In this document: in pieces, positions 1 to 64,000 of the stretch
Layout of the letters: the number at the start of each line of letters is the position of its first letter
Position numbering within the stretch: the first letter of the stretch is position 1
Assembly (NCBI RefSeq): GCF_030384885.1
Contig: NZ_CP128613.1
Reading direction: 5' to 3' (one strand)
Origin: Escherichia coli
Lineage (GTDB): Bacteria; Pseudomonadota; Gammaproteobacteria; Enterobacterales; Enterobacteriaceae
Length of the DNA stretch: 64,000 nt
Notes under the pieces: model-generated
The model's input: the letters and a program-made list of their open reading frames with translations, nothing else
Told to the model about the DNA's origin: nothing
Databases searched by the model: none
Made by a program: the position numbers and the translations under genes

Positions 1-10927: not shown

Positions 10928-11314
10928 ATGAGCAAAACTATCGCGACGGAAAATGCACCGGCAGCTATCGGTCCTTACGTACAGGGCGTTGATCTGGGCA
11001 ATATGATCATCACCTCCGGTCAGATCCCGGTAAATCCGAAAACGGGCGAAGTACCGGCAGACGTCGCTGCACAGGCACGTCAGTCGCTGGATAACGTAAA
11101 AGCGATCGTCGAAGCCGCTGGCCTGAAAGTGGGCGATATCGTTAAAACCACCGTGTTTGTGAAAGATCTGAACGACTTCGCAACCGTAAACGCTACCTAC
11201 GAAGCGTTCTTCACCGAGCACAATGCCACCTTCCCGGCACGTTCTTGCGTTGAAGTTGCCCGTCTGCCGAAAGACGTGAAGATTGAGATCGAAGCGATCG
11301 CTGTTCGTCGCTAA
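10928..11314 (+). CDS. ridA: Enamine/imine deaminase RidA (YjgF)
   Basis: 128 aa MSKTIATENAPAAIGPYVQG...; RBS AAGGAG upstream of ATG 10928. Confidence 0.93.
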   Translation: MSKTIATENAPAAIGPYVQGVDLGNMIITSGQIPVNPKTGEVPADVAAQARQSLDNVKAIVEAAGLKVGDIVKTTVFVKDLNDFATVNATYEAFFTEHNATFPARSCVEVARLPKDVKIEIEAIAVRR

Positions 11315-11380
11315 TCTCTTTCAAAAAGATAATCCAGGTTTCGCGCCTGGATTATCTGATTCAACCACGGAGGGTTGAAG

Positions 11381-11836
11381 ATGGCTAAATCCCGTTTCAC
11401 AGATAAGCAAATTGCTGAAATTTTACAGCGGTCAAAAGAGGGGGCATCTAATAAGGAGCTTTGTGAACACTATCAATTTAGCGTTAACACGCTGCGGCGC
11501 TGGCAAGAACAGCACGCTGACGGCATCAGAAGCGAATTAAAAAAAATAGAATCTAAAGCACAGATCGTCTTTCTGCTTTTCATTGCTATTGTCATTATAC
11601 TCACGCTTATATTTGGTAAACCTACAGGTGGATGGGCAATACCGCCTTTATTACTCTATTGTGTTTATTATATCCGCCTGTATCGCAACATCTCCGCCAG
11701 ACATATAAAAAAAGAAGACATTTTTCTCTCTCGTTCTGTTAATAACAGCTATAGCGCCCTTTATAATTTGAGCTGGACGTTTATTTGTTTTTTTATTTTT
11801 GCAGTAATCTATTTTTTTATTCAGGTGTTTTCGTAA
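11381..11836 (+). CDS. Hypothetical protein: N-terminal transposase-like HTH fused to a two-helix membrane segment
   Basis: ATG 11381 with GGAGGG RBS; N-terminus (FTDKQIAEIL...LCEHYQFSVNTLRRWQ) resembles IS3-family OrfA HTH, C-terminus hydrophobic; AT-rich. Confidence 0.5.
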   Translation: MAKSRFTDKQIAEILQRSKEGASNKELCEHYQFSVNTLRRWQEQHADGIRSELKKIESKAQIVFLLFIAIVIILTLIFGKPTGGWAIPPLLLYCVYYIRLYRNISARHIKKEDIFLSRSVNNSYSALYNLSWTFICFFIFAVIYFFIQVFS

Positions 11837-11880
11837 CAGACTGACCTGAAAGAGTATTTCAGGCCAGCTTCATCACTTGC

Positions 11881-14577
11881 TTACTGCCAGCCGTAACGAC
11901 GGCTATAGAACCCTTTCACCAACTGGGTTAACGTCATATACCCTGCCAGAATCGCAACCAGCCACGGGAAATAGCTTAACGGCAGCGCCTGCAGTTGCAG
12001 ATAACTGGCCAACGGCGAAAACGGCAATGCGATCCCGACTATCATCACAATCACGGTCATGATCATTAACGGCCACGATGCACAGCTCTGAATAAACGGT
12101 ACACGACGGGTACGGATCATATGCACAATCAGCGTTTGCGACAGTAATCCCACCACAAACCAGCCCGACTGGAACAGCGTTTGCGTTTCCGGCGTGTTGG
12201 CATGGAATACCCACCACATCAGGCAAAACGTCAGAATATCGAAGATCGAACTGATCGGTCCGAAGAAGATCATAAAGCGCCCCAAATCCGCCGGATTCCA
12301 ACGCTGAGGCTTTTGAACTTGCTCGTCGTCGACGTTATCAAACGGGATCGCCACCTGTGACACATCGTACAGCAGGTTCTGGATCAGTAAGTGTAAAGGC
12401 AGCATCGGCAGGAAGGGCAAGAAAGCACTCGCCACCAGCACGCTGAACACATTACCGAAGTTAGAACTCGCCGTCATTTTGATGTATTTCAGCATGTTGG
12501 CGAAAGTGCGACGTCCCTCAATAACCCCCTCCTCCAGCACCATCAGGCTTTTTTCCAGCAGGATGATATCAGCCGCTTCACGGGCAATATCTACCGCGCC
12601 GTCCACAGAAATGCCGATATCCGCAGCGCGTAAGGCGGGAGCATCATTAATACCATCGCCCATAAAGCCAACCACATGCCCTTCGCGCTTTAGCAAGGTC
12701 ACGATGCGTTCTTTATGCATCGGCGTCAGGCGAGCAAACAGCGTGGTGCGCTGTGCAAGATTTGCCAGTTCGTCGTCAGATAGCGTTTCAATATCACTAC
12801 CAATGACCACCTCTCCCGCGTCCAGTCCCACTTCATGGCACACTTTCGCCGCCACTAACTCGCTGTCGCCAGTAAGGATTTTCACGGTAATGCCACTCGC
12901 TTTTAATGCCTTCAGTGCCGGAGCTGTTGTCTCTTTCGGCGGATCAAGGAAAGCAATATATCCTTCGAGGATCAGGTCGGATTCATCCGCCCGCTGGTAA
13001 TCCCCTTCACGTGCTGGCAGGTATTTCGTCGCCACCGCAACCACGCGCAGCCCCTGACGATTCAGCGTATCAGTAACCCGCTTAATCTTACGCAGTATGA
13101 TGTCATCAAGCGGCACAATCTCACCATTGTGACGCACCTGCGAACACACATTGAGGATTTCCTGCAATGCGCCTTTGCAAACCAGTTGATGATGTTCGGT
13201 ATTCTCTGCCACTACCACCGACATCCGGCGACGCTCGAAATCAAACGGAATCTCATCAATTTTTTGCCAACGACTGGCCAGCGAGCGCGCTGACTCTTCA
13301 TCCGTACCTTCGAGCACCGCTGTATCAAGCAGGTTTTTAAGTCCGGTCTGATAATGACTGTTCAACCACGCGCTATGCAGCACCCGTTCGCTGGTTTTAC
13401 CGGAGATATCGGTATGATTCTCCAGCACAATTTTATCCTGCGTCAGGGTGCCGGTTTTATCAGTGCACAGAATATCCATAGCGCCAAAGTTCTGAATGGC
13501 ATCCAGATGTTTGACGATCACTTTCTGTTTCGACAGCTTTACGGCACCACGCGCCAGCGTCGAAGTGACAATCATCGGCAACATTTCTGGCGTTAAGCCT
13601 ACCGCGACCGAAAGTGCGAACAGTGCCGCTTCCCACCAGTCACCTTTGGTGTAACCGTTGATCAGCAACACCACCGGAGCCATCACCAGCATAAAGCGAA
13701 TCAGCAGCATACTGACGCGGCTAATCCCTTGCTGAAAGGCATTCGGCTCGCTTTCCTGCTCACTAACACGCCCCGCCAGTTGACCAAACCAGGTGTTGGC
13801 TCCTGTAGCAATCACCATTGCTTGTGCCGTGCCGCTCACCACGGTGGTACCCATAAAACACAGGGTGTCGCACTCCAGCGGATTGCTGTGCTCCGGCTGG
13901 CGAGTGGTAGCAGCTTTTTCCACGGGCAGAGACTCACCGGTTAACGACGCCTGAGCGACAAACAGATCCCGCGCCTGCAAGATACGTAAATCTGCCGGGA
14001 TCATATCCCCCGCCGCCAGTTTTATAATATCGCCGGGCACTAGTTGGTCTATCGGAATTTCCAGCCAGCCATTTTCACCTTTATCGTTAATTACGCGCAG
14101 TACCGTCGCGGTATTACTGACCATCGCTTTCAGGGCATCTGCCGCTTTGGTGGAACGAGCTTCCTGAATAAAGTTCAGCAACGTAGAAATAGCGACCATT
14201 AGCGCGATAACACCTGCGGCAAATAAATCTTCCGTGGCGTAAGAAATAGCACCGAGAATGGTGAGCAAAATATTAAAGGGGTTGCGATAGCAGACCCATA
14301 AATGTACCCACCACGGCGACGGTTGTTGCGCGGGTAATTTATTTTCACCATGTTGTTCGCGGGCAGATTCCACTTCCGCCTGATTTAACCCTTCCGGATG
14401 GGTATTGAACGTTTTCCATAATTCCTGTTCTGGCATCACCGCCATTTTCAGGCAATGCGCACTTAAGGACGGCGGGACCGCCGTATTCACTGTCTGCTGC
14501 GCGCCAGGCAATGGATCGCGATGAACCAGACGGGAAGGTAAATGGCGAATGAGCCGGGTAAAAATTTCTTTAAACAT
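11881..14577 (-). CDS. mgtA: Magnesium-transporting P-type ATPase
   Basis: 898-aa ORF with P-type ATPase motifs (DKTGTLT, TGDxxxxA, GDGINDAPAL). Confidence 0.97.
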   Translation of the reverse strand: MFKEIFTRLIRHLPSRLVHRDPLPGAQQTVNTAVPPSLSAHCLKMAVMPEQELWKTFNTHPEGLNQAEVESAREQHGENKLPAQQPSPWWVHLWVCYRNPFNILLTILGAISYATEDLFAAGVIALMVAISTLLNFIQEARSTKAADALKAMVSNTATVLRVINDKGENGWLEIPIDQLVPGDIIKLAAGDMIPADLRILQARDLFVAQASLTGESLPVEKAATTRQPEHSNPLECDTLCFMGTTVVSGTAQAMVIATGANTWFGQLAGRVSEQESEPNAFQQGISRVSMLLIRFMLVMAPVVLLINGYTKGDWWEAALFALSVAVGLTPEMLPMIVTSTLARGAVKLSKQKVIVKHLDAIQNFGAMDILCTDKTGTLTQDKIVLENHTDISGKTSERVLHSAWLNSHYQTGLKNLLDTAVLEGTDEESARSLASRWQKIDEIPFDFERRRMSVVVAENTEHHQLVCKGALQEILNVCSQVRHNGEIVPLDDIILRKIKRVTDTLNRQGLRVVAVATKYLPAREGDYQRADESDLILEGYIAFLDPPKETTAPALKALKASGITVKILTGDSELVAAKVCHEVGLDAGEVVIGSDIETLSDDELANLAQRTTLFARLTPMHKERIVTLLKREGHVVGFMGDGINDAPALRAADIGISVDGAVDIAREAADIILLEKSLMVLEEGVIEGRRTFANMLKYIKMTASSNFGNVFSVLVASAFLPFLPMLPLHLLIQNLLYDVSQVAIPFDNVDDEQVQKPQRWNPADLGRFMIFFGPISSIFDILTFCLMWWVFHANTPETQTLFQSGWFVVGLLSQTLIVHMIRTRRVPFIQSCASWPLMIMTVIVMIVGIALPFSPLASYLQLQALPLSYFPWLVAILAGYMTLTQLVKGFYSRRYGWQ

Positions 14578-14717
14578 AAGGAGTCCCTCCGCACTGACTG
14601 AAACAGTGCAGAAATGTCTTCAGGCGTGGCGAAGCCTTACCTGAAGGTAATAAAGCTGAGCTGGGACGTTAAAACGTCACGGCCTTACGCATCCGGTAAC
14701 GCCGTGAAAAGACGGGC
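14578..14717 (-). promoter_or_regulatory. mgtA 5-prime leader (Mg2+/proline-responsive attenuator region) between mgtL and mgtA
   Basis: Position between the mgtL stop and the mgtA start; established leader architecture. Confidence 0.7.
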
Positions 14718-14771
14718 TTACCGGAAAAGTTTTAATCTCCGTCGAGGGAGAGGCGTGGGATCAGGTTCCAT
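14718..14771 (-). CDS. mgtL: mgtA leader peptide
   Basis: 17-codon proline-rich [20 protein letters not shown] upstream of mgtA. Confidence 0.82.
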
Positions 14772-14864
14772 ATAACCTCCGATAAGTGAAAAAAGCGCCG
14801 CAAATAATAAGGAGAATCCAATAATATTCGTGGCATTTATGGCGATATAATACCTACTGGCAAC

Positions 14865-14881
14865 TAAACCAACGATAAACC
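14865..14881 (-). promoter_or_regulatory. PhoP box of the mgtLA promoter
   Basis: On the minus strand GGTTTA-tcgtt-GGTTTA (direct hexamer repeat, 5-bp spacer) with a TATTAT -10 element just downstream. Confidence 0.7.
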
Positions 14882-14953
14882 AGACTTTACCCATTGCTGA
14901 ATGCACGGGTAAAGTTAGGCTCAAATAATGAAACGCAATTACGGGACAACAGG

Positions 14954-15901
14954 ATGCAAAATCGGCTGACCATCAAAGACATCGCGCGCTTAAGCGGCGT
15001 GGGGAAATCTACGGTTTCCCGAGTGCTGAATAACGAAAGCGGCGTGAGTCAGCGCACGCGCGAGCGCGTGGAAGCAGTGATGAATCAGCATGGATTTTCC
15101 CCTTCCCGCTCCGCGCGCGCTATGCGTGGGCAAAGCGATAAAGTGGTCGCCATCATTGTTACCCGTCTGGATTCGTTGTCAGAAAATCTCGCCGTCCAAA
15201 CCATGCTGCCAGCGTTCTATGAACAAGGTTACGACCCGATCATGATGGAAAGTCAGTTTTCTCCGCAATTAGTTGCCGAACATTTGGGGGTGCTGAAACG
15301 GCGTAATATCGACGGCGTAGTGCTGTTCGGTTTTACCGGCATAACCGAAGACATGTTAGCCCACTGGCAGTCATCGCTGGTTCTGCTGGCGCGTGACGCA
15401 AAAGGCTTTGCTTCGGTCTGTTATGACGACGAAGGGGCAATCAAGATCCTGATGCAACGGCTGTATGACCAGGGGCATCGTAATATCAGTTATCTCGGCG
15501 TACCGCACAGTGACGTGACGACCGGTAAGCGACGTCACGAAGCCTACCTGGCGTACTGCAAAGCGCATAAACTTCATCCCGTCGCCGCCCTGCCAGGCCT
15601 TGCGATGAAGCAAGGCTATGAGAATGTCGCAAAAGTGATTACCCCTGAAACCACCGCGTTACTGTGCGCAACCGACACGCTGGCACTTGGCGCAAGTAAA
15701 TACTTGCAAGAGCAACGCATCGACACCTTGCAACTGGCGAGCGTCGGTAATACACCGTTAATGAAATTCCTCCATCCGGAGATCGTCACCGTTGACCCAG
15801 GTTACGCCGAAGCCGGACGCCAGGCGGCCAGCCAGTTAATTGCGCAGGTAACCGGGCGCAGCGAACCGCAACAAATCATCATCCCTGCCACCCTATCCTG
15901 A
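14954..15901 (+). CDS. treR: Trehalose operon repressor (LacI family)
   Basis: 315 aa from MQNRLTIKDIARLSGVGKSTVSRVLN... (HTH_LacI) followed by a periplasmic-binding-like domain. Confidence 0.93.
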   Translation: MQNRLTIKDIARLSGVGKSTVSRVLNNESGVSQRTRERVEAVMNQHGFSPSRSARAMRGQSDKVVAIIVTRLDSLSENLAVQTMLPAFYEQGYDPIMMESQFSPQLVAEHLGVLKRRNIDGVVLFGFTGITEDMLAHWQSSLVLLARDAKGFASVCYDDEGAIKILMQRLYDQGHRNISYLGVPHSDVTTGKRRHEAYLAYCKAHKLHPVAALPGLAMKQGYENVAKVITPETTALLCATDTLALGASKYLQEQRIDTLQLASVGNTPLMKFLHPEIVTVDPGYAEAGRQAASQLIAQVTGRSEPQQIIIPATLS

Positions 15902-15940
15902 TCGTTTCCTGAACGATAAATTGTGATCTTCGCTGCGTTT

Positions 15941-15954
15941 CGGGAACGTTCCCG
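15941..15954. promoter_or_regulatory. Candidate TreR operator in the treB promoter
   Basis: Perfect 14-bp palindrome CGGGAACGTTCCCG about 65 bp upstream of treB; a second palindrome ATCGTT-N5-AACGAT at 15901-15917. Confidence 0.6.
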
Positions 15955-16019
15955 TTTTTAAATTTTTCCGCGCACTATATTCTGCAGCCAACCAAAAATG
16001 TCATCTGCCATGGGGCTTT

Positions 16020-17441
16020 ATGATGAGCAAAATAAACCAAACGGATATCAATCGGTTGATTGAACTGGTCGGCGGTCGCGGCAATATTGCGACGGTGAGC
16101 CACTGTATTACTCGCCTGCGCTTTGTCCTCAACCAACCGGCCAATGCCAGACCGAAAGAGATTGAGCAACTCCCCATGGTGAAAGGCTGTTTCACCAATG
16201 CCGGGCAATTTCAGGTGGTAATTGGCACCAACGTGGGTGATTACTATCAAGCGCTGATAGCGACGACCGGACAGGCGCAGGTTGATAAAGAGCAGGTGAA
16301 AAAAGCTGCCCGGCAGAATATGAAATGGCATGAGCAGTTGATCTCTCATTTCGCGGAGATCTTCTTCCCGCTGCTGCCCGCGTTGATTAGTGGTGGTTTG
16401 ATCCTCGGTTTTCGCAATGTGATCGGCGATTTGCCCATGAGCAACGGTCAAACGCTGGCGCAAATGTACCCTTCCCTGCAAACGATCTACGATTTTCTAT
16501 GGTTGATCGGTGAAGCGATCTTCTTCTACCTGCCGGTCGGAATTTGCTGGTCAGCGGTGAAAAAAATGGGCGGCACGCCGATCCTCGGTATCGTGCTTGG
16601 CGTGACGCTGGTTTCCCCACAGTTGATGAACGCTTATCTGCTCGGGCAGCAGCTACCGGAAGTATGGAACTTTGGCATGTTCAGCATCGCCAAAGTGGGC
16701 TATCAGGCACAGGTTATTCCGGCACTGTTAGCCGGGCTGGCGCTGGGCGTGATAGAAACTCGCCTTAAGCGTATCGTGCCGGATTATCTCTATCTGGTGG
16801 TGGTGCCGGTCTGTTCGCTGATCCTCACGGTGTTCCTCGCCCATGCGCTGATTGGTCCGTTTGGTCGCATGATTGGCGATGGCGTTGCCTTTGCGGTGCG
16901 TCACCTGATGACCGGCAGCTTTGCCCCCATTGGTGCGGCATTGTTTGGCTTCCTTTACGCACCGCTGGTGATCACCGGCGTACACCAGACCACGCTTGCT
17001 ATAGATTTGCAGATGATTCAAAGCATGGGTGGCACGCCAGTGTGGCCGCTTATTGCGCTGTCGAATATCGCTCAGGGCTCCGCCGTGATAGGCATTATCA
17101 TTTCCAGCCGCAAGAGCAATGAACGCGAGATCTCCGTGCCTGCCGCTATCTCCGCCTGGCTTGGGGTCACTGAGCCTGCAATGTACGGCATCAACCTGAA
17201 ATATCGCTTCCCGATGCTGTGCGCGATGATTGGTTCTGGTCTGGCAGGATTACTATGCGGTCTGAACGGCGTTATGGCGAATGGCATCGGCGTAGGCGGC
17301 CTGCCGGGAATTCTCTCTATTCAACCGAGCTACTGGCAAGTGTTTGCGCTGGCAATGGCTATCGCCATCATCATCCCGATTGTACTCACCTCGTTTATCT
17401 ACCAGCGGAAATACCGCCTGGGTACGCTGGACATTGTTTAA
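16020..17441 (+). CDS. treB: PTS trehalose-specific EIIBC component
   Basis: 473-aa ORF MMSKINQTDI...; EIIB cysteine motif (SHCITRLR) and multi-pass EIIC domain. Confidence 0.95.
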   Translation: MMSKINQTDINRLIELVGGRGNIATVSHCITRLRFVLNQPANARPKEIEQLPMVKGCFTNAGQFQVVIGTNVGDYYQALIATTGQAQVDKEQVKKAARQNMKWHEQLISHFAEIFFPLLPALISGGLILGFRNVIGDLPMSNGQTLAQMYPSLQTIYDFLWLIGEAIFFYLPVGICWSAVKKMGGTPILGIVLGVTLVSPQLMNAYLLGQQLPEVWNFGMFSIAKVGYQAQVIPALLAGLALGVIETRLKRIVPDYLYLVVVPVCSLILTVFLAHALIGPFGRMIGDGVAFAVRHLMTGSFAPIGAALFGFLYAPLVITGVHQTTLAIDLQMIQSMGGTPVWPLIALSNIAQGSAVIGIIISSRKSNEREISVPAAISAWLGVTEPAMYGINLKYRFPMLCAMIGSGLAGLLCGLNGVMANGIGVGGLPGILSIQPSYWQVFALAMAIAIIIPIVLTSFIYQRKYRLGTLDIV

Positions 17442-17490
17442 TTTTCTTCGGGGCGCAATTGCGCCCCCTCGTATTTGCAGGAATAACGTA

Positions 17491-19146
17491 ATGACGAATC
17501 TTCCCCACTGGTGGCAAAACGGCGTTATCTACCAGATTTATCCCAAGAGTTTTCAGGACACCACGGGCAGCGGTACCGGCGATTTACGTGGCGTTATCCA
17601 ACGCCTGGACTATCTGCATCAACTGGGCGTCGATGCTATCTGGCTAACCCCCTTTTATGTCTCTCCCCAGGTCGATAACGGATACGACGTAGCGAACTAT
17701 ACGGCGATAGATCCCACTTACGGTACGCTGGACGATTTTGACGAAATGGTGACGCAGGCGAAATCACGCGGCATTCGTATCATTCTCGATATGGTGTTTA
17801 ATCATACTTCTACCCAACATGCCTGGTTTCGCGAGGCGCTGAGCAAAGAAAGCCCTTACCGTCAGTTTTATATCTGGCGCGATGGTGAACCAGAAACGCC
17901 ACCGAATAACTGGCGTTCAAAATTTGGCGGTAGTGCGTGGCGCTGGCATGCGGAAAGCGAACAGTACTATTTGCATCTCTTTGCACCAGAACAGGCGGAT
18001 CTCAACTGGGAGAATTCGGCGGTACGCGCCGAGCTGAAAAAAGTCTGTGAGTTCTGGGCCGATCGCGGGGTCGACGGGTTGCGCCTGGATGTGGTGAATC
18101 TGATCTCCAAAGACCCGCGTTTCCCTGAAGACCTGGATGGCGACGGACGTCGCTTCTACACCGACGGGCCACGAGCACACGAGTTTTTGCACGAGATGAA
18201 CCGCGATGTGTTTACGCCTCGCGGGTTAATGACCGTGGGTGAAATGTCCTCCACTAGCCTTGAGCATTGCCAGCGATACGCGGCTCTGACAGGCAGTGAA
18301 TTGTCGATGACCTTTAATTTTCATCACCTGAAGGTCGATTATCCCGGTGGTGAAAAATGGACGCTGGCTAAACCTGACTTTGTGGCGTTGAAAGCATTGT
18401 TCCGCCACTGGCAACAAGGAATGCACAACGTGGCATGGAATGCCTTGTTCTGGTGTAACCACGATCAGCCGCGCATTGTTTCTCGTTTTGGTGATGAAGG
18501 GGACTACCGCGAACCTGCGGCAAAAATGCTGGCGATGGTGCTGCATGGCATGCAGGGAACGCCATATATCTATCAGGGCGAAGAGATTGGCATGACTAAT
18601 CCACATTTCACGCGCATTACTGACTATCGCGACGTGGAGAGCCTCAATATGTTTGCCGAACTGCGCAACGATGGGCGTGACGCCGACGAGTTATTGGCAA
18701 TCCTCGCCAGTAAATCCCGTGACAATAGTCGCACGCCAATGCAATGGAGCAACGGCGATAATGCCGGGTTTACAACGGGTGAACCGTGGATTGGCCTGGG
18801 CGATAACTATCAAGAAATCAACGTAGAAGCTGCGCTGGCCGATGAGTCCTCGGTGTTTTACACCTACCAAAAGTTAATCGCACTGCGTAAGCAAGAAGCC
18901 GTCCTGACATGGGGCAATTACCAGGATCTGCTGCCAGACAGCCCTGTATTGTGGTGCTATCGCCGTGAATGGAAGGGGCAAACCTTGCTGGTCATTGCCA
19001 ACCTTAGCCGTGAGATCCAACCCTGGCAGCCAGGGCAAATGCGCGGAAACTGGCAGCTTGTGATGCATAACTACGAAGAAGCCTCAGCACAACCCTGTGC
19101 CATGACTTTACGGCCTTTTGAGGCCGTCTGGTGGTTACAGAAGTAA
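17491..19146 (+). CDS. treC: Trehalose-6-phosphate hydrolase
   Basis: 551 aa from MTNLPHWWQNGVIYQIYPKSF...; GH13 alpha-amylase family motifs. Confidence 0.95.
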   Translation: MTNLPHWWQNGVIYQIYPKSFQDTTGSGTGDLRGVIQRLDYLHQLGVDAIWLTPFYVSPQVDNGYDVANYTAIDPTYGTLDDFDEMVTQAKSRGIRIILDMVFNHTSTQHAWFREALSKESPYRQFYIWRDGEPETPPNNWRSKFGGSAWRWHAESEQYYLHLFAPEQADLNWENSAVRAELKKVCEFWADRGVDGLRLDVVNLISKDPRFPEDLDGDGRRFYTDGPRAHEFLHEMNRDVFTPRGLMTVGEMSSTSLEHCQRYAALTGSELSMTFNFHHLKVDYPGGEKWTLAKPDFVALKALFRHWQQGMHNVAWNALFWCNHDQPRIVSRFGDEGDYREPAAKMLAMVLHGMQGTPYIYQGEEIGMTNPHFTRITDYRDVESLNMFAELRNDGRDADELLAILASKSRDNSRTPMQWSNGDNAGFTTGEPWIGLGDNYQEINVEAALADESSVFYTYQKLIALRKQEAVLTWGNYQDLLPDSPVLWCYRREWKGQTLLVIANLSREIQPWQPGQMRGNWQLVMHNYEEASAQPCAMTLRPFEAVWWLQK

Positions 19147-19158
19147 GTATCCGCTAAG

Positions 19159-19190
19159 CCCCGGTAATACTGGTCATTCCGGGGTTTTGC
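19159..19190 (+). terminator. Intrinsic terminator after treC
   Basis: ccccgg...ccgggg hairpin followed by TTTTG. Confidence 0.75.
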
Positions 19191-19290
19191 CTTTCAGTAT
19201 GTTGTTTTTGTTGATTTTATAATCAAAAAATTCATTAAAAAATTTACATAACGCTGTAGCGCCCGTCATCCGTACGCTCTGCTTTTTACT

Positions 19291-19304
19291 TTGAGCTACA
19301 TCAA
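19291..19304. promoter_or_regulatory. Candidate FNR site upstream of nrdD
   Basis: TTGAG-ctac-ATCAA, one mismatch from the FNR consensus TTGAT-N4-ATCAA. Confidence 0.5.
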
Positions 19305-19329
19305 AAAAAGTTCAAACATCCTTGATGCA

Positions 19330-19380
19330 AAGCACTATATATAGACTTTAAAATGCGCCCCGACCCAATATGTTGTATTA
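19330..19380. promoter_or_regulatory. Candidate tandem NrdR boxes in the nrdDG promoter
   Basis: Two AT-rich palindromic boxes (gcactatatatagac and cccaatatgttgtat) spaced about 32 bp apart. Confidence 0.5.
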
Positions 19381-19539
19381 ATCGACTATAATTGCTACTA
19401 CAGCTCCCCACGAAAAAGGTGCGGCGTTGTGGATAAGCGGATGGCGATTGCGGAAAGCACCGGAAAACGAAACGAAAAAACCGGAAAACGCCTTTCCCAA
19501 TTTCTGTGGATAACCTGTTCTTAAAAATATGGAGCGATC

Positions 19540-21678
19540 ATGACACCGCATGTGATGAAACGAGACGGCTGCAAAGTGCCGTTTAAATCAGAGCGCATCA
19601 AAGAAGCGATTCTGCGTGCAGCTAAAGCAGCGGAAGTCGATGATGCAGATTATTGCGCCACTGTTGCCGCGGTTGTCAGCGAGCAGATGCAGGGCCGCAG
19701 CCAGGTGGATATCAACGAGATCCAGACCGCCGTTGAAAACCAGCTGATGTCGGGTCCATACAAACAACTGGCTCGTGCTTACATCGAGTACCGTCACGAT
19801 CGCGATATTGAACGTGAAAAACGCGGTCGCCTGAATCAGGAGATCCGTGGTCTGGTCGAGCAGACCAACGCCTCGTTGCTCAACGAAAACGCCAACAAAG
19901 ACAGCAAGGTGATTCCAACCCAGCGCGACCTGCTGGCCGGGATTGTGGCTAAACACTATGCACGTCAGCACCTGCTGCCGCGTGACGTGGTGCAGGCGCA
20001 TGAGCGTGGCGATATTCACTATCACGATCTCGATTACTCGCCGTTCTTCCCGATGTTCAACTGCATGTTGATCGACCTGAAAGGTATGCTGACCCAGGGC
20101 TTTAAGATGGGTAACGCCGAGATTGAACCACCGAAGTCGATCTCTACGGCAACCGCGGTAACAGCGCAGATTATTGCTCAGGTCGCCAGTCATATTTATG
20201 GCGGCACCACCATTAACCGTATCGATGAAGTGCTGGCACCGTTTGTCACCGCCAGCTACAACAAACACCGCAAGACCGCAGAAGAGTGGAACATCCCGGA
20301 CGCCGAAGGTTACGCTAACTCTCGTACCATCAAAGAGTGCTACGATGCCTTCCAGTCGCTGGAGTACGAAGTAAACACCCTGCACACCGCCAACGGTCAA
20401 ACACCGTTTGTGACCTTTGGTTTTGGTCTGGGCACCAGCTGGGAGTCTCGCCTGATTCAGGAGTCTATCCTGCGTAACCGTATCGCGGGCCTCGGTAAAA
20501 ACCGTAAAACTGCGGTGTTCCCGAAACTGGTGTTTGCGATTCGCGATGGCCTGAACCATAAAAAAGGCGATCCGAACTACGACATCAAACAGCTGGCGCT
20601 GGAGTGCGCAAGCAAGCGCATGTATCCAGATATCCTGAACTACGATCAGGTAGTGAAAGTCACCGGTTCGTTTAAAACCCCGATGGGCTGCCGCAGCTTC
20701 CTCGGCGTGTGGGAAAATGAAAACGGCGAACAGATCCACGATGGTCGTAACAACCTCGGCGTGATCAGCCTGAACCTGCCGCGCATTGCGCTGGAAGCGA
20801 AAGGCGATGAGGCCACCTTCTGGAAGCTGCTGGATGAACGTCTGGTGCTGGCACGTAAGGCGCTGATGACCCGTATCGCTCGTCTCGAAGGCGTTAAAGC
20901 GCGCGTGGCCCCGATCCTCTATATGGAAGGTGCTTGTGGCGTTCGTCTGAATGCTGACGACGACGTTTCTGAAATCTTCAAAAACGGTCGTGCGTCTATT
21001 TCGCTGGGTTACATCGGCATCCACGAAACCATTAACGCGCTGTTTGGCGGCGAGCATGTGTATGACAACGAGCAGCTGCGCGCGAAAGGTATCGCCATTG
21101 TTGAACGTCTGCGTCAGGCGGTGGATCAGTGGAAAGAAGAAACGGGTTACGGTTTTAGCCTTTACAGCACGCCAAGTGAAAACCTGTGCGACCGCTTCTG
21201 CCGTCTCGATACCGCGGAGTTTGGCGTGGTGCCGGGCGTGACTGATAAAGGTTACTACACCAACAGTTTCCACCTCGATGTGGAGAAGAAGGTGAACCCG
21301 TACGACAAGATCGACTTTGAAGCGCCTTACCCGCCGCTGGCGAACGGTGGCTTCATTTGCTACGGCGAATATCCAAACATTCAGCACAACCTGAAGGCGC
21401 TGGAAGATGTCTGGGATTACAGCTATCAGCATGTACCGTATTACGGCACCAATACGCCGATTGATGAGTGTTACGAGTGTGGTTTTACCGGTGAGTTTGA
21501 GTGCACCAGTAAAGGCTTCACCTGCCCGAAATGTGGTAACCATGACGCCTCCCGTGTGTCGGTGACTCGCCGCGTGTGCGGATATTTAGGTAGCCCGGAT
21601 GCGCGTCCGTTTAACGCTGGTAAGCAGGAAGAAGTTAAGCGCCGCGTTAAACATTTGGGAAATGGGCAGATCGGTTAA
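19540..21678 (+). CDS. nrdD: Anaerobic ribonucleoside-triphosphate reductase
   Basis: 712-aa ORF with N-terminal ATP-cone and C-terminal glycyl-radical region and zinc cysteines (CYECGF...CPKCG). Confidence 0.97.
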   Translation: MTPHVMKRDGCKVPFKSERIKEAILRAAKAAEVDDADYCATVAAVVSEQMQGRSQVDINEIQTAVENQLMSGPYKQLARAYIEYRHDRDIEREKRGRLNQEIRGLVEQTNASLLNENANKDSKVIPTQRDLLAGIVAKHYARQHLLPRDVVQAHERGDIHYHDLDYSPFFPMFNCMLIDLKGMLTQGFKMGNAEIEPPKSISTATAVTAQIIAQVASHIYGGTTINRIDEVLAPFVTASYNKHRKTAEEWNIPDAEGYANSRTIKECYDAFQSLEYEVNTLHTANGQTPFVTFGFGLGTSWESRLIQESILRNRIAGLGKNRKTAVFPKLVFAIRDGLNHKKGDPNYDIKQLALECASKRMYPDILNYDQVVKVTGSFKTPMGCRSFLGVWENENGEQIHDGRNNLGVISLNLPRIALEAKGDEATFWKLLDERLVLARKALMTRIARLEGVKARVAPILYMEGACGVRLNADDDVSEIFKNGRASISLGYIGIHETINALFGGEHVYDNEQLRAKGIAIVERLRQAVDQWKEETGYGFSLYSTPSENLCDRFCRLDTAEFGVVPGVTDKGYYTNSFHLDVEKKVNPYDKIDFEAPYPPLANGGFICYGEYPNIQHNLKALEDVWDYSYQHVPYYGTNTPIDECYECGFTGEFECTSKGFTCPKCGNHDASRVSVTRRVCGYLGSPDARPFNAGKQEEVKRRVKHLGNGQIG

Positions 21679-21699
21679 TCTTCACTCTGCGCTAAGCAA

Positions 21700-21832
21700 A
21701 TGCCGGATGTGGCGTAAACGCCTTATCCGGCCTACATTTGGCAACGGCTGTAGGCCTGATAAGACGCAACAGCGTCGCATCAGGCGTTGATTGCCTGATA
21801 CCGCCTACACGCGGACTGATAAGCCAGGCGAA
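21700..21832. repeat. BIME/REP cluster between nrdD and nrdG
   Basis: Multiple REP units (gccggatgtggcgtaaacgccttatccggcctaca..., taggcctgataagacgc...gcgtcgcatcaggc). Confidence 0.85.
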
Positions 21833-21835
21833 ATA

Positions 21836-22300
21836 ATGAATTATCATCAGTACTATCCTGTCGACATCGTCAACGGCCCCGGCACTCGCTGCACCCTGTT
21901 TGTCTCCGGGTGTGTTCATGAATGCCCCGGTTGCTATAACAAAAGCACCTGGCGGGTAAATTCCGGTCAGCCATTTACCAAAGCAATGGAAGACCAGATC
22001 ATTAACGATCTGAATGACACCCGCATCAAACGCCAGGGTATTTCCCTCTCCGGCGGCGATCCGCTGCATCCGCAAAACGTGCCGGATATTCTAAAACTGG
22101 TACAACGCATCCGCGCCGAATGTCCGGGTAAAGACATCTGGGTGTGGACAGGCTATAAATTCGACGAACTCAACGCTGCGCAAATGCAGGTTGTTGATTT
22201 GATTAACGTGCTGGTCGACGGCAAATTTATGCAGGATCTAAAAGACCCTTCCCTGATCTGGCGCGGCAGCAGCAATCAGGTGGTGCATCATTTGCGTTAG
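21836..22300 (+). CDS. nrdG: Anaerobic ribonucleotide reductase activating protein (radical SAM)
   Basis: 154 aa from MNYHQYYPVDIVNGPGTRC... with the CxxxCxxC radical-SAM cluster motif. Confidence 0.93.
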   Translation: MNYHQYYPVDIVNGPGTRCTLFVSGCVHECPGCYNKSTWRVNSGQPFTKAMEDQIINDLNDTRIKRQGISLSGGDPLHPQNVPDILKLVQRIRAECPGKDIWVWTGYKFDELNAAQMQVVDLINVLVDGKFMQDLKDPSLIWRGSSNQVVHHLR

Positions 22301-22540
22301 TCACTCATCCAGCCGGACCTTAATGGCCTCCTGTGGGTTGGCCAGTCGTTCCCTGACAGTGCGTAACAAGGCTTCTTCACTATCACTGACAGTGAGCGTT
22401 TTTACCGGCATTCGTCCATTTTCCGCAACGTACTGAAACAGCAGCCGCACTGCTTCAGTAGGCGTGATATTTAATTTTTCCAGCACCGCATAAGCCTCAT
22501 TTTTCAGTTTGTCATCCAGGCGGACGTTAAGTGTGGCCAT
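22301..22540 (-). CDS. RelB/DinJ-family ribbon-helix-helix antitoxin-like protein (no adjacent toxin gene)
   Basis: 79 aa; MATLNVRLDDKLKNEAYAVLEKL...TPTEAVRLLFQYVAENGRMP closely parallels RelB; GGAGG RBS; convergent with nrdG. Confidence 0.6.
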   Translation of the reverse strand: MATLNVRLDDKLKNEAYAVLEKLNITPTEAVRLLFQYVAENGRMPVKTLTVSDSEEALLRTVRERLANPQEAIKVRLDE

Positions 22541-22559
22541 TATGCCTCCGGTAATTATG

Positions 22560-22600
22560 AAAAGTGTAATGCATTATAGCATTACATATGCATTACATTC
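22560..22600 (-). promoter_or_regulatory. Promoter with repeated palindromic operator upstream of the RelB-like gene
   Basis: Minus-strand reading ATGTAATGCATATGTAATGCTATAATGCATTACA: direct and inverted copies of TGTAATGCA overlapping a TATAAT -10. Confidence 0.6.
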
Positions 22601-22696
22601 ATTTCTGGAAAACGCCTCGCAAAAATGAGGACGACACGCAGGAATATGCGGTAGTGAAGATAGATATTGCGGTGATTTTTCGAAGGGGAAGAAAGC

Positions 22697-22727
22697 GTTG
22701 GGCGGTAACGTTTCACCGCCCAATAAG
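22697..22727 (-). terminator. Probable terminator downstream of cybC
   Basis: ttgggcggtgaaacgttaccgcccaa stem-loop just after the cybC stop. Confidence 0.55.
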
Positions 22728-22730
22728 GAA

Positions 22731-23120
<390 letters not shown>

Positions 23121-23169
23121 TCACTTCCTTTTTCTTATTAAGATTTGGCGCGGCAGGTCGCGCCTTTTT

Positions 23170-24522
23170 TTACTGCCCGGCGATTTTCATCTCCGGCAAC
23201 AGCACAGAACCACACTGTATATTGCTGCGTGTTTCAATATCGTTACCGACGGTGACAATATTGCGCCACATATCTTTTAAATTACCTGCGATGGTGATTT
23301 CGCTAACCGGATACTGAATTTCGCCATTCTCTACCCAGAAGCCCGCAGCACCACGGGAATAATCACCGGTAATGGCACTCACTCCCTGGCCCATCAGTTC
23401 CGTCACCACCAGCCCGGTGCCCATCTCTTTGAGCATTTGTTCGAAGCTTAGCCCTTGCCCGGCAATTCGCCAATTATGAATACCGCCTGCATGTCCGGTG
23501 CTTTTCAGCCCCAGTTTACGTGCGGAATAGCTGGTCAGCAGCCACTGGGTCAGAATGCCATCTTTAATAATATCGCGACGCTCGGTGCGCACACCTTCGC
23601 TGTCGAATGGCGTCGATGCCAGCCCTTTCAGCAGATGCGGATGCTCTTCAATGGTCAGCCAATCCGGTAGAATTTGTTTACCCAGCGAATCCAGCAGGAA
23701 GGTGGATTTACGGTAGACCGATCCACCCGCTATCGCCCCAACCAGATGGCCAAAAAGCCCGGTTGCCACTTCATTGGCAAAAATTACCGGCGCTTTCATG
23801 GTGGAAAGTTTACGCGGTGACAGGCGCGATAAAGTACGGCGAGCACAGTCGGCCCCGACCCACTCTGGCGTTTGCAGATCGCTCATCGCGCGACCAATGG
23901 TGTAGGCGTAATCACGCTCCATATCGCCATTTTCTTCGGCAATTACGCAGCTTGAGAGTGAATGACGCGTTGAGCAATAACCCTGCAACATGCCGTGGCT
24001 GTTGCCAAAAACTTTTACGCCGTAGTGGCTGTTAAAACTGCCGCCTTCGGTATTGGTGATGCGTTTATCCGCCTGTAATGCTGCCTGTTCTGCGCGAGCC
24101 GCCAGTTCAATAGCTTCATCCGGGGAAACTTCCGCAGGGTGAAACAAGTCGAGATCCGGCGCGTCAAAGGCCAGCAGCTCTTTGTCTGCCACGCCGGCAC
24201 AGGGATCTGGCGAAGTGTAACGAGCAATATCCAGCGCTGCCTGTACGGTGCGGGCAATGGCCTGCGGGCTTAAATCGGTAGACGATGCGCTACCTTTACG
24301 GTTCTGGTGATAAACAGTGATCCCCAGCGCGCCATCGCTATTGAATTCGACATTCTCCACTTCGCCATATCGCGTGCTAACGCTAATGCCGGTGGTCTTG
24401 CTGACGGCAACTTCCGCACCGTCCGATTTGCCTGAGGCCAACTCCAGCGCAGTGGAAACTGCTTCTTCCAGAATCTTGCGCTGCGCTTCAACTTGAGAGA
24501 TTACTTTCATTGCAAGTGCCAT
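23170..24522 (-). CDS. pmbA: Metalloprotease PmbA/TldE
   Basis: 450-aa [23 protein letters not shown]... (PmbA/TldD fold). Confidence 0.95.
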
Positions 24523-24615
24523 AATGTAGAGAGTTTCTCTGAAGTCTAACAGAGAACCGTTTTTCAGTGCGCATCTTAACTGGTAACATTAGCCTCTTTT
24601 TTTAAGGAGCCTGAG

Positions 24616-25167
24616 ATGACTAAGCAGCCCGAAGACTGGCTCGACGACGTTCCCGGTGATGACATCGAAGACGAAGACGATGAAATTATCTGGGTCAGTA
24701 AAAGTGAAATTAAACGCGATGCCGAGGAGCTAAAACGCCTTGGCGCAGAAATTGTTGATCTGGGGAAAAACGCGCTGGATAAGATCCCGTTAGACGCGGA
24801 TCTGCGTGCGGCTATCGAGTTAGCCCAGCGTATTAAGATGGAAGGTCGCCGCCGCCAGTTGCAGCTCATCGGTAAGATGCTGCGCCAGCGCGACGTAGAA
24901 CCGATCCGTCAGGCGCTGGATAAGCTGAAAAACCGCCACAACCAGCAAGTGGTGTTGTTCCATAAACTGGAAAACCTGCGCGATCGTCTGATCGAGCAAG
25001 GTGATGACGCCATCGCTGAAGTATTGAATCTGTGGCCCGATGCCGATCGTCAGCAACTGCGAACTCTGATCCGCAACGCGAAGAAAGAGAAAGAAGGGAA
25101 TAAGCCGCCGAAATCCGCGCGCCAGATTTTCCAGTATCTGCGTGAGTTAGCGGAAAACGAAGGGTAA
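24616..25167 (+). CDS. yjgA: Ribosome-associated protein YjgA (DUF615)
   Basis: 183-aa charged protein [16 protein letters not shown]... Confidence 0.9.
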
Positions 25168-25191
25168 TTTTCGTTGTTGATGTGAGTATGG

Positions 25192-25312
25192 TTTGCCGGA
25201 TGCGGTGCACCTGTAGGCCTGATAAGACGCATCAAGCGTCGCATCAGGCACTATGCTCAAATGCCGGATGCGGCGTGAACGCCTTATCCGGCCTACACAC
25301 ACTATATCAGGC
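25192..25312. repeat. BIME/REP cluster between yjgA and mpl
   Basis: gccggatgcggtgcacctgtaggcctgataagacgc...atgccggatgcggcgtgaacgccttatccggcctaca. Confidence 0.85.
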
Positions 25313-25322
25313 TGAGGCCGAA

Positions 25323-26696
25323 TTACTGCGCGGCTTCCGCTTTCTTCGCTAGCCCATCCAGCAGTTTCTGATGAATTCCACCAAAACCGCCGTTGCTCAT
25401 CACCAGAATATGGTCGCCAGGCTGAGCGGTTTTCACCACCATATCTGCCAGTGTATCCACATCGCCACTCCAGTGTGCAGGCTGAACGCAGGCTTCTGCC
25501 ACTTCTGCGACCTGCCAAGGAATATGCGCCGGTTGCAGCAGGAAGACTTCATCGGCACGACCTAATGAAGGTGCCAAATCGTCTTTGCAGATCCCCATTT
25601 TCATGGTGTTTGAGCGCGGTTCCAGCACGGCAATAATGCGCGCCGTACCGCCAACTTTGCCGCGCAGCGCAGCCAGCGTTGCCAGAATCGCCGTCGGGTG
25701 ATGGGCAAAATCGTCATACACCGTCACGCCATTTGCTTCTCCGCGCAACTCCAGACGACGACGAGCGTTAATAAACGAACCCAGCGCGTTAGCAGCATCT
25801 GCCGGCGCTACGCCAACATGACGGGCCGCCGCAATCGCCATCAGGCCGTTGTGCATATTATGTTCGCCCACCAGCGACCATTTCACTTCGCCCACTTTTT
25901 CGCCATCCAGCAAGACTTCCCATTCGGAAGCGTCAGTGGTCAGCTTTTTCGCCTGCCAGTGCCCCTGCTCGCCCACCAGCTCCTGCTCGCTCCAGCAGCC
26001 CATCGCCATGGTTTGTTTCAGGTTGATGTCGTTTTCCGGCCAGATAATACGCCCCTGCCCCGGAACGATACGCACCAGATGGTGGAACTGTTTCTGGATC
26101 GCTTTCAGGTCGTCAAAGATATCGGCATGATCGAACTCAAGGTTGTTGAGGATCAGCGTACGCGGGCAGTAATGGACAAATTTAGAGCGTTTGTCGAAGA
26201 AGGCGCAGTCATACTCATCCGCTTCGATAACAAAGAAGTCGCTTTCGCCTAAACGTGCCGAAACGTCAAAGTTCCCCGGAACACCGCCGATCACAAAACC
26301 CGGTTTATAGCCACACTGTTCCAGAATCCAGGTCGCCATTCCCGCGGTGGTGGTTTTGCCGTGTGTACCGGCAACGGCCAACACCCAGCGGTCACGCAGC
26401 ACAAAATCGTGCAGCCACTGCGGGCCAGACATATAAGGGATGTTTTTTTCCAGTACCACTTCCACACACGGATTTCCACGGGTCATGGCGTTGCCAATGA
26501 TCACCAGATCCGGCTGCGGGTCGAGCTGGCTGGCATCGTAACCCTGAATCAGTTCAATGCCTTGCTTCTCAAGTAAGGTGCTCATCGGCGGATACACATT
26601 GGCGTCCGAACCCGTTACTTCATGGCCTAACTGGCGCGCCAGCATCGCCAGACCGCCCATAAATGTGCCACAAATTCCTAAAATATGAATGCGCAT
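25323..26696 (-). CDS. mpl: UDP-N-acetylmuramate:L-alanyl-gamma-D-glutamyl-meso-DAP ligase
   Basis: 457-aa Mur ligase family ORF (MRIHILGICGTFMGGLA...). Confidence 0.95.
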   Translation of the reverse strand: MRIHILGICGTFMGGLAMLARQLGHEVTGSDANVYPPMSTLLEKQGIELIQGYDASQLDPQPDLVIIGNAMTRGNPCVEVVLEKNIPYMSGPQWLHDFVLRDRWVLAVAGTHGKTTTAGMATWILEQCGYKPGFVIGGVPGNFDVSARLGESDFFVIEADEYDCAFFDKRSKFVHYCPRTLILNNLEFDHADIFDDLKAIQKQFHHLVRIVPGQGRIIWPENDINLKQTMAMGCWSEQELVGEQGHWQAKKLTTDASEWEVLLDGEKVGEVKWSLVGEHNMHNGLMAIAAARHVGVAPADAANALGSFINARRRLELRGEANGVTVYDDFAHHPTAILATLAALRGKVGGTARIIAVLEPRSNTMKMGICKDDLAPSLGRADEVFLLQPAHIPWQVAEVAEACVQPAHWSGDVDTLADMVVKTAQPGDHILVMSNGGFGGIHQKLLDGLAKKAEAAQ

Positions 26697-26871
26697 ACGT
26701 CACTATCCTTTTTTAATCTGCCGCTCATTTTACGCATATGTCGGGCAAGTGAGAAACGCATTTCAGGATAATCCGTAATTTGCTGGCGCGATTCACCTGA
26801 GCGCAACATTGAGATTATTTGTTAAGATTGTTGCGGTCGCTTTACTCCATAAACATTGCAGGGAAAGTTTT

Positions 26872-27870
26872 ATGAAAACGTTAGGTGAATTTATTGTCGA
26901 AAAGCAGCACGAGTTTTCTCATGCTACCGGTGAGCTCACTGCTTTGCTGTCGGCAATAAAACTGGGCGCCAAGATTATCCATCGCGATATCAACAAAGCA
27001 GGACTGGTTGATATCCTGGGTGCCAGCGGTGCTGAGAACGTGCAGGGCGAGGTTCAGCAGAAACTCGACTTGTTCGCTAATGAAAAACTGAAAGCCGCAC
27101 TGAAAGCACGCGATATCGTTGCGGGCATTGCCTCTGAAGAAGAAGATGAGATTGTCGTCTTTGAAGGCTGTGAACACGCAAAATACGTGGTGCTGATGGA
27201 CCCACTGGATGGCTCGTCCAACATCGATGTTAACGTCTCTGTCGGTACCATTTTCTCCATTTACCGCCGTGTTACCCCTGTCGGTACGCCGGTAACGGAA
27301 GAAGACTTCCTCCAGCCTGGTAACAAACAGGTTGCGGCAGGTTACGTGGTATACGGCTCCTCTACCATGTTGGTTTACACCACCGGATGCGGTGTTCACG
27401 CCTTTACTTACGATCCTTCGCTTGGCGTTTTCTGCCTGTGCCAGGAACGGATGCGCTTCCCGGAGAAAGGCAAAACCTACTCCATCAACGAAGGGAACTA
27501 CATTAAGTTTCCAAACGGGGTGAAGAAGTACATTAAATTCTGTCAGGAAGAAGATAAGTCCACCAACCGTCCATATACCTCACGTTATATCGGTTCACTG
27601 GTCGCAGATTTCCACCGTAACCTGCTGAAAGGTGGGATTTATCTCTACCCAAGCACCGCCAGCCACCCGGACGGTAAACTGCGTTTACTGTATGAGTGCA
27701 ACCCGATGGCGTTCCTCGCGGAACAAGCGGGCGGTAAAGCGAGCGATGGCAAAGAGCGTATTCTGGATATCATCCCGGAAACCCTGCACCAGCGTCGTTC
27801 GTTCTTTGTCGGCAATGACCATATGGTTGAAGATGTCGAACGCTTTATCCGTGAGTTCCCGGACGCGTAA
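26872..27870 (+). CDS. fbp: Fructose-1,6-bisphosphatase class 1
   Basis: 332 aa from [15 protein letters not shown]...; FBPase motifs. Confidence 0.96.
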
Positions 27871-27879
27871 ATGAGTTAA

Positions 27880-27905
27880 CGCCGGAGCAGTCCGGCGTTT
27901 TCAAT
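27880..27905 (+). terminator. Intrinsic terminator after fbp
   Basis: acgccggagcagtccggcgt hairpin followed by TTTTC. Confidence 0.75.
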
Positions 27906-27907
27906 TA

Positions 27908-28423
27908 TCAATTAACAAAGGTTAATTTGACTCGTTTAGATACGCAAAAATAGGGGATCCAGATTGCAAGATGGATGATACTTTTCAGAAGCTCCCATGC
28001 ATCTGTCAATTCAAATGAGGCATTAAGAAAGTGCATTGTCCCCCAAATATCAGCCACAATGAATGCAAACAGTGACAGAAGAAGGGCAATATAATACTGT
28101 GGAAGCTGGCGTTTTTTGTTAAAAAACAAATAAGTAGTATAAATCAACAGCAGAAACAAAACGGCAAATCCGGCGGTTTCCAGATAAAGTGCCGTCCTGA
28201 GCGGTTCTTCGTAAATTACGCGAGTAAGCCCCCAAGTATGGATAATTGAATACGCGTTCGCAAGAATACCAAGCACTAAACCAATTGCCGGCAGAAATAG
28301 CCAGCCGCCAATCCCTGTAAGCTTTTTATCCGCACAACTTTTACAATAATCGTCAGGTGGTAAAACAGCCACACCACAGTTTTTACATGTTGTTTGTAAT
28401 TCTTCGCCGTCCTTCACCCACAT
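27908..28423 (-). CDS. Hypothetical zinc-ribbon membrane protein
   Basis: 171-aa ORF: N-terminal CxxC-N10-CxxC (CKNCGVAVLPPDDYCKSC) followed by about four hydrophobic helices; AT-rich (roughly 42 percent GC). Confidence 0.5.
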   Translation of the reverse strand: MWVKDGEELQTTCKNCGVAVLPPDDYCKSCADKKLTGIGGWLFLPAIGLVLGILANAYSIIHTWGLTRVIYEEPLRTALYLETAGFAVLFLLLIYTTYLFFNKKRQLPQYYIALLLSLFAFIVADIWGTMHFLNASFELTDAWELLKSIIHLAIWIPYFCVSKRVKLTFVN

Positions 28424-28450
28424 AAAAATATCCTTATATATCAGTAAAAT

Positions 28451-29455
28451 TTATTCTTTTAGTCTAATTTCCGGACTCACTCTCATTACTGGCGAACTCT
28501 GGCGATTCTCCCACAGCACCGTTAATCCACGCTGTAAGGCAATAAAAATGAACAGCAAAATGCCGATGGCGATTTTCGTCCACCAGGAACTCAGCGTGCC
28601 ATCAAAGTTTATGTAAGTCTGAATTAGCCCCTGAATCGCCACGCCAAAAAGCGTCCCTAATACCGTTCCAACGCCACCGCTCAAAAGTGTACCGCCAATC
28701 ACCACTGAGGCGATAGCGTCCAGTTCCACACCTACGCCCGCCAGCGCATATCCGGCTTGGGTATAAATCGAGAAAACAATCCCCGCCAGTGTTGCCAGTC
28801 CGGTGGAGAGCATATAAATGCGAATAGTGGTGCTGCGAGTGGAAACCCCCATCAGGTTCGCCGACGTTGCGTTGCCGCCAATGGCGTATACCTGATTACC
28901 AAAACGGGTACGATGCGCGAGGAATATGCCGATAACCACCACCGCCAGCATCAGTAGCCCCATCGCACTTAAGCGACCGCCACCAGGGATTTTCCATGCA
29001 AGGCTTGAGAGCGTGTCATAAACAGGATGGTTTATCGGGATCGATTCTTCCGAAACGAGATAGCTGACGCCGCGCAAAAAGAACATTCCTGCCAGGGTAA
29101 TGATAAACGCCGGGATCTTCAGGGCGTCAATCAGAAGCCCCATAAATGCGCCGAAGGCACAGCCCATCACCAGCACCAGTGGAAACGCCAGCAGCGGCGA
29201 GAGGCCGAAATCGCCAATCACCTTTGCCAGAAACACCCCAGTAAAGGCGATCACCGAACCGACGGAGAGATCGATCCCTCCGGAGAGGATCACAAAGGTC
29301 ATGCCGACGGCAATAATCCCCAGAAAGGCGTTATCGGTCAGGATATTGCAGATCACTCTTGTGGAAGCAAAACCGGGGAACTGCGTCAGGCAGTAGAGAT
29401 AGCCCAACACAAAGACGCCGATGGTGATCATCAGTGGCAAGTTACGTTTTATCAC
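28451..29455 (-). CDS. yjfF: Galactofuranose ABC transporter permease
   Basis: 334-aa multi-pass permease; GTG start with AAGGAG RBS; last gene of the ytfQRT-yjfF operon. Confidence 0.86.
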   Translation of the reverse strand: MIKRNLPLMITIGVFVLGYLYCLTQFPGFASTRVICNILTDNAFLGIIAVGMTFVILSGGIDLSVGSVIAFTGVFLAKVIGDFGLSPLLAFPLVLVMGCAFGAFMGLLIDALKIPAFIITLAGMFFLRGVSYLVSEESIPINHPVYDTLSSLAWKIPGGGRLSAMGLLMLAVVVIGIFLAHRTRFGNQVYAIGGNATSANLMGVSTRSTTIRIYMLSTGLATLAGIVFSIYTQAGYALAGVGVELDAIASVVIGGTLLSGGVGTVLGTLFGVAIQGLIQTYINFDGTLSSWWTKIAIGILLFIFIALQRGLTVLWENRQSSPVMRVSPEIRLKE

Positions 29456-30464
29456 GGCTACGCACTCCTTTAATCAGACTGATAAAGCGTTGCGACTGAA
29501 CAATCAGCACGCAAAGCACCACTACCGCTTTCACCACCTGGTTCATCTCTGGCGGAAAGCCAGAAAGTAAAATTCCGGTGTTCATCCCCTGAATAATCAG
29601 CGCCCCTACCACTGAGAGCAGCAGGTTAAAACGCCCGCCCATCAGCGATCCGCCGCCAATCACCACCGCAAGAATGGCGTCCAGCTCCAGCCATAATCCG
29701 GCGTTGTTGGCATCGGCACCGCGAATATCCGCCGCCACGATAATGCCCGCAATCGCCGCACACAGCCCGCTCAACACATAAGTGAGCATGACGATGATTC
29801 GTGTGTTGACTCCGGCATTTTTTGCCGCCCGAATGTTGATACCAACGGCTTCGATAAACATCCCCAGTGCCGTTTTGCGGGTCAACAGCCAGAAGAGGAG
29901 AAGCGTCAGTACCGCAATAATGACTGGTGTTGGCAGGAACACCAGCGATCCGCTGCCAAACCATGAGAGATCCGGCGAGTTAAACGTGACGATCTGTCCG
30001 GAGGTGATCAGTTGCGCCACGCCGCGCCCGGCGACCATCAGGATCAGGGTGGCGACAAACGGCTGAATTTTGAGGATCGCTACCAGTATGCCGTTCCACA
30101 ACCCCGCCAGGATGCCGGTGCCCAGGGCGCTTAACAAAACAATCGGCAGGCTGAATCCCGCGACCGTCATCGCAGCCGTTGTGGCTCCGGCGATAGCCAT
30201 CACCGCCCCTACGGAGAGATCGATACCACCGGTGGCGATAACCAGCGTCATGCCAATCGCCAGTAGCGCAACCGGGGCGGCGCGATTAAGAATGTCGATG
30301 GGGCTACCGAACAAACGCCCATCCTGAAGCACGACCTGCCAGAAATGCGGGGCCACCAGGCTATCGACCAGCAGCACCAGCAATAGCGCCGCCAGCTGCG
30401 GCATTCCCGTTGGCCAGCGAAAGCGCCTTTTCGACGGCGTAGTGCCCGGGAGAGATTGAGGCAT
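29442..30464 (-). CDS. ytfT: Galactofuranose ABC transporter permease
   Basis: 340 aa from ATG 30464 preceded by AAGGAG (7-nt spacer) inside the ytfR 3-prime end; multi-pass permease. Confidence 0.86.
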   Translation of the reverse strand: MPQSLPGTTPSKRRFRWPTGMPQLAALLLVLLVDSLVAPHFWQVVLQDGRLFGSPIDILNRAAPVALLAIGMTLVIATGGIDLSVGAVMAIAGATTAAMTVAGFSLPIVLLSALGTGILAGLWNGILVAILKIQPFVATLILMVAGRGVAQLITSGQIVTFNSPDLSWFGSGSLVFLPTPVIIAVLTLLLFWLLTRKTALGMFIEAVGINIRAAKNAGVNTRIIVMLTYVLSGLCAAIAGIIVAADIRGADANNAGLWLELDAILAVVIGGGSLMGGRFNLLLSVVGALIIQGMNTGILLSGFPPEMNQVVKAVVVLCVLIVQSQRFISLIKGVRSRDKT

Positions 30465-30477
30465 CACACAGTTCTCC

Positions 30478-64000: not shown

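Follow-up and report, generated by a model that had tools for sequence, protein, structure and literature searches.

The known system closest in layout to the protein described here is BcrR, the membrane-bound one-component sensor of bacitracin in Enterococcus faecalis, which reportedly combines an Xre-type helix-turn-helix (HTH) with four transmembrane (TM) helices and lies next to its target operon, bcrABD. In ToxR, CadC and TcpP, too, one polypeptide anchors its cytoplasmic DNA-binding domain to the inner membrane; this domain is an OmpR-type winged HTH, combined with a single TM helix and a periplasmic sensor domain of considerable size. RodZ tethers a cytoplasmic N-terminal HTH, of the Xre type, to the inner membrane by a single TM helix and carries a periplasmic DUF4115 domain; its HTH binds MreB and not DNA. 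ArnR and ArnR1 of Sulfolobus acidocaldarius are membrane-bound one-component regulators with an N-terminal HTH and C-terminal membrane helices (PMC6396743). More generally, proteins that combine a predicted DNA-binding domain with one or more transmembrane regions in the same chain have been defined as transmembrane transcription regulators (TTRs), and BcrR is listed among them (PMC10269533). TTRs are widespread, and about 57% of them consist only of a DNA-binding domain and TM segments, most of these being uncharacterised. The class is numerically large, its experimentally validated members are few, and HTH_Tnp_1 is the DNA-binding domain in 45 of its 50,302 proteins (PMC10269533).

We analyzed a window of 64,000 nucleotides of Escherichia coli DNA (contig NZ_CP128613.1), in which a 151-residue protein is encoded between ridA and mgtA (Table 1). 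With HTH_Tnp_1 and three predicted TM helices it falls within the definition of TTRs, and the cytoplasmic location that this class demands of the DNA-binding domain is predicted from the positive-inside pattern of 54 family members. The protein belongs to an uncharacterised and systematically mis-annotated family, in which the HTH of an IS3 OrfA is fused to a three-helix membrane domain. We are confident that this anatomy is correct and that the gene is real and does not encode a transposase. The function is a more tentative matter. The reading that we favor, with a probability of about 0.4, is that the protein may be a transmembrane one-component regulator, which by analogy has the layout of BcrR and is built on a domesticated IS3 OrfA HTH.

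The likeness to BcrR lies in the succession of the parts, i.e., an N-terminal cytoplasmic HTH and then a membrane domain that crosses the bilayer several times, with no extracytoplasmic domain. In contrast with BcrR, the HTH is transposase-derived, the TM helices are three and there is no evident adjacent target. The two proteins show no sequence similarity, and since their HTH belong to different classes (HTH_Tnp_1 versus Xre) we regard the likeness as analogy, not homology. Compared with ToxR and CadC, the 151-residue protein lacks a Pfam match to Trans_reg_C, has three TM helices and exposes little to the periplasm. ArnR and ArnR1 have the same two elements in the same order, but they are archaeal, their two TM helices are accompanied by a HAMP-like linker, and their HTH is of another class. 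As for RodZ, neither HTH_25 nor DUF4115 was detected in our protein by Pfam. Finally, the OrfA proteins of the IS3 family (IS407/IS2-like group) share with it the HTH_Tnp_1 domain, which aligns without gaps from Met1, and the signature R-F-T/S-x-E-Q-I ... R-W. Unlike them, it lacks a leucine zipper, inverted repeats and any programmed frameshift into orfB/DDE. Its gene is immobile and present in a single copy, and a TM helix takes the place of the zipper.

Table 1. Features of the locus between ridA and mgtA, with positions in the window and the basis of each assignment.
Feature	Position	Strand	Basis and remarks
ridA (2-iminobutanoate/2-iminopropanoate deaminase)	10928..11314	+	ORF list and PGAP annotation of identical strain; upstream same-strand neighbor
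ridA 3' hairpin, AGATAATCCAGG / CCTGGATTATCT, 7-nt loop, no U-tract	11327..11357	+	Repeat search, RNA fold
Small hairpin TTCAACC / GGTTGAA around the Shine-Dalgarno sequence	11360..11379	+	RNA fold; Escherichia loci only
CDS, 151-residue HTH-membrane protein	11381..11836	+	ORF list; PGAP 'transposase' (WP_001130089.1)
IS3-OrfA-type helix-turn-helix (HTH_Tnp_1), residues 2-51, predicted cytoplasmic	11384..11533	+	Pfam, OrfA alignment, AlphaFold2
TM1, residues 60-78	11558..11614	+	Hydropathy up to 3.1; AlphaFold2 single helix 35-78
TM2, residues 85-101	11633..11683	+	Hydropathy, AlphaFold2; less hydrophobic; conserved YC..YI motif
Conserved basic loop, residues 102-129, predicted cytoplasmic	11684..11767	+	Mean of 5.2 K+R across the family
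TM3, residues 130-149	11768..11827	+	Hydropathy, AlphaFold2; C-terminus predicted periplasmic
Hairpin CTGACCTGAAA / TTTCAGGCCAG between the convergent ORF and mgtA	11841..11867		Repeat search
mgtA (Mg2+-importing P-type ATPase)	11881..14577	-	ORF list and PGAP; convergent downstream neighbor

The open reading frame (ORF) starts with an ATG at 11381 and ends with the stop codon at 11834-11836, and there is an alternative in-frame TTG start at 11375. The original prediction of a small AT-rich ORF between ridA and mgtA is thus borne out, with a CDS of 37.5% GC at 11381-11836; the coordinates it gave (11315-11880) are right for the entire ridA-mgtA spacer but not for the ORF itself. Strain 2013C-4282 is 100% identical to the window at this locus, and PGAP calls the same 151-residue CDS there. 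The GC content drops to 34% in the membrane half of the gene, whereas it is 53% in ridA and 52% in mgtA. This AT-richness is found in the Escherichia CDS but not across the family, the orthologues of Klebsiella and Citrobacter having 40-50% GC. Hence, the low GC content of the gene is specific to Escherichia. The ribosome binding site was rightly described as good: the Shine-Dalgarno sequence GGAGGG (11369-11374) is placed 6 nt upstream of the ATG, and the motif CCAYGGAG in this region is retained in most orthologous loci of other genera.

The 72-nt spacer after ridA has a stable fold (-27.7 kcal/mol, z = -5.5 versus shuffles), in which a search of Rfam found no known RNA. It includes the perfect 12-bp stem-loop previously reported upstream of the ORF, formed by AGATAATCCAGG (11327-11338) and CCTGGATTATCT (11346-11357), with one additional G-U pair. 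The stem-loop is real, but it is not a feature of the HTH-membrane gene. Its stem, ATAATCCAG/CTGGATTAT, is conserved 3' of ridA in Escherichia, the Citrobacter freundii complex, Klebsiella spallanzanii and Citrobacter NCU1. E. coli K-12, which has no such ORF, keeps a diverged and compensated version of it, and the hairpin is missing from Salmonella, Superficieibacter and the loci of a second group of family members described below, all of which have the ORF. Since it is kept without the gene and missing from some loci with the gene, the stem-loop belongs to ridA, as a 3' element that is either a weak terminator or an RNA-stabilising hairpin. We also considered this stem-loop as an operator for the HTH and rejected the idea, because ATAATCCAG/CTGGATTAT tracks ridA with or without the HTH-membrane gene. 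The hairpin between the ORF and mgtA is, from its position only, probably a bidirectional terminator.

A promoter-like site was found upstream of ridA (10862-10890) and none between ridA and the ORF. Because no such site separates the hairpin from the ORF, read-through from ridA is the simplest route of expression that we can propose. In Escherichia, transcription would probably proceed across the ridA hairpin, which lacks a U-tract, and translation would begin at the strong and conserved Shine-Dalgarno sequence.

The resemblance of the first 50 or so residues to the HTH of IS3 OrfA was confirmed. The best Pfam match of the protein, for which Pfam gives HTH families only, is HTH_Tnp_1 (residues 2-51, E 1.4e-8), and all of the 54 aligned family members match this domain. 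BLASTP aligned residues 1-57, without gaps, to residues 1-57 of a genuine IS3-family OrfA from a Sphingomonas plasmid (35% identity, 70% positives, E 7e-12), and tblastn gave matches to IS3 transposase genes on plasmids. The identity to real OrfA proteins is of 35-42%, and the likeness stops at residue 57, where the leucine zipper of OrfA starts. In the AlphaFold2 models the helices of the HTH are at residues 8-19, 24-31 and from 35 on. The HTH is the best-conserved region of the family (0.76 versus 0.52-0.62 for the TM helices), and its dN between genera is 0.07-0.25, versus 0.28-0.46 in the membrane half. Residues K19, E29, F33, S34, R39, R40, W41, H45 and E57 are invariant in the family. 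Five of these, in or beside the third helix (S34, R39, R40, W41, H45), are unchanged even in paralogous lineages, which speaks for a conserved HTH ligand.

The two or three hydrophobic helices proposed for the C-terminal part turned out to be three, by Kyte-Doolittle hydropathy and by AlphaFold2, with the approximate limits given in Table 1. In two AlphaFold2 runs (pLDDT about 75), the third HTH helix and TM1 are modelled as one unbroken helix (residues 35-78). The linker between them has about 15 residues and is a rigid helix in the model, so the HTH would be held very close to the membrane. TM2 and TM3 form a bundle in the model, and the loop joining them has low confidence (pLDDT about 42). 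The topology prediction, which had been suggested as a check, places the HTH inside. More precisely, the mean number of K+R among the 54 family members is 5.2 in the TM2-TM3 loop, 1.0 in the TM1-TM2 loop and 0.24 in the C-terminal tail. Since this pattern fits the positive-inside rule, the HTH and the basic TM2-TM3 loop are predicted to face the cytoplasm, with nearly nothing in the periplasm: the predicted exposure amounts to a 6-residue TM1-TM2 loop and a C-terminal tail of 0-12 residues across the family. After the HTH, the cytoplasmic TM2-TM3 loop is the most constrained region, with the consensus R-x-I-S-A-K-H-I-x-E-E-N-I-F-L-S-R-S-G-R-G-A-N-N-A-F-Y, and R102, R118, Y128 and W132 are invariant or nearly so across the family. 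The Escherichia proteins diverge at near-invariant positions of this loop (G120V, G122N, N125S, F127L). Pfam has no family over the membrane half, a PDB sequence profile search with the protein gave nothing significant, and we found no similar solved or predicted structure beyond the protein's own family.

Every named member of the family is labelled 'transposase' by PGAP and UniProt, with the electronically inferred GO term 'DNA transposition'. The original prediction had noted that no catalytic domain or terminal inverted repeats are nearby, and our searches with Pfam, NCBIfam and for repeats agree with it. Pfam identified no DDE/rve domain in the protein, and there is neither an adjacent ORF able to supply one nor an orfB. 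The NCBIfam model transpos_IS3 covers residues 10-53 only, with 16.1 bits where the cut-off is 160. Between positions 11200 and 12000 there are no flanking inverted repeats, the only matches being two local hairpins and short A/T runs. No leucine-zipper coiled coil follows the HTH, as the alignment with OrfA ends at residue 57, and the position of the zipper is occupied by the strongly hydrophobic TM1 (residues 60-78). Among the 442 E. coli genomes with the gene, the median is one place per genome. The gene is always chromosomal, the sole 'plasmid' copy being a chromosomal block from bdcR to treR that was mislabelled or captured, and its ridA-adjacent site is identical across at least six genera.

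Profile searches delimited a small and coherent family of 83 proteins. Intact orthologues are found about 70 bp 3' of ridA in E. albertii, E. whittamii, E. marmotae, Salmonella enterica, the C. freundii complex, Citrobacter sp. NCU1, K. spallanzanii, Superficieibacter electus and several metagenomic contigs. The profile search of contigs used narrow patterns, and the number of species it gave is a lower bound (at least five). The family also has a member in Pseudescherichia vulneris (50% identical, AFDB). The orthologues next to ridA are 52-60% identical to the protein of the window, the corresponding values being about 90% for pyrI and 87-94% for mgtA. Full-length frames are retained in four species of Escherichia and in five other genera. 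Pairwise dN/dS is 0.12-0.23, and it is below 1 in the HTH half and in the membrane half alike. The synonymous divergence of the gene matches that of the neighboring genes; its dN is 0.046, versus 0-0.002 for the neighbors, i.e., the protein evolves about 20 times faster. Lack of conservation as a coding frame had been named beforehand as an outcome that would refute the prediction. The frame is kept from Escherichia to Salmonella, Citrobacter and Klebsiella, and because it is conserved across genera we conclude that this is a real gene. The earlier idea of a domesticated IS fragment fits as well, given the single copy, the synteny kept across genera and the purifying selection on the gene. Judged from these sequence comparisons, it is a functional, vertically inherited chromosomal gene.

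The second group of proteins (39-44% identical, 153-161 residues) occurs in three contexts unrelated to ridA: in one the gene follows a cheV-like gene, in K. aerogenes it lies upstream of an alpha-2-macroglobulin gene, and in Leclercia it separates an ABC transporter operon from a nemA-like gene. The ridA-mgtA setting thus holds for the locus in the window and for the orthologues at ridA, but it is not intrinsic to the family. Because the second group sits elsewhere, we take the linkage to ridA and mgtA as a matter of ancestry and not of functional requirement. The presence of related lineages in three unrelated contexts, as well as a TRAP transporter that intervenes between the gene and mgtA in the C. 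freundii complex, weakens the case for a functional tie to ridA or mgtA.

Within E. coli, the gene is present in 442 of the 5426 complete genomes and has two alleles, one with at least 99% identity to the window (about 42 genomes) and one that is 92% identical to it (about 397 genomes, SE11 among them). In the genomes lacking the gene, K-12 included, the spacer is 205 bp long and contains the diverged ridA hairpin followed by REP/BIME-like sequence. Since sister species and sister genera have the gene at this site, its presence is ancestral and the REP allele arose by loss. The gene is dispensable, and about 92% of E. coli have lost it. Truncated or frameshifted alleles (109-141 residues) recur in E. 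coli clusters, a Salmonella-like contig has a frameshifted copy, and TM3 of S. enterica is short and divergent. A 'partial transposase' remnant in WB61 has Ns at the junction, a possible assembly artefact, and was excluded as evidence of deletion.

If the protein is a membrane-bound regulator, the OrfA-type HTH, of about 57 residues, would run on as one long helix into TM1 at the point where the zipper of OrfA would follow. The membrane helices would take over the role of the zipper in dimerisation, the HTH dimer would bind a specific DNA site from the membrane, and a signal may be sensed inside the bilayer or via the conserved cytoplasmic loop. The conserved HTH, with third-helix residues invariant even in paralogues, speaks for such a regulator, and so does the fact that proteins made only of an HTH and TM segments are an already documented class (PMC10269533). 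Several observations count against it. We found no inverted repeat shared upstream of the family members across the four genomic contexts, and no conserved partner or target gene across them. The comparative search identified no operator, as the only strong palindrome nearby is the one that tracks ridA. The linker between the HTH and TM1 is short and rigid, there is no promoter-like site between ridA and the ORF, the Escherichia proteins are changed at near-invariant positions of the loop, and most E. coli have lost the gene, of which truncated or frameshifted alleles also exist. Our search of the literature found no publication on the gene, its WP accessions, STM4457 or neighboring tags, or on a membrane-tethered transposase-like HTH, and no expression evidence.

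The alternative that survives best, although we consider it fairly unlikely, is that the gene of Escherichia is a decaying relic, i.e., an ancient fusion with IS3 orfA that used to function, has little or no role today and is being lost. Its absence from about 92% of the complete E. coli genomes, where REP/BIME sequence is found instead, would be expected of a relic, as would the recurrent truncated and frameshifted alleles, the frameshifted Salmonella-like copy and the short, divergent TM3 of S. enterica. The replacement in Escherichia of four near-invariant loop residues, the roughly 20-fold faster evolution of the protein relative to its neighbors and the atypically low GC content point the same way. 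However, a relic accounts poorly for a dN/dS of 0.12-0.23 within Escherichia, membrane half included, or for the essentially identical and intact 92%-identity allele shared by about 397 E. coli genomes. The full-length frames in four Escherichia species and five other genera, as well as the conserved Shine-Dalgarno sequence, also argue against decay.

It is unlikely that the HTH is instead a protein-interaction module, which by analogy with RodZ and MreB would make the protein a small membrane scaffold or adaptor. In the model, the short and rigid connection to TM1 keeps the domain at the membrane surface, neither an operator nor a conserved neighboring target gene was found, and the conserved cytoplasmic loop could be a second interaction surface, all of which a scaffold would explain. 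Yet, to our knowledge, HTH_Tnp_1 domains bind DNA in every characterised IS3 OrfA. Moreover, the N-terminal region has a net positive charge (10.7 K+R versus 8.9 D+E), the conserved R39-R40 pair sits in the third helix, and there is no likeness to the RodZ domains HTH_25 and DUF4115.

We find it quite improbable that the protein modulates the transposition of IS3-family elements in the host, as a membrane-bound look-alike of OrfA that binds the ends of insertion sequences and acts as a decoy or immunity factor. OrfA itself regulates transposition in this family by binding the ends of the element, as in IS911, and the HTH of our protein is clearly descended from an IS3 OrfA, with which it aligns from the first residue. 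The third helix is near-invariant across unrelated contexts, which suggests that the target is not local to the gene and would suit a decoy. On the other hand, the identity to real OrfA proteins is low (35-42%), the zipper with which OrfA contacts OrfAB is gone, and no cognate insertion sequence was identified.

It is very improbable that this is a phage-defence protein or a small toxin acting on the membrane, either of them autoregulated through the HTH. The protein is indeed a stand-alone small multi-TM protein that is AT-rich and patchily distributed, with a weak PADLOC match to DrmC (HTH only, E 6e-4) and weak PHROG matches to HTH domains of terminase small subunits and transposases. But these PADLOC and PHROG matches are restricted to a generic HTH, there is neither an antitoxin or effector partner gene nor a prophage or island context, and the gene is in stable vertical synteny beside housekeeping genes. 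Lastly, we practically dismiss the view that this is a transposase or a part of an active insertion sequence, as the databases state in their names and GO terms throughout and as HTH_Tnp_1, the sole Pfam match, might suggest, given the absence of a DDE/rve domain and of orfB, the IS3 score of 16 bits against a cut-off of 160, the lack of inverted repeats, the occurrence of one copy per genome, at a syntenic site that stays the same from genus to genus, and the fact that two thirds of the protein are membrane-embedded.

The mislabelled gene occurs in heavily studied bacteria, namely Salmonella enterica, the C. freundii complex and about 8% of E. coli, and relabelling it takes away a false mobile-element call near ridA, pyrBI and mgtA. 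Its presence/absence polymorphism in E. coli offers ready-made near-isogenic comparisons. Should the HTH bind DNA, as in the regulator that we favor, the family would be a clean bacterial case of domestication of a transposase domain into a transmembrane one-component regulator. A bolder proposal, which we consider distinctly unlikely, is that an OrfA module was captured once in an enterobacterial ancestor, became fused to the membrane domain and tethers either the ends of IS3-family elements or a membrane-controlled regulon to the inner membrane. In the first case the host would have a 'membrane sink' that restrains transposition, and in the second an intramembrane or lipid signal would act at the membrane to control a chromosomal regulon. 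If either version were true, Salmonella, Citrobacter and part of E. coli would have a previously unrecognised class of regulators derived from domesticated transposases.

In K-12, the interval between ridA and mgtA that holds the gene in the window (11315-11880) is replaced by a 205-bp spacer (L003, 1566-1770) with two REP-like palindromes, i.e., a BIME, and the same replacement of gene by spacer is found in about 92% of complete E. coli genomes. The site is constant, and the gene is cleanly either present or absent there. At one locus (L005, 4457-5136, GCA_053006925.1), the ORF was kept after ridA while mgtA, mgtL, and treRBC were deleted, leaving a 30-aa remnant of mgtA followed by nrdD. Loss of mgtA thus leaves the ORF in place beside ridA.

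E. coli strain WB61 has a 3' remnant of the gene (L035, 829-994), called a partial 'transposase' pseudogene by PGAP, with N bases at the junction, and what looks like an internal deletion could be an assembly artefact. The 93.8-kb 'plasmid' pMTY18781-2 (L018, NZ_AP023207.1), recorded as non-mobilizable, contains the chromosomal block bdcR-bdcA-yjgH-pyrLBI-ridA-ORF-mgtA-mgtL-treR. Either a segment of the chromosome was excised here or the record was misassembled or mislabelled.

In the Salmonella enterica orthologue (L024 and L025, 5001-5447), the loop is divergent, reading 'RRWDISSS' where the family has 'KEENIFLS', and TM3 is short and weakly hydrophobic. The same gene is frameshifted at a further locus (L011, 5001-5441), and the S. 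salamae orthologue retains the canonical form. Among the proteins retrieved by the homology search, P0018 (258 aa) consists of five tandem HTH_Tnp_1-like repeats matching KPR..EEQILKILQQAK.G.S...LC..HGIS..TFY.W..KY, an unusual multi-HTH array.

Signals in and around the gene and in the second group of relatives (39-44% identical, in unrelated contexts)
Feature	Sequence	Location	Strand	Remark
ridA 3' hairpin stem	ATAATCCAG / CTGGATTAT	window 11327-11357; L006 4942-4970; L014 3945-3974; L016 3892-3918		
7-bp hairpin	TTCAACC / GGTTGAA	window 11360-11379		encloses ORF Shine-Dalgarno sequence
Sigma-70-like match, 10/12	TTAATA-17-TATAAT	window 11739-11767	+	inside ORF 3' end
Bidirectional terminator-like hairpin, strong	AAAAAGCCCGT / ACGGGCTTTTT	L028 4873-4902; L033 4875-4900		Leclercia-type context

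The sigma-70-like match, which would read antisense into the 3' end of mgtA, is probably a chance occurrence in AT-rich DNA. The hairpin around the Shine-Dalgarno sequence was seen in Escherichia loci only and could limit translation initiation of the ORF. In the Leclercia-type context, the second-group gene is preceded, at a distance of about 100 nt, by the terminator-like hairpin, which falls within a 400-bp 'empty' intergenic region and suggests the presence of an unannotated small transcript in that region.

The hairpin downstream of ridA has no U-tract, and the sequence of its stem is conserved between genera despite the divergence of the flanking non-coding DNA. Its role may go beyond that of a simple terminator, e.g., as a site in the ridA transcript that is bound by a protein or an RNase.

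Follow-up and report, generated by a model that had tools for sequence, protein, structure and literature searches.

Does a very stable hairpin that stands directly behind a gene and carries no U-run of its own belong to the gene before it, to the gene after it or to neither? We address this question for an inverted repeat downstream of ridA in a 64-kb window of Escherichia coli DNA (the whole stretch of 64,000 nucleotides that was analysed), in a region that is 100% identical to strain 2013C-4282 (Table 1). A sequence-only reading of this DNA had noted the hairpin and offered three options for it: an RNA stability or processing element, a protein-binding palindrome or a Rho-assisted terminator. 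By combining RNA folding, comparison across complete E. coli genomes and Enterobacteriaceae species representatives, and published 3'-end maps of E. coli K-12, we arrive at a reading that we hold to be probable, namely that the ridA mRNA has its 3' end at this hairpin, descended from a family-wide intrinsic terminator whose U-run was lost in Escherichia, and that the hairpin acts as a leaky terminator, as an exonuclease stop or as both. It is ordinary biology, another U-tract-poor 3'-end stem-loop, and the 3' end of its K-12 orthologue is already mapped in published data. The hairpin marks the boundary of the ridA transcript, and its value is mainly for annotation.

The stem-loop and its flanks

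Table 1. Coordinates of the features discussed, in positions of the window
Feature	Position	Strand	Details
pyrB	9446-10381	+	
pyrI	10394-10855	+	
pyrI/ridA intergenic hairpin	10870-10903	+	second perfect hairpin of the window; 13-bp stem, AAAAGTCTGGCTC-CCTATAAT-GAGCCAGACTTTT
ridA	10928-11314	+	2-iminobutanoate/2-iminopropanoate deaminase; from the ORF list and the RefSeq annotation of strain 2013C-4282
A-rich tract	11316-11326	-	CTCTTTCAAAAA in + strand letters; read on the - strand as a U-tract right after the hairpin (…AUUAUCU-UUUUGAAAGAG)
ridA-downstream stem-loop	11327-11357	+	AGATAATCCAGG-TTTCGCG-CCTGGATTATCT; perfect 12-bp inverted repeat, 7-nt loop
Spacer from hairpin to Shine-Dalgarno sequence	11358-11368	+	11 nt, GAUUCAACCAC, without U-run
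Small second hairpin	11360-11379	+	UUCAACC-ACGGAG-GGUUGAA; encloses the ORF Shine-Dalgarno sequence; in the MFE and centroid structures of 11300-11400
151-aa ORF	11381-11836	+	annotated 'transposase'
mgtA counterpart hairpin	11840-11868	-	12 nt past the mgtA stop (11881-11883) and 3 nt past that of the ORF; without U-run
mgtA	14577-11881	-	convergent
mgtA Mg2+ leader	14671-14786	-	Rfam RF01056, 122 bits; upstream of mgtA

The perfect stem-loop announced by the sequence-only reading is exact in the sequence, and the high stability claimed for it is borne out by folding. In its RNA form (AGAUAAUCCAGG-UUUCGCG-CCUGGAUUAUCU) the + strand gains a closing U·G pair, which makes 13 pairs with a 5-nt loop and a folding energy of -18.5 kcal/mol, against a mean of -4.3 for shuffled sequences (z = -6.7, with 0 of 200 shuffles as stable); the - strand folds at -16.7 kcal/mol. 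When the whole 64-kb window was searched for perfect hairpins with a stem of at least 12 bp and a loop of 3-10 nt, only two were found, the one studied here and the pyrI/ridA intergenic terminator, and 30 dinucleotide shuffles of the window produced no such hairpin. The conserved core of the hairpin is AAUCCAGG/CCUGGAUU (11331-11338 / 11346-11353), and the outer AGAU/AUCU pairs are found only in loci that carry both the downstream ORF and the AATCC-type stem described below (E. coli, Escherichia albertii, Citrobacter FP75 and Klebsiella spallanzanii).

The stem has the make-up and position of an intrinsic terminator, being, within the usual ~5-14 bp of stem and 3-8 nt of loop, a GC-containing stem of 12-13 bp with a loop of 5-7 nt that begins 12 nt 3' of the ridA stop codon (TAA, 11312-11314). 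The 7-8 nt of U-rich sequence that would directly follow the stem of such a terminator are missing on the + strand, where the stem leads into the tail GAUUCAACC with at most 2 U in a row around the stem end; measured from the GC core, this tail reads UUAUCUGAUU, with 6 U in 10 and no run. Judged by its tail, the hairpin would be a weak + strand terminator at best. The - strand hairpin runs into UUUUGAAAG, which joined with the stem end gives UCUUUUUG, and the tail measured from the GC core is UUAUCUUUUUG, with 9 U in 11. The earlier statement that a trailing U-tract is lacking thus describes the + strand tail correctly and is incomplete in two respects, having missed the AU-rich base of the stem (UUAUCU) and the U-run of the - strand. 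A consensus terminator scan called the hairpin on neither strand, and a scan against Rfam 15 found no match at 11300-11400 even at E <= 1. Two further candidates were set aside: Dcm sites, of which the arms contain two (CCWGG), were judged incidental, the K-12 allele having CCGGG/CCCGG, and RNase III processing was put aside on general knowledge, as the substrates of this enzyme are typically longer than a stem of 12-13 bp.

The hairpin had also been placed 24 bp upstream of the ribosome-binding site (RBS) of the 151-aa ORF. This distance is the one to the start codon (ATG, 11381), and the Shine-Dalgarno sequence GGAGG (11369-11373) lies only 11 nt away. On sequence grounds the spacer in between is too short for a separate promoter, and a consensus promoter scan found none between ridA and the ORF. 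Given the 11-nt gap and the absence of a predicted promoter, the ORF mRNA must be transcribed through the hairpin, and since the ORF is moreover under purifying selection (dN/dS = 0.15-0.19), read-through must occur; we infer that the ORF is co-transcribed with ridA. An efficient terminator at this position would silence the ORF, which is consistent with the distribution of T-runs among related loci reported in the next section.

Other elements of the region were recorded along the way. The pyrI/ridA intergenic hairpin folds at -20.1 kcal/mol, carries a T-run and has the look of the pyrBI terminator. A perfect TATAAT lies in the loop and, together with TTGGTA at 10862, forms the best promoter-like site of the region, so that the ridA promoter appears, from these motifs, to be embedded within the upstream terminator. 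In an Rfam scan of 9000-15500 only the mgtA leader exceeded its threshold, and the pyrL/pyrBI attenuator region (9350-9422) gave weak, sub-threshold matches to unrelated leader and sRNA families; both the leader and the attenuator region are expected features of this locus.

Homologous hairpins in E. coli and other Enterobacteriaceae

The spacer between ridA and mgtA is polymorphic within E. coli, the ORF-type spacer being present in 442 of 5426 complete genomes and the rest, K-12 included, having two REP elements instead. The flanking ridA is ~98% identical to that of K-12, and at the same place K-12 has the hairpin AATCCGGGC-TATCAT-GCCCGGATT, followed by AAGTCTGAT. The stem of the window, AATCCAGG…CCTGGATT followed by ATCTGAT, is homologous to it, and the two stems differ by a compensatory change from G-C to A-U. 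Among the 442 ORF-type genomes three alleles were distinguished, which vary mostly in the loop: the window type (48 genomes, loop TTTCGCG), the L003 type (355 genomes, loop TATTGCG) and the L084 type (39 genomes, loop TATTTCG). The only stem change is a single A-to-G, shared by the latter two and hence found in 394 of the 442 genomes, which pairs as U·G on the ridA strand and leaves an A·C mismatch on the other (-19.2 kcal/mol on the + strand against -13.7 on the - strand) and which counts as a single substitution event. Across 81 loci, the 60 nt that follow ridA showed no general preference for folding on the ridA strand (39 vs 41, Wilcoxon p = 0.87), so the argument from strand comes down to this U·G allele.

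To place the hairpin in the family, we compared 80 Enterobacteriaceae species representatives anchored on the RidA protein, which yielded 81 distinct downstream sequences. Most of the representatives have a stable stem-loop close behind the ridA stop codon, and a simple-stem search located one in the first 65 nt in 74 of the 81 sequences. The AATCC-type stem (core AATCC-N-G-N / AATCC-NGG) is common to both locus types of E. coli, to E. albertii, to five Citrobacter and to K. spallanzanii. In an alignment of 11 distinct sequences every member forms the 8 to 9 core pairs, two of the pairs show GC/AU double changes (in 4 and 2 sequences), and the loops are different in nearly every lineage. The comparison across strains that had been proposed as a check on the hairpin therefore comes out in its favour, the structure being conserved with compensatory changes.

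The stems that carry a U-run are those that reveal the likely origin of the hairpin. In three Citrobacter the AATCC-type stem carries a T-run, TTTTT or TTTT at the loci L031, L039 and L067, the sequence behind the stem being ATTTTTGTC or ATTTTCGTC in Citrobacter MGH106, C. amalonaticus and Citrobacter Cu233 (U-tract GGATTTTTGTC); there the stem is a canonical terminator and apparently a bidirectional one. The ridA terminators of the Citrobacter amalonaticus group, Enterobacter, Kluyvera and Leclercia share with the window hairpin its position and a comparable stem length and energy. Relative to Citrobacter, whose stem is homologous (AATCCGGGC…GCCCGGATT), the window has the ridA-strand tail AUUAUCUGAUUC, in which no more than 2 U stand in a row, where Citrobacter has AUUUUUGUC. 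As the same AATCC stem is found with a T-run in Citrobacter and without one in the window, we conclude that the window hairpin descends from a ridA terminator and has lost its U-run. This descent from a canonical intrinsic terminator was overlooked by the sequence-only reading.

Across the family, a T-run of at least 4, typical of a canonical terminator, follows the ridA hairpin at 27 of the 66 hairpin-bearing loci that lack the ORF, other loci carrying REPs, and at none of the 9 ORF-type loci (Fisher p = 0.022, with kinship ignored); the measure is the longest T-run around the stem end, and the contrast depends on where that end is set. The U-run of this stem is present in Citrobacter and absent in Escherichia and wherever the downstream ORF needs read-through. 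Dar and Sorek (2018) proposed that terminators may switch class in evolution by altering their U content, an idea that the Citrobacter and Escherichia stems illustrate.

The 3' end of the ridA mRNA

Evidence on function comes from K-12 and is carried over to the window; downstream of its hairpin the K-12 allele differs from the window in having REPs and not the ORF. In the Term-seq data of MG1655 (Adams et al., 2021, eLife, PMC7815308), a 'primary' ridA 3' end is listed at 4470491/4470490 (-) in Supplementary file 1, with 188006 reads in LB at OD 0.4, 77058 in LB at OD 2.0 and 27693 in M63. According to these rows the K-12 ridA RNA ends at …AAUCCGGGCUAUCAUGCCCGGAUUAA(G), 2-3 nt past the orthologous stem, where the 3' end was taken as position 51 of the 61-nt row sequences (50 nt upstream and 10 downstream), as checked on the sgrS row, the caption of the supplementary file stating 40 bp upstream instead. 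A second K-12 3' end lies just past the downstream REP, at 4470376, and the bicyclomycin experiment (Supplementary file 2) places a Rho termination region ~400 nt downstream of the hairpin, at 4470082 (-) and antisense to mgtA (score 3.07, p = 5.5e-5), with an up/downstream coverage of 122/24 without bicyclomycin and 86/52 with it, in low-resolution windows of 800 nt (Adams et al., 2021). The dominant steady-state ridA mRNA in K-12 ends at the hairpin, and the bicyclomycin-sensitive region together with the downstream 3' end indicates that transcription in part continues beyond the hairpin until Rho halts it. Of the three options offered earlier, RNA stability or processing and Rho-assisted termination together fit this 3' end and this Rho region, the protein-binding palindrome being the one that fell away (see below), and the 3'-end mapping that had been named as a check shows a transcript boundary in the K-12 orthologue. 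The TERMITe supplements make no mention of ridA, yjgF or b4243, and literature searches on the ridA-mgtA terminator, the yjgF-pyrI terminator, the ORF protein accessions and ridA RIL-seq returned nothing relevant. The window allele presumably behaves like the K-12 allele, and alignment with K-12 predicts the 3' end of its ridA mRNA at ~11355-11360.

Transcripts whose precise 3' ends, produced through trimming by PNPase and RNase II, lie directly behind stable stem-loops devoid of U-tracts form a class of their own (Dar and Sorek, 2018), and the window hairpin is such a stable stem-loop without following U-rich sequence. It has the terminator-like size and energy of these protective stem-loops, comes directly after the stop codon and likewise lacks a U-run and a conserved A-tract; the steady-state 3' end immediately past the stem, the bicyclomycin-sensitive region a few hundred nucleotides downstream and the REPs nearby are known for the K-12 orthologue. 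It differs from the class in that a translated ORF begins 24 nt downstream in the window, so that Rho would be unable to load right after the hairpin and would terminate transcription much further on. From canonical intrinsic terminators, in turn, the K-12 orthologue differs in having its 3' end 2-3 nt past the stem and not 7-9 nt. This position fits both termination followed by nibbling and trimming of longer RNA and does not separate the two, and we infer a split between weak intrinsic termination and exonuclease trimming.

The following sequence of events would account for these features. Polymerase coming from the ridA promoter would transcribe the hairpin, and a fraction may stop there, inefficiently because the tail measured from the GC core is only moderately U-rich. 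The remaining polymerases, a minority, would pass into the 151-aa ORF and beyond, and the longer transcripts would be trimmed 3'-to-5' by exonucleases up to the hairpin; in K-12, the downstream ends would be made by Rho, antisense to mgtA. Either route would lead to a stable ridA mRNA that ends at the base of the stem, and a leaky hairpin between ridA and the ORF would set a ratio of high ridA to low ORF expression. More generally, a hairpin without a U-tract after a gene is to be read first as a 3'-end protective element or weak terminator, not as an exotic regulator.

Intercistronic stem-loops bring about differential expression within operons in the malE-malF (REP), Rhodobacter puf and E. 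coli pap mRNAs. Like these, the window hairpin stands between an abundant upstream and a presumably low-level downstream cistron, and it could both attenuate read-through and shield the upstream segment from 3' exonucleases; co-transcription and differential stability are both presumptive here, and the hairpin occurs in single copy and is no REP, unlike that of malE-malF. A further step would be to regard the hairpin as a tuned leaky attenuator that couples a conserved membrane-anchored HTH protein, syntenic in at least 7 genera and lost from most E. coli, to ridA transcription, with loss and gain of the U-tract tracking loss and gain of the downstream gene. We advance this only tentatively and lean against it. 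If true, it would provide a natural case of a terminator whose mode, intrinsic, leaky or Rho-backed, switches along with gene content.

The better U-tract of the window allele is on the opposite strand, where the hairpin of -16.7 kcal/mol runs into the U-rich sequence given above, and the hairpin might therefore be a minus-strand or bidirectional intrinsic terminator that halts leftward transcription, such as read-through from mgtA antisense to the ORF, before it reaches ridA. The ridA hairpins of relatives that lie directly between convergent genes and have A- and T-tracts on both sides (Klebsiella michiganensis L009, Citrobacter L031) are in keeping with such a function. The tract is allele-specific, however, being absent in K-12-type alleles and in Citrobacter FP75 and partly kept, in shortened form, in the L003-type allele, and the A·C mismatch carried by most ORF-type genomes weakens the fold on this strand down to the value given above. 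Furthermore, mgtA owns a counterpart hairpin (Table 1) that is better on the - strand (-17.2 kcal/mol against -12.7 on the +) owing to its G·U pairs, that in E. albertii (L005) is a perfect 11-bp stem and that is probably the 3'-end hairpin of the mgtA mRNA; ~480 nt of untranslated antisense RNA would precede the ridA-proximal site, so that Rho could act earlier; and the negative terminator scan applies to this strand as well. We judge minus-strand termination unlikely as the main explanation and possible as a secondary role of a hairpin that primarily serves the ridA mRNA.

The downstream gene and its spacer

The 151-aa ORF has an N-terminal HTH_Tnp_1 domain (Pfam PF01527, E = 8e-9) and three hydrophobic segments, and the Pfam search found no catalytic transposase domain in it. 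A word-indexed protein search with the ORF returned close Escherichia relatives only, all named 'transposase', and the ridA-anchored loci yielded nine syntenic orthologues in 7 genera, the position between ridA and mgtA, in single copy, being shared by Escherichia, Citrobacter, K. spallanzanii, Phytobacter, Superficieibacter and Pseudescherichia. The ORF is a real gene and looks like a conserved chromosomal one that has been mis-annotated as a transposase, and by its predicted features its product could be a membrane-anchored regulator. The small hairpin around its Shine-Dalgarno sequence may, according to the predicted fold, limit translation initiation. The same RBS and start codon are bracketed in other genera by a short stem of different sequence, GCCAU…AUGGC as read from the sequences, and such stems in several genera suggest a conserved occlusion of translation initiation. 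The HTH-membrane gene and the polymorphic ridA-mgtA spacer are in our view more interesting than the hairpin itself.

With the start codon only 24 nt away, the hairpin could be a 5'-UTR element of the ORF's own mRNA, either a stabilising hairpin or one half of a switch with the small Shine-Dalgarno hairpin, next to which the stem-base AUCU could pair alternatively with AGAU at 11378-11381. An own mRNA would call for a promoter, and the hexamer GATAAT (11328-11333) resembles a -10 box; it has neither an acceptable -35 nor an extended -10, and the promoter scan was negative there. The hairpin also persists where the ORF is absent, and other genera do not share the alternative pairing, all of which makes this reading quite improbable.

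A perfect 12-bp dyad just upstream of a gene for an HTH protein also invites the thought of a DNA operator for a dimeric regulator, through which the HTH-membrane protein would autoregulate or would control read-through from ridA, and the compensatory changes in the stem preserve the symmetry of the DNA as well as the pairing of the RNA. Against this stands the finding that structure is conserved and sequence is not. The central 6-7 bp are freely variable, and in the common E. coli allele the dyad is interrupted by a substitution that is neutral at the RNA level, where it gives U·G, and only there. The HTH helix is conserved across the 7 genera, yet the upstream hairpin is unrelated in sequence at three loci (L041, L065 and L077); the orthologues in Superficieibacter and Pseudescherichia have nearly the same helix (FSVSTLRRWQ or similar) behind unrelated, GC-rich hairpins. 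Most E. coli, moreover, keep the homologous hairpin without the ORF, and in K-12 the orthologous hairpin demonstrably forms an RNA 3' end. We regard the protein-binding palindrome of the sequence-only reading as very improbable. That the hairpin is a DNA repeat or the end of a mobile element (REP-like, a MITE or an inverted repeat of a 'transposase' insertion), as the annotation of the ORF and the polymorphic spacer with its ORF or REPs might suggest, is scarcely credible and is excluded by copy number, there being exactly one copy in each of the 442 genomes with the ORF-type spacer and no further copy in the 64-kb window, to which may be added that it matches no REP consensus and is unlike the REPs of the K-12 spacer, and that the ORF is syntenic across genera and without a catalytic domain.

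Two further observations concern the spacer. Within E. coli the alleles of the ORF are unusually far apart (dS ~0.25 between the window and L003 types), and the window hairpin is identical to that of E. albertii, the ORF not (dS 0.35), a pattern that suggests either balanced alleles of old standing or recombination in the spacer. In K-12 (L001) the ridA hairpin is found twice, at 926-950 and 1092-1116 of that locus, as a 25-nt direct repeat with 84% identity whose copies are 166 bp apart, with the two REP elements in between. In the second copy, which abuts the mgtA stop, the stem is degenerate and the tail T-rich (GCCCAGTTTATTCTTTATTG); insertion of the REPs into an ancestral bidirectional terminator and replacement of the ORF are both possible sources of this duplication.

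Follow-up and report, generated by a model that had tools for sequence, protein, structure and literature searches.

A PhoP-box promoter, the mgtL leader ORF and a Mg2+-responsive leader RNA upstream of mgtA in an Escherichia coli genome

The regulatory module described here lies on the minus strand of the window (the whole 64,000-nucleotide stretch of E. coli DNA that was analysed), upstream of a minus-strand ORF of 898 amino acids that starts at an ATG at 14577 and runs to 11881. The strand is a correction to the original prediction, which had proposed a complete mgtA control module here, made up of a PhoP box, the leader ORF mgtL and a leader RNA. The product of the 898-aa ORF, MgtA, matches the magnesium-translocating P-type ATPase family TIGR01524 with 1602.3 bits (cut-off 610.75). 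A divergent plus-strand ORF encodes TreR (TIGR02405, 589 bits) and is followed by ORFs of the sizes of treB and treC, an arrangement of treR-treB-treC divergent from mgtA that has the same synteny as K-12. In K-12 MG1655, mgtL (b4702, 4467431..4467484) and mgtA (b4242, from 4467625) stand in the same gene order, again with treR divergent. The gene, promoter and leader features of the locus are:

11881 to 14577, minus strand: mgtA coding sequence, 898 aa, a Mg2+-importing P-type ATPase (ORF list and TIGR01524)
14865 to 14881, minus strand: PhoP box, the direct repeat GGTTTA-TCGTT-GGTTTA (GGTTTATCGTTGGTTTA), read directly and occupying the usual -35 position
14847 to 14852, minus strand: -10 hexamer TATTAT, 12 nt downstream of the PhoP box
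14578 to 14840, minus strand: mgtA leader RNA, about 263 nt, with a predicted start
14671 to 14786, minus strand: Mg2+-responsive leader element RF01056, with stem-loops A and B (Rfam cmscan)
14776 to 14780, minus strand: mgtL Shine-Dalgarno GGAGG, read directly, 5 nt upstream of the ATG and within the stem A 5' arm
14718 to 14771, minus strand: mgtL leader ORF, ATG at 14771, 17 codons, stop TAA at 14720..14718
14718 to 14924, minus strand: mechanical 68-aa ORF with a TTG start, whose last 17 codons are mgtL; not a gene

A 421-nt query spanning the region recovered the module region in 5,425 of 5,426 complete E. coli genomes. Across positions 1..34960 the window is 99.983% identical (6 substitutions, no indels) to E. 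coli 2013C-4282 (NZ_CP027579.1), which was isolated from human stool in the USA; in the mgtA-treR intergenic region, most other E. coli are only 95-99% identical.

Further features lie at both ends of the locus. Between ridA and mgtA, adjoining the 3' end of mgtA, is an orphan mobile-element fragment: a 153-aa plus-strand ORF (11375..11836; Pfam HTH_Tnp_1, 36 bits; PGAP label 'transposase') on a segment found in 442 of the 5,426 complete E. coli genomes and absent from K-12. At the other end, PGAP starts treR of the near-identical strain 2013C-4282 at an upstream TTG, giving 335 aa (window 14894..14953, plus strand). In K-12 the curated start corresponds to the ATG at 14954 and yields a protein of 315 aa, in which the TIGR02405 profile sets in at residue 4; the 335-aa call is probably an over-extension. 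The start of this longer form lies on the strand opposite to mgtA, 13 nt upstream of the PhoP box. Elsewhere in the window, Rfam matches above the gathering score comprised the ES239 sRNA (45844..45966, minus strand, 149 bits), STnc450 (41189..41246, plus strand, 77 bits) and two naRNA4/CssrE REP-derived elements (25216..25293 and 32004..32080, both minus strand, with 86 and 64 bits).

The promoter has the geometry described for PhoP-activated genes. Its direct repeat, proposed from the outset as GGTTTA-N5-GGTTTA, is the sole exact match to KGTTTA-N5-KGTTTA on either strand of the 64 kb, where by our own arithmetic about 0.03 matches would be expected by chance; with one mismatch permitted there are four matches, against 1.1 expected. 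The spacer between the box and the -10 hexamer (GTTGCCAGTAGG) is exactly 12 nt long. Box and hexamer are kept in E. albertii, S. enterica subsp. diarizonae, Enterobacter and strain RIT691, with the hexamer reading TATTAT, TATGAT or TATCAT in the homologues. Among PhoP-activated promoters, that of mgtA has been classed as 'architecture I', in which a single direct PhoP box, separated by 12 nt from the -10 downstream of it, overlaps with the -35 position and serves as a class II site (PMC3335776). The window has each of these hallmarks: the (T/G)GTTTA-N5-(T/G)GTTTA repeat, a single direct box and the 12-nt spacing.

A consensus scan of 14500..15000 detected no sigma-70 consensus promoter, as expected for an activator-dependent promoter, because the activator site takes the place of the -35 element. 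Transcription is predicted to start at about 14840. In the proposed first layer of control, low external Mg2+ would be sensed by PhoQ, and phosphorylated PhoP would then bind the direct repeat in the place of the -35 element and activate transcription.

Within the predicted transcript, mgtL encodes a peptide with prolines at positions 3, 5, 7 and 9 and acidic residues near its N terminus; alternating prolines and N-terminal acidic residues are a described feature of MgtL (PMC6460261, PMC11552253). The Pfam family MGTL (PF17059) matches it with 36.1 bits (cut-off 25) over profile positions 1-17 of 17, at residues 52-68 of the 68-aa ORF, and both its DNA and its peptide are identical to K-12 b4702. 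The mgtL Shine-Dalgarno is invariant in an alignment of seven sequences (described below). From the literature on homologues, translation of mgtL would be expected to control mgtA expression. Between the mgtL stop and the mgtA ATG lies a spacer of exactly 140 nt (14717..14578), equal in length to the K-12 spacer (4467485..4467624), and the mgtA Shine-Dalgarno GGAGGG is at 14590..14585 on the minus strand. The proline-rich 17-codon mgtL and the 140-nt spacer of the original prediction are thus present as proposed.

The leader RNA that it had also called is supported as well. With cmscan, Rfam family RF01056 matches over model positions 1-115 of 115 with 122.2 bits (gathering score 40; E = 1.6e-25), and it is the only Rfam family match in the neighbourhood of the mgtA leader. 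A distance of 93 nt separates the element (14786..14671) from the mgtA ATG downstream. At about 263 nt, the leader is close in length to the 264-nt mgtA leader of Salmonella (PMC6460261), and the whole of it has a predicted folding energy of -88.7 kcal/mol (z = -4.61 against 200 shuffles). Its structural elements are:

14779 to 14786, minus strand: stem A 5' arm CUUAUCGG, which pairs with 14724..14717 (Rfam structure line)
14717 to 14724, minus strand: shared switch segment CCGGUAAG, which is both the stem A 3' arm and the stem C 5' arm and holds the mgtL stop UAA
14678 to 14706, minus strand: stem-loop B, ten pairs, 100% of cells paired, three pairs with compensatory changes
14693 to 14699, minus strand: stem C 3' partner UUACCGG, inside the 5' arm of stem-loop B
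14619 to 14645, minus strand: distal-leader hairpin of the minimum-energy fold, 98.3% of cells paired, two compensatory pairs
14589 to 14611, minus strand: hairpin of the minimum-energy fold adjoining the mgtA Shine-Dalgarno, 92.9% of cells paired, three compensatory pairs
14782, minus strand (plus-strand A): private C-to-U substitution in the stem A 5' arm, changing a C-G pair to U-G (alignments)

The Rfam structure and ViennaRNA agree on stem A, in which CUUAUCGG(AGG) at 14786..14779 pairs with CCGGUAAG. This stem encloses most of mgtL and includes the mgtL Shine-Dalgarno and stop codon. In the published model, stem-loop B serves as the attenuator (PMC6460261). In the alternative stem C, CCGGUAA pairs instead with UUACCGG at 14699..14693, a pairing that excludes both stem A and stem-loop B. 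The mutually exclusive arrangement of RF01056, stem-loops A and B versus stem C, is therefore found in the window. In the K-12-like allele, the ViennaRNA energies of folds forced into A or into C differ by 0.1 to 1.8 kcal/mol; such near-equal predicted energies of A+B and C would be expected of a switch.

We assessed conservation of these pairings in seven sequences (the window, two E. coli, E. albertii, Salmonella, RIT691 and Enterobacter), all of which match RF01056 (87-127 bits). A search of genome contigs with a pattern of 15 specified bases (ATGGANCCTGANCCCAC) gave at least 120 matches, mostly in unrelated bacteria, with five usable enterobacterial loci among the matches listed. Divergence that breaks the leader stems was not seen across the seven sequences: 93.4% of the cells of stems A and B are paired, compared with at most 45.5% in slid controls, and all seven pairs of stem C are 100% paired, compared with at most 43%, figures that come from only seven sequences and from structures derived from the window sequence. 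Stem A (helix 1) is paired in 96.8% of cells, and CCGGUAAG is invariant in seven of seven sequences. Stems A and C hardly vary, as would be expected where two pairings and a reading frame constrain the same bases, so that this near-invariance is uninformative for or against pairing.

Two further hairpins in the distal leader fall outside the Rfam model and are conserved across genera. Together they are 95.7% paired in the seven sequences, and five of their pairs change on both sides. The 3' arm of the hairpin at 14589..14611 extends to the first two G of the mgtA Shine-Dalgarno, and this hairpin may affect initiation of mgtA translation or pausing.

That these elements are present, where they lie, which families they belong to and how well their pairings are conserved are all direct observations. 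The matches to RF01056, Pfam MGTL and TIGR01524, together with the synteny, the distribution, the geometry of the PhoP box and the conservation of pairing, identify the locus almost certainly as the canonical two-layer control region of E. coli mgtA, and we found no evidence that contradicts this identification.

Comparison with characterized relatives places the module within this well-known system. Aligned with the K-12 leader, the window has an identical PhoP box, -10 hexamer, mgtL (DNA and peptide) and spacer length, and differs within the leader by only a handful of substitutions, that at 14782 among them. The Salmonella enterica mgtA leader has the same RF01056 match, alternative pairings and promoter architecture as the window, and its mgtL likewise has 17 codons with prolines at positions 3, 5, 7 and 9. 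Its stem B differs from that of the window through compensatory changes, and the MgtL peptide of S. diarizonae differs at several residues. The corA leader with corL, in E. coli and Salmonella, is analogous in having A/B (off) and C/D (on) states, an upstream ORF inside stem-loop A and Rho-linked attenuation (PMC11552253). Unlike the mgtA leader, however, it is transcribed from a constitutive promoter that lacks a PhoP box, its upstream ORF is a different one with fewer prolines, and it precedes a different gene; it is absent from the window interval.

By analogy with the published mgtL and leader switch (PMC11552253, PMC6460261, PMC12360218), the second layer would be a leader of about 263 nt that folds in two mutually exclusive ways and so controls elongation into mgtA. 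Pairing of CCGGUAAG with the upstream CUUAUCGG would form stem A and allow stem-loop B, giving the off state, whereas pairing of CCGGUAAG with UUACCGG would form stem C and destroy stem-loop B, giving the on state. The choice of fold would be set by cytoplasmic Mg2+ and by how smoothly mgtL, rich in proline and acidic residues, is translated. At high Mg2+, efficient translation of mgtL would lead to the A/B state and, through stem-loop B, to premature termination. When Mg2+, proline or EF-P is low, the ribosome would stall on, or fall off, the start of mgtL with its Pro and Asp/Glu codons, and this stalling or destabilization would allow stem C to form and transcription to read through into mgtA. 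The Mg2+-dependent change in conformation and expression is known from the Salmonella and K-12 homologues (PMC11552253). PhoP binding, responsiveness to Mg2+ and proline, and the termination step would likewise be expected here from published work on Salmonella and E. coli K-12.

A scan of 14500..15000 found no terminator-like site of the intrinsic kind, which, together with the pyrimidine-rich flanks of stem-loop B, is consistent with factor-dependent termination. C/G ratios in 40-nt windows around mgtL and downstream of stem-loop B reach only 1.5 to 2.1, values that are suggestive but not diagnostic of a rut site. Rho dependence of mgtA attenuation has been demonstrated in Salmonella but is contested for E. 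coli (PMC5499598, PMC7815308), and a recent review notes that the Rho mechanism is possibly not conserved (PMC12360218). Mapping of 3' ends lists mgtA among the 5' UTRs with 3' ends at known regulation sites (PMC7815308).

Whether Mg2+ is sensed by the RNA directly or through translation of mgtL is debated in the literature (PMC11552253). In the original Salmonella model, the leader is chiefly a riboswitch that binds Mg2+ directly and exposes a rut site for Rho, with mgtL translation secondary; this model appears in the text accompanying Figure 7A of PMC5499598 and in PMC12360218. Rfam curates RF01056 as the aptamer of a magnesium riboswitch. The pyrimidine-rich segments on either side of stem-loop B (GCCCGUCUUUUCAC upstream; 14680..14611 downstream, C/G 1.5 to 1.7) and the lack of an intrinsic terminator in 14500..15000 also fit such a reading. 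However, recent work credits most of the Mg2+ response to the efficiency of mgtL translation (PMC11552253, PMC12360218), and the E. coli mgtA leader had a termination score of 1.0 in a ChIP assay with the Rho R66S mutant (PMC5499598). Sequence analysis does not separate the two modes. We regard a chiefly RNA-based sensor as possible but somewhat doubtful, and prefer the switch set by mgtL translation together with cytoplasmic Mg2+.

The module had been described as intact throughout. Every part is indeed present, but stem A carries one substitution that is private to the window. Position 14782 is C in K-12, 2013C-4282, another E. coli, E. albertii, Salmonella, RIT691 and Enterobacter, and U in the window. 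A 61-mer query with the SNP near one end (megablast requires a 28-base word) matched 5,424 E. coli genomes, and none of these 5,424 held an identical copy with U at 14782. Because a U-G wobble is retained, stem A is not disrupted.

In silico, the change weakens stem A by a ddG of 2.6 kcal/mol. For the full leader, ViennaRNA shifts the A-forced minus C-forced energy from -1.8 to +0.8 kcal/mol, with the mean predicted pair probability falling from 0.93 to 0.17 for stem A and rising from 0.07 to 0.81 for stem C. The substitution could therefore, on these models, alter the set-point of the switch in the window strain.

Three other window-private changes bear mention. At 12318, in codon 754 of mgtA, the window encodes V754, where K-12, SCPM-O-B-8794 and 2013C-4282 have I754, and a 61-mer at this position had an identical copy in none of 4,767 matched genomes. 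Two more private transitions, shared with no matched E. coli genome, are at 17472, between treB and treC and 19 nt ahead of the treC start, and at 27543, in fbp.

These changes raise the idea that the mgtA switch of this strain has been functionally shifted, with 14782 C-to-U biasing the leader to stem C, so that mgtA would be partly de-repressed at high Mg2+, perhaps selected together with MgtA I754V. In its favour are the C found in 5,424 of 5,424 matched E. coli genomes and in E. albertii, Salmonella, Enterobacter and RIT691, the predicted move of the ensemble from stem A to stem C, and the fact that the 3-kb mgtA locus holds two of the four SNPs private to the window in 35 kb (binomial p ~0.04, post hoc). 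Several points weigh against it. A G-U wobble preserves the pair, and even with it the leader scores 122 bits in Rfam. Equilibrium energies are of limited help for a switch that operates during transcription and is coupled to translation. Stem A also sequesters the mgtL Shine-Dalgarno, and a weaker stem could raise mgtL translation, with the opposite effect. The I754V change is conservative, a single base could be a sequencing error, and the clustering test is both post hoc and marginal; for this last reason we do not take the concentration of private SNPs in mgtA to indicate selection.

We therefore consider a functional shift improbable. Slimmer still, in our estimate, is the chance that 14782 C-to-U is a real, natural set-point mutation favouring the read-through fold and that it reflects, with MgtA I754V, lineage-specific selection on Mg2+ import. 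Our preferred description is of the canonical mgtA control region, with the altered pair of stem A kept as a wobble.

The original prediction had pointed out that the ORF track fuses mgtL into a 68-aa frame, which is the TTG-started ORF listed above, and had expected automated annotation to mis-call mgtL as a result. The fusion is real, but the expectation applies only to a naive longest-ORF caller: PGAP labels the gene correctly, and all RefSeq entries among the matches listed carry the feature 'mgtL: mgtA regulatory leader peptide MgtL'. That the 68-aa ORF is instead a real small hydrophobic protein, with mgtL merely its C terminus, is hardly credible despite an unbroken frame, a TTG start, an internal ATG and a hydrophobic N-terminal part: both its start and its internal ATG precede the PhoP box, the -10 hexamer and the predicted transcription start, so that the mgtA transcript cannot encode it; its only family match is Pfam MGTL at residues 52-68, with no NCBIfam match to the ORF and none in NCBIfam or Pfam to its N-terminal 51 residues; its upstream part overlaps promoter DNA and its frame is not conserved, being broken in E. 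albertii by a 2-nt insertion that leaves mgtL untouched and diverging with indels in other genera; and in the curated K-12 annotation, as in PGAP, mgtL has 17 aa. We rejected it as a gene on the position of its start, its unmatched N-terminal part and the broken frame in E. albertii.

The module is an ordinary representative of a known system, that of the mgtA leader, mgtL and the PhoP promoter, and has been annotated before. As the mgtA leader is among the best-characterized bacterial leader and attenuator systems, and its RefSeq annotation is already correct, the locus has little discovery value. Its practical worth is as a positive control, in that a reader given only the sequence recovered a three-part regulatory module with exact coordinates. 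If the C-to-U change at 14782 is real, it would be a single-base variant, supplied by nature, with which to probe how finely stems A and C are balanced.

Follow-up and report, generated by a model that had tools for sequence, protein, structure and literature searches.

A single TreR operator probably controls treBC in Escherichia coli, next to a clade-restricted inverted repeat at the end of treR

The closest described system to the region analyzed here is the treBC operon of Escherichia coli K-12, where work by Horlacher and Boos in 1997 reportedly placed TreR, by DNase protection, on a palindrome immediately preceding the -35 element of treB, and where trehalose-6-phosphate is said, from the same work, to lower TreR binding. 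The operon is repressed by TreR unless trehalose-6-phosphate is present (PMC3938415), and treR lies upstream of treB, outside the treBC operon. More broadly, a survey of the LacI family found that 1251 of 1303 motifs were even palindromes and that 1173 of the 1303 carried a central CG, the sites being located mostly 30 to 140 bp before the start codon (PMC4052901). Two other well-described arrangements come to mind when a pair of palindromes is found near one promoter, namely, the lac operators O1, O2, and O3 bound by tetrameric LacI and the gal operators OE and OI bound by GalR together with HU; their likeness to the treR-treB region consists of just this pairing and is superficial. A further likeness may be offered by lac-type class I promoters, with CRP near -61, which would share with the present locus an upstream TGTGA half-site, a weak -35 element, and a repressor site overlapping the region contacted by polymerase.

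The locus lies in a 64-kb window (the whole stretch of E. coli DNA that was analyzed), and both the open reading frame list and the RefSeq annotation give the gene order mgtA (minus strand), mgtL (minus), treR (plus), treB (plus), and treC (plus). The queried kilobase is 100% identical to that of strain 2013C-4282, in which treR and treB are annotated in the same way, and 95 to 99% identical to that of almost every other complete E. coli genome. The treR-treB intergenic setting that the original prediction had given to two palindromes is borne out by the open reading frame list and by the annotation of this 100% identical E. coli record. The features on which the following analyses are based, with the two palindromes designated P1 and P2, are these.

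14954 to 15901, plus strand: treR, encoding the LacI-family trehalose repressor (open reading frame list and RefSeq annotation concordant).
15901 to 15917, no strand: P1, the inverted repeat ATCGTT-TCCTG-AACGAT (ATCGTTTCCTGAACGAT), with 6-bp arms and a 5-bp spacer, seen in the sequence.
15919 to 15940, no strand: putative CRP site, centered at 15929.5, whose left half is perfect (TGTGA, 15922 to 15926) and whose right half is degenerate.
15938 to 15958: wider conserved block around P2, TTTCGGGAACGTTCCCnTTTT.
15941 to 15954, no strand: P2, the perfect 14-bp palindrome CGGGAACGTTCCCG, assigned as an operator by its conservation and its LacI-family form.
15955 to 15960, plus strand: inferred -35 element of the treB promoter, TTTTTA, abutting the operator, with 17 bp separating it from the conserved -10 element.
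15978 to 15983, plus strand: inferred -10 element of the treB promoter, TATTCT, with T15978, A15979, C15982, and T15983 each at least 80% conserved.
16020 to 17441, plus strand: treB, encoding the PTS trehalose EIIBC component, with which the regulated treBC operon begins (open reading frame list and annotation).

Counted from the K-12 start, the treR product has 315 amino acids, and the gene ends with a TGA stop codon at 15899 to 15901, the final base of which is also the first A of P1. The spacer between treR and treB is 118 bp long. From the treR stop to the treB start, a single mismatch to K-12 MG1655 was found, at 15975 (C here, A in K-12); because the spacer is identical save for this one base, what is known from K-12 is directly transferable to the window. 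The K-12 treBC operator of TreR belongs to the same locus and to the same DNA from the treR stop through the operator, the -35 element, and the -10 element, again with the exception of 15975. In K-12 coordinates, P1 lies at 4466283 to 4466299 and the conserved block around P2 (window 15938 to 15958) at 4466242 to 4466262. Across 5,417 E. coli genomes, the spacer is almost without variation, and intraspecific comparison therefore cannot separate P1 from P2.

The two palindromes do lie upstream of treB and 40 bp apart, as had been predicted, with P1 preceding P2, the reverse of the order in which they had been listed. The 40 bp are counted from start to start; from center to center, the distance is 38.5 bp, and 23 bp lie between the two elements. 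P2 is followed immediately on its 3' side by TTTTTAAATTTTT. As a class, perfect 14-bp palindromes show no enrichment here: the window has 5, against 4.6 ± 1.9 expected under a first-order Markov model, while the expectation for any given 118-bp spacer is 0.0085. P2 is accordingly unusual for its position, and its apparent significance derives from conservation (described below) and not from palindrome statistics. The window contains 31 inverted repeats that combine 6-bp arms with a 5-bp spacer, against 17 expected; for 6-bp-arm repeats summed over spacers of 0 to 10 bp, the expectation is approximately 0.35 per 118 bp. P1 taken alone therefore stays within what chance would give and needs independent support. 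Rfam contained no family matching the spacer.

To compare the region beyond E. coli, TreR was used as the query against one genome per bacterial species, which gave 80 Enterobacteriaceae loci with TreR 82 to 98% identical; treB follows treR within 110 to 260 bp in 73 of them. Conservation was scored against the window sequence over 75 distinct Enterobacteriaceae spacers. The first homologue search covered relatives with at least 85% identity only, and the 50%-identity representatives, searched for distant TreR, contained full-length relatives at 47 to 52% identity. One locus (L085) was left out, as its assembly was C-to-T converted, apparently from bisulfite-type reads. The conservation found along the spacer is as follows.

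15901 to 15917: P1, mean conservation 0.50, equal to background.
15922 to 15928: TGTGATC, the CRP half-site, conservation 1.00.
15942 to 15953: GGGAACGTTCCC, the 12-bp core of P2, conservation 1.00.
15955 to 15958: TTTT, conservation about 0.9.
15978 to 15983: the pattern TAnnCT, in which each of the four specified bases scores 0.8 or more, with flanking bases not conserved.
Nonfunctional stretches of the spacer: conservation 0.3 to 0.5.

The distance between two of these elements is likewise fixed, with a gap of 13 nt from TGTGATC to GGGAAC in all 75 distinct spacers. Among the distant relatives, the lineages L086 and L087/L088, in which TreR is 47 to 49% identical, have treR, treB, and treC in unchanged order, and a single copy of GGGAACGTTCCC occurs upstream of treB in each; in L087, this copy again stands 13 nt after TGTGATA. 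Only E. coli and a few further genera have G as the 14th base of P2, all others having A, so the conserved unit is a 12-bp palindrome with TTTC and TTTT flanks. P1 shows a different distribution, being alignable only within Escherichia and Citrobacter. Its stem is broken in one Escherichia lineage (L003, with AACTAT), and most Citrobacter genomes have lost the outer pairs, with P1 degraded there; in Salmonella, Enterobacter, Klebsiella/Raoultella, Kosakonia, Kluyvera, and others, unrelated sequence occupies its position, while TreR and the operator are conserved.

Considering its form together with this conservation, P2 is, as far as DNA can tell, the TreR operator of treBC, which is already known. 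It reads CGGGAAC followed by GTTCCCG, is of even length, and is centered on CG, in agreement with the palindrome rule of the LacI family; its center lies 72.5 bp upstream of the treB ATG, and the adjoining treR encodes a LacI-family protein. With the core present in 75 of 75 distinct spacers and once each in L086 and L087/L088, it also stands out as a phylogenetic footprint. Moreover, when the TreR 14-mer was sought with up to 3 mismatches, P2 was the sole match in the tre region; the two other matches in the window, at 7089 and 24642, have 3 mismatches each and are at chance level. The position of P2 matches that of the protected palindrome upstream of the treB -35 element, which we take to be the one footprinted in 1997. 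Neither a footprint nor an operator sequence for E. coli TreR was found in the full-text literature searched, which does not extend to the primary papers of 1995 to 1998, and a search of that literature for GGGAACGTTCCC returned a sole match, in an unrelated Streptomyces paper.

Comparison with other operators of the family separates the two palindromes. P2 resembles the PurR box (ACGCAAACGTTTGCGT) and the CcpA cre sites in its even palindromic form, its central CG, its AACGTT core, and its place beside a LacI-family gene, and it differs from them in its outer, specificity-determining bases, GGG and CCC, which are specific to TreR. P1, on the other hand, is off the pattern of LacI/GalR-family operators, as its spacing is odd and it lacks a central CG. 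The proposal that one or both palindromes are TreR operators accordingly held for P2 (even and palindromic, with CG at its center and an invariant core, retained in distant lineages and adjoining the -35 element) and found no support for P1, which combines an odd spacer and the lack of a central CG with 5 mismatches and background conservation. To our knowledge, P1 has not been described as a TreR site in the K-12 literature.

The surroundings of P2 suggest how it may act. If transcription starts at 15990 or 15991, as judged from the conserved -10 element, the center of the putative CRP site falls at -60.5 to -61.5. The treB transcription start would thus lie near 15990, and the positions around -43 and -61 quoted here may be off by a few bases. 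The spacing between the -10 element and the operator is equal in E. coli, Citrobacter, and Enterobacter. A promoter consensus scan gave no match for the treB promoter, as is expected of a weak, activator-dependent promoter, and in the portion of the tables of Ettwiller et al. (2016) that was available, no transcription start coordinate matches the spacer. A layout of this kind would be that of a class I CRP promoter with a repressor placed between CRP and the -35 element. In this respect the locus would differ from lac, where O1 lies over the transcription start, whereas the repressor here would be centered at about -43 relative to the inferred start.

Our main reading, to which we assign a probability of roughly 85%, is that the region is an ordinary and already characterized treBC control region with a single TreR operator, P2, and that P1 has no part in the switch. 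According to this model, one TreR dimer would bind one operator, P2, situated between the upstream CRP site and the directly downstream -35 element, with its center about 43 bp before the inferred start. TreR at P2 would block the contacts of RNA polymerase at the -35 element as well as CRP-dependent recruitment, and trehalose-6-phosphate would release it. The binding of TreR to the P2 palindrome, the role of trehalose-6-phosphate as inducer, and the dependence on CRP are presumably the parts of this model that earlier work on K-12 already contains. The present analysis itself shows where the elements lie, how far they are conserved, that the tre region has a single TreR-like site, and how the domains of TreR are arranged; the -35 and -10 elements, the start, and the way in which TreR represses are deductions. 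What phylogenetic footprinting contributes is that the control of treBC appears to rest on a single operator, GGGAACGTTCCC, at a fixed distance from the CRP half-site and abutting the -35 element, and that this layout is kept from E. coli to lineages in which TreR is only 47 to 49% identical. Its importance beyond correct annotation is small, and a tempting reading with two operators and looping is removed as unsupported.

P2 may have a second use, as P2 and its T-run could terminate treR transcription. It would then serve as an operator in the form of DNA and, in the form of RNA followed by a U-run (UUUUUAAAUUUUU), as an intrinsic terminator limiting read-through of constitutive treR transcription into treBC, with bound TreR possibly adding a roadblock. 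A terminator consensus scan flags 15941 to 15954 with the T-run (2 matches in 500 bp against 0.7 expected), and the flagged stem, with 5 pairs of which 4 are G-C, a 4-nt loop, and then TTTTTAAATT, matches the consensus of a stem plus U-tract. Furthermore, treR is reported to lie outside the treBC operon, and therefore some stop signal must exist; the spacer offers no stronger hairpin elsewhere, and conservation also extends to the ATTTT/GTTTTT run that follows the palindrome. However, the stem is weak, with 5 bp and -6.9 kcal/mol in E. coli and 4 bp and -5.4 kcal/mol in most genera, compared with -17.8 kcal/mol for the treC terminator, and the functions of operator and -35 element fully account for the conservation of both the palindrome and the T-run. 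In addition, among the 3' ends listed in the available part of the Term-seq data of Adams et al. (2021), none falls within K-12 4466181 to 4466298, where the weak expression of treR has to be kept in mind. Termination of treR at P2 is possible, but we regard it as unlikely.

P1 is probably an incidental, clade-restricted inverted repeat and at most a small, clade-specific RNA stem at the 3' end of treR. A functional variant of the latter, in which P1 as RNA forms a stem-loop at the treR 3' end that stabilizes the mRNA against 3' exonucleases, or that causes pausing or termination before the CRP site, appears improbable to us. Unrelated repeats do occur directly after the treR stop in other genera, including AGCGTC-N4-GACGCT in Leclercia (-9.7 kcal/mol), AGCCTC-N4-GAGGCT in Silvania (-10.0 kcal/mol), and a 16-bp palindrome in one Kluyvera lineage. 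Within Escherichia and Citrobacter, the four inner base pairs of the P1 stem are largely retained, and a compensatory change from U-A to C-G is seen once. Nevertheless, the covariation is barely above that of the controls, with 80.8% of cells paired against 78.0% in shuffles, and with counts of 36 and 30 of 500 shuffles for sequences that are related to one another. In E. coli the stem reaches no more than -4.6 kcal/mol, and the sequence after it, AAAUUGUG, is no U-tract; the disruption of the stem in L003 and the lack of any RNA 3' end at P1 among those listed in the accessible part of the data of Adams et al. (2021) also argue against such a role.

To look for a hairpin after the treR stop that would be common to the family, 70 distinct segments, each reaching from the stop codon as far as TGTGATC, were folded. 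The resulting signal was patchy, with z-scores scattering around 0 and 24% of them below -1; the majority of genera lack a significant hairpin at this place, which also speaks against an RNA role of P1, and a family-wide RNA hairpin was rejected as a candidate.

The two RNA-level ideas can also be combined. In that case, the operator would double as terminator, a repressor roadblock and RNA structure would jointly insulate treBC from treR, and P1 might be an additional element at the 3' end of the treR mRNA; we hold this combination to be doubtful, and a simple operator at P2 remains our preferred reading.

It is very unlikely that TreR occupies both P1 and P2, with dimers that cooperate or loop out the intervening 38 bp and strengthen repression in a manner similar to that of LacI at O1/O3 or GalR at OE/OI. 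The structure of the repressor bears on this. According to Pfam, TreR consists of a LacI HTH domain and a Peripla_BP_3 domain; its residues 61 to 315 match PDB 4xxh (TreR) with an E value of 5e-166, and the 315-amino-acid protein aligns to residues 4 to 321 of the 360 residues of LacI. As this alignment ends at about LacI residue 321, TreR is without the C-terminal tetramerization helix; LacI has this helix, whereas TreR ends at the equivalent of residue ~321. TreR has moreover been reported as dimeric. The auxiliary operators of lac and gal resemble the main operator and are conserved, whereas P1 is unlike P2, being 17 bp long with an odd 5-bp spacer, centered on a single C and devoid of a central CG. 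It is also not conserved, while TreR and P2 are invariant, and the distant TreR lineages (L086 and L087/L088) have a single site.

Several observations could nevertheless be cited for a second site. According to PMC3505978, two operators for TreR are given at treBC in RegulonDB; these could be the half-sites of P2 or could include a second site. The same paper describes a LacI-TreR chimera whose behavior is consistent with looping. GAACG, a part of the P2 half-site, also occurs within P1, and a weak pseudo-site, CCTGATCGTTTCCT (15897 to 15910), lies 44 bp from the center of P2, close to four helical turns. This pseudo-site is, however, the best register over P1 and has mismatches to the TreR 14-mer at 5 of 14 positions, with 0.33 such sites expected per spacer. 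The center-to-center distance of 38.5 bp amounts to 3.67 helical turns and is out of phase, tandem LacI-family spacings peak at 13, 22, and 32 bp (PMC4052901) and not at 38.5 bp, and the DNA between P1 and P2 is taken up by the putative CRP site. The cooperative binding or looping that had been suggested from the spacing is therefore unsupported, considering that there is no second TreR-like site, no tetramerization helix, and no helical phasing and that a putative CRP site intervenes.

Least credible of all, and close to negligible in our estimate, is that P1 is bound by a regulator other than TreR and CRP, acting at about -81, just upstream of the CRP site: P1 does abut the CRP site, where upstream coregulators or the second alpha-CTD of RNA polymerase might act, but it is not conserved outside one clade and is within chance expectation, and the literature searched mentions no such regulator of treBC. 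As a side comparison made by eye, P1 was also considered as a Cra or GalR operator and rejected, the AACGAT core alone being held in common.

The link between the operator block and treB, rather than treR, is illustrated by insertions. In two Enterobacter species (L037 and L047), an insert of approximately 1.8 kb containing Hcp follows treR, and the operator block remains with treB; it likewise remains with treB in one HB101 assembly that carries IS1 in the spacer.

The spacer between treR and treB differed from that of K-12 at a single base, position 15975, which is C in the window and A in K-12 (CAATATATT to CACTATATT); the inferred -10 hexamer begins 3 nt further downstream. A larger change was observed in the E. 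coli HB101 assembly (NZ_CP184671.1, locus L084), where the spacer is interrupted by the following element:

L084 2549-3335, IS1A, flanked by the 9-bp target duplication CGTTTCGGG

The insertion point corresponds to the position after 15944 in window coordinates, leaving ∼0.78 kb between the CRP half-site and the intact TreR operator, promoter, and treB. Judging from this arrangement, the separation of the CRP half-site from the promoter by IS1A could alter catabolite control of treBC in HB101, a laboratory strain.

Other treR loci compared with the window also differed from it downstream of treR, in the following segments:

L005 (Escherichia sp. E1V33), L006 (E. whittamii), L030, and L035, from about 3446, sequence downstream of treR
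L037 1611-3330 (Enterobacter chuandaensis) and L047 3446-5225 (E. quasihormaechei), insert of ∼1.8 kb

Within the 2.5 kb examined downstream of treR, neither the CRP/operator block nor treB was present in L005, L006, L030, and L035, and treR appears from the sequence to be orphaned in these four loci. In L006, an unannotated 614-amino-acid open reading frame (ORF) without a Pfam match lies downstream of treR on the opposite strand. The insert in the two Enterobacter loci is located after the treR stop codon and before the CRP/operator block. Two coding sequences lie within it on the opposite strand, namely, a gene for Hcp (type VI secretion) and a 230-amino-acid ORF without a Pfam match. In addition, the Logan contig of SRR18107613 (L085), recovered in the search for distant TreR relatives, was an enterobacterial tre locus in C-to-T converted form, with TTTCGGGAACGTTCCCATTTT reading as TTTTGGGAATGTTTTTATTTT, and was apparently assembled from bisulfite-type reads. 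Thus, the representative P0126 derived from this contig, a "TreR at 52% identity," was rejected as an artefact.

Within the operon, one structure was identified in the treB-treC spacer:

17450-17467, hairpin GGGGCGCAATTGCGCCCC, containing a perfect 14-bp palindrome

Its folding energy was -15.8 kcal/mol, and no U-tract accompanies it. In the Term-seq tables of Adams et al. (2021), the treB 3' end listed at K-12 4464728, just past this hairpin, is "primary" and very abundant, suggesting that the treB-treC junction is a point of intra-operon processing, protection, or attenuation. The same tables place an RNA 3' end at K-12 4466176 (window about 16024), where the 5' untranslated region (UTR) ends, 4 nt into the treB ORF. 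This 3' end could belong to a short RNA derived from the 5' UTR or mark a regulated premature stop. The UTR block CATCTGCCATGGGGC (16003-16017) was moderately conserved across genera.

At the other end of treR, the RefSeq start in the identical strain precedes that of K-12 by 57 nt (334 versus 315 amino acids), and the ORF list opens treR at a TTG codon at 14894 (region 14894-14953); the longer start is probably over-extended. The divergent mgtA-treR region contains one further element:

14671-14786, minus strand, Mg2+-responsive mgtA leader (Rfam RF01056, 122 bits)

This leader lies alongside mgtL between mgtA and treR, as expected for the locus.

Follow-up and report, generated by a model that had tools for sequence, protein, structure and literature searches.

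The treC–nrdD intergenic region of Escherichia coli: a composite FNR/NrdR promoter followed by a long leader with conserved DnaA boxes

The treC–nrdD locus and its variation among strains

We analyzed the region upstream of nrdD within a 64-kb stretch of E. coli DNA, hereafter the window. The gap between treC and nrdD, put at nearly 400 bp in an earlier note on this DNA, measures 393 bp: treC ends at 19146, the nrdD ATG begins at 19540, and positions 19147–19539 constitute the intergenic region. By the RefSeq annotation of a 100% identical strain, nrdD occupies 19540–21678 and nrdG 21836–22300, both on the plus strand, and the regulated operon spans 19540–22300. A Shine-Dalgarno GGAG together with the nrdD ATG lies at 19531–19542 (plus strand; conservation 0.87, computed, like the other site conservation values below, across 68 genera-level Enterobacteriaceae sequences). 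At the opposite end, directly after the treC stop codon (19144–19146), the treC intrinsic terminator at 19159–19188 (plus strand) folds as a CCCCGG/CCGGGG stem followed by UUUU, with a hairpin energy of −17.8 kcal/mol in an RNA fold of 19140–19205. A simple terminator scan overlooked this hairpin because its loop exceeds 8 nt, and folding confirmed it; with a conservation of 0.23, it is not conserved outside Escherichia. Beyond the operon, immediately after the nrdG stop, the identical strain's annotation places a RelB/DinJ-family antitoxin gene (79 aa; 22301–22540, minus strand), for which no toxin partner is listed in the annotated stretch viewed.

The locus is nearly universal in the species. 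A 501-bp query (19100–19600) matched in 5,425 of 5,426 complete E. coli genomes and was 100% identical in strain 2013C-4282, where it is likewise placed between treC and nrdD. K-12 MG1655 has an equally long gap (393 bp, 4462661–4463053), and an aligned 431-bp stretch (19130–19560) is 98% identical to it without indels. Eighteen substitutions separate the two sequences in this alignment, 14 of them between the treC stop and 19251. All FNR, NrdR and DnaA sites, the −10 and the Shine-Dalgarno sequence are base-for-base the same in the window and K-12; a single SNP falls between the FNR sites and two fall in the linker between the NrdR boxes, one of the latter coinciding with the inferred +1 (G in the window, A in K-12). 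The promoter-plus-leader segment (19280–19540) is at least 95% identical in 5,420 E. coli genomes. As separate observations, the cluster of 14 K-12 differences at 19147–19251 corresponds to the treC terminator and an AT-rich element, and the 60-bp segment 19196–19255 is far more polymorphic within E. coli than the adjoining promoter and leader.

We conclude, with a probability of roughly 0.9, that this is the known and well-studied region controlling E. coli nrdDG, in which a composite promoter precedes an extended 5′ UTR that is bound by protein. Published experiments on near-identical sequence show that FNR binds and activates, that NrdR binds and that DnaA occupies its sites. These binding data come from K-12, another strain than that of the window, in which the sites themselves are identical. 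The anaerobic control by FNR and dNTP-responsive control by NrdR that the earlier note expected of nrdDG match these published experiments.

FNR and NrdR sites around the nrdD promoter

The TTGAG-N4-ATCAA motif previously described as FNR-like is present at 19291–19304 (TTGAGCTACATCAA, no strand assigned) and is the published, essential FNR site-2, centered at −64.5. A further site, which the note had not recorded, is FNR site-1 at 19322–19335 (TTGATGCAAAGCAC, again without strand), centered at −33.5 and overlapping NrdR box 1 by 4 bp. In a scan against the consensus TTGAT-N4-ATCAA, site-2 carries one mismatch and site-1 two. Seven consensus sites with at most one mismatch occur in the 64-kb window; by sequence alone site-2 is not rare, and a consensus match is a necessary, not a sufficient, feature of an FNR site. 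Site-2 is credible because of its position, its conservation and the published binding data. Its right half, ATCAA, is conserved at 0.97 and site-1 at 0.92, with most other genera having TTGATGCAAATCAC, a one-mismatch version, at the latter. The two sites lie 31 bp apart, or three helical turns, and therefore on the same face of the helix.

Experiments on K-12 assign distinct roles to the two sites. In the account of Roca 2008 given in PMC10245656, the nrdDG sites are centered at −64.5 (site-2) and −33.5 (site-1); by EMSA and mutagenesis, site-2 binds more tightly and is both necessary and sufficient to activate the promoter, and site-1 is a weaker auxiliary that only boosts expression. A 54-bp K-12 nrdDG oligonucleotide, TACTTTGAGCTACATCAAAAAAAGCTCAAACATCCTTGATGCAAAGCACTATAT, binds two FNR dimers as judged by EMSA and SAXS (PMC10245656), and differs from the window only at the one SNP between the sites. 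FNR ChIP-seq places a peak at nrdD with a 15.68-bit PWM match on TTGATGTAGCTCAA (PMC3688515), which is the reverse complement of site-2. A supplementary expression table of the same study gives values of 0.36 for nrdD and 0.27 for nrdG (PMC3688515), which, listed without a visible column header, we read as fnr-mutant/wild-type ratios. Both −64.5 and −33.5 are non-canonical, unusual positions for FNR activation.

Two other FNR-related features were noted elsewhere in the window. An exact consensus, TTGATTGCAATCAA, occurs at 5229–5242 as the sole perfect match; in the identical strain it falls within an annotated minus-strand CDS for a 581-aa hypothetical protein, located between argF and tabA, and a promoter role is improbable. 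Another peak in the FNR ChIP-seq supplement is assigned to treR/mgtA (K-12 v2 coordinates 4465528–4465559; PMC3688515). By approximate coordinate conversion this peak maps to ~14650–14700, on the mgtL/treR intergenic side, near which FNR-like matches are weak only.

From the FNR centers as they are cited in PMC10245656, the transcription start would fall at 19362 on the plus strand (19297.5 + 64.5; 19328.5 + 33.5), equivalent to K-12 4462838 (NC_000913.3), which would give a 178-nt 5′ UTR. The supplementary tables of an E. coli/Klebsiella TSS study contained nothing for an nrdD start. A TAAAAT or TAGAAT is kept at 19349–19354 with a conservation of 0.95, and the window's TAAAAT (plus strand) is the putative −10 hexamer of the nrdD promoter, fitting the derived start. 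A sigma-70 consensus scan of the region returned no promoter, as expected of an activator-dependent promoter with a poor −35.

Two NrdR boxes bracket this −10 and the derived +1 and thus overlap the core promoter upstream of nrdDG. Box 1 (GCACTATATATAGACT, 19332–19347; conservation 0.80) and box 2 (ACCCAATATGTTGTAT, 19363–19378, +2 to +17; conservation 0.86), neither assigned a strand, are the same as those in a K-12 probe bound by NrdR, and box 2 begins one base past the derived +1. An NrdR operator consists of two 16-bp boxes, acaCwAtATaTwGtgt, spaced 31–32 bp start to start; here each box has three mismatches to this consensus, and the two are 31 bp apart with a 15-bp linker. The two NrdR-like palindromes of the earlier note are the published boxes 1 and 2, at a measured spacing of 31 bp in place of its approximate 32 bp. 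They are also the sole matches with at most three mismatches in the 64 kb (0.69 expected), which, together with their 31-bp spacing, puts the pair far beyond chance. The K-12 57-bp nrdDG probe is bound by NrdR-ATP/dATP with a KD of about 150–160 nM, and the 15-bp linker is stated there too (PMC12176259). Relative to the window, this probe has only the two linker SNPs. In Salmonella, the overlap of an NrdR box with an FNR site has been discussed, and NrdR-box mutation derepresses a lacZ fusion (PMC2892513).

Just downstream of box 2, a block at 19379–19392 (TAATCGACTATAAT, plus strand, +18 to +31) is conserved at 0.76, before conservation falls to 0.39 in the next 35 bp. Its TAnnnT core is present in all 32 representative sequences inspected, and TAnnAT in most. 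The block might serve as the −10 of a second promoter, act as a sigma-70 pause signal or be some other site. The first of these options would make TATAAT at 19387–19392 the −10 of a second or alternative promoter starting near 19399–19400, with FNR site-1 at about −71.5 and site-2 at about −102.5 (class I) and NrdR box 2 over the −35 region. The conservation of the block and its invariant core favor such a promoter, as does the position of site-1, since −71.5 is the canonical activation position at CRP/FNR class I promoters, unlike −33.5 or −64.5. We nevertheless consider it unlikely: TAAAAT at 19349–19354 is conserved better still (0.95), the only −35 candidate at 17-bp spacing (CCCAAT) is not usable, the promoter scan returned nothing, and the published start, as cited in PMC10245656, sets the FNR sites at −33.5 and −64.5.

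Upstream of the promoter lies an AT-rich element at 19203–19250 (no strand assigned; conservation 0.60), centered at about −145 from the derived start. It contains the TTGAT-N6-ATCAA palindrome that the earlier note had listed beside the FNR-like motif, and which is indeed an exact match at 19211–19226 (TTGATTTTATAATCAA); it does not, however, belong to the nrdDG system. The case for a functional FNR or other CRP/FNR-family site aiding anaerobic control is that the sequence forms a perfect 5-N6-5 inverted repeat of FNR-type half-sites within a moderately conserved element upstream of the promoter. Yet FNR needs an N4 spacing, the center lies ~143 bp upstream of the start, and K-12, in which the regulation was worked out, reads the non-palindromic TTGATTTTTCAACCAG at this position. 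The exact 60-bp allele carrying the palindrome is found in 98 of 5,426 E. coli genomes only, 3,600 genomes being just 90–95% identical over this segment. A perfect 5-N6-5 repeat occurs in only 10 of the 68 Enterobacteriaceae sequences; the pattern conserved among them, in 46 of 68, is a G-N13-C frame around an A/T core. The PWM match of the nrdD ChIP-seq peak, moreover, is site-2 (PMC3688515). The palindrome is also weak by itself, because the window holds a second exact match at 36778 and six matches with at most one mismatch (2.8 expected). By spacing, absence from K-12 and rarity among E. coli we reject it as an FNR/CRP-type site, a role we regard as highly improbable; it arose by accident in a minority allele of a polymorphic, AT-rich stretch. 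The G-N13-C pattern itself may be a nucleoid-protein site, resembling those of the Fis, IHF or H-NS type. From its sequence, which offers only a 5-bp A/U-rich stem and no U-tract on either strand, the palindrome was likewise rejected as an RNA hairpin or terminator.

DnaA boxes in the transcribed leader

The long leader of the earlier note corresponds to the 178-nt 5′ UTR. From +32 up to the ribosome-binding region, nothing in it is conserved except two perfect DnaA boxes, which the note had not described. The defining 9-mer of a DnaA box, TTATCCACA (or TTATNCACA), occurs in perfect form just twice in the 64-kb window, both times in this UTR and on the minus strand. The distal box (TTATCCACA, 19428–19436, +67 to +75) is conserved at 0.95 with unconserved flanks, and adjacent sequence, on inspection, holds no partner box above 4/9 matches. 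The proximal site is a double box at 19505–19524 (+144 to +163, minus strand): a perfect TTATCCACA at 19505–19513 (+144 to +152; conservation 0.97), a 2-bp spacer, and TTAAGAACA at 19516–19524 (conservation 0.68). It thus has the double-box feature of a second box 2–3 bp away.

DnaA occupies this leader in vivo. DnaA ChIP-seq from 2024 reports a peak at nrdD with 62-fold enrichment at coordinate 4462739 and the double box tTTAAGAACAggTTATCCACAg, and counts only 32 perfect DnaA boxes in the whole E. coli genome (PMC11317965); according to that paper, DnaA sites upstream of nrdD had been predicted earlier still. The listed double box is the same sequence as our proximal pair. If the peak follows NC_000913.3 numbering, it falls at about window position 19461, between the boxes; the paper's label is NC_000913.2.

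The paired arrangement extends across the order. We fetched 80 enterobacterial nrdD loci and compared 81 leaders, of which 70 have two perfect DnaA boxes no more than 200 bp from the start codon. Tandem minus-strand boxes 76–79 bp apart make up 59 of these pairs; the other 11 (from Yersinia, Hafnia, Edwardsiella, Limnobaculum, Dickeya and Serratia) combine an inverted distal box with a spacing of 49–57 bp. The leaders together hold 144 perfect boxes in 16.2 kb, versus 3 in 522 kb of flanking DNA. Conservation is correspondingly local: the boxes reach 0.95–0.97, versus 0.38–0.39 for the 68 bp that separate the two and for the 35 bp ahead of the pair.

Several lineages depart from the E. coli layout. 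At loci L070–L082 of our sample (Yersinia, Hafnia, Edwardsiella, Dickeya, Serratia and others), nrdD has a shorter leader, the inverted distal box lies on the plus strand directly after NrdR box 2, and only one FNR-like site is evident. The Acerihabitans locus (L081) has no DnaA-like box, and the Sodalis locus (L077) has a single one-mismatch box, far upstream.

One alternative to gene regulation is that the leader boxes act mainly as a DnaA-titration or nucleotide-state site of the datA/DARS kind. The 62-fold ChIP enrichment is approximately in the DARS2 range and well above that at nrdA, dnaA and rpoH (PMC11317965), and the spacing of the boxes is kept where the sequence between them is not, both of which would suit titration. 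Across Enterobacterales, however, the pair always lies between the NrdR boxes and the Shine-Dalgarno sequence, even where its orientation and spacing have changed, and this fixed tie to the nrdD leader favors a gene-linked role. The leader, furthermore, offers 2–3 boxes only, in contrast to the larger DnaA-box clusters with IHF sites that make up datA and DARS2, and NrdD protein is altered in DnaA-state mutants. We therefore judge a mainly titrating function to be quite unlikely.

A cis-acting RNA element in the leader, such as a riboswitch, attenuator or thermosensor controlling nrdD, would be another way to account for a 5′ UTR that is unusually long for E. coli. An Rfam scan of the leader at permissive E-values returned chance-level matches only (best E = 1.4), the minimum free energy of its fold was not distinguishable from that of shuffled sequences (z = −1.54), and RNAalifold found zero consensus pairs across 25 genera. 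The ORF list, with a lower limit of 40 codons, contained no leader ORF, and conservation outside the DnaA boxes, the +18 to +31 block and the Shine-Dalgarno region is only ~0.38. All of this argues strongly against an RNA element, which we consider very improbable; since none was found, the best explanation for so long a leader lies in its DNA, whose conserved content between +32 and the ribosome-binding region is the DnaA boxes.

The leader also contains a direct repeat, two exact 11-bp copies of ACCGGAAAACG at 19459–19469 and 19480–19490 (plus strand, 21-bp period), situated in the stretch that separates the DnaA boxes. The repeat is present in E. coli and E. albertii and absent from other genera; confined to Escherichia, in a region conserved at 0.38, it was rejected as a conserved site and is probably of no general importance.

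Proposed regulation and comparison with known systems

We propose the following model for nrdDG. The treC terminator is followed by the AT-rich upstream element and then the promoter. FNR activation and NrdR repression at this overlapping promoter are established in the literature. Under anoxia, [4Fe-4S]-FNR dimers bind the sites at −64.5 and −33.5, with site-2 required and site-1 boosting. The NrdR boxes, 31 bp apart, bracket the putative −10 and the derived transcription start and, because box 1 overlaps FNR site-1, repressor and activator compete there. The transcript would run from about 19362 with a 178-nt leader in which the perfect DnaA boxes begin at +67 and +144, the latter belonging to the double box that closely precedes the ribosome-binding site. 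DnaA on the leader in vivo would most likely lower nrdDG expression by blocking elongating RNA polymerase. Through such a block, the status of the replication initiator would be linked to anaerobic dNTP synthesis, as DnaA does at nrdAB.

For the last step, we infer both the direction of DnaA control and the roadblock mechanism. Precedent exists at asnC and guaB, where DnaA bound in transcribed DNA acts as a roadblock. By proteomics, mutants of DARS2 and others with lowered DnaA-ATP have more NrdD, as do cells with very low DnaAcos levels, consistent with DnaA repression. NrdD is also up, however, on DnaAcos induction and on hyper-replication or hyper-initiation; this could come about through NrdR derepression from dNTP depletion, and the proteomic evidence is therefore ambiguous. 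More tentatively, and with the odds somewhat against it, the box pair, which in Enterobacteriaceae is a tandem with a fixed spacing of about 77 bp, may form a conserved elongation checkpoint, at which anaerobic dNTP production would be gated by initiator status independently of oxygen and dATP sensing. The blocker at such a checkpoint would probably be DnaA-ATP, located between the FNR/NrdR promoter and the ribosome-binding site and possibly bridging both boxes.

The region as such holds no new biology: for K-12, mapping, mutagenesis and in vitro binding of the nrdDG FNR and NrdR sites had all been published, and a 2024 study reported that DnaA occupies the leader. The present analysis establishes where the motifs lie, how rare they are in the window and how well they are conserved. 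It adds that the leader DnaA boxes are conserved order-wide at a fixed spacing, which is unpublished, as is the proposed roadblock mechanism. It also demotes the N6 palindrome and points to a pair of small conserved features, namely the G-N13-C element in the AT-rich stretch and the block at +18 to +31. With its order-wide pair, nrdDG is well suited for testing whether DnaA regulates as a roadblock bound to a leader.

The closest known system is the K-12 nrdDG promoter region, which is the same locus (393 bp; 98% identity over 431 bp) and differs in having TTGATTTTTCAACCAG in place of the window's perfect palindrome TTGATTTTATAATCAA. Earlier work on it is reportedly that of Boston and Atlung (2003) and Torrents et al. 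(2007). Further studies are those of Roca et al. 2008, as cited in PMC10245656, Rozman Grinberg et al. 2025, and the DnaA ChIP-seq of 2024 (PMC11317965).

E. coli nrdAB, an RNR operon as well, resembles nrdDG in its NrdR box pairs about 31 bp apart and its DnaA double box with 2–3 bp spacing; its promoter features comprise the DnaA double box, NrdR boxes, Fis and IciA. At nrdAB, the DnaA boxes lie upstream of the promoter, and the DnaA-ATP level switches between activation and repression. At nrdDG, in contrast, both perfect boxes lie in the transcribed leader, and the oxygen response comes from FNR.

The asnC terminator region and guaB share with nrdD a consensus DnaA box downstream of the promoter, where bound DnaA can stop RNA polymerase. 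They differ in that the roadblock at nrdD is only predicted, and in that nrdD has a pair of boxes whose ~77-bp spacing is conserved; in the 2024 DnaA ChIP-seq, the box at guaB was unoccupied (PMC11317965).

Finally, nrdDG of Salmonella Typhimurium (Panosa et al. 2010, PMC2892513) likewise has FNR boxes and an NrdR box 1 overlapping one FNR site, and two S. enterica loci in our sample (L008, L010) have the same motif positions as the window. It differs in an FNR site-1 nearer the consensus, TTGATGCAAATCAC, and in an upstream AT-rich element that reads TTGAATAATTAATCAG.

Follow-up and report, generated by a model that had tools for sequence, protein, structure and literature searches.

A BIME-2-type REP cluster, probably a decayed array, in the nrdD-nrdG spacer of Escherichia coli, and turnover of unrelated repeat families in the orthologous spacer

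A REP is defined by a GTAG lying directly 5' of the foot of an imperfect palindrome of 30-40 nt with a conserved bulge, and a BIME-2 by y and z2 units separated by short linkers, in a copy number that varies between strains (PMC3333891, PMC8266576); for BIME-1 we use the definition given in PMC3333891. REP325, the yjdM-yjdN element from which the Rfam family naRNA4 (RF02564) was built, consists of 12 units and is reported (Harris et al. 2026 preprint) both to stabilise mRNA and to terminate transcription partially in a Rho-dependent way. According to the same preprint, tandem gene pairs that contain a REP have upstream-biased expression genome-wide (median log ratio 0.96 versus -0.09), and putting a REP behind a reporter gene stabilises the message in some cases only, with a large dependence on context. 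Here we describe a REP cluster in the spacer between nrdD and nrdG of Escherichia coli. It shares with REP325 the alternating Z2 and Y hairpins inside an operon, and it differs from REP325 in having fewer units and in scoring below the naRNA4 gathering score; the stabiliser and terminator activity of REP325 has experimental support. The REP of the malE-malF spacer, which is said to be a stabiliser, likewise places hairpins between two genes of an operon, after the one that is expressed more highly; the corresponding effect on nrdDG is a predicted one. Like the BIME-2 elements of Gilson and Bachellier (Ton-Hoang et al. 2012, PMC3333891), the nrdDG cluster has alternating Y and Z2 units, short linkers and a number of units that varies between strains, and it departs from the BIME-2 tandem arrays in being a single complete Y-Z2 followed by a collapsed Y remnant. 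We found no literature on nrdD, nrdG and REP together, and none with locus-specific expression, half-life or 3'-end data. The feature was known before, and annotating it in this way is correct but routine; mildly new is that unrelated repeat families replace one another in a single intra-operon spacer.

The window is a stretch of 64,000 nucleotides of E. coli DNA. We took the CDS coordinates from RefSeq NZ_CP027579.1 2945999-3009998 (Escherichia coli 2013C-4282, 100% identical to the window), and checked the transferred CDSs one by one for start codon, stop codon and frame. To find REP units, both strands of the whole 64 kb were scanned by edit distance to the Y, Z1 and Z2 consensus sequences, accepting up to 25% edits; the Z1 consensus is the one that we take to be standard. 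The Y and Z2 consensus sequences agree with printed REPs (Nunvar et al. 2010, Table 1, and the REP crystallised by Messing et al. 2012). The scan reports 12 units, two at each of six sites (2936-3027, 21702-21785, 25214-25296, 32001-32083, 41033-41130 and 47957-48032) and zero elsewhere, where 30 shuffled windows give 0-2 hits each. All 12 hits are extragenic when set against the verified CDS coordinates. The 14-mer of the REP tail, CTTATCMGGCCTAC, is present nine times in the window with at most two mismatches, against 0.41 expected, and nine or more copies occur in 0 of 100 shuffles. In 5284 E. coli records, a 141-nt query over the focal units finds 40 or more matching places in each genome. 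The Rfam naRNA4 model, with a gathering score of 59.5, passes at 25216-25293 (86.2 bits) and at 32004-32080 (63.6 bits); at the focal site it stays under that score, with 39.9, 37.0 and 33.7 bits.

These results bear out most of the initial annotation, which had placed REP/BIME elements at six intergenic sites and had named a REP consensus search as the check. REP-derived palindromes are present at all six positions, and with the consensus search the elements match, all 12 units falling within the six sites. Their description as ordinary E. coli features agrees with the GTAG, the extragenic location, the inverted pairs (a BIME organisation) and the high repetition in E. coli genomes. The two sites said to be inside operons, the focal one (nrdD>nrdG) and site 4 (ytfQ>ytfR), do lie between co-directional genes.

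The focal spacer has 157 nt (21679-21835) and separates nrdD (19540-21678, +) from nrdG (21836-22300, +), both of them verified RefSeq CDSs. Its first unit is a Y-type REP at 21702-21735 with the GTAG on the minus strand, where it appears as CTAC at 21732-21735 of the plus strand; the plus strand, and with it the mRNA, reads GCCGGATGTGGCGTAAACGCCTTATCCGGCCTAC. This Y unit is 2 edits away from the Y consensus, agrees at 32/35 positions with the K-12 Y REP of Nunvar et al. 2010 and at 30/32 with the REP crystallised by Messing et al. 2012, and has the predicted fold ((((((((.((((....)))).)))))))), a 12-bp hairpin with one bulge at -20.4 kcal/mol. A linker of 14 nt (21736-21749, ATTTGGCAACGGCT) joins the GTAG-proximal ends of the Y unit and of the second unit, a Z2-type REP at 21750-21785 (+, GTAGGCCTGATAAGACGCAACAGCGTCGCATCAGGC) whose GTAG is intact at 21750-21753. 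The Z2 unit is also 2 edits away from its consensus, with 33/37 positions in agreement with the Z2-type REP of Nunvar et al. 2010, and its predicted fold (((((((..(((((....)))))..))))))) is a hairpin at -19.7 kcal/mol. After a 7-nt linker, GTTGATT (21786-21792), there is an internally deleted Y-type remnant of 16 nt on the minus strand (21793-21808, GCCTGATACCGCCTAC; in K-12, ACCGGATGCAGCCTAC). The remnant retains the head and the CCTAC tail of a Y unit, with 82% identity to the tail of the full one, and the centre of its hairpin is gone. The spacer thus has the composition of a BIME-2, Y (-) and Z2 (+) in inverse orientation across a 14-nt linker, and its tandem copies amount to one full Y-Z2 unit and the Y remnant, which fits a decayed BIME-2 array better than a clear tandem one. 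The focal element is a predicted member of the non-autonomous repeat family that TnpA-REP, a single-copy Y1 transposase, recognises by GTAG and a bulged hairpin.

The interval initially given for the focal element, 21700-21832, is REP as far as 21808, and its last part (21809-21832) is better read as leader of nrdG. We assign the leader and ribosome-binding region of nrdG to 21809-21835 (+, ACGCGGACTGATAAGCCAGGCGAAATA). Among nine E. coli strains 26 of these 27 positions are invariant, the segment is also present in E. albertii, and a comparison by eye with the Salmonella and C. braakii leader GCGCGAATTGATAAGC finds 13 of 15 positions alike. The segment looks like the head of a REP, and we had considered 21809-21829 as a fourth, Z-type REP remnant, a candidate dropped after the comparison with the E. 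albertii, Salmonella and C. braakii leaders; going by the sequence, 21809-21835 is probably not REP-derived and is a leader instead. Taken as such, it moves the end of the REP-derived part from 21832 to 21808. We also rejected a third hairpin, at about 21791-21831, that would mask the ribosome-binding site of nrdG: it is not conserved, and two K-12 changes in its 5' arm would break the pairing.

We aligned the spacer of this strain with those of 8 other strains. The K-12 counterpart, whose name REP338 we infer from numbering alone (REP336 and REP339 bracket the nrdG-nrdD element), has the same spacer, the same length of 157 nt and the same order of units, with 91.7% identity over the spacer against 96.7% for nrdD and 97.4% for nrdG; it differs in its Z2 unit, where CCAG replaces GTAG. 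The linker at 21736-21749 is variable, with a 2-nt insertion in E105 and other sequence in 14EC017 and K-12. In EC42405 the central 23 nt of Z2 are absent. Upstream of the full Y unit, O157:H7 carries one more REP-like unit and then GTTGATT, and this recurrence of GTTGATT ahead of Y indicates a periodic array of the form Y-linker-Z2-linker. In E. albertii there is one full Y unit only, with the same CCTAC-ACGCGG junction to the downstream sequence. Taken together, the extra unit of O157:H7 and the single Y of E. albertii point to a BIME-2-type array in differing states of expansion and decay, in line with what Ton-Hoang et al. 2012 describe for BIME-2.

The same spacer exists in E. coli in a second form that has no REP. 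This REP-free allele is found in 409 of 5426 complete E. coli genomes (about 7.5%), and consists of an unrelated 186 nt with a boxC-like palindrome, CCCTCTCCC...GGGAGAGGG, and an nrdG leader, GGCGTCAATTGAGAAGCGAAA-ATG, that resembles the leaders of other genera.

In the REP-bearing form, the stems are better preserved than the rest. The Y and Z2 hairpins retain all 24 of their stem pairs in 8 distinct E. coli alleles, with 23 pairs invariant (including 12/12 in Y) and one, in Z2, changed from C-G to U-G; the substitutions otherwise affect bulge, loop and linker positions and the GTAG. Among these 8 alleles we see no compensatory base changes in the Y and Z2 stems. With no compensatory covariation, the preservation of the stems is neither proof nor exclusion of selection on structure; instead of selection, the recent shared ancestry of the alleles or a homogenisation of REP copies could have preserved them.

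Repeats also occupy the orthologous spacer in other genera. Starting from 80 nrdG loci of Enterobacteriaceae species representatives, we located the stop codon of nrdD in 74 and analysed the nrdD-nrdG spacer only. Its length ranges from 56 to 902 nt with a median of 163.5 nt, and the fold z-score, calculated against dinucleotide shuffles, is below -2 in 68 of the 74 species. The ERIC core, probed with the standard ERIC-PCR primer pair, is present in 31/74 spacers, GTAG plus a palindrome (REP-like) in 28/74, and a boxC-like motif in another 28/74, where the pattern CCTCTCCC...GGGAGAGG is what we take to be boxC, a recognised E. coli repeat family. In 69 species at least one of the three repeats is found, and in 5 none of the three. 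Like the focal element, the ERIC/IRU and boxC elements of other Enterobacteriaceae and of the REP-free E. coli genomes are small and strongly folding and sit at the same position; they belong to unrelated sequence families. A search of the spacers of other genera with Rfam gives no family covering ERIC or boxC, and one weak, irrelevant match to V_AS5. The spacer of Superficieibacter electus, of 362 nt, has five REP-like units. Our impression is that the nrdD-nrdG spacer is a hotspot for repeats.

The main rival to an effect on expression is that the REP/BIME is a neutral passenger: the spacer would simply tolerate the arrival of small selfish repeats, and selection would act on no effect of theirs on nrdDG expression. 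We regard this as a serious possibility, if short of an even one. It would account for a spacer that is dimorphic within E. coli, for the gain and loss of units, the deletions of hairpin centres and the loss of GTAG in K-12, for the faster divergence of the spacer than of the flanking genes, for the lack of compensatory covariation, and for the different repeat families that the same spacer holds in different genera. It sits less well with a strongly folding element in nearly every species and a spacer that is never shorter than 56 nt, with stem pairs that are all kept while bulge, loop and linker positions vary, and with the expression of REP-containing tandem gene pairs, which across the genome favours the upstream gene. 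The loss of GTAG in K-12 and of the Z2 hairpin in one strain indicates that the specific element is dispensable, and since the sequence constraint is weak, much of it may be tolerated selfish DNA.

A different reading gives weight to the occupancy of the spacer in 69 of the 74 species and to the two wholly different alleles within E. coli. These suggest selection for some stable transcribed hairpin, with REP/BIME, ERIC and boxC-like elements as swappable parts that would set the NrdD:NrdG ratio, a proposal that we make tentatively and think rather unlikely to hold. If true, the BIME and the REP-free alleles would be naturally occurring variants in the regulation of anaerobic ribonucleotide reduction. 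The turnover of repeats in this spacer, from strain to strain and from genus to genus, is a natural experiment from which one could learn whether REPs inside operons adjust the ratio of enzyme to activase.

On the observed identity, architecture, repetitiveness, predicted folding, polymorphism and stem preservation of the element, we are highly confident that the best overall explanation is a BIME-2-type REP cluster in the transcribed nrdDG spacer, for which we infer an effect on nrdD and nrdG expression by analogy with malE-malF and REP325. The spacer RNA has a predicted fold of -66.9 kcal/mol (z = -4.66 relative to shuffled sequences) with separate Y and Z2 hairpins. We find no sigma-70-like promoter and no intrinsic (T-run) terminator in 21500-22000, and with neither between the two genes, nrdG relies on read-through from nrdD. 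In a table derived from SEnd-seq, the terminator downstream of nrdG is labelled with the unit 'nrdD:nrdG:pmbA'. The model that we propose is as follows. The nrdDG transcript would carry two stable bulged hairpins right after the stop codon of nrdD. As in the analogous systems, these hairpins might block 3'-to-5' exonucleases and so protect the nrdD mRNA, and might also make some of the transcription pause or end in a manner that depends on Rho, leaving less read-through into nrdG. The nrdD message would then outlast and outnumber that of nrdG, an excess that would fit a requirement for more of the enzyme NrdD than of its activase NrdG. The number of units at this locus changes between strains through the gain of units and the deletion of hairpin centres. 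Against this model stand the context-dependence of REPs, the REP-free alleles of about 7.5% of genomes, the GTAG lost in K-12, the Z2 hairpin lost in one strain, and the lack of compensatory changes.

The cluster could instead act as DNA, as a site for a protein (DNA gyrase or DNA polymerase I) or in nucleoid organisation of the HU/naRNA type, rather than as an RNA element. Y plus Z2 is the composition of BIME-2, the class that reportedly binds gyrase and DNA polymerase I, and the sub-threshold naRNA4 matches, at 37-40 bits, also point to such a role. We nevertheless consider it clearly improbable: the focal site misses the Rfam gathering score of 59.5, it has one full Y-Z2 unit only, and for REP325 itself, as the Harris et al. 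2026 preprint reports, neither compaction of the nucleoid nor REP-REP contacts could be measured. It is hardly credible that the focal palindromes mark the end of a mobile element, form a CRISPR array, or act as an intrinsic terminator or as an internal promoter for nrdG, since what speaks for it is only that they are G+C-rich, while the interval 21500-22000 lacks terminator and promoter-like sites, the units alternate in orientation across linkers of 7-14 nt, number just two and a half and recur at no fewer than 40 dispersed places per genome, and the nearest 'transposase' (11381-11836) is 10 kb off and is of the HTH_Tnp_1 rather than the Y1/RAYT kind. The initial warning not to mistake these repeats for CRISPR repeats or mobile-element ends is well founded for all six sites, with their 2-3 units each in alternating orientation and their dispersed copies. 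The reading that we prefer for the focal site remains that of a BIME-2-type cluster in a transcribed spacer.

The K-12 counterparts of the six elements carry names, and the elements are thus already catalogued. REP334 (ytfH-cpdB), REP335 (msrA-paeA), REP336 (ytfQ-ytfR), REP339 (mgtA-ridA) and REP340 (rraB-yjgM) are names from the supplement of Harris et al. (bioRxiv 2026); REP337, for the yjgA-mpl element, is again our reading of the numbering alone. Site 1 (REP340; 2936-3018, -) lies between the convergent genes yjgM and rraB and has 99.3% identity to K-12. It includes a degenerate Y at 2936-2969, with GTTG in place of GTAG, and half a Z1 at 2999-3018. Site 3 (REP337 by numbering; 25196-25296), between the convergent yjgA and mpl, consists of a partial Y (25196-25209), a Z2 (25213-25249, +) and a Y of perfect consensus (25263-25296, -). 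Site 4 (REP336; 32001-32083), between ytfR and ytfQ within the ytfQRT-yjfF operon, has a Z2 (+) and a Y (-). Both units lack the GTAG in this strain, which has GTGC and GGCC instead, and their hairpins remain; the spacer has 74.8% identity to K-12 where the flanking genes have about 95.6%.

Site 5 (REP335; 41033-41130) is between msrA and paeA, which are co-directional and separately transcribed. A Y (41033-41066, -) and a Z1 (41102-41130, +) are separated by an L linker of 35 nt that holds a predicted IHF-like site, AATTCAATGTATTG. By a hand count this site matches 12 of the 13 positions of WATCAANNNNTTR, which we take to be the IHF consensus. From these sequence features, a single copy of y + z1 with a long L linker and a putative IHF site, we class site 5 as a BIME-1. 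Site 6 (REP334; 47939-48032), between the convergent cpdB and ytfH, has three diverged units: a REP end fragment (47939-47948), a divergent Y/Z-like unit (47957-47992, -) and a unit of Z1 length (48004-48032, +). At two of the sites a stop codon is very close to a REP. The stop codon of ytfH (48035-48037) is 2 nt from the REP foot at site 6, and that of rraB (3019-3021) abuts the half Z1 of site 1. A REP at most 15 nt from a stop codon is said to lower translation through ribosome stalling.

The initial annotation also held that REPs explain most of the palindromic structure of the non-coding DNA of the window. We made a census of hairpins with a crude inverted-repeat search over the 6837 nt of intergenic DNA, merging those that overlap, a step by which REP clusters are somewhat undercounted. 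This results in 37 non-overlapping hairpins, 6 of them flagged as REP; a seventh REP-related hairpin, at 21777-21801, spans an arm of the focal Z2 and the Y remnant. Amongst the 20 hairpins with a dG of -15 kcal/mol or stronger, 5 are REP, and the four most stable are all REP. Counted from coordinates, REP-derived DNA makes up about 566 of the 6837 intergenic nt (8%). The claim is therefore correct for the most stable hairpins; for palindromes in general, only about a quarter are REP and 'most' is overstated. The hairpins that are not REP look like intrinsic terminators or leader structures for the most part. The main value of the annotation is that these palindromes can be masked as REP/BIME rather than taken for terminators, sRNA genes, CRISPR repeats or IS ends.

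Other features of the window deserve mention. The K-12 BIME-1 REP339 (ridA-mgtA) is absent here, and the spacer at 11315-11880 holds an ORF of 151 aa (11381-11836) annotated 'transposase'. We considered this ORF as a RAYT (REP-associated Y1) and rejected it: Pfam finds HTH_Tnp_1 only, at the N terminus, with no Y1_Tnp and no NCBIfam match. By eye it has a hydrophobic tail, and it belongs neither to the RAYTs nor to the IS200-type enzymes. No RAYT gene is found within the window. Next to the focal operon, a RelB/DinJ-family antitoxin gene (22301-22540, -) ends where nrdG ends, with adjacent stop codons, and has no toxin gene beside it. Other E. coli have about 280 nt more at this locus, with an annotated RelE toxin, and the gene here looks like an orphan antitoxin left after a deletion of relE. 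Three RNAs score above their Rfam gathering scores: the Mg2+ riboswitch of the mgtA leader (14671-14786, -), STnc450 (41189-41246, +), which closely follows the BIME-1 of site 5 and precedes paeA, and the sRNA ES239 (45844-45966, -), between cysQ and cpdB. The gene content differs from K-12 in a DUF2569 gene (27908-28423, -) between fbp and yjfF and in the absence of the chpS-chpB toxin-antitoxin pair between ppa and ytfP (33910-34287). Beyond ytfB, the segment 54433-64000 is occupied by a cluster of a TetR gene, a fatty-acid-type enzyme and a TRAP transporter.

Follow-up and report, generated by a model that had tools for sequence, protein, structure and literature searches.

The DNA analysed here is a 64-kb stretch of the E. 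coli chromosome (the window) with the gene order treC, nrdD, nrdG, an ORF of 79 aa, cybC, pmbA, yjgA and mpl. The coordinates of the ORF and of the features around it are listed in Table 1. The ORF and nrdG meet with zero gap between their stops: the nrdG stop codon TAG occupies positions 22298-22300 and the stop codon of the ORF positions 22301-22303 (TCA on the plus strand). These positions agree with the original prediction, which had described nrdG as a convergent gene with an abutting stop codon. A scan for terminators predicted none between the two stop codons, and the transcripts of the two genes converge.

Table 1. Features of the 79-aa ORF and its surroundings (positions refer to the window)
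Feature	Position	Strand	Remarks
nrdG	21836..22300	+	Convergent neighbour; its stop adjoins the relB stop here and the relE stop in full alleles
Sequence specific for the occupied allele that remains after loss of relE	22296..22721		In empty sites about 40 bp with another hairpin take its place
relB ORF	22301..22540	-	79 aa, ATG start at 22540; RelB/DinJ-family ribbon-helix-helix antitoxin and predicted autorepressor
Deletion junction	22305..22315		One remaining 11-bp repeat TCATCCAG[C/T]CG; encodes R-L-D-E on the minus strand
Shine-Dalgarno sequence GGAGG	22545..22549	-	4 nt upstream of ATG; identical in 14 of 14 alleles compared
Operator arm 3, inverted copy	22565..22572	-	GCATTACA on the gene strand; just downstream of the -10 element, over the expected transcription start
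Predicted extended -10 element	22573..22581	-	TATAAT at 22578-22573 and TGn at 22581-22579; enclosed by the palindrome arms; putative promoter
Operator arm 2, direct copy	22579..22586	-	TGTAATGC; the A in front of it completes the hexad ATGTAA
Operator arm 1, direct copy	22590..22597	-	TGTAATGC; 11 bp upstream of arm 2
Hairpin with T-rich tail	22698..22723	-	Likely cybC terminator; far edge of the occupied allele

The 79-aa protein had been predicted to resemble RelB along its whole length, and all comparisons supported this. It matched the RelB/DinJ equivalog NF008412 of NCBIfam with 128.2 bits (cutoff 96), TIGR02384 with 72 bits (cutoff 45.65) and the Pfam family RelB (PF04221) with E = 8e-16. 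Its residues 1-79 matched chain A of PDB entry 4FXE, the RelB protein of E. coli, with E = 4e-20, and its identity to K-12 RelB was 47% over 79 aa. R7, K13 and S28 are DNA-contact residues that are important in K-12 RelB (PMC2812701). R7 and K13 are kept in the alignment of the 79-aa protein with K-12 RelB, and S28 is replaced by T. The C-terminal half, the predicted toxin-binding region, aligns to K-12 RelB up to residue 78. The RefSeq/PGAP annotation already lists the protein as RelB/DinJ antitoxin (WP_000212714.1, strain 2013C-4282), and the window is 100% identical to strain 2013C-4282 across the 601 bp compared. By each sequence test that was run, the gene in the window is a RelB-family antitoxin gene, and it is called relB in the following.

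On the gene strand the upstream region of relB reads ATGAATGTAATGCATATGTAATGCTATAATGCATTACAC, followed by 23 nt that contain GGAGG and then by the ATG. The TATAAT hexamer is flanked by the second direct copy and the inverted copy of the repeated element, and the last bases of the second direct copy give TGC, which corresponds to the TGn of an extended -10 element. The longest inverted arms at the operator have 10 nt. At both direct copies the sequence ATGTAA fits the hexad [A/T]TGT[A/C]A of K-12 relO, which was defined by mutagenesis and footprinting (PMC2812701). Elsewhere in the 64-kb window only four copies of TGTAATGC were found on both strands, and the expectation for the whole window is about 2.7 copies. 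The presence of three copies within 33 bp is far beyond chance. A strict scan for sigma-70 promoters with -35 and -10 elements returned no promoter at relB. The combination of a poor -35 region with an extended -10 element probably explains this result, and our promoter call is based on the extended -10 element together with comparative conservation.

For this comparison, 100,044 species, each represented by one genome, were scanned for the pattern TGTAATGC-N6-GCATTACA. At least 120 loci with the palindrome were obtained, and among those listed 34 contained a RelB orthologue with 57-100% identity, mostly in species of the Enterobacteriaceae. The palindrome was positioned just upstream of relB in all 34 listed loci, and in 30 of them it ended 22-25 nt before the relB start. 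The N6 spacer resembled a -10 element, with TATAAT in 12, TAAACT in eight and TATATT in five of the 34 listed loci, and a further TGTAAT copy was present upstream in 28 of them. Since the search pattern specified neither the distance to the gene nor the spacer sequence nor the third copy, these features provide independent evidence that the operator architecture is functional. The remaining 86 listed matches belonged mostly to unrelated phyla, and their number is of the order expected by chance. The three copies of TGTAATGC around the -10 element, conserved upstream of relB orthologues, are strong evidence from sequence and comparison for a predicted autoregulatory operator. The layout typical for autorepression that had been proposed for this promoter is retained, including two direct copies, one inverted copy and a TATAAT element. 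One detail has to be corrected: the inverted copy abuts the -10 element and does not overlap it.

The same species comparison informs on the history of the locus. A RelE-family gene was located directly downstream of relB in 32 of the 34 listed species loci, and nrdG was convergent to the module in 25 of them, with the 3' ends about 6-16 nt apart. Loci abutting nrdG were found in Kosakonia, Enterobacter, Citrobacter, Silvania, Kluyvera, Trabulsiella, Pseudocitrobacter and Escherichia, and also in Salmonella enterica subsp. arizonae and diarizonae and in Klebsiella pneumoniae ATCC 13883. As the nrdG-linked relBE module is present across genera, the occupied site is ancestral and the empty site, which is common in E. 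coli, is derived. While relB was full-length in all 34 listed species loci, relE was missing in two and split or shortened in about five. We concluded from these comparisons that relB belongs to an old chromosomal module, which is decaying toxin-first.

We surveyed the gap between nrdG and cybC in 5,426 complete E. coli genomes. The flanks were matched in 5,425 genomes and the relB region in 451-452; the gap was empty in about 92% of the E. coli genomes (about 4,970). In the empty allele nrdG and cybC are separated by 44 bp, which include a different hairpin. The full allele has the order nrdG, relE (96 aa), relB (80 aa, with an 11-bp overlap with relE) and cybC. A relE gene was found in 393-394 genomes of the survey, either as part of an intact relB-relE pair or in another variant that carries relE. 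In the sequence of strain RM14516, relB has a putative deletion of 124 bp and relE is intact. In exactly 58 genomes relB lies directly against nrdG (58 + 394 = 452); we refer to this as the solo state, and it is the state of the window. A search with a seed specific for the junction recovered only 13 of the solo genomes, because SNPs beside the junction break the seed. About 26 of the solo genomes are strains of the O145:H28 type, the reference strains IAI39 and CE10 are also solo, and solo isolates originated from humans, cattle, dogs, poultry, a horse and a frog farm. The same junction is present in E. coli SCPM-O-B-8794 and in Escherichia sp. E1V33, which are filed as separate species representatives.

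The lack of a toxin partner, as stated in the original prediction, was confirmed by tblastn: cognate RelE gave no match in positions 22000-22750, and the best match in the whole window (E = 0.03) was located at 3694-3777, away from the locus. The bicistronic operon by which members of the RelB/DinJ family are recognised is absent in the window, since nrdG follows directly downstream of relB and no RelE-like sequence is present. We also considered that a toxin is still present and was missed as a small ORF beside relB, for example as one of the 44-49-aa ORFs that can be read mechanically in the spacer between cybC and relB (22574-22723). The existence of these ORFs is what speaks for this idea. 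However, the same spacer is found in full alleles, which already carry relE. It is poorly conserved, with a divergence of 14.9% between Escherichia lineages that is higher than in any other part of the locus, and contains the terminator hairpin of cybC. PGAP left it without a gene call in each of the 13 E. coli records with an occupied site that we inspected. Together with the lack of RelE-like sequence in the window, these findings make a hidden toxin extremely unlikely, and we rejected the spacer ORFs as candidates. A search for known RNA families in positions 21000-24000 returned only sub-threshold matches resembling REP and naRNA4 elements between nrdD and nrdG.

A three-way alignment of solo, full and empty alleles revealed how the toxin gene is missing. 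Compared with the full allele the window lacks exactly 284 bp, which comprise the whole relE gene. In full alleles the 11-bp sequence TCATCCAG[C/T]CG occurs twice, 284 bp apart, with one copy at each of the 3' ends of relE and relB. This repeat exists because both proteins end in R-L-D-E: RelE ends with KRLDE and the RelB protein of full alleles with VRLDEL. Since the junction lies inside the shared repeat, the surviving relB gene ends with VRLDE and uses the former last codons and the stop codon of relE. The absence of the last Leu is the sole difference between the 79-aa RelB and the 80-aa RelB of full alleles. The suggestion that the solo gene is a remnant of a degraded module is directly borne out by these data: a relB-relE pair is present at the same site in other strains, and a deletion between two 11-bp repeats connects the two states. 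As expected for an orphan antitoxin that arose by decay, there is an intact pair at the homologous site in relatives and an identifiable lesion that removes the toxin.

Solo alleles differ from each other close to the junction. The nrdG stop codon, 1 bp from the junction, is either TAG or TAA; 18 bp into relB the sequence is either CCTCCTG or CCTCTTG; and two distinct spacer haplotypes are present on the cybC side. For each combination found among solo alleles there is a matching full allele. The solo alleles of the window, Z0117 and EC42405 pair with the full alleles of 2020CK-00188 and 2D, and those of O145:H28, AR_0013 and PRO_A pair with the full allele of GF4-3. The C/T site within the repeat varies even among solo alleles on one background. 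Because solo alleles are found on at least two flanking haplotypes, each of which is common to a full allele, the deletion probably recurred. At least two independent deletions are also the more parsimonious assumption, since a single origin would need recombination breakpoints only a few bases from the junction. Based on 14 sampled alleles rather than on a full phylogeny, the 284-bp deletion of relE thus probably has at least two origins.

Taken together, we consider it highly probable that relB in the window is the antitoxin remnant of an old nrdG-linked relB-relE module, which lost relE by a repeat-mediated deletion, and that it is now a leftover. In the proposed course of events, an old chromosomal relB-relE module sits tail-to-tail with nrdG in many Enterobacteriaceae, and in the lineage of the window the 284-bp deletion between the 11-bp repeats took out relE, most likely by replication slippage or short-homology recombination. 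An in-frame relB gene remained, with 79 instead of 80 codons and with the last codons and the stop of relE, and its promoter, ribosome-binding site and three-part operator were left untouched. As judged from K-12 RelB, RelB dimers should still bind to TGTAA hexads and repress their own promoter. In K-12, RelB alone represses less well than RelB together with its co-repressor RelE, which also protects it from Lon (PMC2812701). Weaker repression is expected for the solo state because the RelE co-repressor is gone, and RelB is expected to be short-lived because RelE normally shields it from Lon. By this analogy the 79-aa RelB is expected to be a weak and unstable autorepressor. Full repression needs tight binding of RelE, and loss of RelB residues 70-79 is tolerated (PMC12301738). 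The loss of the terminal Leu should be unimportant. With no toxin encoded in cis, relB would most likely be a leftover under relaxed constraint that is heading for loss, and it has probably not taken on a new role.

Whether relB is indeed released from constraint can be judged from its alleles, and here the data point in two directions. Independent lesions of relE are present in addition to the 284-bp deletion: in strain 2020CK-00188, which has the haplotype of the window, an (AG)n run in relE has lost 2 bp, and in alleles of the E. marmotae type an A8 run has lost 1 bp. For relB we compared 14 alleles that were picked for sequence diversity, nine of them solo and five with relE. Three of the nine sampled solo alleles combined an amino acid change with a change in the promoter or operator. 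The O145 solo allele has A72T and a G>A change in the inverted operator arm, the AST262 allele has E55D and D78N together with TATAAT>TAGAAT, and the EC42405 allele has D78G together with TGTAATGC>TGTACTGC. The operator was identical in all five sampled alleles with relE, and the RelB protein was identical in the four of these with an intact relB gene. The surplus of changes in the solo alleles of this diversity-chosen sample is suggestive and fits relaxed constraint. Within the marmotae-type clade with frameshifted relE, four of 243 relB sites differ, three of them nonsynonymously, and the flanks differ by about 0.3%. On the other hand, the relB ORF was intact in all 58 solo genomes, the promoter was mostly intact where sampled, and the allele of the window has no lesion and shares its promoter and operator sequence with full alleles. 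In the comparison of E. coli with the marmotae-type lineage, relB and the core promoter diverged by 2.1% (relB dS 0.05), while cybC, nrdG, pmbA and the relE pseudogene diverged by 7-10%, with a dS of 0.34-0.48 for cybC and nrdG. Since relB is conserved compared to its flanks, although relE is a pseudogene in the marmotae-type lineage, something constrains the DNA of relB and its core promoter. Intactness of an ORF over such a short divergence is weak evidence in either direction, and the samples used to assess constraint were small and chosen for diversity, so that neither relaxed constraint nor retention is decisively favoured.

Such a constraint would be explained if selection retained the orphan RelB for neutralising a related RelE toxin in trans, encoded by an incoming plasmid or phage (anti-addiction) or by a paralogous chromosomal module such as relBE of the Qin prophage. 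The intact ORF in all 58 solo genomes, the unchanged promoter and operator of the window and the unusual conservation of relB and core promoter across Escherichia lineages, one of which has a dead relE, are in agreement with this possibility. Furthermore, the state without toxin probably arose repeatedly and has lasted in whole lineages, for example O145:H28 and IAI39/CE10; plasmids of enterobacteria frequently carry RelBE homologues (2,300 records matched at the protein level); and a role in anti-addiction is well established as a proposal to explain orphan antitoxins (PMC7354431; PMC7167474). However, we did not find a plasmid or phage with a close copy: RelB proteins of ordinary plasmids were at most 48% identical, similar to K-12 RelB with 47%. 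An anti-addiction role would be recognised by a closely related TA module on mobile elements that share the host range, and none was present in the plasmid and phage collections searched. Cross-talk between non-cognate type II systems is reportedly rare (PMC12301738). In several solo lineages the C-terminal part for toxin binding and the -10 element or operator are altered, which is unexpected under selection, and a lingering antitoxin after toxin-first decay is the neutral expectation (PMC7167474). With this balance of evidence we regard a role in trans as unlikely.

The searches of mobile elements also addressed the source of the module, and an origin from a plasmid or phage was rejected, as no close relative was found. 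One 'plasmid' match of 99.7% turned out to be a chromosome of 4.9 Mb that is mis-filed in PLSDB. Two plasmid matches in the range of 60-80% were Klebsiella records of chromosome or megaplasmid size with 73% DNA identity, and the one match in the phage collection (72% DNA identity) was a Salmonella contig.

As the original prediction had put forward, RelB could also have been retargeted to other promoters, here those with sites of the TGTAA type; alternatively, it could modulate the convergent nrdDG operon. Ribbon-helix-helix antitoxins are true DNA-binding repressors, the converging relB and nrdDG transcripts have no predicted terminator between the stop codons, and the tail-to-tail arrangement with nrdG is conserved across genera. 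But this arrangement predates the loss of the toxin and is nothing specific to the solo state. Moreover, a second copy of the operator palindrome was not detected in the 64-kb window, even when up to three mismatches were allowed, and all 34 listed palindrome loci that contain RelB have the palindrome just upstream of relB. Retargeting was thus not supported, and we consider it very unlikely.

More generally, a function of the toxin-less relB as a stand-alone factor, either as a guard against RelE-type toxins that arrive on mobile elements or are encoded at another place in the genome, or as a small repressor tied to the anaerobic nrdDG operon, has a low probability in our view. We keep it under consideration because the divergence of relB and core promoter across Escherichia lineages is about four times lower than that of the flanks, also at synonymous sites and with relE as a pseudogene, and because the toxin was shed repeatedly while relB remains intact.

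The interpretation of relB as the leftover of a decayed nrdG-linked module can be compared with systems described before. The relBE module of K-12, located in the Qin prophage (RelB b1564, RelE b1563; PDB 4FXE, 2K29), comprises the same protein families as the nrdG-linked module. K-12 RelE is 65% identical to the cognate RelE of full alleles, and the gene order is the same, with relB first and relE overlapping. The window shares with K-12 relBE the ribbon-helix-helix N-terminus (R7, K13) and, in its predicted operator, a TGTAA hexad core that overlaps the promoter. The loci differ in that K-12 relBE resides in a prophage, whereas relB of the window lies beside nrdG and the toxin gene is absent. 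The operators are also organised differently. In the window the direct hexads are 11 bp apart, the inverted one follows 18 bp further, and the -10 element is enclosed, while K-12 relO consists of four contiguous hexads in 24 bp, TTGTAATGACATTTGTAATTACAA.

With regard to decay, ccdO157 of E. coli is a close parallel (Mine et al. 2009, as cited in PMC7167474). According to that review, ccdO157 is likewise a type II module on the chromosome with a fixed intergenic site, and strains differ in whether it is present, degenerate or absent. Deletions or inactivating mutations led to its decay, and drift was proposed as the source of inactive toxin mutants. It belongs to the CcdAB family, while the nrdG-linked module is a RelBE system with one recurring lesion, the repeat-mediated deletion of a whole gene. 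For chromosomal TA modules in general, decay by deletions, nonsense mutations and inactive toxin mutants was described (PMC7167474). Antitoxins without an adjacent toxin were also reported in surveys of E. coli and Klebsiella pneumoniae (PMC10790755; PMC7354431), and most orphan antitoxins were judged to be remnants of once-intact modules (PMC7354431; PMC10790755). Those surveys were statistical, while a comparison of alleles at the nrdG locus gives direct access to the ancestral state, the exact lesion and the recurrence of this lesion.

A search of publications by gene neighbours and protein accessions found none on the nrdG-linked relB locus. It is an unpublished yet unsurprising case of the well-known decay of TA modules and not a new type of system; the RefSeq annotation is correct, and the knowledge on the mechanism of RelBE is unchanged by this locus. 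It provides a clean worked example for annotation and for TA surveys, in which the ancestral pair, the lesion and the surviving antitoxin are visible at base resolution. The module has a built-in weak point: the shared R-L-D-E ends of the two proteins lead to an 11-bp direct repeat. As this repeat brackets relE, the toxin is removable in one step and the antitoxin is left undisturbed. Full, solo, frameshifted-toxin and empty alleles occur naturally in similar E. coli backgrounds, with O145:H28, IAI39 and CE10 among the lineages, and this natural allele panel is a convenient test of whether orphan antitoxins have any function.

The full allele closest to the window haplotype was that of E. coli 2020CK-00188, which has an identical NrdG protein and shares the CCTCCTG variant 18 bp into relB. 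Since relE is already frameshifted in this nearest full allele (see table), the 284-bp deletion may have followed toxin inactivation in the lineage of the window.

A lesion in the reverse direction, with relB damaged and relE kept, was present in E. coli RM14516. According to the allele comparison, the RelE protein of this strain is identical to that of the full alleles, and a 132-aa ORF fuses RelB codons 1-18 through an out-of-frame linker to the entire RelE. RM14516, a viable isolate, apparently carries the toxin without its own antitoxin. This toxin-only state is possibly an assembly error; it is also possible that RelE of RM14516 is a weak toxin or that it is neutralised in trans.

The relB gene together with its core promoter was about 4-fold less diverged than the flanking genes, synonymous sites included, when the E. 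marmotae-type alleles (L018, L020-L022) were compared to a full allele (L001). The dS values were 0.05 for relB, 0.17 for relE and 0.34-0.48 for cybC and nrdG. Candidate explanations for the low divergence of relB and its promoter are a recent recombination patch and selection acting on the DNA or RNA itself.

The nrdG gene is convergent to the relBE module, and the stop codons abut or lie within a few bases of each other in the window and in 25 of the 34 orthologous loci among the matches listed. This layout is kept in at least 10 genera. Since the terminator scan revealed none between nrdG and the module on either strand, nrdDG transcripts may run antisense through relE and relB, and the converse may also occur.

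In empty-site E. coli the nrdG-cybC spacer comprises 44 bp and holds a distinct hairpin (TTCCCTGTTACC...GGCAACAGGGAA), while the predicted cybC terminator of the occupied alleles is TTGGGCGGT...ACCGCCCAA. As judged by sequence, the entire spacer is swapped between empty and occupied alleles, which goes beyond mere excision of a cassette. Comparison of Escherichia lineages showed that the nrdD-nrdG spacer either differs at roughly 50% of sites or cannot be aligned. Its three overlapping matches to Rfam naRNA4 (34-40 bits) stayed below the gathering score of 59.5 and look like REP-type palindromic repeats.

Positions of features in the window and in the compared loci
Feature	Locus	Position
relE, frameshifted by the loss of 2 bp from an (AG)n tract	L012 (E. 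coli 2020CK-00188)	1216-1504
Region with the relB-internal deletion of 124 bp, relE intact	L008 (E. coli RM14516, NZ_CP043937.1)	1155-1745
Stop codons of nrdG and relB	window	22298-22303
nrdG-cybC spacer of the empty allele, including the hairpin	L003	1602-1645
Predicted cybC terminator	window	22698-22723
naRNA4-like matches	window	21665-21817
Palindrome without RelB homologue, examples	L023-L025, L031-L037	

No RelB homologue was present in the fetched locus for 86 of the 120 8+6+8 palindrome loci among the matches listed, many of them from unrelated phyla; this number is on the order of the chance expectation in 298 Gb. The PLSDB record NZ_CP134663.1 (4.9 Mb, E. coli) contains the full module at 99.7% identity and is evidently a chromosome misplaced among plasmids. 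In a quick search, this record would suggest a false plasmid origin of the module.
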